Below, piece by piece: positions 1 to 32,242 of a stretch of 32,242 nt of DNA (position 1 is its first letter; each line of letters opens with the position of its first letter). Location of the stretch: NCBI GenBank assembly GCA_011052255.1, contig DRJJ01000157.1, positions 1 to 32,242 on the forward strand, given 5' to 3'. Source of the DNA: Gammaproteobacteria bacterium. Its GTDB lineage: Bacteria > Pseudomonadota > Gammaproteobacteria > DRJJ01. The notes beneath the pieces were generated by a model. The model was given only the letters and a program-made list of their open reading frames with translations, did not search any database and had not been told where the DNA came from. Position numbers and translations under genes: made by a program.

Positions 1-1168
1 GTTGATCATGCCGGTGTCGCGGCTTTGTACCAGCAGGCCACCGATGACGCGTTTGTAGTCCAGTGCGGCGGGGCTGTCGCCTGTCCACAGTCCAGAGTCG
101 AGTACGCGGACGTTTTGTTTGCTGCTGAGTACCTCGGCGGCTTCGACTGATATTTCCGGTGCGATAATTACTTCGACAAACTGCCGCTCGATAATCGCGC
201 TGGCGGTATCGGCGTCGAGCATGCCATTGAATGCGATAATACCGCCGAATGCGGAGGTTGGGTCGGTCTGGTAGGCGAGCTGGTAGGCTTCCAGCAGGCT
301 GGATGATACCGCAACGCCACAGGGGTTGGCGTGTTTGACGATCACGCAGGCCGGTTGTTCGAATTGTTTAACACATTCCAGTGCGGCATCGGTGTCGGCG
401 ATGTTGTTATACGACAGTTCTTTGCCCTGAATCTGTTTACTGCTGGCAACACAGGCGGTGGTGTTGTTAGGTTCGACATAAAATGCGGCCTGTTGATGCG
501 GGTTCTCGCCGTAGCGCATGCCCTGTTTGTGCATAAACTGCAGGTTCAGGCTGTGCGGGAAGTTGGTGGCTGCGCCTTCAGGGTTGAGTGTGCCCAGGTA
601 GTTGGCGATGGTGCCGTCGTAGTGCGCGGTGTGTTCGAATACGGAACGGGCCAGGCGGAAGCGGGTCGCTGCGCTTACCTCGCCATCATGGCTACGCATT
701 TCTTCCAGTACCAGCGGGTAATCGTCTGCATTAACGATGACGGTGACGGCATCGTGGTTCTTGGCTGCGGCGCGCAGCATGGTTGGGCCACCGATGTCGA
801 TGTTTTCGATGGCGTCCTGCAGGCTGCAATCATCCTGCGATACGGTGTTCTCAAACGGGTACAGGTTAACCACAACCAGATCGATGGGCGGGATGTCGTG
901 TTCCTGCATGGCGTCATCATCGGTGCCGCGTCGGCCTAGCAGGCCTCCGTGTATGCGTGGGTGCAGGGTTTTCAGGCGACCGTCCATCATTTCCGGGAAG
1001 CCGGTGTAATCGGATACTTCGGTTACGCTGATGTCCTGCTCAGCGAGCAGGCGTGCGGTGCCTCCGGTAGACAGGATCTCGATGTTCCTGGCCTGCAGGG
1101 CGCGGGCGAATTCTACAATACCGGTTTTGTCTGATACGCTGATCAGAGCGCGTTGTATGGCTGCCATG
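1..1168 (-). CDS. purH: Bifunctional AICAR transformylase / IMP cyclohydrolase PurH. N-terminal ~389 codons; the C-terminus lies off-window.
   Basis: The minus-strand frame is open from the window edge to an ATG (complement of 1166-1168). My translation starts [80 protein letters not shown], a typical PurH N-terminus. It is absent from the ORF track because no stop falls inside the window. It sits next to fis-dusB as in other gammaproteobacteria. Confidence 0.9.
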
Positions 1169-1187
1169 TATGGGTTTCCGTATGAGG

Positions 1188-1487
1188 CTAGTCGAGTTGG
1201 TGGCGCTTGAGTTTTTTTCTGAGGGTGCTGCGTGTGATACCCAGTATCTGTGCTGCGTGGGTCTGGTTGCCGCCCATCTGCTGCATGACCATATCCAGTA
1301 ATGGCTTTTCAACTTCGTCGATCACCATGCGGTACAGGTCATTGCCTGCATGTCCGTCAAGGTCCTCGAAGTATTTTCCCAATGCCAGGCGTACGGTATC
1401 AGCCAGTCTGCTGTCGGTTTTGATGTCGTTTTCGTTATATTTATCCTGCTTGGTGTAGGCAGGTGACTCCATACTGCTGTAGTTCAT
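1188..1487 (-). CDS. fis: Nucleoid-associated DNA-binding protein Fis
   Basis: The 99-aa ORF has a C-terminal half ([50 protein letters not shown]) that matches the Fis HTH region closely. Its start overlaps the dusB stop as ATGA (1484-1487), the classic dusB-fis operon arrangement. Confidence 0.95.
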
Positions 1488-2473
1488 GCGGCTTTTTCCC
1501 CTTTATTATTTGCCAGGCGGTCAAAGAATTCCCGCGTTATGGCTAGTTGTTGTTGTTGTGTTTCAGCCTTGTTTACGGTGTGACGAAAGGCAGCACCCCC
1601 ATGCTGGCCCTTGCTATACCATGAGATATGCTTGCGTGCCATGCGTACACCGGTAAATTCGCCATAGAACTCATACAGATTGGCCAGATGGCCGAGCATG
1701 ATGTCGCGGATTTCGGTTATGTCTGGTTCGGGTAGTTTCTCGCCGGTTTTCAGAAAATGCTCTATTTCGCGGAAGATCCAGGGTCGGCCCTGTGCGGCGC
1801 GGCCGATCATCACTGCATCGGCGCCGGTGTAATCGAGTACAAAACGGGCCTTTTCCGGAGTTTTGATATCGCCGTTGGCGATGACCGGTATGCTGATCGC
1901 ATTTTTGACTTCGGCTATGGTGTCGTATTCGGCATCACCCTTGTAGCCGCAGGCGCGTGTACGCCCGTGTATGGCCAGTGCCTGTATGCCGGACTGTTCG
2001 GCGATGCGGGCTATATTAATGGCATTGCGGTTGCTCAGGTCCCAGCCGGTGCGGATTTTCAGGGTAACCGGAATGTCGACGGACTGGACCACTGCTTCCA
2101 GTATCTCGGTAACCAGCTTTTCTTTTTGTAGCAGGGCAGACCCTGCCATTACGTTGCAGACTTTTTTGGCCGGGCAGCCCATGTTGATGTCGATAATCTG
2201 TGCGCCCTGTTCGGCGTTATAGTGTGCGGCATCGGCCATCATTTGGGGCTCGGCACCGGCTATCTGAATAGAGCGGGGTTCGACTTCACCATCGTGGTTG
2301 GCGCGGCGTCTGGTTTTTTCGCTGCCCCACAATAATGAATTGGAAGACACCATTTCAGAAACGGCAAAACCGGCACCCAGTGATTTACACAATTGTCTGA
2401 ACGGCCGATCGGTGACGCCAGCCATAGGCGCGAGCACCAGATTATTGTTCAGTTTGTAGGGTCCGATTTGCAT
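1484..2473 (-). CDS. dusB: tRNA-dihydrouridine synthase B
   Basis: The 329-aa ORF starts MQIGPYKLNNNLVLAPMAGVTDRPFRQLC and contains IDINMGCPAKKV, both Dus-family FMN/TIM-barrel motifs. It lies immediately upstream of fis. Confidence 0.95.
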   Translation of the reverse strand: MQIGPYKLNNNLVLAPMAGVTDRPFRQLCKSLGAGFAVSEMVSSNSLLWGSEKTRRRANHDGEVEPRSIQIAGAEPQMMADAAHYNAEQGAQIIDINMGCPAKKVCNVMAGSALLQKEKLVTEILEAVVQSVDIPVTLKIRTGWDLSNRNAINIARIAEQSGIQALAIHGRTRACGYKGDAEYDTIAEVKNAISIPVIANGDIKTPEKARFVLDYTGADAVMIGRAAQGRPWIFREIEHFLKTGEKLPEPDITEIRDIMLGHLANLYEFYGEFTGVRMARKHISWYSKGQHGGAAFRHTVNKAETQQQQLAITREFFDRLANNKGEKAA

Positions 2474-2668
2474 GGTGATGGTCGTTATTTTTTTGGTTTC
2501 GAAACGGACTACGAATCATACCTTTATTCAGCAGACGGATAAAGCGGCTTTTTGTGAAATTAAGGTGAGGTTTTAGTTGAAAAATGAAAAGAACTTTGTT
2601 TACCGCAGGTTAAAATCAACACCTGATGTGGCTTGCTGGATAGATTGTCTGGTTGTGTTGTCGTTGTG

Positions 2669-3661
2669 CTACAAAAAATCAAACTCATAGGTTGATACAG
2701 GCTGTTCCGGCTTAAAAAACCGTAAATCCAGTGTCACTTGTCGGCCGGGTAGCATGCCTTGCTGGATGGACTGGTCAGCCAGATATTCCTCGGGTTTTAT
2801 TCTGCGCATCGCGATTACCTGATTGTTGGTATCAGACAGGGTAACCTGGACAATGGGGTAGGCCTGTTTGAAACGGGCCTGATTAACAAACATGGCGCGT
2901 ACGCGCAGTACGTTGTCCTGATCCGAATCCTGCGCTATTTCACGTTGTAGTAGTTCAATGCTTTGCAGCTCCCGGCGCAGCGGGATGTGGCAGTCGATTA
3001 GTTTGCAGTAGCTTTCGATCCAGGGACGGTAGTTGCTCGATTGTGCCAGTTCGTTGCGTATCACGTAGATGTACTGTAGCCCTAGCGCCAGAATAAGCAG
3101 AACCGCGCCGCTGTTCCAGGCCAGGCGGCGCACGCGGTGGGTCGCAATGACGGCATTGTGCAGACCGGCTTCCATTAATTCACTTTCCAGTTGTTCAGAC
3201 AGCTTGCCTGCAGAGGGGCTGGAATCCTGGCTGGCAGATTCCATGTAATTAGGTATGGGTTCGGATTCCAGTTCCTGTTGTCCCGCTTCGAGGTTTTGTT
3301 CTGAGCCCTGCTCAGGATTAAGGTCAGAGCCCTGTGTGGCGGCCTCAAAGCGGGATAGGTCAATGTCACCATACAGCTCATCCTGTTCCTCCAGTGAGGC
3401 GCTGAACATCACGGACATTTCGTCGTCATGCTCGTCATCCTCGTCTTCTTCAATGATGATGGGTACGAGATCGCTACCAGGTGAGTTGTCAGTTTCTACC
3501 GGGGGAGAGGCCTGACTTTTTTTGTCAGGGTCCGGGATCAGACATTCGTAGGCATCAAATTCGAATTGGCAGACACTGCAGGAGACCTGTCCATCGGCGA
3601 TATCGAGGTGTTCTCGGTTAAGCCGGAAGATGGTTTCGCATTTTGGGCATTGGCATAACAT
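2669..3661 (-). CDS. Zinc-ribbon (MJ0042-type CXXC) / DUF3426-like membrane-anchored protein
   Basis: The N-terminus has two CxxC pairs (MLCQCPKCETIFRL...VSCSVCQFEF). An acidic low-complexity linker follows, then one hydrophobic helix (AVLLILALGLQYIYVI) and a C-terminal beta-rich domain. It occupies the same position as the conserved hypothetical gene between prmA and dusB in Pseudomonas-type synteny. Confidence 0.75.
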   Translation of the reverse strand: MLCQCPKCETIFRLNREHLDIADGQVSCSVCQFEFDAYECLIPDPDKKSQASPPVETDNSPGSDLVPIIIEEDEDDEHDDEMSVMFSASLEEQDELYGDIDLSRFEAATQGSDLNPEQGSEQNLEAGQQELESEPIPNYMESASQDSSPSAGKLSEQLESELMEAGLHNAVIATHRVRRLAWNSGAVLLILALGLQYIYVIRNELAQSSNYRPWIESYCKLIDCHIPLRRELQSIELLQREIAQDSDQDNVLRVRAMFVNQARFKQAYPIVQVTLSDTNNQVIAMRRIKPEEYLADQSIQQGMLPGRQVTLDLRFFKPEQPVSTYEFDFL

Positions 3662-3675
3662 TTATATTGACTAGA

Positions 3676-4569
3676 CTAATTCACTTTGCGCCGGCCTTCC
3701 AGACAAATCCATCCCTGTTCTTCGGTCATGGTTAGCCAGTCGACGGTATTGGCATAGGCCTGTTTAACAGACTCGGCCTGTTCAAGCAGTACCCCGGACA
3801 GTACCAGGCTGGCGCCTGGTTTGAGCAAACGGGCCAGTACCGGTGCCAGCTCCTGCAGAGGCCCGGCCAGTATGTTGGCGATCAGCAAGTCGACTTTGTG
3901 CTTGCTTTCTTTGCCCACTTCGGTGGGCGAGCAGACCAGCAGTCGGTCGGTGACCTGATTACGCTGAGCGTTGTCATGGCTGGCCTGCAGAGCCTGCGGA
4001 TCGTTGTCCACGGCGGTAACCTGATCGGCCTTTAGCAGCAAGGCGGCGATGGCCAGTACGCCAGAGCCACAACCGTAATCGATGACCTGTTTATTGGCAG
4101 GTGGATGCGCATCCAGCCAGCGCAGGCACAGGGCCGTGGTGGGGTGGGTGCCGGTACCGAAGGCCAGCCCCGGGTCGAGCATGATATTGACCGCATCGGG
4201 TTCGGGTGGCTGGTATACGCTGGGGCATATCCATAACCGCGTACCAAAGCGCATGGGTTTAAAGTCGTCCATCCATGCGCGCACCCAGTCACGATCCGCA
4301 ATGGTTTCAGTCTTCAGTTGGGGTTCTGCCGCATCGCTACCCAGCATGTTAAAAATGTCGCTGCTGATTTGTTCAGCATTGGCGTTGTCATCAAACAGGC
4401 CGGTTACCACGACTTGTTGCCAGATGGGGGTTTCACCCGGGCCGGGTTCCAGCAAAGGCTGATCGGCTGCATCGGAGAGGGTGACTGACAGGGCACCACA
4501 GGTTTCGAGTGTCAGTTCATAGAGACTGGCTGTGTCAGGATTGGGTGCATACAGGGAGATCTGGAACAT
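3676..4569 (-). CDS. prmA: Ribosomal protein L11 methyltransferase PrmA
   Basis: Motifs DWVRAWMDDFKPMRFGTRLWICPS, MLDPGLAFGTGTHPTT and VIDYGCGSGVLAIAA (SAM-binding site) are present. I place the start at the internal Met (MFQISLYAPN, ATG complement at 4567-4569), which aligns with the E. coli PrmA N-terminus (MPWIQLKL). The ORF-track start at 4626 would add 19 unconserved residues. Confidence 0.9.
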   Translation of the reverse strand: MFQISLYAPNPDTASLYELTLETCGALSVTLSDAADQPLLEPGPGETPIWQQVVVTGLFDDNANAEQISSDIFNMLGSDAAEPQLKTETIADRDWVRAWMDDFKPMRFGTRLWICPSVYQPPEPDAVNIMLDPGLAFGTGTHPTTALCLRWLDAHPPANKQVIDYGCGSGVLAIAALLLKADQVTAVDNDPQALQASHDNAQRNQVTDRLLVCSPTEVGKESKHKVDLLIANILAGPLQELAPVLARLLKPGASLVLSGVLLEQAESVKQAYANTVDWLTMTEEQGWICLEGRRKVN

Positions 4570-4673
4570 TAGTTTAAGGAGTCTCTGATTAATCATCAAG
4601 TAGTGGTGATTCCAGGGTAAGCTCAAGTCCTCTACTCGGCACCGTTTTCCAAGACCCTGTCATACTCTGCCAT

Positions 4674-4750
4674 ATACCATTTATACCATTTATACCATTT
4701 ATACCATTTATACCATTTATACCATTTATACCATTTATACCATTTATACC
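4674..4750. repeat. Perfect tandem repeat: 9-bp unit ATACCATTT, 8 full copies plus ATACC
   Basis: I counted it base by base. Copies start at 4674, 4683, 4692, 4701, 4710, 4719, 4728 and 4737, with a partial copy at 4746-4750 and no mismatches. It lies in the divergent prmA / chemoreceptor intergenic region. Read on the minus strand it gives eight TATAAAT (-10-like) strings facing prmA. Confidence 0.97.
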
Positions 4751-5362
4751 TTAGTAATTACAATATGTTAGCTTATTTTAAGTCGGCTGAAAGTGTCAGC
4801 AGGTGTCTGAAATAGGTCTGAAAACCGCACTTAGACTGCGCTCAAACTCCAACGATGTCCCTGTCCGTTCCGCTGCATTCCACTCACGTTCCATATCGGA
4901 TACAAACTAACACATATACTGAACATGCCAGTATCCTGGATTTACGCCAGCGGGCTTACCCGTTTCCTATGTATAGCTTCTAATAGCGTTAGTTATTCTG
5001 TATATAACGCTTAGCCCTTAACCCTGGCAATCCCTTATAGACAAACCACCTCATATTCATCTCACCAGGCCATGGTGTCCAGGCCAATACCCCGAAATAA
5101 GGTCAACCATGCCGCACCCATGGACCGTGTATTTGATTCTCAGCTGAATGGCTCTTTGAAGCGTCTCGCTGCGAACGGTGATGAGAAATGCGGGCCAGGA
5201 AAAAACACTAAAGAAAATGATGTAAGTGACGATATTGAAGAAAGTAGCGAAAATGACGAAACTGATGATTAAATAATTATTCTGTAAATCAATGGAATAA
5301 AAGATTAGCACGGTAGAAAACAGAGGATTAAAGCGACCTTTAATATTGTCAACGAGGAATAA

Positions 5363-7384
5363 ATGATGAAACTGACAGTCCAGAATAAATTATTCACAGG
5401 CTTTGCTGTAGTGCTGGTGCTTGTCGCACTGGTGTCAATCAACAACTATATCAAGATGGTCGCAAACAGCAACATTGAGCATCGTCTGTTGAAAGTACGC
5501 ATGCCAACGGTGATGGCCGGTATGCAGCTGGTCGATGGTATCCACCTCTCTCTGGCCGGGTTGCGCGGCTACATGATTCTGGGTAAAGACCCGGCCAAGG
5601 CTGATAAACTCAAGGCTGAACGTCAGCGTGGCTGGGTTCTAATCGACACAGCCCTGGCGGAAATGGACGAGTTTGCCAATAATTGGACTGACCCAAAAAA
5701 TATCGAGATGTTGAACCAGATGAAGGGCCTGGTGGAGCAGTTCCGTACCGCCCAGCAGGAAGTGGAAGACATCTCCCATACACCTGCAAACATCCCTGCT
5801 CTGAATCTGCTGCTGACCGAGGCTGCACCACGGGCTGCGAAAATTCTCGGTGCGGTTAGTGTCATCATTGATGAAGAGTCCACGCTGGATGCCACCCCGG
5901 AACGCAAAAAGCTATTGAAGTTGCTGGCCGACAGTCGTGGTTCCTTTGCTGTGGGCCTGGCCAATATTCGCGCCTTCTTGCTATCAGGCGATACAAAGTT
6001 TGCGAATAACTTTCAGGCCAAATGGAAGGTAAACGAGGCACGCTACAAAGAACTTCTGGGCATGACTGGCCTGTTTAATTCTACCCAGGCCCAGGCATGG
6101 GATACCTATAAAAGCGTGCGTGCCGAGTTTGTACCGCTGCCTGACAAAATGTTTGAGCTGCGCAGCGGCAAAGACTGGAACCTGGCCAACTACTGGTTAG
6201 GCACCAAGGCGGCACCCAGGGCCGGTGCCATTATGCGCATCCTCAAGGACATGCGCGCCTCGCAGGATAACCTGGCTGCAACAGACGAAGCATTGCTGGC
6301 AAGCGAATTCACCTCGATGAAAACCGTGATGATTATCGGCACGCTAATCGCCCTGGGCATAGGTGTGTTGGTTTCTGTTTTCATCAGCCGTATGATCACC
6401 GTACCGTTGAAAGCAGTAGTGGCTCGCGCCAAGGCTGTTGCCGGTGGCGATCTCACCGGTGCTGCCCTGGAGTCAAAAGGACATGATGAGCTGGCCGAGT
6501 TAAGCGGCGCGATTAACGACATGAATAGCAGTCTGCGGGACGTTGTTGAACGGATTACGGGCTCGGCGCAACATATAGGCAGTTCTTCCGAGGAGCTCTC
6601 GGCCATCACCGAGCAGACCAGCCAGAGTATCTACGAGCAGCAATCGCAGACCGAGCAGGTGGCCACGGCGATGAACGAGATGAGTGCCACGGTGCAGGAG
6701 GTGAGCAAGAACATCACCGGCACAGCACAGGCTGCTGAAGAAGCCAACAAGGAAACGATCGAGGGTCGCAAGGTGGTAGACGAAGCCATACAGGCCATTG
6801 AGCAACTTGCCGGGCAGATTGAAAACGCGTCGTCTGTGATACACCAGCTGGAACAGGACAGCGAAAATATCAGTGCGGTCATGGACGTTATTCGCGGTGT
6901 CGCCGAGCAGACTAACTTGCTGGCACTGAACGCCGCCATTGAGGCAGCCCGCGCCGGTGAGCAGGGCCGTGGCTTCGCGGTAGTGGCTGACGAGGTGCGT
7001 ACCCTGGCTGGCCGCACCCAGCAGTCCACGGAAGAAATCAACCAGGTGATCGAAAAACTCCAGGCCGGTTCCCGCAAGGCCGTAGAGGTAATGAACAAGA
7101 GTCGTGAAGAAGCCCAGTCCGTGGTCGATCACGCCACCAATGCGGGCACATCACTATCAGTGATTTCCTCGGCGGTGGAGCGCATCAACGGCATGAGTGC
7201 CCAGATCGCCAGCGCGGCGGAGCAGCAGAGCGCCACAGCCGAGGAGATCAATCGCAACATAACGAACATCACCGAAATGGCTAATGAGACCACCGCCGGG
7301 GCACAGCAAACGTCCACCGCCAGTGGTGACCTGGCCCGTCTGGGCACCGAGCTACAGGGATTGGTTGGGCAGTTCAAGGTTTGA
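5363..7384 (+). CDS. Methyl-accepting chemotaxis protein with a large (~290 aa) helical periplasmic sensor, a HAMP domain and an MA signalling domain
   Basis: The ORF is 673 aa with an SD-like GAGGA upstream of ATGATG. It has an N-terminal TM helix ([16 protein letters not shown]), a second TM ([20 protein letters not shown]) and a HAMP region ([19 protein letters not shown]...[13 protein letters not shown]). The hairpin tip [35 protein letters not shown] is highly conserved. Confidence 0.95.
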
Positions 7385-7423
7385 GAATACCCACCTACTA
7401 GAGAAATACATGGGAGTCAGACT

Positions 7424-8108
7424 ATGTCAACGCTAATGCAATCGGTCGATGAACGCACACGCCTCGCGGGTACAAACCGACTGGAAGTTTTGTTGTTCAG
7501 CCTGCGGGGTCATACCATACCCGTGATCAACCTGCCTAAATACTGCGGTATCCCGGTTGAGGAAAGCCGAGCATCATGATCGTTACCGAATACAACAAGC
7601 ACGTGCAGGGCTTTCTGGTGCATTCGGTAGACAGCATCATGCGTCTGGCGTGGGAAGACGTCAAAGTGCCGCCGTCCATGGTGGGCAACCAACACGGCGG
7701 CCTGGTTACCGCTGTGACCGAGTTGGCAGACAAAATCCTGATTATGATCATGGATGTCGAGAAGGTGTTGTCCGAGGCGGCAGGCTTGTACGATGACGAT
7801 ACAGTCTACGACGGGATCTCCTCTGTGGGTGATCAGAGCATGACAGTCCTGTACGTCGATGATTCCAGTGTAGCTCGACTGACCGGCTGCAATGCATTTT
7901 GACGGATATCGAAATGCCGGAGATGGATGGTTATGCCCTGACCCGCAAGATAAAAGACGATGATCGTTTCAAGGATCTTCCCGTCATCATGCATTCGTCT
8001 CTGAGTGCCGAGGCGAATCAGGCTCTGGGTGCGGGTGCAGATGCCTAAGTGGCAAAATTCGAACCGCGAGAGCTGGCCGCGACCCTGATGAAGATGATGC
8101 CTGCCTAA
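7424..8108 (+). pseudogene. cheV: Decayed cheV (CheW-like domain + receiver), with two internal deletions, a frameshift and an in-frame TAA
   Basis: My translation covers three frames. Frame 2 from the ATG at 7424 gives MSTLMQSVDERTRLAGTNRLEVLLFSL|RGHTIPVINLPKYCGIPVEE and then stops at 7577-7579. Frame 1 gives (P)SIMIVTEYNKHVQGFLVHSVDSIMRLAWEDVKVPP...DVEKVLSEA...VLYVDDSSVAR and then stops at 7900-7902. Frame 3 from about 7896 gives ILTDIEMPEMDGYALTRKIKDDDRFKDLPVIMHSSLSAEANQALGAGADA, then TAA (8046-8048), then VAKFEPRELAATLMKMMPA and a stop at 8106-8108. All segments are collinear with CheV proteins, but the FGINVFKVREV region and receiver beta1-beta3 are missing. The total is ~685 nt against ~930 nt expected. 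Confidence 0.8.
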
Positions 8109-8220
8109 GAAGATAAATGCCTGGGGCGCTCTGATCAGTGTACGGTATTCAAAGCAGATAACCACACCGCGGCTGTAGCGATACAGTTCGTGATATGTAG
8201 AGATTAACCAAGAGGATTGC

Positions 8221-8808
8221 ATGACAGAAAAGCAGAAAGACTATTTTACCAGCCGTGAGGCTGCCGAGCGACTGGATGTGTCTGTGAGCACCATTCAGCT
8301 TTGGACAAATAATGGTCTTTTACGTGCATGGACTACAGCAGGAGGACATCGGCGTATTGTGCGCAGTTCAGTCGAGGAAATACTAGGCCAGCAGCAGGCT
8401 GTTTCAAGTGTACAAAAACCGGATGAGCAATTGTCGATTGTTGTTGTGGAAGATAATGCACAACAGCTACGGCTGTATGAAAAACAATTTCTTGCCTGGC
8501 ACATGAATACGCGGGTGGTCATGGCCAAAGATGGTTATCAAGGCCTGATCAAGATTGGCAGCACCTTACCCGACGTCATTATCACCGATTTAAAGATGCC
8601 CAATATGGATGGCTTTCAGATGATCAGGGCGCTGAAAGAGTTGCCAGAGTTAGAGCACAGCATAATTATTGTTGTGAGTGGTCTTAAGGAAGACGAAGTA
8701 AAGACCAGGGGTGGATTACCGGAGGGCGTGTACTTGTTTACCAAACCGATCCCTTTCAAAAACCTGGAAACCCTGATACGTGAGAAAACACGTACAAAGG
8801 TTGCGTAA
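8221..8808 (+). CDS. Response regulator with an N-terminal excisionase/MerR-type HTH (HTH_17-like) and a C-terminal receiver domain
   Basis: The ORF is 195 aa with SD AGAGGA 5 nt upstream. The N-terminus (FTSREAAERLDVSVSTIQLWTNNGLLRAWTTAGGHRRIVRSSVEEIL) fits the excisionase-family HTH pattern. The receiver signatures are VVVEDN, VIITDLKMPNMDG (phospho-Asp), VVSG and FTKP. Confidence 0.85.
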   Translation: MTEKQKDYFTSREAAERLDVSVSTIQLWTNNGLLRAWTTAGGHRRIVRSSVEEILGQQQAVSSVQKPDEQLSIVVVEDNAQQLRLYEKQFLAWHMNTRVVMAKDGYQGLIKIGSTLPDVIITDLKMPNMDGFQMIRALKELPELEHSIIIVVSGLKEDEVKTRGGLPEGVYLFTKPIPFKNLETLIREKTRTKVA

Positions 8809-8856
8809 CACATTACAAGATAACTGAAGAACAGACAGAATTAGAGAGAGGAACTC

Positions 8857-11800
8857 ATGGCGGCATCCAGCGGATCGGGTCTGGCAGTAAAACTGGCTGC
8901 ATTGCAGGTGAACTTTAAGCAACAGCTTTCCGGCAAGCTTGCTGAAATTGAGCGCCTGTGGGCGGGCTGTTATCAGAATAATGCAAGCAGCGCCAATCTG
9001 GTGGATCTTCATCGCATGGTTCACAGCCTGGCCGGTTCCAGTGCTACCTTCGGTGCAGTGGCCGTGAGTCTCGTTGCGCGAGAAGTAGAACAGACGCTGA
9101 AACTTCTATTAAAAGAGCCTGGTCAGGCGTCGCCCTTTTCCAGTGAAATACAACAACAATTAGATGAATTGTTACCCAGGCTAAGGCAGGCTGCTGAAGA
9201 ATGGCAGCCTTCAAACATTTTCTCTATTCGACCCGGCGAATCAAAAGATCAGTGTGCTGGTAATCTTGTTTATCTGGTGGAAGATGATGAGCTTTTAGCG
9301 GCAGATCTGGTTGCAAAGCTTGAACAAGCCAACTATCGAGTGCAGCACTTTACTGAATTGAGTGGTTTGGAAGCCGCCTGTGAAAAGGAAATCCCGGTGG
9401 CAATCATCATGGATATGGTTTTCAGGGATGGTAATATTGTGGGTGCGGAGCATATTCCCAGAATAGTAGACAAGCTACACATCTCTCCGCTGGTGATCTT
9501 CATTTCAGAGCATGATGAAATCGAAGCCCGTCTTGCTGCAGTGCGCGCGGGTTCCCACCGCTTTTTCTGTAAACCACTGAAGGTGAATAAACTGATCCGG
9601 GCTCTGGACGGGTTGACGGCGCGGCAGGAAAAAACGCCCTATCGGGTATTGCTTATCGATGATGACGAAACCTTACTGGAGTACTGTGCGACTGTGCTGC
9701 GCGAAGCAGGTATGGATGTTGAAACTCTGTCCAACCCTCTGCAGGGTCTGAAAGTATTGACCGAGTTTAAACCGGATGTTGTCATCATGGATGTATATAT
9801 GTCTGAATGTTCAGGGCCTGAGCTGGCCCAGGTAATTCGCCAGGATGATGCGTGGGTCATGGTTCCTGTCATATTTTTATCCGTCGAATCGGATCTCAAT
9901 CGTCAACTGGCAGCCTTGAATCTTGGCGGTGACGACTTCCTGGTAAAACCCGTGGAGGCAGGTCATCTGGTGGCAGTGGTTACTGCCAGGGCAAAACGGG
10001 CACGCAGGACCATTCAACTCAATAAAGATCTGAAAAATGCGCTGAGAGAAAGCAAGTTCCAGCTTTTCACCATGGATCAGCATGACATTGTCAGTACGAC
10101 CGATGTCACCGGCCGAATTATCAGTGTGAATGACAAGTTCTGTGAAATCAGCGGCTACAGTCGCGAAGAATTGCTGGGGCAGAATCACCGCATACTCAAG
10201 TCAGGTTACCATCCCGACTCATTTTATAAAGATTTGTGGAACACCATCACCCAGGGCAAGGTTTGGCATGGCACTATATGTAACTGTAGAAGGGATGGCA
10301 ACGAATACTGGGTGGAATCCACCATCGTTCCCTTTCTGGATAATAACGGAAAACCCTATAAATATGTTCATGCCCGCACGGACATTACTGCACTCAGACA
10401 AAGTGAGGAACGCCTGCACAGTAGCCAGGTATTTGCCAACATCGGTACCTGGGACTGGCATATCAGGACAGGCGAGATGTACTGGTCGGTACTCGTTGGC
10501 CCGATGCTCGGTTATCAGCAAGGCGACCCTGATACCACCTACGAAAACTTCCTCTTCGCTGTGCATCCTGATGACCGCCAAATGGTGGAGAAGGCGGTGA
10601 ACAGCTGCATTGAGCATGGCTGCGAATTTAACATCGAATACCGGATAGTGTGGCCGGATGGCAGTGTGCATTGGCTGCAGGCAGGTGGCGATGTCCTGCG
10701 CACCGAGGCAGGTGAGCCTCTGCATATGCTGGGTGTGATTCAGGACATCAGTATTCGCAAGTGTGCCGAACGGGACCTGATCAAGACTCGCGATGAGGCA
10801 GAATATGCCAACCGTGCCAAGTCACAATTTCTCTCCAGTATGAGCCATGAGTTACGTACACCTATGAATGCCATCATAGGTTTTAGTCAGCTTTTAAGAA
10901 TCGATAACGATCAGCCTTTGAATGAATCCCAGCAGGAAAATGTCGATGAGATACTCAAGGCGAGTAACCATCTGCTGGAACTCATTAACGAGGTGCTGGA
11001 TCTGGCCAGGATCGAGACAGGGCGTATTGACCTTTCTATCGAGACAGTCGTGCCTGGTGAGGTCATAGCTGAATCCCTGCAGCTGATTACGCCGTTAGCA
11101 CAGAAACGTGGCATTGAAATCAGCTTGACTCTTGATGGGGCTAATATTACGTTTGAACAAGTGCTGCAGCAACATAATGCAGTACGGGCAGATCGTACCC
11201 GGCTCAAGCAAGTATTGCTTAACCTGTTGAGTAATGCGGTCAAATACAATTGTGAAAATGGCAAGCTCATCATAGCCTGTAACAACACCGAAAATAACCA
11301 GACCCGGATCAGCATTTCCGATACGGGTACCGGCCTTACCATGGAGCAGCAGTCTCAGTTATTCAAGGTCTTTAATCGACTGGGGGCGGAACAGTCAAAT
11401 ATTGAAGGCACGGGTGTTGGTCTGGTAATCACCAGGAATATCGTTGAACTCATGGGTGGTAGCATCGGTGTAGAGAGTCAGTCAGGCAAGGGCAGCACCT
11501 TCTGGATCGAATTACCAAATGCTACCTTGCATTCTGCACAAAAGAAGGAGTCTGATAAAAAGGGAGCCATGCAAGTACATACTATCATCAGACCTGAATA
11601 CAAGCATACCGTGCTCTATATAGAAGACAATCCCGCAAACCTGCGGCTGGTAGCTCAATTGCTGGGACGTTTGCCTGATATTCATATGTGGAGCGCCCAT
11701 GAACCGTTACTGGGTCTTGAACTGGCGGTGGAACATAACCCCGACCTGATTTTGCTGGATATTAATCTGCCGGGCATGAATGGTTTTGAGGTGCTTAACC

Positions 11801-11979
11801 AGCTTCGACAGAGGGAAGCAACCCGTGAAACACCGGTTATCGCCATTAGCGCCAACGCCATGCCTGGAGATATTAAAAAGGGGTTGGAAGCAGGTTTTGA
11901 TGAATACATCACCAAACCGATTGATGTTGAGGCCCTGTTGCAGGCTTTGGATACTATGCTGACAGGTAATAACAAATAA
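8857..11979 (+). CDS. Soluble hybrid sensor histidine kinase: Hpt-REC-REC-PAS-PAS-HisKA-HATPase_c-REC
   Basis: The ORF is 1040 aa with SD GAGAGAGGA upstream and no hydrophobic TM segment. The Hpt motif is HRMVHSLAGSSATFG (H56, codon 9022-9024). REC1 has LVEDDE...IIMDMVF...FCKP, and REC2 has LLIDDDE...VIMDVYM...LVKP. Two PAS modules are present (GQNHRILKSGYH...; IGTWDWHIRTGEMYWS). The H-box is FLSSMSHELRTPMNAI (H664, codon 10846-10848), the N-box LLNLLSNAVKYN, G1 DTGTGL and G2 GTGVGLVITRNIVELMGG. The C-terminal REC has LYIEDNPANLRL...LLDINLPGMNG...ITKP. Confidence 0.92.
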   Translation: MAASSGSGLAVKLAALQVNFKQQLSGKLAEIERLWAGCYQNNASSANLVDLHRMVHSLAGSSATFGAVAVSLVAREVEQTLKLLLKEPGQASPFSSEIQQQLDELLPRLRQAAEEWQPSNIFSIRPGESKDQCAGNLVYLVEDDELLAADLVAKLEQANYRVQHFTELSGLEAACEKEIPVAIIMDMVFRDGNIVGAEHIPRIVDKLHISPLVIFISEHDEIEARLAAVRAGSHRFFCKPLKVNKLIRALDGLTARQEKTPYRVLLIDDDETLLEYCATVLREAGMDVETLSNPLQGLKVLTEFKPDVVIMDVYMSECSGPELAQVIRQDDAWVMVPVIFLSVESDLNRQLAALNLGGDDFLVKPVEAGHLVAVVTARAKRARRTIQLNKDLKNALRESKFQLFTMDQHDIVSTTDVTGRIISVNDKFCEISGYSREELLGQNHRILKSGYHPDSFYKDLWNTITQGKVWHGTICNCRRDGNEYWVESTIVPFLDNNGKPYKYVHARTDITALRQSEERLHSSQVFANIGTWDWHIRTGEMYWSVLVGPMLGYQQGDPDTTYENFLFAVHPDDRQMVEKAVNSCIEHGCEFNIEYRIVWPDGSVHWLQAGGDVLRTEAGEPLHMLGVIQDISIRKCAERDLIKTRDEAEYANRAKSQFLSSMSHELRTPMNAIIGFSQLLRIDNDQPLNESQQENVDEILKASNHLLELINEVLDLARIETGRIDLSIETVVPGEVIAESLQLITPLAQKRGIEISLTLDGANITFEQVLQQHNAVRADRTRLKQVLLNLLSNAVKYNCENGKLIIACNNTENNQTRISISDTGTGLTMEQQSQLFKVFNRLGAEQSNIEGTGVGLVITRNIVELMGGSIGVESQSGKGSTFWIELPNATLHSAQKKESDKKGAMQVHTIIRPEYKHTVLYIEDNPANLRLVAQLLGRLPDIHMWSAHEPLLGLELAVEHNPDLILLDINLPGMNGFEVLNQLRQREATRETPVIAISANAMPGDIKKGLEAGFDEYITKPIDVEALLQALDTMLTGNNK

Positions 11980-11984
11980 AAGAC

Positions 11985-12878
11985 ATGAATACAATATCTG
12001 ATCATCTATACAGGTGGTGCATATGGGCAGTCTTGCTTCTGGGTTTTGACATGCTAGTGGCTTGTTCACAAGATGACAATTCGAGAACTGTAAAGATCCT
12101 TAAGATTGCGGTACTGCCTGATCAGAGTGAGTCGCAACTGCACAGTAAATATCAGCCCTTGCAAGATTATATAAAATCTCGCACTGGCCTGAATTCTACG
12201 TTGCTGATACCTGCATCGTACAAAGAGTTGCTGCAATGGTTTGATGACAAGCATATTGATATGGCATTGTTTGGTGGCGTTACTTACGTAAAGGCTCATT
12301 TGCAGAGTAACGCAATTCCGTTAGTAATACGCGATGTGGATGGTCGTTTCAGAAGTATCGCGATAGTGAGCGCGAATAATCCTGCGAGCAGTTTACAGGA
12401 CATTAAAGGTGCTTCACTGGCATTTGGATCTCGGCTCTCTACCTCTGGCCACTTAATGCCAAGATACTTTTTACGGCAGAATAATATCATTCCTGAAGAA
12501 TTTTTTAGCAAGATTCTATATTCTGGCGCTCACGACGTCACTGCCGAATGGGTTCGCGATGGAAAAGTGGAGGCTGGGTTAACCCATTCGGGCATCGCAA
12601 ACGAAATGTTCCTTGACGGACGATTAGGCAAGGATAAGGTTAAGGTTATCTGGAAATCTCCGCCTTTTGCTGATTATGTGTGGGCAGTGCAGCAAGACAT
12701 CAGTAAGCAGCAAAGAACTATGATTCGGGATACTTTTCTGTACATGAATCAAAATGATGAAGGCAAACTATTGCTACAAAGCCTCGGCGCAAATTATTAC
12801 ATCCCGGCAGGAAATGACGATTTTAGCAAGCTGGAGCAGATTATCCTGCAAATGGAGCAACATGGACATAAACAATGA
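11985..12878 (+). CDS. PhnD-family (phosphonate/phosphite-type) periplasmic substrate-binding lipoprotein, orphan with no transporter partners
   Basis: The ORF is 297 aa. It has a signal peptide with lipobox LVAC (Cys27). The body is collinear with PhnD-like binding proteins: LKIAVLPDQS...YQPLQDYI...IDMALFGGVTYV...LKGASLAFGSRLSTSGHLMPRYFL...YSGAHDVTAEWVRDGKVEAG...VIWKSPPFADYVWAV. It starts 5 bp after the upstream stop, and its stop overlaps the next ATG (ATGA at 12875-12878). Confidence 0.82.
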   Translation: MNTISDHLYRWCIWAVLLLGFDMLVACSQDDNSRTVKILKIAVLPDQSESQLHSKYQPLQDYIKSRTGLNSTLLIPASYKELLQWFDDKHIDMALFGGVTYVKAHLQSNAIPLVIRDVDGRFRSIAIVSANNPASSLQDIKGASLAFGSRLSTSGHLMPRYFLRQNNIIPEEFFSKILYSGAHDVTAEWVRDGKVEAGLTHSGIANEMFLDGRLGKDKVKVIWKSPPFADYVWAVQQDISKQQRTMIRDTFLYMNQNDEGKLLLQSLGANYYIPAGNDDFSKLEQIILQMEQHGHKQ

Positions 12879-15127
12879 GAGTACTGGATACTACACTGGA
12901 AAGAACACAAATTAACCGTAGCGTATACGGGTTACTGGGCATGGTGGTTATTGTCTTCGTAACGATCCTCATTGTGCTCCAGTTACAACAGAATGAAATT
13001 CGGAATAGAGATGCTTTAACTAATGATTACCACCTGGCTATAAGTCTAAAGAGCCTGGCGCTACTTGGTGCAATTAATGCAACCAGAATATGGTTCCGTG
13101 ATCATAGTATTGAGTACAAAAATAAAACCACCACTTCAGAATATACTGTAATCGAGTCACAGAGACATACGGAATTCTCGGAAAGAGACAAAACAGGTGC
13201 GCTTAAGAACGAAATCGAGAAACTTGTTGATGAAATCAATGCGACTCAGAGGCAATATGCAGACCCTGAATTTACTTCTATCAGCTCATTACTGGAAAAG
13301 GCGAACAGGGAAGTTCAGGCTAATTTAAGCAAGATGCAATCTACAGGCAAATATGCCAGTAAAATAATTGATGATAGTGTAGAGCTATTAATCCCGGTCA
13401 TCCATCAGATGCAGCGTCTGCATAAGCATGCTTACCAGCAAATGCGGCTGTCAATAGATGATTTTCAGCGGGTCAAAGAGATTCAAATTATTAGTCTGAT
13501 TATTGTGCTGGTGATAGTTGGCCTGTTTGGCGTTATAAGGATGTTACGTCATGTTCGTCACACGCTAAAAAATCTGACTAAGACACAGAATGAACTGCAA
13601 GAACGAGAACAGAACTTTAGCTTGTTAACCCGTAACATGCAAGATGGGGTTCTTGTGAACTTTGAAGGCAAGCATGTTTTTGCAAATAAAAGTATGGCTA
13701 TGATGCTAGGTTATGAAAAACCAGAGGAACTAACTGGAACCAGGATCGAGGATATTGTGCACCCTGATGATGTAGATATGGTGTTAAGCCGATTTCGATC
13801 ACGAATGAAAGGAAACGAAAAGCCGAGTCAATACGAAACCAGATTTATTACCAAAGCGGGTGATGTGTTAACTGTCGATCTCAGTGCCGCAAAGACCTTA
13901 TGGAAGGGAAGGCCTGCCGGGATGGTTACAGTCAGGGATATTACCGAGCGTAAAAAAGATGAGCAGGCACTACAGCAATTCAAGTATACGCTGGATCAAA
14001 CTCTTGATTGTGTATATCTGTTCGATGCCGAGAGTCTTCTCTTTATCTATGCAAATGAAGGTGCTATGCGGCAGATAGGTTATACTCGCGATGAACTGTT
14101 AGCCTTGCACCCTTATGACATCAAGCCGGAATATACCGAACAACAATTTCGCGATATTATCACTCTGCTACTGAATGGCGAGCAGTCATCACTCAATTTC
14201 GAGACTATCCATCAGCATAAGAATGGCCACTGTGTACCAGTGGAGGTTTTTATACAATTAATTTCATCGGAAGCGGGCGTGGCGCGCTTTATAGCCATTG
14301 TGCGTGATATTACCGATCGTAAGCAGGCAGAAACTGAACTCGACAAACATCGTGAGCATCTCGAAGAATTGGTTAAGGAACGCACTGTTGACTTGATGAC
14401 TACCCGTGATGAGGCTGAAAAATCCAATGCCGCCAAATCCGAGTTTCTCTCCCGCATGAGCCATGAATTGCGCACACCCCTGAATGCTATACTCGGGTTT
14501 GGCCAAATACTTGAGATGGATGCCGAGGGGTTTAGCGACACTCAGCGAGCTAACGTTAAAGAGATTACTGATGCCGGCCAACACCTGTTGGAACTTATTA
14601 ATGAAGTGCTGGATCTGGCCAAAATCGAATCCGGTAAGCTGGATATTTCTCTGGAGATAGTTTCTGTCGATGATCTGTTGCAGCAGTGTCTTACTATGAT
14701 ACAACCTCAGGCAAAAGCATGCCAGCTTGAAATCATTGATCTCATCAGTAAGCAGGGATATTACGTACAGACCGACTTCACTCGTGCAAAACAGGTGCTG
14801 TTAAATCTTTTATCCAATGCGGTGAAATACAACTGCTGCCAGGGACGTATTACGCTGACTAGCGAGGTTGTAGACAAAAATCGACTTCGTATTTTTGTTA
14901 CAGATATGGGGAGCGGTTTGACGGAAGCGGAAATAGAAAGATTGTTTACGCCTTTTGAACGCATCGATTCTACGAATAATATTGAAGGTACAGGTATTGG
15001 TCTTGTTATCACCAAACACCTGATTGAACTCATGGGCGGTACAATTGGTGTTAAGAGCACACAGGGTGAAGGCAGTACCTTTTGGGTGGAGTTCGGACTG
15101 GCACGGGCACTGTCTGCTGGTGCATAA
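12875..15127 (+). CDS. Membrane sensor histidine kinase: TM, ~165-aa periplasmic helical region, TM, PAS-PAS-HisKA-HATPase_c
   Basis: The ORF is 750 aa. TM1 is LLGMVVIVFVTILIVLQL and TM2 is IISLIIVLVIVGLFGVI. Two PAS modules each end in the typical RDITERK/RDITDRK linker. The H-box is FLSRMSHELRTPLNAI (H530, codon 14462-14464), the N-box LLNLLSNAVKYN, G1 DMGSGL and G2 GTGIGLVITKHLIELMGG. There is no receiver or Hpt domain. Confidence 0.92.
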   Translation: MRVLDTTLERTQINRSVYGLLGMVVIVFVTILIVLQLQQNEIRNRDALTNDYHLAISLKSLALLGAINATRIWFRDHSIEYKNKTTTSEYTVIESQRHTEFSERDKTGALKNEIEKLVDEINATQRQYADPEFTSISSLLEKANREVQANLSKMQSTGKYASKIIDDSVELLIPVIHQMQRLHKHAYQQMRLSIDDFQRVKEIQIISLIIVLVIVGLFGVIRMLRHVRHTLKNLTKTQNELQEREQNFSLLTRNMQDGVLVNFEGKHVFANKSMAMMLGYEKPEELTGTRIEDIVHPDDVDMVLSRFRSRMKGNEKPSQYETRFITKAGDVLTVDLSAAKTLWKGRPAGMVTVRDITERKKDEQALQQFKYTLDQTLDCVYLFDAESLLFIYANEGAMRQIGYTRDELLALHPYDIKPEYTEQQFRDIITLLLNGEQSSLNFETIHQHKNGHCVPVEVFIQLISSEAGVARFIAIVRDITDRKQAETELDKHREHLEELVKERTVDLMTTRDEAEKSNAAKSEFLSRMSHELRTPLNAILGFGQILEMDAEGFSDTQRANVKEITDAGQHLLELINEVLDLAKIESGKLDISLEIVSVDDLLQQCLTMIQPQAKACQLEIIDLISKQGYYVQTDFTRAKQVLLNLLSNAVKYNCCQGRITLTSEVVDKNRLRIFVTDMGSGLTEAEIERLFTPFERIDSTNNIEGTGIGLVITKHLIELMGGTIGVKSTQGEGSTFWVEFGLARALSAGA

Positions 15128-15137
15128 GACGAAAAGC

Positions 15138-16223
15138 ATGAGCGAAATCAACAATCAAATGAATGTCGATCCAGGAAAGGCCAGTATCCTGGTTGTGGAT
15201 GATGAGGCTGCCAATGTCAGGCTTCTGGAAAAAATGCTTGCGACGAGAGGGTATAGCAATGTGGTTTGTACCTTGGATCCAGATCAGGTCTTGCCACTGT
15301 ACCAGAAATATAAAAGTGACTTGATTCTACTGGATATCAATATGCCGAAGCTGGATGGTTATGGCGTGATGGGCCAACTTAATAAGCTGACGAAAGGGTG
15401 TCCACCACCCATCCTGATATTAACAGCACAGCATGACCAGAGCTCTCGCCAGCGTGCACTGGATAGTGGGGCTCGTGATTATGTCACGAAACCTTTCGAT
15501 GCCGATGAGTTGTTGTCTCGCGTTCGCAATTTGCTGGAAGTTCAGATGGCGCAAAAGTTTATGCATCGTCAAAATGAAATCCTTGAACAGAAGGTGCGGG
15601 AACGAACGCAGGCTATGCATGACACACGCTTGCAGGTTGTGCGTTGTCTAGGTCGAGCGGCAGAGTACCGCGACAATGAAACCGGCCTGCATATCATCCG
15701 TATGAGTAAGATGGCGGTGGTGATAGGCTCGGCTGCAGGCATGGATGATGAACAGTGTGATCTGCTGTTAAATGCAGCCCCGATGCACGATATCGGCAAG
15801 ATTGGCATACCGGATCATATACTACTTAAGCCCGACAAGTTTGAACCCGAAGAATGGATGATTATGCAAACTCACGTTCAGATTGGCGCGGATATTCTTT
15901 CAGGAGACAATTCGGATTTAATGACCATGGCACGTGATATCGCCATTACTCACCATGAAAAATGGAATGGCAAGGGTTACCCCAACGGTCTTGAAGGCGA
16001 GGCAATACCGCTGACCGGTCGTATCACCGCACTGGCCGATGTATTTGATGCGCTGACTTCTGAGCGGCCTTACAAAAAGGCCTGGCCGGTGGAGAAGGCC
16101 GTGGAATTAATAAAAGAAGAAAGCGCAAAGCATTTTGATCCCATGCTTGTTGAGATTTTACTTGAAAGGCTTCCTGAGATTATCAAAATCAAGGAAAAAT
16201 ACGCCGAACCGGTTAACAAATAA
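15138..16223 (+). CDS. RpfG-type response regulator: receiver + HD-GYP c-di-GMP phosphodiesterase domain
   Basis: I place the start at MSEINNQ (ATG 15138-15140), 10 bp after the kinase stop. The ORF-track start at 15024 lies inside the kinase gene. REC signatures are ILVVDDEAANV, LILLDINMPKLDG and YVTKP. The HD-GYP signatures are PMHDIGKIGIPD and ITHHEKWNGKGYPNGL. Confidence 0.92.
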   Translation: MSEINNQMNVDPGKASILVVDDEAANVRLLEKMLATRGYSNVVCTLDPDQVLPLYQKYKSDLILLDINMPKLDGYGVMGQLNKLTKGCPPPILILTAQHDQSSRQRALDSGARDYVTKPFDADELLSRVRNLLEVQMAQKFMHRQNEILEQKVRERTQAMHDTRLQVVRCLGRAAEYRDNETGLHIIRMSKMAVVIGSAAGMDDEQCDLLLNAAPMHDIGKIGIPDHILLKPDKFEPEEWMIMQTHVQIGADILSGDNSDLMTMARDIAITHHEKWNGKGYPNGLEGEAIPLTGRITALADVFDALTSERPYKKAWPVEKAVELIKEESAKHFDPMLVEILLERLPEIIKIKEKYAEPVNK

Positions 16224-16225
16224 GG

Positions 16226-17566
16226 CTAAAGGCCGAGTTTCTTCTCCAGGTAATGGATGTTTGTGCCACCGGCCTGAAACGCGCTGTCATCGAGCAGGTC
16301 GCAGTGCAGCGGGATGTTGGTTTTAATCCCTTCGATGACAATTTCTGACAGCGCCATACGCATACGCCGCAGTGCAGATTCGCGGGTGTCACCGTAGGCA
16401 ATCAGCTTGCCGATCATGGAATCATAATGCGGTGGCACACGATAGTTGTCATAGATGTGCGTGTCGATGCGAATACCGGGTCCGCCGGGAGCATGAAATT
16501 CTTCTATGGTTCCGGGGCAGGGCATGAAGTTGGTCGGGTCTTCGGCGTTCAGGCGACATTCAATCGCGTGGCCCTTGATCTTGATGTCTTCCTGGCGGTA
16601 GCTTAACGGTTCGCCGGCTGCGATCAGCAGTTGTTCCTTGATGATGTCCACGCCGGTAATTTCTTCGGTGACCGGGTGTTCAACCTGCACGCGGGTGTTC
16701 ATTTCAATGAAATAGAATTCGTCATTTTCATACAGAAACTCAAAGGTGCCGGCACCGCGATAACCGATATCAAGACAGGCCTTGGTACACAGCGCTCCCA
16801 TGCGTTGCCTGACTTCTTCGGTAATGCCGGGGGCGGGTGCTTCTTCTATTACTTTCTGGTGGCGGCGTTGCATGGAGCAATCACGCTCACCCAGACAGAT
16901 GGCATTGCCGTGGGTGTCGGCCATGACCTGGAATTCAACGTGGCGCGGTGTCTCCAGGTATTTTTCCATGTAGACCATGTCGTTGCCAAAGTTGGCGGCC
17001 GCTTCGCTGCGTGTAAGAGAGATGGCATTGAGCAGGTTGGCTTCACTGTGTACTACGCGCATGCCGCGCCCACCCCCACCACCGGATGCCTTGATGATGA
17101 TCGGGTAGCCGATTCGGTTGGCGATCTCCATGTTGGTGTCGGCATCATCACCCAGTGGCCCGTCAGACCCGGGTACGCAGGGGACGCCGGTTTCTTTCAT
17201 GGCGCGGATAGCGGAGACCTTGTCACCCATGATGCGGATAGTCTCGGCCTTGGGGCCAATGAAGATGAAGCCGCTTTGTTCAACGCGTTCAGCGAAATCT
17301 GCATTTTCAGACAGGAAGCCATAACCGGGATGTATCGCCACCGCATCGGTTACCTCGGCGGCGCTGATCAGTGCGGGCACGTTCAGGTAGCTGTCGGCTG
17401 ACGGGGGTGGCCCGATGCAGACCGATTCATCGGCCAGTAAGACATGTTTCAGGTCACTGTCGGCGGTGGAGTGTACGGCCACAGTTTTGATACCCATTTC
17501 GTGGCAGGCGCGCAGAATCCGCAGCGCAATTTCTCCCCGATTGGCAATCACGATTTTATCTAGCAT
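16226..17566 (-). CDS. accC: Acetyl-CoA carboxylase biotin carboxylase subunit
   Basis: The 446-aa ORF starts [21 protein letters not shown] and contains [10 protein letters not shown] and [14 protein letters not shown]. It lies downstream of accB. Confidence 0.97.
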
Positions 17567-17614
17567 AACGACTCGCTGATTTTATGTTTGAAGGTGCTAA
17601 TGAATGAGTTCGGC

Positions 17615-18070
17615 TTACTCTATTACGATCAGAGGTTGTCCGTATTCTACCGGCTCGCCATTTTCAAGCAGGATGGCCTTGACCACGCCGGACACGTCCG
17701 AGTCTATCTGGTTGAACATTTTCATCGCCTCAATAATACACAGGGTGTCGCCCTTGTTGACGTGGCTACCGACTTCAATAAAAGACGGGTTGCCAGGTGC
17801 TGGTGAGCGATAAAATGTGCCGACCATCGGTGATTTAATCTGATGGCCTTGTATTAACTCGGCACTTTCTTTCTGTGGCTCGGCTGCTGCCACAGCAGGC
17901 GCCGCTTCAACCGGGGCCGGCGCGACAGGCATGGCGCCGTATGGGGCTACCGCAACCTGTGTTGAATAGCGACTGATGCGAACCGATTCTTCACCTTCGT
18001 GAATCTCGATTTCAGCGATACCGGAATCATCCAGTAGTTCAATCAGTTTTTTTATTTTACGTATATCCAT
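17615..18070 (-). CDS. accB: Acetyl-CoA carboxylase biotin carboxyl carrier protein
   Basis: The 151-aa ORF starts [13 protein letters not shown], has an Ala/Pro-rich linker, and carries the biotinylation motif [11 protein letters not shown]. Confidence 0.95.
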
Positions 18071-18076
18071 AATGAC

Positions 18077-18520
18077 TTACCTGTTCTGCAATAATGTGAG
18101 GGCGGCGTCCAGTGCCAGGTTATAGCTGTGTGCACCAAAACCACTGATGACACCCTCTGCAATATCTGAAAAGTAGGAGTGCTGACGAAAGGCCTCGCGT
18201 TGCTGCACGTTCGACAGGTGACATTCTATGAACGGAATACTGACGCCGAGCAGGGCATCACGTATCGCGATACTGGTATGGGTAAAGGCGGCCGGGTTGA
18301 TCAGGATAAAATCAACGGCTTCGACACTGGCCTGATGGATGCGGTCAACCAGTTCGTGTTCGGCGTTACTTTGAAAGCTGCTCAGTTCATGTCCGGCATT
18401 GACTGCGCGCAAGGCCAGTTCATTCTGGATGGCATTCAGATCCTGTGCACCATAGATATCCGGCTCGCGTTTGCCGAGCAGATTCAGGTTGGGGCCATTC
18501 AGAAGCAATATCTTTGCCAT
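18077..18520 (-). CDS. aroQ: Type II 3-dehydroquinate dehydratase
   Basis: The 147-aa ORF starts [24 protein letters not shown] and contains [17 protein letters not shown], both AroQ signatures. Confidence 0.95.
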
Positions 18521-18920
18521 GAGTCTCTCATTTGTTGTGAACTATTTCACGATCAGAGCAGTTTAAGCCATGATCTACGAAGATCGCGACCCGTTAGTAT
18601 CAGTATCAGGCAGCCTGGTGGACGGGGTTAGTGCCTTTTCGTACCTGCAGCTAAACCTGTAGTGGCTTTGCAGATAACGACAGGATATAAAATATTTCTT
18701 TTAATATCATATTCTTATCTGTAGATTAATCAGTGCAACCCATATGCGTCGATTAATCGAGCCTGCTATGCTGCTGTATTGGACGGAATTGTGCACGAAC
18801 TGTGCAGTAATGTCTAGACTTGTCGTGATTTAGCTGCAAATTCGCTACCAATCGCCACTAGATAGACAATATTTTTCAGGTTATTGGTAGATATACTTAT
18901 TGGCTCAGCAAATGAGCCGG

Positions 18921-19493
18921 TTACGGCCCTCCGGGCTTGTTTAACAGGGGCTGTATAAATGCGATGGCTTCGTCGTAGGTCACTTCACCAAACTTTTTAT
19001 GATGGATGATGCCCTGGCGGTCGATGATCACGGTATAGGGCAGCTGGCCGTACTGGTTGCCGTAGGCCTCGGTGACTTTGATCGCGCTGTTTTCACCTAC
19101 CAGTATCGGATAGTTAACACCGATGTTATCGGCGTAGGCCTCAACCAGATCGACCTGATCTATCGCCACGCCGATGACCTGAAAATCCTGTTTGCCAAAC
19201 TGATCCTGTAATTTGATAAAGGCCGGGATTTCACGGCGACAGGGTGGGCACCAGGTGGCCCAGAAGTTCAGCAGGATAACCTTGTTGTTCCATTCACTGA
19301 TCGGGTGTTCGACACCTTCGACATCAGGCAGGCTGAAGTCTGGACGGCGCGCGCTGCCATGATCGGTTTTCTTTGTCTGGCCATCAGCCGCTTGTGGTGG
19401 TGCAGCCGGGTTGTTGGTCTGGAACAGCATAAAACCGGCGCCGGCCGCAGCCAGCCCCAGCACGATGAGCATTAAGATTTGCTTGAGGGGCAT
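18921..19493 (-). CDS. Membrane-anchored TlpA/ResA/DsbE-family thiol:disulfide oxidoreductase
   Basis: The ORF is 190 aa with an N-terminal anchor (ILMLIVLGLAAAGAGFMLF) and the thioredoxin active site WATWCPPCRRE. It lies directly downstream of dsbD. Confidence 0.85.
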   Translation of the reverse strand: MPLKQILMLIVLGLAAAGAGFMLFQTNNPAAPPQAADGQTKKTDHGSARRPDFSLPDVEGVEHPISEWNNKVILLNFWATWCPPCRREIPAFIKLQDQFGKQDFQVIGVAIDQVDLVEAYADNIGVNYPILVGENSAIKVTEAYGNQYGQLPYTVIIDRQGIIHHKKFGEVTYDEAIAFIQPLLNKPGGP

Positions 19494-19512
19494 AGGGTTT
19501 CCGTTTTTAATT

Positions 19513-21846
19513 TTATTTTAAGGTAGCGTGCAGATGATCCATAAATTGTTGCGCGGTCATTTCACCAACGACTCGATAGCGTTTCATTTCCGTGCCGCTC
19601 TTGTCATAGAACAGGATAGTAGGCGGGCCAATAATGCCGTAATGTTTCATCAGCGCTTTATCTACATCATCGTTGTCGGTTACGTCGGCCTGTAGCACGA
19701 CGGTGTTGGCCAGCATGTTCTGTACTTCAGGATCCGAGAATACGTATTTATCAAATTCCTTGCACGAGATACACCAGTCGGCATAGAAGTCCAGCATCAC
19801 GGTTTTGCCCTGTGCGCTGGCAGCGGCCACTTCGCGATTAAGGTCGTCCAGTGATTTTACGGTTTTGAAAGGCAGGCTGTGTTTCGCTGATGTACTGCCG
19901 CTGGCACTGCTCATCGCAGACATTTGGTGAAATGGCCGGAGCGGGTCGGTATTACCGGTGCTGGCGCCCAGCATCAGGATGACGCCGTAAAGCAGCATCA
20001 TAATACCTACGCCTTTCCAGAAACGTGGCCAGCCGCCGGTTGCTTCGCGTATCGGCTCCAGTGCGCCGAGGTAGATAGCGGGTACGATCAGCAGTGCTGC
20101 CCACAGTACCATGGTGATTTCACCGGGCAGGATGCGTTCCAGCATCCATACCGCAACACCCAGCAGGGTAACACCGAACACGCCCTTGACCGCATCCATC
20201 CACGGGCCGGCCTTGGGCAGTAATTTGCCGCCGCCGGTGCCGATAATCAGCAACGGCACGCCCATGCCTATACTCATTGAGAACAGCGCTACGCCACCCA
20301 GTACCGCGCTGCCTTTCTCGGCAATAAAGATCAGTGCAGCGGCCAGTGGTGCGGCGACACAGGGGCCAACAATCAGTGCAGACAGAAGCCCCATGATCGC
20401 TACCCCGACCAGTGTGCCGCCCTGTTGCTTGTTACTGTAGTTAGTCAGGCGACTCTGAATAAAGCCGGGCATCTGCAAGTCATAAAAACCGAACATGGAC
20501 AGCGACAGTGCAACGAATACGGTCGCAAAGCTGCCCAGTATCCACGGGTTCTGGAACGCGGCAGTCAGGTTGGCGCCTGACATGCCGGCAATAACGCCGA
20601 CGATGGTATAGGTAACGGCTACCGACAACACATACACCAGTGATAGCGTGAAGGCCTTGCGGGTAGTGATCTTGTCACCCTGGCCGGCGATGATGCCCGA
20701 CAGGATCGGGATCATCGGGAATACGCAAGGCGTAAAGGCCAGCGCCAGTCCGGCCAGGAAGAAAATACCGATAATGGTCCAGGTGCCGCCACCCTGCAGC
20801 AGTTGAATCATTTTGTCCTGTTGGGTAAAGGGCTGATCGTGAAACGGTGAAGGTGTGATGAGCCCCTGAGCGGCTGTTTGGTCTATTGTCTGGGCGGGGA
20901 CCTGCGTCGGGGTTTGGGCTGGTGTCGGCTGGTTGGCGGTTGTGCTGGCCATGCCGCTACTGTCCAGGTTCAATGCAACGGTCTTGAATTGCGGCGGGTA
21001 ACACAGCCCGGCATCGGCACAGCCCTGATAGCTCATTTCCAGTTGTGCGGCTGAGCCTGGTTGGCCGTTGAGCGGTATGCTGGCCTCGGCATTATGATAG
21101 AGCACTTCGATCTTGCCAAAGTATTCATCATCCTTGACCTTGCCGCGTGAGACATCTGTTTGTCCCAGTTTGATATCACCCGTTGTGTCCTTGAGTCGGA
21201 AGCGGAATTTGTCGCGATACATATAATAGCCATCGGCCACCATCCAGCGTGCGATCAGCGTATTATCCGGTCCCATTTCGGTGGTCAGTACGAAGGCCTT
21301 GTCCGGGTTCAGGAATTCTTCATTCGCATCTTCCAGACCCAGGCTGTCGCCCAACTGTGACAGTGCCCGAACCGGGTCTGCCGCGATGGCGGTTGCGGAA
21401 CTGGCAGCGCTAAGCGCTGGTAGTACTATGTTTACGGTAGTGCGATAAGGTGGGTAGCAGATGCCTAAATCAGCGCAGCCTTGTGATCCGGCGGTCAGGG
21501 CGACGGTTACTTCGCCTGTCTCGGCTCGGGTGACAGGTAATTGCAGGCTGACCTGCTTGCGATGGGTTTCAACCTTGCCGAACAGGGGGTCATCTTTTAT
21601 CTTGCCGGGTGGGATGATCGGGCTGCCGAGTTGTACATCGGAACTGCTGGTGCTGAAATTAAATTTGTCGTGGTACAGGTAATAGCCATCTGGCAGTGTC
21701 CAGGTACCGATAATGGTATTGTCATCTTTTACCGTGGCGCTGAACTTGAATGCCTGGTCGGGCGGTAAGGGTTCTTCAAAGGCGTGGGTCATGCCGCTAA
21801 ACAGGGACAACAGCAGCGTAAGTAGGCTAATAAGTCGTAAGGTCAT
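19513..21846 (-). CDS. dsbD: Thiol:disulfide interchange protein DsbD with two tandem N-terminal DsbD-alpha domains
   Basis: The ORF is 777 aa with signal peptide ...GMTHA|FEE. Two copies of the alpha-domain signature are present: SQGCADLGICYPP (Cys124/130) and YQGCADAGLCYPP (Cys276/282). The membrane core has FTPCVFPMIPILSG and GPCVAAPL, and the C-terminal thioredoxin has YADWCISCKEF. Confidence 0.92.
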   Translation of the reverse strand: MTLRLISLLTLLLSLFSGMTHAFEEPLPPDQAFKFSATVKDDNTIIGTWTLPDGYYLYHDKFNFSTSSSDVQLGSPIIPPGKIKDDPLFGKVETHRKQVSLQLPVTRAETGEVTVALTAGSQGCADLGICYPPYRTTVNIVLPALSAASSATAIAADPVRALSQLGDSLGLEDANEEFLNPDKAFVLTTEMGPDNTLIARWMVADGYYMYRDKFRFRLKDTTGDIKLGQTDVSRGKVKDDEYFGKIEVLYHNAEASIPLNGQPGSAAQLEMSYQGCADAGLCYPPQFKTVALNLDSSGMASTTANQPTPAQTPTQVPAQTIDQTAAQGLITPSPFHDQPFTQQDKMIQLLQGGGTWTIIGIFFLAGLALAFTPCVFPMIPILSGIIAGQGDKITTRKAFTLSLVYVLSVAVTYTIVGVIAGMSGANLTAAFQNPWILGSFATVFVALSLSMFGFYDLQMPGFIQSRLTNYSNKQQGGTLVGVAIMGLLSALIVGPCVAAPLAAALIFIAEKGSAVLGGVALFSMSIGMGVPLLIIGTGGGKLLPKAGPWMDAVKGVFGVTLLGVAVWMLERILPGEITMVLWAALLIVPAIYLGALEPIREATGGWPRFWKGVGIMMLLYGVILMLGASTGNTDPLRPFHQMSAMSSASGSTSAKHSLPFKTVKSLDDLNREVAAASAQGKTVMLDFYADWCISCKEFDKYVFSDPEVQNMLANTVVLQADVTDNDDVDKALMKHYGIIGPPTILFYDKSGTEMKRYRVVGEMTAQQFMDHLHATLK

Positions 21847-22178
21847 GTTTTAACGCCTGTATTTTTAGTTATCCAGTCCAGGTAGGGGGCAAAACCTGTT
21901 TGTATTGGGACTGAGATTATCTCAGGAAGTTCATAAGGATGCAGTGAAACAAGTCGTTTTTCCAGCAATTTTCCTGTTTCACGTGTGGTTTTTATCAGCA
22001 ATAACGATTCCTGTGCCGTTTCCAGCTTGCCTTGCCAGCGGTAAATGGACGAAATGCCATCCACTATGTTGACACAGGCGGCCAGGCCTTCTTCGACCAA
22101 TGTGCGTGCGATGTGATCGGCACTGGTCCGGTCAGGGCAGGTGGATAGCATTAATATATGTGTTGAACTGACAGTCAT
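21843..22178 (-). CDS. cutA: Divalent-cation tolerance protein CutA
   Basis: I place the start at MTVSSTHILMLSTCPD (ATG complement at 22176-22178). The CutA pattern is AACVNI...SIYRWQGK...E..LLIKT...HPYELPEI. Its stop overlaps the dsbD start as ATGA. The longer ORF-track N-terminus (to 22295) is Tyr/Arg-rich and unconserved. Confidence 0.85.
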   Translation of the reverse strand: MTVSSTHILMLSTCPDRTSADHIARTLVEEGLAACVNIVDGISSIYRWQGKLETAQESLLLIKTTRETGKLLEKRLVSLHPYELPEIISVPIQTGFAPYLDWITKNTGVKT

Positions 22179-22308
22179 TTTTAGAATCTGATTTATTATA
22201 AGCTGTTCCAAAACCAAGCGTAGCAACTGTACATACAATAGCCAATACCAGTATGATCGGCTCCTGTATCGGTTATATACCCTGTTTATCGTCACTTATG
22301 GTCATTAT

Positions 22309-22761
22309 ATGAATGTTCGTTTAGTACTGCTGGTGGTTTTTCTGGTGATCCCGCTCACAGAAATCTATCTGTTGATTGAGGTCGGCGGCATTATCGGGGC
22401 GATACCGACGATCTTTCTGGTTGTTTTTACGGCCGTTTTTGGTGCGTTGCTGATTCGTCAACAGGGGGTGTCGACCATGTTGCGTGCACGTCAGGAAATT
22501 CACCAGGGCATGGTACCAGCCATGCAGATGCTGGAGGGGGCGGCCTTGCTGGTCAGTGGTGCGCTGTTGCTCACCCCCGGGTTTTTGACCGATACCCTTG
22601 GCTTTGTGCTGCTGGTGCCACCTCTGCGCCGGTTTTTGATCCTGAAACTGCTTGGTGGGGCGGTTCCGCCATCCATGACCCCATTCGACCCTGACGGCCC
22701 AGCATCCGGGTCGGGTGAGCAGCGTACCATCGAAGGCGAGTTCAAGCGCGACGACGATTGA
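22309..22761 (+). CDS. fxsA: FxsA family inner-membrane protein
   Basis: The 150-aa ORF contains IPLTEIYLLIEVGGIIG and LLLTPGFLTDTLGFVLLVPPLRR, both typical FxsA motifs. Confidence 0.85.
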   Translation: MNVRLVLLVVFLVIPLTEIYLLIEVGGIIGAIPTIFLVVFTAVFGALLIRQQGVSTMLRARQEIHQGMVPAMQMLEGAALLVSGALLLTPGFLTDTLGFVLLVPPLRRFLILKLLGGAVPPSMTPFDPDGPASGSGEQRTIEGEFKRDDD

Positions 22762-22799
22762 AGCCGGTCGATTTAATTCCAACTTTCTTCACCCTGCAG

Positions 22800-22830
22800 C
22801 CCTTGACTTTGGGGATTTCGCCCCCATAAT
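22800..22830 (+). promoter_or_regulatory. Sigma32 (RpoH)-type heat-shock promoter of groESL
   Basis: The sequence is CCCTTGAC (22800-22807), then a 13-14 nt spacer, then CCCCATAAT (22822-22830). The E. coli groE consensus is CCCTTGAA-N13/14-CCCCATNT. It lies ~95 bp upstream of the groES ATG. Confidence 0.65.
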
Positions 22831-22856
22831 TAGCACTCATCGGAGGAGAGTGCTAA
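22830..22856 (+). promoter_or_regulatory. CIRCE operator (HrcA binding site)
   Basis: The sequence TTAGCACTC-ATCGGAGGA-GAGTGCTAA matches the CIRCE consensus TTAGCACTC-N9-GAGTGCTAA perfectly. It sits just downstream of, and overlaps, the -10 element in the groES leader. Confidence 0.88.
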
Positions 22857-22922
22857 GTCGCATTCCCATAATTTAAACGTCTAAAAGACATATATAGAGT
22901 CGTCGCCAAGGAGACTACCAAG

Positions 22923-24918
<1,996 letters not shown>

Positions 24919-24943
24919 GCTATTCCTCACCCGATTAGTAATT

Positions 24944-24976
24944 AAAAGCCCCGGTCATCTGGCCGGGGCTTTTTTT
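24944..24976 (+). terminator. Rho-independent terminator of groESL
   Basis: The stem AGCCCCGG (24947-24954) pairs with CCGGGGCT (24963-24970) around an 8-nt loop. A T7 run follows (24970-24976) and an A4 run precedes it. It lies 26 bp after the groEL stop. Confidence 0.88.
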
Positions 24977-24991
24977 GTGCGTTAAGGTGAG

Positions 24992-25103
24992 TGTCGTCTG
25001 CCCGATCTGTTATTTACAGACACGCTGTAAACACATCCCTGTGCGCTCGACGGCAGCATCCATGCTGCCGACGGTCTGAAAATAACAGATCGGGCAGACA
25101 ACA
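24992..25103. repeat. Long interrupted palindrome (REP/MITE-like or structured RNA element)
   Basis: The left arm GTCTGCCCGATCTGTTATTT-a-CAGAC (about 24996-25021) is complementary to the right arm GTCTG-a-AAATAACAGATCGGGCAGAC (about 25074-25099). That gives a 20-bp perfect stem plus 5 further bp. An inner palindrome, CGGCAGCAT-CC-ATGCTGCCG, lies at 25051-25070. Confidence 0.7.
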
Positions 25104-25139
25104 CACGTCTATTGTAGTGTTTGCAACCGATGGTTATGT

Positions 25140-25222
25140 GATGCGGTTCGTGCCTCACCACATCCTACGGACCAACGTCATGCACTTATCAATGTAGGAT
25201 GTGGTGAAGAATGAACCGCATC
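25140..25222. repeat. Second long imperfect palindrome (29-nt arms, 25-nt loop)
   Basis: The left arm is GATGCGGTTC-gtgcc-TCACCACATCCTAC (25140-25168) and the right arm is GTAGGATGTGGTGA-agaat-GAACCGCATC (25194-25222). Paired blocks of 10 and 14 bp flank a 5-nt internal bubble. Confidence 0.7.
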
Positions 25223-25283
25223 AGCTAAACTCTTTACACGGTGATAAACTAAACTCTGGGTTATCATCTTCAAAGAGTGCTAT

Positions 25284-28208
25284 ATGGCCAGACGTCGTCG
25301 ACCACAAAAGGATACGCGTGCCGACTCAAGGGCAGGCTATCGTCAATTGCCTGATGCGCTTCAGGAGATTGCCGATTCTCGATGGCAGGATCTGTCTGTT
25401 GCGGCGACGGCTGCAAAAATAAACTTACCGAAAGACCCACTCTGGATTGCTGTTTGCAAACAGGTGCTCGCCTGTAGCGAGTTTGTTGCACACAACCTGA
25501 TCAATGAACCCCACTGGCTGGCGCGCCTGCTCGATAGCGGCGACCTGCATACCGATTATCATCCGGCGACGTATATGCACCGGGTCATGTGTTATGTAAA
25601 ACCACTGAAAAAACAGACCGAACTGGCGTGTACCCTGCGACGTTTTCGACGCTATGAGGGCTGCCGTATTGCCTGGCGCGATCTGGCCGGCTGGGCCGAT
25701 CTGAATGAGACCCTGCGTGACTTGTCCTTGCTGGCGGATGCCTGTATTGCCGGCGCGATGTTTAAGCTGGAGGCCTGGCAGGCCAAAGAATGGGGCCAAC
25801 CCAAAATAGCAGATGGCAGCGCGCAGTCCATGATCGTGATAGCGATGGGTAAGCTGGGTGCCTATGAGCTGAACTTTTCATCAGACATTGACCTTATTTT
25901 TGCGTATGCCGAAGACGGCAGGACACGCGATCGCAAAGGGCTGGAGCACGAACAATATTACACCCGTCTGGGTCAGCAGTTGATTGATGTGATTGGCAAG
26001 GAAACAGCGGACGGGTTCGTCTATCGGGTTGATATGCGCTTACGCCCCTATGGTCGCAGTGGCGCGCTGGCATCCAGTTTTGAGGCACTGGAGGATTATT
26101 ATCAGACTCAGGGGCGTGACTGGGAGCGTTACGCCTGGATCAAGGCGCGGCCAGTCTGGGGGCGACAAAATCATCGGCAACAAGTCCTGAAATTATTGCA
26201 GCCTTTTATATACAGACGTTATCTGGATTACGATGCCTTTTCGGCCTTACGTGAAATGAAGGTACAGATCAACCGTGAGGTGACGCGACGAGGCATGCAG
26301 GATAACGTCAAGCTGGGGCCAGGGGGCATACGTGAAATCGAATTTATTGGTCAGGCCTTCCAGCTAATACGAGGTGGGCGTGAACCGGAGTTACGCATCA
26401 GGGGGATACAGCCGGTCTTGAGCAGGCTGGCGCAAGCGGGTTATTTACCGACCGCTGTAGCAGATGATCTGGCCAGTGATTACCGGTTTTTACGCAAGGT
26501 CGAAAATGCCTTGCAAATGGTTGCTGATCAGCAGACCCATGCCTTGCCTGTGGAGCCGCTAGCACGACTGCGCCTGGCCTGTGCAACCGGGTTTTCGAAC
26601 TGGGAGATGCTGGCCGCACAACTTGAAATGGTATGCAATCGCGTACAGGGCTGTTTTGAACATATCATTACGGCTCCCGGGGAAGATGCGGACATGAGCG
26701 ATGTGCCGGACTTGCAAGGACTGGTCGGTGTCTGGCTGCCGGACCTTTCCGAGCAGGAGGTGGTGCAGCGCCTGACCGATGCCGGTTTTAATACTCCACA
26801 AGCGGCCTGGCAAAACCTGCAGGATTTCAGACAGGGTTACGCCTACCGCACCATGGGGCAGCAAGGGCGCGAGCGCATGAACCGGTTGATGCCGCTGCTG
26901 CTGGGTGCGTTGTACTCGGTGGACGATATGGATGTCACGCTGGTCAGGGTCATACACCTGCTGGAGCGGATTGCCGGGCGTACCACTTACCTGAGCCTGC
27001 TGATTGAGAACCCGTTATCGCTGGTGCAGCTGGTGCGCTTGCTGGGTGCCAGTTCCTGGGTGGCTGAGTTGCTGGCCCTGCACCCGGCCTTGCTCGACGA
27101 ACTATACGATCCGGCAGAACTGCGGACCGAGCTCAGACGGGAAGATCTGCTGCAGCAATTATCGGCGCGTATGGCCTACGTAGGCAAAGAAGATCTGGAA
27201 CAGCAAATGGAAGCACTGCATCACTTCAAGGACTCGGTAGTGCTGGGTGTTGCAGCCGCATCAATAACCAATGGCCTGCCAGCCGATGACGTGGGTAAGC
27301 AACTGGCGGATTGTGCCGATGTGTGTCTGGACCAGGCGCTGGCGCTGGTACGCCGATATTTGCTCAAACGACACGGGATGCCTTGCGGGGATAACTGGCC
27401 CGGTTTTGCGGTGGTTGCCTACGGCAAGCTGGGTGGTCGCGAACTCAATTACAGCTCGGATCTTGATCTGGTGTTTTTGCATGGCTGCGAGCAGGAAAGC
27501 GTGATGACGCGCGGGCCTAAAAAAATACCGGCTGATACTTTTTTTGCGCGCTTCGGGCAGCGTTTTATTCATATGCTTAACCAGCCGACCGCTACCGGCA
27601 TTTTATATGAAGTGGATATGCGTTTACGGCCCAGCGGGAATTCCGGCCTGCTGGTACAGTCGCTGGAGTCATTCAGCGAATATCAGCAGCAGGAGGCATG
27701 GGTGTGGGAGCATCAGGCGCTGGTTAAAGCCAGAGCAGTGGCCGGGGATGAAGCAATCTGCCGACGTTTTGAAGAAGTCAGACATAACACCCTCTGCCAG
27801 TCGCGTGATCCACTCAAGTTGCGTAACGAGGTGATTTCGATGCGCAAACGCATGCGCAAGGAGTCACTGAAACATCGTGCGGGACTGTTTGATCTGAAGC
27901 AGGGCACGGGTGGTCTGGTGGATATCGAGTTTATGGTTCAGTACGCCGTGTTGCGTTGTGCGGAACGCTACCCGCAACTGACCTGTCATACCGACAATAT
28001 CGCGCTACTGCATGAGCTGGCCAACAGTGGTCTGATTAAAGCGGCGGTAGCCAACGGCCTGGTTGATGCCTACCGTTATTATCTGCAACGCATACAGTCA
28101 CTGACGCTGGATGGGCAACGGCTGCAGGTCGATGCAGAGCATGATCGGGATGTCAGGAAGTACGTGGCCGGTATCTGGGGTCACTGGTTTGATCTCTACC
28201 TGTGTTGA
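25284..28208 (+). CDS. glnE: Bifunctional glutamine synthetase adenylyltransferase / adenylyl-removing enzyme
   Basis: The ORF is 974 aa with two nucleotidyltransferase modules. The first has AMGKLGAYELNFSSDIDLIFAY...GFVYRVDMRLRPYG...GRDWERYAWIKAR. The second has AYGKLGGRELNYSSDLDLVFLH...LYEVDMRLRPSG. The exact start is not verified. Confidence 0.93.
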   Translation: MARRRRPQKDTRADSRAGYRQLPDALQEIADSRWQDLSVAATAAKINLPKDPLWIAVCKQVLACSEFVAHNLINEPHWLARLLDSGDLHTDYHPATYMHRVMCYVKPLKKQTELACTLRRFRRYEGCRIAWRDLAGWADLNETLRDLSLLADACIAGAMFKLEAWQAKEWGQPKIADGSAQSMIVIAMGKLGAYELNFSSDIDLIFAYAEDGRTRDRKGLEHEQYYTRLGQQLIDVIGKETADGFVYRVDMRLRPYGRSGALASSFEALEDYYQTQGRDWERYAWIKARPVWGRQNHRQQVLKLLQPFIYRRYLDYDAFSALREMKVQINREVTRRGMQDNVKLGPGGIREIEFIGQAFQLIRGGREPELRIRGIQPVLSRLAQAGYLPTAVADDLASDYRFLRKVENALQMVADQQTHALPVEPLARLRLACATGFSNWEMLAAQLEMVCNRVQGCFEHIITAPGEDADMSDVPDLQGLVGVWLPDLSEQEVVQRLTDAGFNTPQAAWQNLQDFRQGYAYRTMGQQGRERMNRLMPLLLGALYSVDDMDVTLVRVIHLLERIAGRTTYLSLLIENPLSLVQLVRLLGASSWVAELLALHPALLDELYDPAELRTELRREDLLQQLSARMAYVGKEDLEQQMEALHHFKDSVVLGVAAASITNGLPADDVGKQLADCADVCLDQALALVRRYLLKRHGMPCGDNWPGFAVVAYGKLGGRELNYSSDLDLVFLHGCEQESVMTRGPKKIPADTFFARFGQRFIHMLNQPTATGILYEVDMRLRPSGNSGLLVQSLESFSEYQQQEAWVWEHQALVKARAVAGDEAICRRFEEVRHNTLCQSRDPLKLRNEVISMRKRMRKESLKHRAGLFDLKQGTGGLVDIEFMVQYAVLRCAERYPQLTCHTDNIALLHELANSGLIKAAVANGLVDAYRYYLQRIQSLTLDGQRLQVDAEHDRDVRKYVAGIWGHWFDLYLC

Positions 28209-28308
28209 ACCCGGGATGCCCCGTTTACGGCCTCAGGGTTAACAGTCCCATGCAAAATCAGCTACAATGGCTGCTCGAATGATTAACTGAACAGGACGAG
28301 GTGTTTGC

Positions 28309-29232
28309 ATGTCAACGATGGCCGACCGCGACGGCGTCATCTGGATGGATGGTGAAATGGTACCCTGGCGTGATGCCAATGTGCATGTGCTGACCCATAC
28401 CCTGCATTACGGTATGGGTGTGTTTGAAGGGGTGCGTGCCTATGAAGCCGAACAGGGCGCAGCTATTTTCCGCATGCGTGAGCACACCAAACGCCTGTTT
28501 AACTCTGCCCATATCGTCAATATGGCCATGCCGTTTGATCAGCAGGAAATCAACCAGGCGATGATCGACTCGGTACGGGAGAATAATCTTACCGCGGCCT
28601 ATTTGCGGCCGATGGTATTTTATGGATCCGAGGGCATGGGCCTGCGTGCGGACAATCTCAAAGTGCATGTCATGATTGCGGCCTGGGAGATGGGTGCCTA
28701 CCTGGGTGCTGAGGGTATTGAAAAAGGCATCCGGGTCAAGACCTCGTCATTCTCCCGGCATCATGTCAATGTCACCATGTGTCGCGCCAAGGCCAATGGT
28801 CATTATATAAATTCGATGATGGCCCTGTCCGAAGCCATGCATGATGGTTATGATGAGGCGCTGTTACTGGATACCTCCGGTTATGTGATGGAAGGTAGTG
28901 GTGAAAATATTTTTCTGGTAAGTGATGGCGTACTGTATACACCGGACCTGACCTCGGCACTGGACGGTATTACCCGTAGAACCATCTTTACGCTGGCGGA
29001 AGATATGGGGCTGAAGATACATGAGCGACGCATTACCCGTGACGAAGTCTATATTGCAGACGAGGCCTTCTTTACCGGCACGGCGGCGGAAGTTACCCCG
29101 ATACGGGAACTTGATGGACGCGTGATTGGTAACGGTGAGCGTGGCCCGATTACCAAACAATTACAGAGTGCCTATTTCGATCAGGTACACGGGCGCAGTG
29201 ACCTGTACCCGGAATGGTTAAGTTATATATAA
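28309..29232 (+). CDS. ilvE: Branched-chain amino acid aminotransferase
   Basis: The 307-aa ORF contains IWMDGEMVPWRDANVHVLTHTLHYGMGVFEGVRAY, AKANGHYINSMMA and EGSGENIF, all class IV aminotransferase motifs. Confidence 0.95.
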   Translation: MSTMADRDGVIWMDGEMVPWRDANVHVLTHTLHYGMGVFEGVRAYEAEQGAAIFRMREHTKRLFNSAHIVNMAMPFDQQEINQAMIDSVRENNLTAAYLRPMVFYGSEGMGLRADNLKVHVMIAAWEMGAYLGAEGIEKGIRVKTSSFSRHHVNVTMCRAKANGHYINSMMALSEAMHDGYDEALLLDTSGYVMEGSGENIFLVSDGVLYTPDLTSALDGITRRTIFTLAEDMGLKIHERRITRDEVYIADEAFFTGTAAEVTPIRELDGRVIGNGERGPITKQLQSAYFDQVHGRSDLYPEWLSYI

Positions 29233-29250
29233 AACAGGTAAGGTATCAGC

Positions 29251-29451
29251 ATGGCACAGGCAGACACACAAGATAAAATCGAACCCAATGCAGAAAACCG
29301 CTACGAGGTGACGCGCAATGACCTGCCGTTGCATTGTCCGATGGACAGCATGAGCCTGTGGAACTCGCATCCTCGTGTGTTCCTGCCAGTCGAAGAGACC
29401 GGCAAGGCGATCTGTCCCTACTGCAGTGCTGAATACGTCCTTAAGGATTAA
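29251..29451 (+). CDS. Small zinc-finger protein (zf-CHCC type)
   Basis: The 66-aa ORF contains LPLHCP...WNSHPRVFLPVEETGKAICPYCSAEYVL, which gives the C-H-C-C ligand pattern. An SD-like AGGTAAGG lies upstream. Confidence 0.7.
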   Translation: MAQADTQDKIEPNAENRYEVTRNDLPLHCPMDSMSLWNSHPRVFLPVEETGKAICPYCSAEYVLKD

Positions 29452-29460
29452 TAACCTCCT

Positions 29461-30360
29461 ATGCCTGTAGTCTGGCGCTATACAGACGGAAAACCCGGGC
29501 ACGAAAATCAAACCTTCGGCCTGATACAGGCCCTGTCTGAACATCTGGATATACAGGTGTGCGAACTTGCACCCCTGTCGCCGATGCAGGCCCTGTGGTC
29601 GTTCATTAGCGGGCGCTACCCGAAACAAACCTCCCTGTCCGATCCCTGGCTGGTGATCGGCGCAGGCCATGCAACGCATTTATCCATACTGGCAGCACGA
29701 CGTGTTACCGGCGCCCGATCGATTGTGCTAATGAAGCCGAGTTTGCCGACGAGCTGGTTTGATCTGTGCATTGTGCCGCAACATGACCGGCCCAGGGAGG
29801 ATTCACACATTCTGTTGACTCGCGGCGTGCTGAATCGCATATCACCTGCAAAACACCGTGAACCGGGCTCAACACTAATAATGGTGGGCGGCCCGTCATC
29901 TCATTACGACTGGCACGATGACAAGATAATCGAACAGATAAAAACCATTGCGGACAAGGCCGGTCATCGATGCACCGTAGCCGGTTCCCGTCGTACACCT
30001 GCCGAGCTGGCAGATAGTCTGTCACGGCTGGGAAATATTGATTGGGTAGCGGCAGAACAAACTGATGCAAACTGGTTGCCTGAACAACTGGATCGAGCCG
30101 AATCGATCTGGATAAGCGAAGACAGTGTATCGATGATTTACGAAGCGCTGAGCGCCGGTACTGCTTGTGGCCTGATCGAAGTAACAAGAAATCAGCCTGA
30201 CCGGATTACAGCGGGCGTAGACCGGTTGGTGGAAGACCGCATGCTGGTAACATACTCGCAATGGCAACAGGGGCAGGCACTTCGTTTGCCGCCCCTGCCA
30301 CTGAATGAAGCCGCACGATGCGCACAATGGGTACTGCAGAAATGGCCGGTAAAAAACTAA
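29461..30360 (+). CDS. ELM1/GtrOC1-family protein (DUF1022; putative LPS-related glycosyl/nucleotidyl transferase)
   Basis: The 299-aa ORF starts VWRYTDGKPGHENQTFGLIQAL, which resembles bacterial ELM1-family proteins. It sits among LPS core genes. The family assignment is from memory and needs an HMM check. Confidence 0.65.
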   Translation: MPVVWRYTDGKPGHENQTFGLIQALSEHLDIQVCELAPLSPMQALWSFISGRYPKQTSLSDPWLVIGAGHATHLSILAARRVTGARSIVLMKPSLPTSWFDLCIVPQHDRPREDSHILLTRGVLNRISPAKHREPGSTLIMVGGPSSHYDWHDDKIIEQIKTIADKAGHRCTVAGSRRTPAELADSLSRLGNIDWVAAEQTDANWLPEQLDRAESIWISEDSVSMIYEALSAGTACGLIEVTRNQPDRITAGVDRLVEDRMLVTYSQWQQGQALRLPPLPLNEAARCAQWVLQKWPVKN

Positions 30361-31487
30361 CCGTCGTACAAATGCTTCCGGCGCTTGAAGGTGGCGGGGT
30401 TGAGCGGGGTACACTCGAGGTGGCCAGGGCCCTGATGCATGCGGGTCATCGTTCTATTGTTATTTCGGCCGGTGGCCGCATGGTTGAACAATTGCTTACC
30501 CAGGGTAGCGAGCATCTATGTCGTGATGTAGGCCACAAGTCTCTGTTCACGGCACGCCACATCTGGTTTTTGCGTCGCTATCTACAAGAGAATCAGGTTG
30601 ATATTCTTCATCTGCGTTCACGGTTGCCGGCATGGATCGGTTATCTGGCATGGAAGGGGATGCCAGTCGGTCAGCGTCCGCACCTGGTGACCACGGTACA
30701 CGGTCTTTATTCTGTCAAGCGTTACAGTGCAATCATGAATTGTGGCGAGAAGGTGATTGCTGTTTCAGAAACAGTGCGTAAATATTTAGTCGCTAACTAT
30801 CCGCGACTGGATCAGAGCCGGGTGGTGGTGATCCCGCGGGGTATTGATGCAGATGCCTTTCCGTATGGATATCAGGCACCGCAGGCGTGGCTGGATTCGT
30901 GGTATCAGGAATACCCGCAATTAAAAAACCAGCAGGTCCTGACCCTGCCTGGCCGCATAACGCGCCTGAAGGGACATCATGATTTTATAGACCTGATAGC
31001 TACGCTACATAAAAGTGGTCAGCGTATCTATGGGATAATAGTGGGCGGTGAAGATAAACGTCGCAAGCGATATGCAGAAGAGGTCGGGCGGCATATTGCC
31101 GACGCAGGACTGAATGATTATATCGTTATGACAGGTGCTCGATTCGATATCAAGGCGATATACTCAGTATCCGATATCGTACTCTCGTTATCCAGTAAGC
31201 CGGAATCGTTCGGGCGCAGTGTTCTTGAAGCACTGAGCCTGGGTCGTCCGGTGGTCGGATACGATTATGGCGGGGCAGGTGAGCTGTTACGGATACTCTA
31301 TCCGCACGGAGGAGTGCCGTCTGGCCAGGCTTCGCTGCTACCGGAAAAGGTAATGGGCATACTGCAGGGTGGTAGTGAACCCGTTGCTGACGGTCATCCA
31401 TACGAACTTTCAGTGATGCTGGATACAACCATTAGTTTGTACGAGTCTCTGTGTGATACAGCGCCTGATGGCTACTCGTCACGCTGA
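30342..31487 (+). CDS. Family 4 (GT-B) glycosyltransferase, probably LPS core biosynthesis
   Basis: MAGKKLTVVQMLPALEGGGVERGTLEVARAL is a typical GT4 N-terminus, and the C-terminal EsFGRsvLEAlslGrPVVG matches the E-x7-E region. The start is ambiguous among 30318, 30327 and 30342. Each choice overlaps the upstream gene end. Confidence 0.8.
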   Translation: MAGKKLTVVQMLPALEGGGVERGTLEVARALMHAGHRSIVISAGGRMVEQLLTQGSEHLCRDVGHKSLFTARHIWFLRRYLQENQVDILHLRSRLPAWIGYLAWKGMPVGQRPHLVTTVHGLYSVKRYSAIMNCGEKVIAVSETVRKYLVANYPRLDQSRVVVIPRGIDADAFPYGYQAPQAWLDSWYQEYPQLKNQQVLTLPGRITRLKGHHDFIDLIATLHKSGQRIYGIIVGGEDKRRKRYAEEVGRHIADAGLNDYIVMTGARFDIKAIYSVSDIVLSLSSKPESFGRSVLEALSLGRPVVGYDYGGAGELLRILYPHGGVPSGQASLLPEKVMGILQGGSEPVADGHPYELSVMLDTTISLYESLCDTAPDGYSSR

Positions 31488-31518
31488 AACGTCAACCATT
31501 CAGAGTGTGGGTATAATA

Positions 31519-32242
31519 ATGCGGTTTATTCGGGATTTAAGAGAAGTGGCAATCAAAATGGAATCCGGACGCCAATACAGTGAGGAATTGCTGATACAGC
31601 CATTACCCGGTATTGGCGACATGATCTGGCACCTGCCGGTTATCCACGCAATCGCAAACACTGTGGCTGGCGGCAAGGTGTGCGTGTTAACCAAGCCACG
31701 AAGTCAGGGAGACCGTTTGCTGTTAACGGATGAAGCGGTGGACAGCGTACTCTGGCTGGAACGTAATCCTGGCAGGCATGATGGCTTTCTGGGTGTATTT
31801 CGTCTTGCGGCAATGCTTCGGCGCTACAGGTTCAAGCGAGTGTGGATTTTACACGGTAGCTGGAGGTACGCATTGGCAGCCTGGCTGGCAGGTATTCCTG
31901 ACCGCCGTGGTTATGGCTGTGGTGCCCAGCGCCGGTTCCTGAATGGCGGGAGCAATTTGTCTTCCTTGCAGTGCAAGGCTCACCCCGTTCATAAGGCAGG
32001 CCAGTTTCTGGCATGTAATGGCATCAGGGATATAGAGCCTGAGCCAAGACTAACAGTAAATAATGATGATGTAGCCAAAGTCGTACAGCGTTACGATTCC
32101 TGTCCGGCACCATGGGTCGCACTGGGTATTGGCAGTAGCGAGCCCTTCAAACAATGGGGTGATGCGTGCTTCTCACTGCTGGCAAATATATTGTCTGAAA
32201 AATATGGCGGCACCATTTTTCTTATGGGTGGCGAGTCTGAAA
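31519..32242 (+). CDS. Family 9 glycosyltransferase (ADP-heptose:LPS heptosyltransferase-like). N-terminal ~241 codons; continues off-window.
   Basis: The frame is open from ATG 31519 to the window end, so it is not in the ORF track. My translation includes LLIQPLPGIGDMIWHLPVIHAIA...RGYG...LGIGSSEPFKQW, which fits the GT9 pattern. An alternative start is at ATG 31559. Confidence 0.78.
   Translation, partial: MRFIRDLREVAIKMESGRQYSEELLIQPLPGIGDMIWHLPVIHAIANTVAGGKVCVLTKPRSQGDRLLLTDEAVDSVLWLERNPGRHDGFLGVFRLAAMLRRYRFKRVWILHGSWRYALAAWLAGIPDRRGYGCGAQRRFLNGGSNLSSLQCKAHPVHKAGQFLACNGIRDIEPEPRLTVNNDDVAKVVQRYDSCPAPWVALGIGSSEPFKQWGDACFSLLANILSEKYGGTIFLMGGESE

Follow-up and report, generated by a model that had tools for sequence, protein, structure and literature searches.

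The window analyzed here is the entire 32,242-nucleotide stretch of contig DRJJ01000157.1, from a Gammaproteobacteria bacterium. The genes prmA and accC are close neighbors in other Proteobacteria, and in this window they flank a block of five plus-strand ORFs (genes 1 to 5), which lies downstream of a chemoreceptor gene and a repeat array. The features of the locus are:

5213 to 5270, plus strand: 9-bp direct-repeat array, about six copies of a unit of approximately RTGAYGAAA (TRF)
5363 to 7384, plus strand: membrane chemoreceptor (MCP) gene, 4HB_MCP-HAMP-MCPsignal (Pfam)
7424 to 8107, plus strand: cheV (CheW and REC) remnant in at least three reading frames (ORF fragment matches)
8221 to 8808, plus strand: gene 1, response regulator HTH_17-REC (Pfam)
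8857 to 11979, plus strand: gene 2, soluble hub hybrid kinase (Pfam)
8911 to 9192, plus strand: Hpt domain of gene 2, His56 codon at 9022-9024
10078 to 10740, plus strand: PAS-PAS region of gene 2
10846 to 10848, plus strand: His664 codon, in the HisKA domain of gene 2
11985 to 12878, plus strand: gene 3, lipoprotein solute-binding protein of the PhnD/PtxB family, PF12974 (Pfam)
12875 to 15127, plus strand: gene 4, histidine kinase with two TM segments (Pfam)
12986 to 13483, plus strand: periplasmic domain of gene 4, modeled as a four-helix bundle (AF2)
15138 to 16223, plus strand: gene 5, predicted REC and HD-GYP phosphodiesterase (Pfam)

The coordinates and direct reading of the sequence give spacers of 48, 5, -4 (an ATGA overlap) and 10 bp between successive genes, as a first-pass annotation of this DNA had reported. 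The 10-bp spacer follows from taking ATG 15138 as the start of gene 5; the alternative starts are TTG 15024, which gives the longest ORF, and 15066, the choice of the gene caller. The five ORFs span 8 kb in total, and each is intact and keeps every catalytic residue. Consensus scans were not enriched for promoters (22 compared with 17.7 ± 4.3 in shuffles) or terminators (11 compared with 8.6 ± 3.3). The AT-richness noticed earlier from six hand counts of 60-nt lines, each of them exactly correct, holds for the whole block, which has a G+C content of 46.3% compared with 52.9% in the remaining window. G+C is lowest in genes 3 and 4 (43.3-43.4%) and is 46-49% in genes 1, 2 and 5; GC3 is 0.43-0.44 in genes 3 and 4 and 0.58-0.66 in most flanking genes.

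Pfam recovered the domain architectures that had been proposed for all five proteins. Gene 1 has an N-terminal HTH_17/MerR-type domain of the excisionase/BldC-like kind (residues 8-58), which the BldC HTH model matches at E = 9.5e-8, and a C-terminal REC with D123 as the phospho-Asp. Relatives with this architecture form 527 clusters at E ≤ 1e-10, and identity to gene 1 is 59-78% among the best 120 of the 527. Gene 2 combines Hpt (residues 19-112), three REC domains with phospho-Asp residues D186, D312 and D968, PAS/PAS_3, HisKA and HATPase_c. Gene 4 has two PAS domains, HisKA and HATPase_c and no REC, and gene 5 consists of REC (phospho-Asp D66) and HD_5/HD with both the HDIGK and GYP motifs intact. 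The three His codons singled out in the first-pass annotation encode the Hpt His56 and His664 of gene 2 and His530 of gene 4 (codon 14462-14464), and the five receivers that it counted in genes 1, 2 and 5 all keep the acidic pair, the phospho-Asp, the Ser/Thr and the Lys. The permease, ATPase and GGDEF partner that it described as absent were likewise not found when window ORFs of at least 100 aa were scanned for permease, ABC ATPase and GGDEF domains.

The conservation of the block was analyzed in the 31 loci that extend 9 kb or more downstream of a gene-1 homolog. The hub orthologue lies directly downstream of that homolog in 25, and REC-PP2C is found in 15, STAS in 14, a REC-HD-GYP orthologue in 13 and a soluble MCP in 10. 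HTH_17-REC, hub kinase and REC-HD-GYP thus form a core cassette that recurs in marine-sediment Gammaproteobacteria, where its usual tail is a soluble MCP with HsbA/HsbR-like STAS and REC-PP2C proteins; this tail is absent from the window. The gene 5 orthologues (68-81% identity) occur mostly in cassettes lacking a PhnD-type pair, which places gene 5 in the core. Two other MAGs, L007 and L010, have all five families in this gene order at 50-75% identity, and four of the five are present in L083, so the neighborhood is conserved in other genomes, contrary to the chance juxtaposition that the first-pass annotation had named as a possible refutation. The reading of the five genes as one block is therefore right in that the tight same-strand packing is not a chance arrangement, but the block joins two conserved units, the core (genes 1, 2 and 5) and a sensor pair (genes 3 and 4).

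The domain order of the hub class is (±Hpt)-REC-REC-PAS-PAS-HK-REC. Most hub orthologues lack the Hpt domain; the N-terminal Hpt of gene 2 is a minority variant, so that the cassette as such does not conserve a His-Asp-His-Asp route. In L007 and L010 the acidic pocket of the first hub receiver is degenerate, and this domain may be a pseudo-receiver in these relatives.

The pair of genes 3 and 4 is an optional plug-in, present in only a few cassettes. Support comes from their having the lowest G+C of the block, from the kinship of gene 5, which is 80% identical to its orthologue in L088, a cassette without the binding-protein gene, 81% to that in L083, 75% to L007 and 73% to L010, and from the other kinases that occupy the same position elsewhere. 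These are SBP_bac_3-fused or Peripla_BP_6-fused sensor kinases, or Peripla_BP_5 with a dCache sensor kinase.

Gene 3 (Phosphonate-bd, 207.7 bits) has an LVAC lipobox with Cys27 and the conserved STSGH anion-binding loop. Its nearest solved homolog is 7S6G, a PhnD1 whose ligands are phosphate, phosphite and methylphosphonate (PMC10284923). Solved relatives also include the kinase co-sensors ArrX and AioX (6ESK and 6X6B among the PDB matches); E values are 4e-35 to 4e-32 for PhnD1/PtxB, 2e-17 for ArrX and 4e-7 for AioX. A large same-strand ORF closely follows the binding-protein gene in 74 of 77 gene 3 relatives from many phyla, and this ORF was classed as a histidine kinase in 57 cases (tblastn 49, Pfam 8) and as a GGDEF-EAL protein in 13. 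Transporter genes were not found near the binding-protein gene in the window, L083, L085 or L086; in L089 several genes separate the binding-protein gene from an ABC_membrane/ABC_tran gene some 9 kb upstream. Gene 3 is thus predicted from its sequence and neighbors to be a sensor partner and not a transporter component. The sensor domain of gene 4 was modeled by AF2 as all-helical (pLDDT 87), with weak similarity to the four-helix bundles of Tar, KinB and NarQ, and its invariant residues are Tyr52-His53-Leu54 and Gln178/Leu182/His183.

The first-pass annotation saw no obvious regulated target genes, but the MCP gene is a candidate. TRF identified the array (period 9, 5.9 copies) 95-150 nt 5' of the MCP start codon, and TGAYGANNNTGAYGA has 8 matches in the window where 0.71 are expected. 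In 35 of 74 loci the array stands 50-110 nt upstream of an HTH_17-REC gene and invariably on the strand of that gene, and 200 shuffles produced no such association. BldC binds direct repeats as cooperative multimers (PMC9938897), and the array is presumed to be the operator of the HTH_17-REC regulator. An exact array was not found directly upstream of gene 1 in the window. The position of the array 5' of the MCP gene instead indicates that the unit or regulon probably begins about 3 kb further left and extends to 5213. The MCP gene could be the first gene of this unit or a regulated target; its G+C is host-like (55.5%) and differs from that of genes 1-5, which makes co-transcription uncertain. 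Between the MCP gene and gene 1, the 0.7-kb cheV sequence has at least two frame breaks, its fragments matching CheW 27-65, CheW 71-137 and REC 48-94 in different frames; its C-terminal end, near 8107, was placed by visual inspection of the sequence. It is probably a pseudogene, and an assembly error is possible because contig coverage is only 3.9x.

These data lead us to favor, with some reservation, a modular multi-kinase phosphorelay assembled from the two conserved units that sets c-di-GMP turnover and transcription. Two effectors, a c-di-GMP-degrading enzyme and a DNA-binding regulator, would probably be under the control of hub and plug-in sensor through a plausible branched wiring. Cytoplasmic cues sensed by the two PAS domains of the hub would trigger autophosphorylation at His664, and the phosphoryl group would pass to Asp968 of the C-terminal receiver, then to His56 of the protein's own N-terminal Hpt, and from there to the output receivers, Asp66 of REC-HD-GYP and Asp123 of HTH_17-REC. 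Phosphorylated gene 5 would hydrolyze c-di-GMP, and phosphorylated gene 1 would bind the head-to-tail 9-bp repeats differently and thereby control the MCP-(cheV)-gene 1-5 unit or the MCP promoter. In the periplasm, the gene 3 lipoprotein would capture a small oxyanion of the phosphite/phosphate/phosphonate/arsenate type and dock on the four-helix bundle of gene 4, modulating autophosphorylation at His530. Gene 4 has neither a receiver nor a cognate regulator and would feed the cassette, most likely at hub Asp186/Asp312 or else at the output receivers directly. An external chemical cue and an internal cue would in this way be integrated.

A possible but clearly less probable arrangement is that two insulated pathways share the operon, genes 3-4-5 as a three-component system and genes 1-2 separately, with neither cross-talk nor integration. 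Paralogous two-component pathways are normally insulated, and the tightest linkage is that of gene 1 with the hub. In L009 the binding protein-kinase pair adjoins a GGDEF gene and a divergent REC-HD-GYP gene whose product is 66% identical to gene 5, and the approximately 19 kb examined contain neither a hub nor an HTH_17-REC gene; this favors the simpler direct path from kinase to HD-GYP. Against insulation stand the occurrence of most gene 5 orthologues in cassettes lacking the PhnD-type pair and the G+C of gene 5, which resembles that of genes 1 and 2 and not that of genes 3 and 4. Genes 2 and 4 share 50% identity in their kinase cores and have nearly identical helices beside the phospho-His, an argument for common and not separate partners; several receiver-less sensor kinases also stand beside a single hub in other cassettes.

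The output assigned to gene 5 was also weighed. The second-best solved match to its HD-GYP domain, 5Z7C (E = 3.3e-39), is a 3'3'-cGAMP-specific phosphodiesterase, and HnoD of the Shewanella Hno system acts by inhibiting HnoB and not by catalysis (PMC6335343). Another substrate such as 3'3'-cGAMP, or a mainly protein-protein regulatory role, is nevertheless improbable, as the HD and GYP motifs of gene 5 are intact, unlike those of HnoD, and the match to a chain of 4MCW (E = 5e-61) is best by a wide margin. We take the 4MCW protein to be PmGH, the active c-di-GMP phosphodiesterase of Persephonella marina.

It is very unlikely that the block is a decaying, horizontally acquired remnant of chance or relic juxtaposition and no coherent function. 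Its low G+C between prmA and accC, the broken cheV, the missing tail and the lack of an array directly upstream of gene 1 would fit such a history, but five intact ORFs spanning 8 kb with their catalytic residues contrast with the broken 0.7-kb cheV, and the gene order is kept in L007 and L010 at only 50-75% identity. That gene 3 is an ordinary phosphonate/phosphite uptake protein with permease and ATPase genes elsewhere is hardly credible, since the strong PF12974 match and a score above the cut-off (178.4 compared with 112) for TIGR01098, the model of the phosphate/phosphite/phosphonate ABC binding protein subfamily, are set against a PhnD equivalog score below it (149.6 compared with 261.1), the lack of permease and ATPase genes in the window, the 4-bp overlap with the kinase gene and the downstream ORF of the relatives, classed as kinase or GGDEF-EAL in 70.

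The preferred phosphorelay makes the region an uncharacterized variant of known systems and not a new kind. In RpfC/RpfG, of the Xanthomonas DSF system, phosphate is relayed from a hybrid kinase that has a receiver and an Hpt to a REC-HD-GYP c-di-GMP phosphodiesterase. RpfC differs in being membrane-bound, with a C-terminal Hpt, no binding protein and a tie to the DSF synthase RpfF, whereas gene 2 is soluble and has an N-terminal Hpt and two extra receivers. The helical periplasmic domains of Tar and TorS face their binding proteins. In MBP/Tar, TorT/TorS and XAC2383-XAC2382 of Xanthomonas citri, a membrane transducer is the docking partner of a free periplasmic binding protein, as predicted for genes 3 and 4. 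The families of TorT and MBP differ from that of gene 3. XAC2383 is listed as PF12974 (PMC10942540) and is reportedly paired with a diguanylate cyclase, XAC2382 (PMC12271599), recalling the 13 gene 3 relatives paired with GGDEF-EAL proteins; XAC2383 is distant from gene 3 (profile E = 3.6e-7).

The novelty implied when the first-pass annotation did not recognize the component set from any characterized system was overstated, given AioX/AioS, ArrX, XAC2383-XAC2382 and Hno. AioX/AioS and ArrX use a PF12974 protein as a kinase co-sensor; the gene for the periplasmic PhnD/PtxB-family protein adjoins the sensor kinase gene without transporter genes, and oxyanion binding stimulates the two-component system (PMC8050422). 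The output there is a sigma-54 activator of arsenic redox enzymes, the sensor domain of AioS is Cache-like where that of gene 4 is modeled as a four-helix bundle, and PhnD1 and PtxB are by far the nearer relatives of gene 3. In the Pseudomonas HptB-HsbR-HsbA system, several sensor kinases converge on an Hpt that acts on a REC-PP2C-kinase protein and a STAS antagonist, controlling motility, biofilm and c-di-GMP from genes near flagellar genes (PMC5085249). In the relatives, STAS and REC-PP2C-HATPase_c_2 genes form part of the cassettes, some of which adjoin fliL/fliM or fliP, but the window lacks STAS and REC-PP2C and has HD-GYP and HTH_17-REC outputs.

The Hno system of Shewanella oneidensis was compared by the published descriptions of its architecture. 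Two kinases act there on a MerR-type HTH-REC and a REC-HD-GYP protein (PMC6335343, PMC9938897): HnoX/HnoK and HnoS converge on the branched regulators HnoB, HnoC and HnoD (PMC6335343, PMC8738867, PMC9938897), HnoC being a MerR-type HTH with a receiver and HnoD a REC-HD-GYP protein. As outputs, the network has c-di-GMP turnover and a transcriptional feedback that acts on its own genes. Neither an H-NOX sensor nor a REC-EAL enzyme is encoded in the window, and the kinases there are a large Hpt-REC-REC hybrid and a membrane kinase predicted to depend on a binding protein. HnoD is degenerate whereas the catalytic motifs of gene 5 are intact, and HnoC reportedly recognizes palindromes whereas the motif in the window is a direct-repeat array.

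The five genes of the signalling block were scanned with Pfam, and each of the architectures assigned to their products in the first-pass annotation was recovered.

8221-8808, plus strand: gene 1, HTH_17/MerR followed by a receiver (REC)
8857-11979, plus strand: gene 2, the soluble hub kinase, Hpt-REC-REC-PAS-PAS-HisKA-HATPase_c-REC
11985-12878, plus strand: gene 3, the binding protein, Phosphonate-bd
12875-15127, plus strand: gene 4, the membrane kinase, PAS-PAS-HisKA-HATPase_c, without a receiver
15138-16223, plus strand: gene 5, REC followed by HD_5/HD

The spacers of 48, 5, -4 (an ATGA overlap) and 10 bp claimed in that annotation hold on the sequence, and the histidine codons it singled out translate to His56 of the Hpt domain and to the autophosphorylation sites His664 of gene 2 and His530 of gene 4. 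All five of the receiver domains it counted keep the acidic pair, the phospho-Asp, the Ser/Thr and the Lys. As it had claimed, the scanned window ORFs encode no permease, no ABC ATPase and no GGDEF domain. Its six hand-counted G+C values are all exact, and the block is AT-rich as described, with 46.3% G+C compared to 52.9% elsewhere in the window; genes 3 and 4 have the lowest values within the block (43.3-43.4%).

His664 and His530 are both located within SHELRTP motifs. The HisKA domains score 78.3 bits in gene 2 and 69.8 bits in gene 4, the HATPase_c domains score 94.7 and 88.1 bits, respectively, and the gene 2 Hpt domain (39.3 bits) has His56 within HSLAGSS. Genes 2 and 4 have the domains and residues of a His-Asp-His-Asp phosphorelay of the hybrid/unorthodox kinase type, and phosphotransfer is predicted. 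Gene 5 (REC, 95.1 bits; HD_5, 110.4 bits) has an intact HDIGK motif at residue 217 and GYP motif at residue 280, and its HD-GYP domain matches a chain of PDB 4MCW with E 5e-61. By its domains and motifs gene 5 fits an RpfG-type REC-HD-GYP phosphodiesterase with putative phosphorylation-stimulated c-di-GMP hydrolysis. Gene 3 has the lipobox LVAC, and its Cys27 is nearly invariant across homologues.

Homologues of gene 1 with the same architecture fall into at least 527 clusters, of which the best 120 listed are 59-78% identical. Metagenomes were also scanned with gene 1 as the anchor; of the 80 loci obtained, the 31 with at least 9 kb downstream were used for content counts. A gene 2-like hub kinase is immediately downstream of the gene-1 homologue in 25/31 loci. 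The downstream regions also contain a REC-HD-GYP orthologue that is 68-81% identical (13/31), a STAS protein (14/31), a REC-PP2C(-HATPase_c_2) protein (15/31) and a soluble MCP-signal protein (10/31). The order in representatives annotated with Pfam is HTH_17-REC, (±Hpt)-REC-REC-PAS-PAS-(GAF)-HisKA-HATPase-REC, REC-HD-GYP, MCPsignal, STAS and REC-SpoIIE-HATPase_c_2. The cassette was defined as HTH_17-REC, hub kinase, optional sensor kinases and REC-HD-GYP in this order, with orthologues of at least 60% identity, and window genes 1, 2 and 5 follow the same order. Compared with the relatives' loci L088, L102, L136, L146 and others, the window is 65-85% identical in the HTH, 61-76% in the kinase core and 68-81% in the HD-GYP protein. 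STAS and REC-PP2C-kinase genes are absent from the window and present in four relatives, in which the tail (soluble MCP-signal, STAS, REC-PP2C-HATPase_c_2) is located as follows.

L007, 9056-12307
L010, 8576-11793
L083, 18457-20897
L088, 9503-12895

The hub carries an N-terminal Hpt in the window and in L083, and tblastn finds one in 5/31 loci; the hubs of L007, L010, L088, L089 and L090 lack it. L088 comes from the sample that also yielded the window; fliL and fliM follow its cassette, and fliP precedes the alphaproteobacterial cassette of L004. These neighbours are a hint that the cassette is linked to flagellar motility control. The hub kinase core of L004 is 71% identical to gene 2 and its gene 4-like kinase core is 62% identical, and this high cross-class identity suggests that the cassette moved by horizontal transfer.

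The co-occurrence of all five families, which was named as a test at first pass, is seen in L007 and L010 with the gene order kept; genes 1, 2 and 5 belong to the recurrent cassette, and the gene 3-4 pair occurs in few cassettes. The PhnD-type pair is rare (L007, L010, L083, L153 and L119), and in other cassettes the same slot is occupied by an SBP_bac_3-fused kinase, a Peripla_BP_6-fused kinase, or Peripla_BP_5 with a dCache kinase. Therefore, in the window operon a plug-in sensor pair has been inserted into a core cassette, with the hub on one side and the HD-GYP gene on the other, and the MCP-STAS-PP2C tail is missing. The G+C gradient agrees with this reading, as does the identity pattern of gene 5, which is nearer to the orthologues of L088 (80%), a locus without a binding-protein gene, and L083 (81%) than to those of L007 and L010.

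Gene 3 scores 149.6 bits against the PhnD equivalog model TIGR03431, under the cut-off of 261.1, and 200.3 bits against TIGR04553 (selenate; cut-off 250). It passes only two models, Pfam PF12974 and that of the broad subfamily TIGR01098. When one genome per species was searched with a gene 3 profile, 80 loci were obtained, spanning Gamma- and Alphaproteobacteria, Nitrospinota, Planctomycetota, Acidobacteriota and others, and the 77 that carried the gene were analysed. The alphaproteobacterial locus L004 (Emcibacter MAG, 3297-13969) has two different binding protein-kinase pairs in tandem. A large ORF begins close downstream of the binding-protein gene in 74/77 relatives. Histidine kinases account for 49 of these ORFs by tblastn, and Pfam, applied to 22 of the remaining 25, shows 13 to be GGDEF-EAL proteins and a further 8 to be kinases that belong to other subtypes; overall, the gene downstream of the binding protein encodes a signalling transducer in 70/77 relatives. 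The closest solved structures are picocyanobacterial PhnD1 (7S6G), PtxB and PhnD2, whereas the kinase co-sensors ArrX and AioX are more distant and XAC2383 is very distant. PhnD1 ligands are phosphate, phosphite and methylphosphonate (PMC10284923). Gene 3 is, we conclude, a binding protein dedicated to sensing, which would recognize a small oxyanion-type ligand and act through contact with gene 4.

The periplasmic helical domain of gene 4 consists of residues 38-203 (window 12986-13483), and no Pfam model covers the gene 4 N-terminal region. The AlphaFold2 model of this region, calculated from a 20-sequence alignment, is all-helical (pLDDT 87) with a topology of TM1, a four-helix bundle and TM2. 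No match reached E<=0.001 when the sensor model was used in a fold search; the weak matches were generic helical bundles including the sensor domains of Tar, KinB and NarQ. The first 240 residues had zero matches in a word-indexed protein search, which missed gene 4 itself too, and an exhaustive search with the N-terminal region returned only 45 cluster representatives. In the N-terminal regions of proteins encoded downstream of binding-protein genes, His48, Leu168 and His169 are nearly invariant and Gln164 is invariant (numbering of the first sequence in the alignment). The same motif is invariant in closer gene 4 homologues as Tyr52-His53-Leu54, Gln178, Leu182 and His183. The gene 4 periplasmic domain is a candidate for a new sensor or docking domain family. 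This domain, with its invariant Tyr-His-Leu and Gln-x-x-x-Leu-His motifs, is common to the histidine kinases and GGDEF-EAL proteins encoded after PhnD-type genes (L003-L082).

The best-supported model is a hub relay that receives input from gene 4, with the wiring predicted from domains and residues. Phosphate would move within the hub from His664 to Asp968 to His56, which would hand it on to the receiver of the HD-GYP enzyme and to that of the HTH_17-REC regulator. Gene 4, which has no receiver of its own, would depend on the binding protein and inject the periplasmic signal, most likely via the two N-terminal receivers of the hub. The gene 4 kinase core is 50% identical to the hub core, and the helices around the phospho-His are nearly identical. 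The main rival is a pair of insulated pathways in which genes 3-4-5 work separately from genes 1-2, and it draws on L009, where a binding protein-kinase pair is beside a REC-HD-GYP gene without a hub. Less likely are a transport role for gene 3, given a window from which the PhnE permease and PhnC ATPase genes are absent, a chance juxtaposition of genes and a gene 5 substrate other than c-di-GMP.

The component set had been described as unfamiliar at first pass, a claim that is overstated: each feature has a precedent in AioX/AioS, ArrX, XAC2383-XAC2382, Hno or RpfC/RpfG. AioX/AioS and ArrX employ PF12974 binding proteins as kinase co-sensors (PMC8050422). The window resembles AioX/AioS/AioR in that the PF12974 gene 3 overlaps kinase gene 4 by 4 bp, with conserved adjacency and no transporter, but it is without a Sigma54_activat domain and aioBA-like (arsenite oxidase) genes. 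XAC2383-XAC2382 reportedly pairs a PF12974 protein with a diguanylate cyclase. Two kinases feed a MerR-type HTH-REC and a REC-HD-GYP protein in the Shewanella Hno network (PMC6335343, PMC9938897). The window has the same HTH-REC, REC-HD-GYP and two kinases as Hno (HnoK/HnoS to HnoB/HnoC/HnoD) at the level of domain architecture only, but the scanned window ORFs have no HNOB (H-NOX) or EAL domain, so there is no HnoB-like REC-EAL. The arrangement is also like RpfC/RpfG, where an Hpt-bearing hybrid kinase feeds a REC-HD-GYP protein, but the window is without a DSF synthase. Motility and biofilm in Pseudomonas are under the control of the HptB pathway (PMC5085249). In the relatives, the STAS protein and its REC-PP2C-kinase companion resemble HsbA/HsbR of HptB-HsbR-HsbA, but the window itself is without both. 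The window corresponds to the full definition of none of these families; H-NOX, EAL, a sigma-54 regulator and DSF synthase are all absent. The literature search found no paper combining HD-GYP, phosphonate, periplasmic binding protein and histidine kinase, and no description of the cassette.

Tandem 9-bp direct repeats (approximately RTGAYGAAA, 2-6 copies) are located 50-110 nt before the start codon of gene-1 homologues, with a distance of 9, 18, 27 or 36 nt from one unit to the next. Of the 74 upstream regions of gene-1 homologues, 35 contain exact TGAYGAnnnTGAYGA pairs, which are never on the opposite strand and appear in 0/200 shuffles. Across all fetched loci, these pairs are almost confined to the position 50-110 nt upstream of HTH_17-REC genes. 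Arrays are found at the following positions.

Window, 5213-5270, plus strand: six units, 95-150 nt upstream of the MCP gene
L137, 9918-9950
L104, about 5713
L108, about 519
Other relatives

No array was found upstream of window gene 1, where there is only a degenerate pair (8086-8100) inside the cheV remnant. A coding artefact is an unlikely source of the TGAYGA repeats, given the recurrence of TGA in a single frame, the intergenic location and the RBS after the array. An RNA-level role is conceivable, though a TTGACA hexamer is often found directly beside the array. The gene 1 HTH matches excisionase and BldC models, and BldC forms cooperative multimers on direct repeats (PMC9938897). Because its HTH matches this direct-repeat binder, we propose the array as a candidate operator of gene 1. 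Either MCP-(cheV)-gene 1-5 would be one autoregulated unit or the MCP gene would be a regulated target; the different G+C of the MCP gene and the intervening broken cheV make co-transcription uncertain.

A joint reading of these elements is possible, if rather doubtful. The cassette would be a widespread, uncharacterised platform of marine-sediment Gammaproteobacteria with a REC-REC-PAS hub that takes interchangeable periplasmic sensors. The sensory PhnD clade would dock on an undescribed four-helix bundle of kinases and GGDEF-EAL proteins, and the HTH_17-REC protein would be a phosphorylation-controlled, BldC/Xis-like regulator polymerising head-to-tail on the 9-bp arrays. To our knowledge, such polymerisation on direct-repeat arrays is a mode undescribed for response regulators. 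If the hub relay with gene 4 input is true, it would illustrate how bacteria assemble signal-integrating networks out of interchangeable parts, and a conserved hub would accept varied periplasmic sensor modules and direct c-di-GMP, transcription and, in relatives, a partner-switch. The sensory, non-transport PhnD-type clade is worth defining as a family together with its partner domain in the periplasm, for which Pfam has no model, as are the abundant HTH_17-REC regulators tied to the distinctive 9-bp direct-repeat array. The value is comparative and hypothesis-generating rather than surprising because the components are from uncultured organisms and each principle has a precedent; the main interest is in the conservation of the hub cassette, in the array of direct repeats and in the sensory PhnD clade, whose partner domain is unannotated.

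The source is a marine-sediment metagenome contig (ERZ508539 NODE_100) that was assigned by binning to a gammaproteobacterial MAG; GCA_006240775.1 includes the contig as well. Housekeeping genes flank the block on the left (dusB, a DUF3426 gene and prmA) and on the right (accC, accB, aroQ, a thioredoxin-like AhpC/TSA family gene, dsbD, cutA, fxsA, groEL, glnE and ilvE). The 11.6 kb between prmA and accC (4627-16225) contains the MCP gene, the broken cheV and the five genes. This segment looks like an insertion because we take aroQ-accB-accC and prmA-DUF3426-dusB to be close neighbours in Pseudomonas and relatives, where the gene order is presumably aroQ-accB-accC-prmA-DUF3426-dusB; prmA and accC are presumably near neighbours in other Proteobacteria. 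None of the fetched relatives' loci has homologues of prmA, accC, accB, dusB or the DUF3426 gene. The stops of gene 5 (16223) and accC (16226) are just 2 bp apart, and therefore a terminator has no room. Sigma-70 promoter and terminator scans over 4500-16600 were not above shuffles and are silent on transcript boundaries, and Rfam detected zero families in the window and thus no c-di-GMP riboswitch.

The cheV gene (CheW and receiver; 7424-8107, plus strand) between the MCP gene and gene 1 is broken into pieces that lie in at least three reading frames, whereas the neighbouring signalling genes have zero frame breaks over 8 kb. It is probably a pseudogene, although the contig coverage is only 3.9x. 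Within the conserved signalling domain, the window MCP and the MCP upstream of the gene-1 homologue in L007 are just 44% identical. An AT-rich intergenic region at 4673-4750, 47 nt upstream of the prmA start (minus strand), contains 8.7 copies of the perfect tandem repeat TATACCATT (100% matches). Its period is 9 bp, as in the TGAYGA array at 5213-5270, yet the sequence is unrelated.

Follow-up and report, generated by a model that had tools for sequence, protein, structure and literature searches.

In Xanthomonas citri, the PhnD-fold binding protein XAC2383 is said to be co-transcribed with the membrane signalling protein XAC2382 and to control it, in work reportedly by Teixeira et al. in 2018. 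XAC2383 reportedly prefers phosphate-containing anions, the periplasmic domain of XAC2382 is said to be a Cache domain and its output a diguanylate cyclase, and homologous pairs are reported to bear differing cytoplasmic outputs. In MBP-Tar, TorT-TorS and PstS-CtpL, a helical-bundle receptor domain reads the ligand-loaded binding protein, and in TtrS (tetrathionate) and ThsS (thiosulfate) a PhnD-like module is the periplasmic kinase input for an oxyanion. According to a review, AioX is a binding protein of the Phosphonate-bd family that has no transporter, is co-transcribed with the sensor kinase AioS and supplies its ligand-binding input, AioS itself being sCache-like.

Here we compare with these systems a gene pair from a gammaproteobacterial contig (DRJJ01000157.1), for which the original prediction had proposed that an orphan PhnD-family lipoprotein and a membrane histidine kinase act together as a co-sensor; "the window" below is the whole stretch analysed, of 32,242 nt. 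We consider it probable that the lipoprotein, as receptor, and the kinase together form a bipartite periplasmic sensor. The pairing is found again in about 80 bacteria that are only distantly related, and so the most likely role of the pair is that of a two-part sensor, as yet uncharacterised, for a small anion resembling phosphite or phosphate. In the literature, we found no characterised member of this exact pairing.

The gene pair and its conservation

The pair lies in a cluster of genes on one strand, as follows.

8221..8808, + strand: regulator with a MerR-type HTH and a receiver domain (Pfam), head of the cluster
8857..11979, + strand: soluble hybrid protein, Hpt-REC-REC-PAS-PAS-HisKA-HATPase-REC (Pfam), ending 5 nt before the binding-protein gene
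11985..12878, + strand: PhnD1/PtxB-like substrate-binding lipoprotein, 297 aa (PF12974, TIGR01098, AF2, Foldseek), proposed ligand-binding half of the sensor
12875..12878, + strand: stop/start overlap ATGA, from the binding-protein gene to the kinase gene (sequence)
12875..15127, + strand: membrane sensor histidine kinase, 750 aa (Pfam domains, TM segments, H-box in translation)
15138..16223, + strand: REC-HD-GYP response regulator of the c-di-GMP phosphodiesterase type (Pfam Response_reg 2.8e-27, HD_5 8.3e-32)

Both open reading frames and the predicted overlap are present in the sequence, which reads ...AAACAATGAGAG at positions 12870-12880; here ATGA contains both the TGA stop of the binding-protein gene and the start ATG of the kinase gene. 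The genes for the hybrid kinase, binding protein, kinase and REC-HD-GYP regulator lie close together, at spacings of 5, -4 and 10 nt, and a promoter and terminator scan gave signals not above shuffled expectation. Further neighbours in the window are accBC and aroQ and, upstream, an MCP gene.

Related loci were found in Alpha- and Gammaproteobacteria, Nitrosomonas, Nitrospinae, Planctomycetes, Acidobacteria, Marinimicrobia and Flavobacteriales, and in species-representative genomes the clade numbers at least some 150 loci. A gene for a two-TM signalling protein follows the binding-protein gene in 77 of 79 related loci, at a gap of -11 to +31 nt; the two genes overlap by 1-11 nt in 36 of the 79, including 25 with a 4-nt overlap, and all other flanking genes vary. 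Since 4-nt overlaps are common among same-strand bacterial genes, the overlap on its own proves little, and adjacency and overlap could in principle be incidental operon packing with no functional link. What goes beyond chance is the adjacency, which is kept across phyla in 77 of the 79 homologous loci while the other flanking genes change, and together with the exclusive co-occurrence of domains described below this makes incidental packing extremely improbable. Spread of a single, recently transferred element is also argued against, by identities of 37-60% and by the varied contexts of the related loci.

The topology of the partner proteins is constant (TM, about 155-170 aa, TM), and their outputs differ. 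Histidine kinases account for 52 of the 69 partners scanned (49 with HisKA/HATPase and 3 with HWE/HisKA_2), and 14 of the 69 are GGDEF proteins, 13 of which also have EAL. One homologous N-terminal domain was nevertheless common to all 69 partners (profile, iteration 2), and among 5456 ORFs of the loci this sensor domain occurred once per locus, always in the ORF after the binding-protein gene. PF24820 matched 4 partner proteins and was absent from the 10 partner N-terminal regions scanned. Distances between binding proteins were correlated with those between sensor domains (mirror-tree r=0.73, Mantel p=0.001), a correlation confounded by shared phylogeny. By these sequence comparisons, one binding-protein clade is paired strictly one-to-one with a single family of periplasmic domains, irrespective of what the partner carries in the cytoplasm, and this conservation across outputs strongly supports the co-sensor reading.

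Family, predicted lipid anchor and pocket of the binding protein

The binding protein matched Pfam Phosphonate-bd (PF12974) along profile positions 1-242 of 242 with 207.7 bits (cutoff 27, E=2.3e-61), a strong score on the model that had been chosen beforehand as the check on its predicted PhnD-family membership. It also passed the cutoff of TIGR01098 (178 against 112) and fell below that of a "putative selenate SBP" model (200 against 250). An assignment to PhnD proper was rejected, the score against the PhnD equivalog TIGR03431 being 149.6 bits against a cutoff of 261.1, with no phnC/phnE-type ABC genes in the window or adjoining the pair in 86 related loci. The AF2 model (pLDDT 92.5, pTM 0.83) has a type II periplasmic binding-protein fold, and cyanobacterial PhnD1 (7s6g, 5lq5) and PtxB (5o2j, 5jvb) were the best matches in both sequence and structure, with Foldseek TM of 0.84-0.92 for 7s6g, 5lq5 and PtxB and an rmsd of 1.8 A to closed liganded forms.

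12054..12065, + strand: lipobox L-V-A-C, residues 24-27, with Cys27 as the predicted lipidation site (sequence, homologue conservation)

The Cys of this lipobox, correctly recognised in the original prediction, is kept in 24 of 25 close homologues. A lipobox-like motif occurs in 53 of 81 family members, with a constant tether length of 10-15 residues; here, 11 residues separate Cys27 from the first beta-strand. Most family lipoproteins have Ser at +2, which under the E. coli sorting rule, a rule unestablished for these organisms, would place them in the outer membrane, at a distance from the kinase, and this counts against docking on the kinase as the explanation of the pair.

No ABC permease or ATPase was found among the ORFs of the 32-kb window, and ABC ATPase motifs, present in 5 of 86 related loci, were never adjacent to the pair, so that the lipoprotein is an orphan as far as its neighbourhood goes. 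Neither this check for a cognate ABC transporter nor the HMM score above, both named beforehand as possible refutations, went against the original prediction. An ABC transporter may lie elsewhere in the genome, and the lipoprotein would then be an ordinary transport binding protein, with a kinase that regulates uptake or is merely co-transcribed; sensory moonlighting, as with MBP in MBP-Tar, would be possible. That its closest solved relatives (PhnD1, PtxB and PhnD) are all transport proteins, that the cutoff of TIGR01098, a transporter-SBP subfamily, is passed, and that 32 kb of the genome are in view all fit such a role. However, an adjacent ABC gene occurs in 0 of 86 related loci and is present for the nearest relatives inside ABC operons, which are only 31-35% identical to this protein. 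The strict pairing with one sensor-domain family, GGDEF-EAL partners included, and the missed PhnD equivalog cutoff further argue against a transport role, which we regard as distinctly unlikely.

The protein retains the closed small-oxyanion pocket of PhnD1 and PtxB, formed by D46, Y79, S152-T153-S154, H183, D230 and the capping Y231. Alignments to the published pockets showed that the PhnD1/PtxB ligand residues, including the S-T-S...H oxyanion motif, are conserved in this protein and across its family, and that the first shell matches theirs (an Asp that partners the cap, Tyr, S-T-S, His and an Asp-Tyr cap), with Y231 and D46 at the cap positions as in PtxB and PhnD1. L151 replaces the water-holding Ser of PhnD1, and H201 stands in place of the Asn of most relatives. 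The cap residues differ from those of PhnD proper, which has an open pocket and a D/T/E cap for 2-aminoethylphosphonate, and E. coli-type aminoethylphosphonate binding was rejected on that ground. Arsenite sensing of the AioX type was rejected since the Cys that binds arsenite is missing: the lipobox Cys is the only one in the mature protein, and the equivalent of AioX Cys106 is an invariant Gly97, a position inferred via the published PhnD Gly65 correspondence.

Because the pocket is of the PhnD1/PtxB type, the likely ligands can be narrowed to phosphite-, phosphate- or methylphosphonate-like anions, which is our best guess from the aligned residues; the affinities of PhnD1 and PtxB are about micromolar for phosphite and tens of micromolar for phosphate. 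Pocket conservation does not by itself fix the ligand: AioX binds arsenite although it has most of the pocket residues of PhnD, and the PhnD-like domains of TtrS and ThsS serve for tetrathionate and thiosulfate. The gene neighbourhoods of the related loci contained no consistent metabolic genes as a clue to the ligand.

The periplasmic domain of the kinase

The following elements were assigned to the N-terminal part of the kinase.

12986..13483, + strand: periplasmic sensor domain, residues ~38-203, ~165 aa (AF2, Foldseek, family profile), proposed docking site
13028..13033, + strand: conserved Y52-H53 in helix 1, ~15 residues above TM1 (family alignment)
13406..13423, + strand: conserved Q178-x-x-R181-L182-H183 in helix 4, ~20-25 residues before TM2 (family alignment)

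The kinase consists of TM1, the periplasmic region, TM2, two PAS domains, HisKA and HATPase_c in that order (Pfam), with an H-box SHELRTPLN visible in the translation, and has no receiver domain, no HAMP domain and no PF12974 match. Hydrophobic segments at residues 17-35 and 203-221 place the periplasmic loop at residues ~38-203, that is, at nt 12986-13483, matching the ~165-aa region expected between the two TMs. The region had been described as helical and without a recognisable domain. The second part of this description agrees with the searches: residues 1-240 matched no Pfam family at E up to 10, 4HB_MCP_1 and TarH included, and the sensor domain belongs to no family found in Pfam or NCBIfam. 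The first part can be refined to a predicted antiparallel four-helix bundle, in which helices 1 and 4 would be continuous with the TMs.

The AF2 model of the sensor region (pLDDT 85) has helices at 3-86, 103-127, 131-157, 162-169 and 172-245 and a disordered loop at 87-102, TM2 being predicted as a single continuous helix that runs into the cytoplasm. Foldseek matched it to the sensor domains of Tar (first), Vc1313, PcaY_PP, KinB and NarQ, with prob 0.9-1.0 and TMt 0.57-0.68, all at E>0.1, and the modelled domain thus seems to resemble those of Tar, PcaY and NarQ at the fold level only. The four-helix-bundle assignment is weakened by the small alignment of 11 sequences behind the model and by these E values. 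The bundle had no detectable homology in sequence with Tar, with TorS or with the MCP encoded upstream in the window, and a relationship with the 4HB of that MCP was ruled out (hhalign probability 0.7%). As a lone query in protein searches, the kinase N-terminus found no matches, and an exhaustive single-sequence search gave only 45 clusters, because the domain diverges quickly; its relatives were recovered with profiles built from the related loci.

Across 67 sequences of the sensor-domain family, conservation is 90% for H53 and 69% for Y52, and 97%, 72%, 88% and 85% for Q178, R181, L182 and H183, respectively. The only strongly conserved bundle residues are therefore polar or charged (H53, Q178, R181 and H183) and lie near the membrane on helices 1 and 4. 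NarX-type sensors bind anions near the membrane on such helices, and NarQ and Tar are among the Foldseek matches, so the bundle might bind the signal directly, in the manner of NarX/NarQ with nitrate or Tar with aspartate, leaving the lipoprotein as a CpxP-like accessory modulator or scaffold. A complete oxyanion pocket conserved family-wide, however, argues that the binding protein itself binds a ligand, and its mean identity, 44% as compared with 16% for the bundle, is what one would expect of the partner that determines ligand specificity. Direct sensing by the bundle is thus unlikely in our judgement.

Possible signalling route and comparison with known systems

In the bipartite sensor that we favour, the lipoprotein, held near the membrane by its tether, would capture a small XO3 or XO4 oxyanion and close around it. 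The liganded (or the unliganded) binding protein would then dock on the four-helix bundle of the kinase, where the contact may be the conserved membrane-proximal patch of Y52-H53 and Q178-R181-L182-H183, and the signal would pass through TM2 and the two PAS domains to the HisKA/HATPase core. Having no receiver of its own, the kinase would phosphorylate the adjacent REC-HD-GYP regulator, and so affect c-di-GMP hydrolysis, or the receivers of the upstream Hpt-containing hybrid, or both. The REC-HD-GYP regulator, whose gene begins 10 nt past the kinase stop and whose HD and GYP motifs are visible in the translation, is the likely phosphoacceptor and output, and the hybrid protein probably takes part in a branched phosphorelay. 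Similar hybrid kinases are found upstream of the pair in three related loci (L003, L005 and L088), and in the last of these a MerR-REC gene occupies the same position as in the window.

Only a few sensors that depend on a binding protein have been characterised, and little is understood of the rules by which the two parts dock. The clade described here locks one binding-protein family to one periplasmic domain that had not been annotated before, and its output module may be a kinase, a hybrid kinase or GGDEF-EAL. Such a clade is a natural test bed for how a helical sensor domain reads a closed binding protein, and modular biosensors for small oxyanions could be drawn from it. Should phosphite or phosphate be the ligand, the pair would be a direct extracellular phosphorus sensor tied to c-di-GMP, with a bearing on how bacteria of phosphorus-limited seas decide on biofilm formation and motility. 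The Pst-PhoU-PhoR route senses transport flux. We put forward, as a speculation with the odds against it, that these loci form a widespread unnamed class in marine and sediment bacteria, in which a membrane-tethered PhnD1/PtxB-like receptor reports external phosphite or phosphate. The report would go, via a new and dedicated docking domain with the four-helix-bundle fold, straight to c-di-GMP turnover and to phosphorelays of several kinases, independently of Pst-PhoU-PhoR.

Among the known systems, PhnD1 and PtxB are, unlike the window protein, parts of ABC importers (PhnDCE and PtxABC) without a sensor partner. In TtrS and ThsS the PhnD-like domain is fused into the kinase, whereas in this pair it forms a lipoprotein of its own, and the kinase brings a helical domain besides. 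MBP-Tar, TorT-TorS and PstS-CtpL differ in their binding-protein families, and their binding proteins, TorT excepted, also serve transporters. TorT-TorS was rejected as an identity, the kinase scoring 230 against a TIGR02956 cutoff of 676 over residues 477-745 only and the binding protein belonging to PF12974.

The likeness to AioX and AioS that had been predicted holds for the arrangement: as in AioX-AioS-AioR, ArxX and ArrX, a transporter-less Phosphonate-bd-family gene adjoins a co-oriented kinase gene. It fails in the remaining features, as Gly97 replaces Cys106, the sensor domain of the kinase is all-helical in the model, unlike that of AioS (described as sCache-like), and in place of an AtoC- or CitB-type regulator (AioR) and of aioBA, arx or arr, the neighbours are HD-GYP, hybrid kinase, MerR-REC, accBC and aroQ genes. 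Sequence similarity of the binding protein is weak to AioX (E=4e-7) and moderate to ArrX (1.6e-17).

XAC2383-XAC2382 (PDB 5ub3-5ub7) likewise pairs a PhnD-fold binding-protein gene with a gene for a membrane signalling protein. XAC2383 is a remote relative, reached by the family profile at E=1e-6 over part of the protein and at Foldseek rank 39 with 16% identity. Unlike XAC2382, reported to have a Cache domain and a diguanylate cyclase output, the modelled periplasmic region of this kinase is helical only, with no Cache match in Pfam, and the kinase likely feeds an HD-GYP regulator. The pair would thus work like AioX-AioS and XAC2383-XAC2382, and yet it is a member of neither, because their partners use Cache-type domains.

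Organization of the gene cluster

The binding-protein gene and the kinase gene lie within a tightly packed cluster of five genes, all on the same strand, and a chemoreceptor gene heads the signalling region.

Features of the signalling region (coordinates, strand, product and basis of assignment)
5363-7384, +, chemoreceptor of 673 aa, 4HB_MCP_1-HAMP-MCPsignal, upstream of cheV remnants
8221-8808, +, MerR-HTH/receiver regulator (Pfam)
8857-11979, +, soluble hybrid protein, Hpt-REC-REC-PAS-PAS-HisKA-HATPase-REC (Pfam)
11985-12878, +, binding protein of 297 aa (Phosphonate-bd match)
12875-15127, +, kinase of 750 aa, PAS-PAS-HisKA-HATPase_c (Pfam, TM segments)
15138-16223, +, REC-HD-GYP regulator (domains; HD and GYP motifs in the translation)

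The binding-protein gene follows the hybrid-protein gene after 5 nt, and its stop overlaps the kinase start in an ATGA at 12875-12878, the 4-nt overlap pointed out in the original prediction; the kinase stop is separated from the REC-HD-GYP regulator by 10 nt. No ABC transporter components are encoded within the 32-kb window, in agreement with the original prediction, which had seen none nearby.

Coverage of the window, a metagenomic contig, is low (3.9x), and its gene content appears gammaproteobacterial. Between the chemoreceptor and the MerR-type regulator, three short successive ORFs at 7424-8048 (+) resemble pieces of one cheV-like gene (CheW plus receiver) split by frameshifts or deletions. 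They encode 51, 108 and 44 aa; the second aligns with no more than the C-terminal half of the CheW profile, and the third gives a weak receiver match. Either a pseudogene or sequencing error at that coverage could account for them. An ORF of 129 aa on the opposite strand (7833-8222, -) had no family match and is probably spurious. G+C content is 41-45% over 12001-15000, which covers the binding-protein and kinase genes, compared to 47-50% in the upstream hybrid kinase and 52-55% in the downstream accC/accB; this could reflect horizontal acquisition, or merely composition.

Binding protein and its candidate ligands

Pfam Phosphonate-bd matched the binding protein across the entire profile (E=2.3e-61), in agreement with its assignment to the PhnD family, and an LVAC lipobox ends at Cys27. 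The protein also passed the TIGR01098 subfamily cutoff, and scored below the cutoffs of the PhnD equivalog and 'putative selenate SBP' models. Its AlphaFold2 (AF2) model (pLDDT 92.5) superposed best on PtxB and on closed, liganded PhnD1, namely Synechococcus PhnD1 with phosphate (7s6g) and Prochlorococcus PhnD1 with phosphite (5lq5), with TM up to 0.92 and rmsd 1.8 A. ArrX, E. coli PhnD, AioX (rank 31 and below) and XAC2383 (rank 39) came next, and sequence searches ranked the relatives in the same way.

Pocket residues, the comparison of which had been proposed as a check on the modelled protein, were assigned by reading HMMER alignments against published pockets. D46 is the counterpart of the Asp holding the capping Tyr, Y79 that of Y55, Y46 and Y44 in three reference proteins, and D230-Y231 those of the H-bond-acceptor Asp and the capping Tyr; T100 corresponds to T65, and F122 corresponds to F90 of Pm_PhnD; S152-T153-S154 forms the STS motif, and H183 is the conserved His. 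These positions are conserved family-wide, while the window protein has H201 where 21 of 25 family members keep Asn. The D/T/E cap for aminoethylphosphonate of the E. coli type is absent, and so is an equivalent of AioX Cys106: the position is Gly97, and the mature protein has no Cys. Since PhnD1/PtxB-type residues are kept and both the E. coli cap and the AioX Cys are lacking, the pocket is predicted to be small and closed, of the XO3/XO4 type. Phosphite is bound with about micromolar affinity by solved relatives that have such a pocket, and phosphate or methylphosphonate with affinities in the tens of micromolar, which makes a phosphite-, phosphate- or methylphosphonate-like compound the candidate ligand. 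The alignments give a lead here, not proof, because most of these residues are also present in AioX, an arsenite binder, and the PhnD-like domains of TtrS and ThsS serve in sensing tetrathionate and thiosulfate. At two distant loci, an ATP-sulfurylase gene (L089, 12027-13211) and a PstS-like (PBP_like_2) gene (L090, 15261-16145) were found near the pair; such isolated hints of a sulfur or phosphorus oxyanion do not recur consistently from locus to locus.

Conservation of the pair across loci

Binding-protein homologues with 57-65% identity showed the same 4-nt overlap into a downstream PAS-kinase gene. A wider scan, limited to a single genome for each species, yielded 80 loci with 37-60% identity, mostly marine, from Alpha- and Gammaproteobacteria, Nitrosomonas, Nitrospinae, Planctomycetes (Stieleria, Rhodopirellula), Acidobacteria, Marinimicrobia and Flavobacteriales. 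Complete genomes with the pair include OZ245888.1 and that of Stieleria magnilauensis (CP036432), and Nitrosomonas aestuarii is another carrier. Of 79 scorable loci, 77 had a downstream gene starting between -11 and +31 nt relative to the end of the binding-protein gene; the two genes overlapped in 36, by 4 nt in 25 of these. Among 69 partner proteins scanned with Pfam, 49 were HisKA+HATPase kinases, 3 were HWE/HisKA_2 kinases and 14 carried GGDEF (13 also EAL), and receiver domains were present in 16. Whatever the output, about 68 of the 69 had the same N-terminal plan of a TM segment, some 155-170 residues and a second TM segment, and a profile search started from the kinase in the window recovered all 69 in its second iteration. 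When 5456 ORFs of 86 loci were searched with the sensor-domain profile, one ORF per locus was found, truncated copies at contig ends included, and it was always next after the binding-protein gene.

Pairwise distances of binding proteins and periplasmic domains were correlated (r=0.73, Mantel p=0.001), to which shared phylogeny contributes; mean identity was 44% for the binding protein and 16% for the sensor domain. ABC-ATPase-like ORFs occurred in 5 of 86 loci, never adjoining the pair, while plasmid-borne relatives with 31-35% identity, taken as a control, sit within ABC operons (ATPase-permease-SBP-selD in one, SBP-phnC-phnE in another). Beyond the pair, neighbourhoods differ between loci, one locus (L088) having the same MerR-REC and hybrid-kinase genes upstream. 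The binding-protein gene and the sensor gene form a conserved module.

In two related clusters, a second input of the binding-protein kind lies beside the PhnD-like pair: a Peripla_BP_6 (LivJ-like) gene adjoining a dCache-HAMP kinase (L005, 4871-8004), and an ANF_receptor/Peripla_BP_6 domain fused to a hybrid kinase (L003, 12017-15178). This suggests multi-input phosphorelay clusters assembled from binding-protein and kinase modules.

Sensor domain, proposed docking model and known systems

Hydrophobic segments at kinase residues 17-35 and 203-221 bracket exactly the periplasmic region predicted at 12986-13483. The H-box is intact in the translation, and the cytoplasmic part has neither a receiver nor a HAMP domain. 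The region had been described as helical and lacking a recognisable domain; residues 1-240 indeed gave no Pfam match, with E allowed up to 10, and AF2 modelled residues 1-246, from an 11-sequence alignment, as all-helical (pLDDT 85). In the model, TM1 continues as periplasmic helix 1 (3-86), a disordered loop (87-102) is followed by helices 103-127 and 131-157(-169), and helix 4 runs through TM2 into the cytoplasm (172-245). The best Foldseek matches were all four-helix-bundle sensors (Tar 2lig, Vc1313 8bsb, PcaY_PP 6s33, KinB 4llc, NarQ 5jgp), with probability up to 1.0 and target-normalised TM of 0.57-0.68, but all E-values exceeded 0.1, so that the modelled domain is labelled at fold level, as a four-helix bundle without demonstrable homology to a named family. 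No relation was detectable to the 4HB domain of the chemoreceptor in the window. Conservation centres on Y52-H53 in helix 1 and Q178-x-x-R181-L182-H183 in helix 4 (Q178 in 97% and H53 in 90% of sensor-domain sequences), both toward the membrane end of the bundle.

A lipobox-like motif was found in 53 of 81 binding proteins, a few more having escaped the search pattern, and the first strand always follows its Cys by 10-15 residues (median 11). The remaining members lack the Cys and begin with a hydrophobic stretch, some with AxA-type cleavage sites and some with apparently uncleaved anchors. Among the more distant members, roughly one quarter to one third have such N-termini (loci L023, L027, L035, L044, L057, L061, L068 and others). 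Judging from these N-termini, the mode of tethering appears to vary across the family, with an about constant spacing to the first strand. With a short tether, the binding protein would sit next to the half of the bundle nearer the membrane, which is also the location of the conserved patch; contacts are predicted near Y52/H53 and Q178-H183. We propose that the tethered protein docks, in a ligand-dependent manner, onto the four-helix bundle, which would alter TM2 and PAS signalling toward the HisKA/HATPase core; phosphotransfer could then proceed to the neighbouring REC-HD-GYP regulator, the receivers of the Hpt-containing hybrid kinase, or both. The residue at +2 after the lipobox Cys is usually Ser, which in E. 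coli predicts sorting to the outer membrane and therefore counts against this docking model.

The original observation is confirmed, and the earlier reading of the pair is supported and sharpened by these results: the pair belongs to a large, unannotated clade of putative bipartite sensors with a new putative docking domain. Its significance would rise if phosphite or phosphate proved to be the ligand and an interaction were demonstrated. A literature search found no paper on this binding-protein clade or this sensor domain. The AioX/AioS likeness of the original prediction stands for the kind of device, and not for family membership. Unlike the AioX family, the binding protein has no Cys106 and the window none of the associated operons, and the all-helical model of the kinase differs from the Cache-type partner domain described for the AioX and XAC2383 families; with these defining features absent, we place the pair outside both. 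TtrS and ThsS differ in carrying their PhnD-like module within the kinase polypeptide, whereas here it is a separate protein. Functionally, the pair would be a device of the same kind as AioX-AioS and, reportedly, XAC2383-XAC2382 (PDB 5ub3). The proposed docking would recall the principle of MBP-Tar, TorT-TorS and PstS-CtpL.
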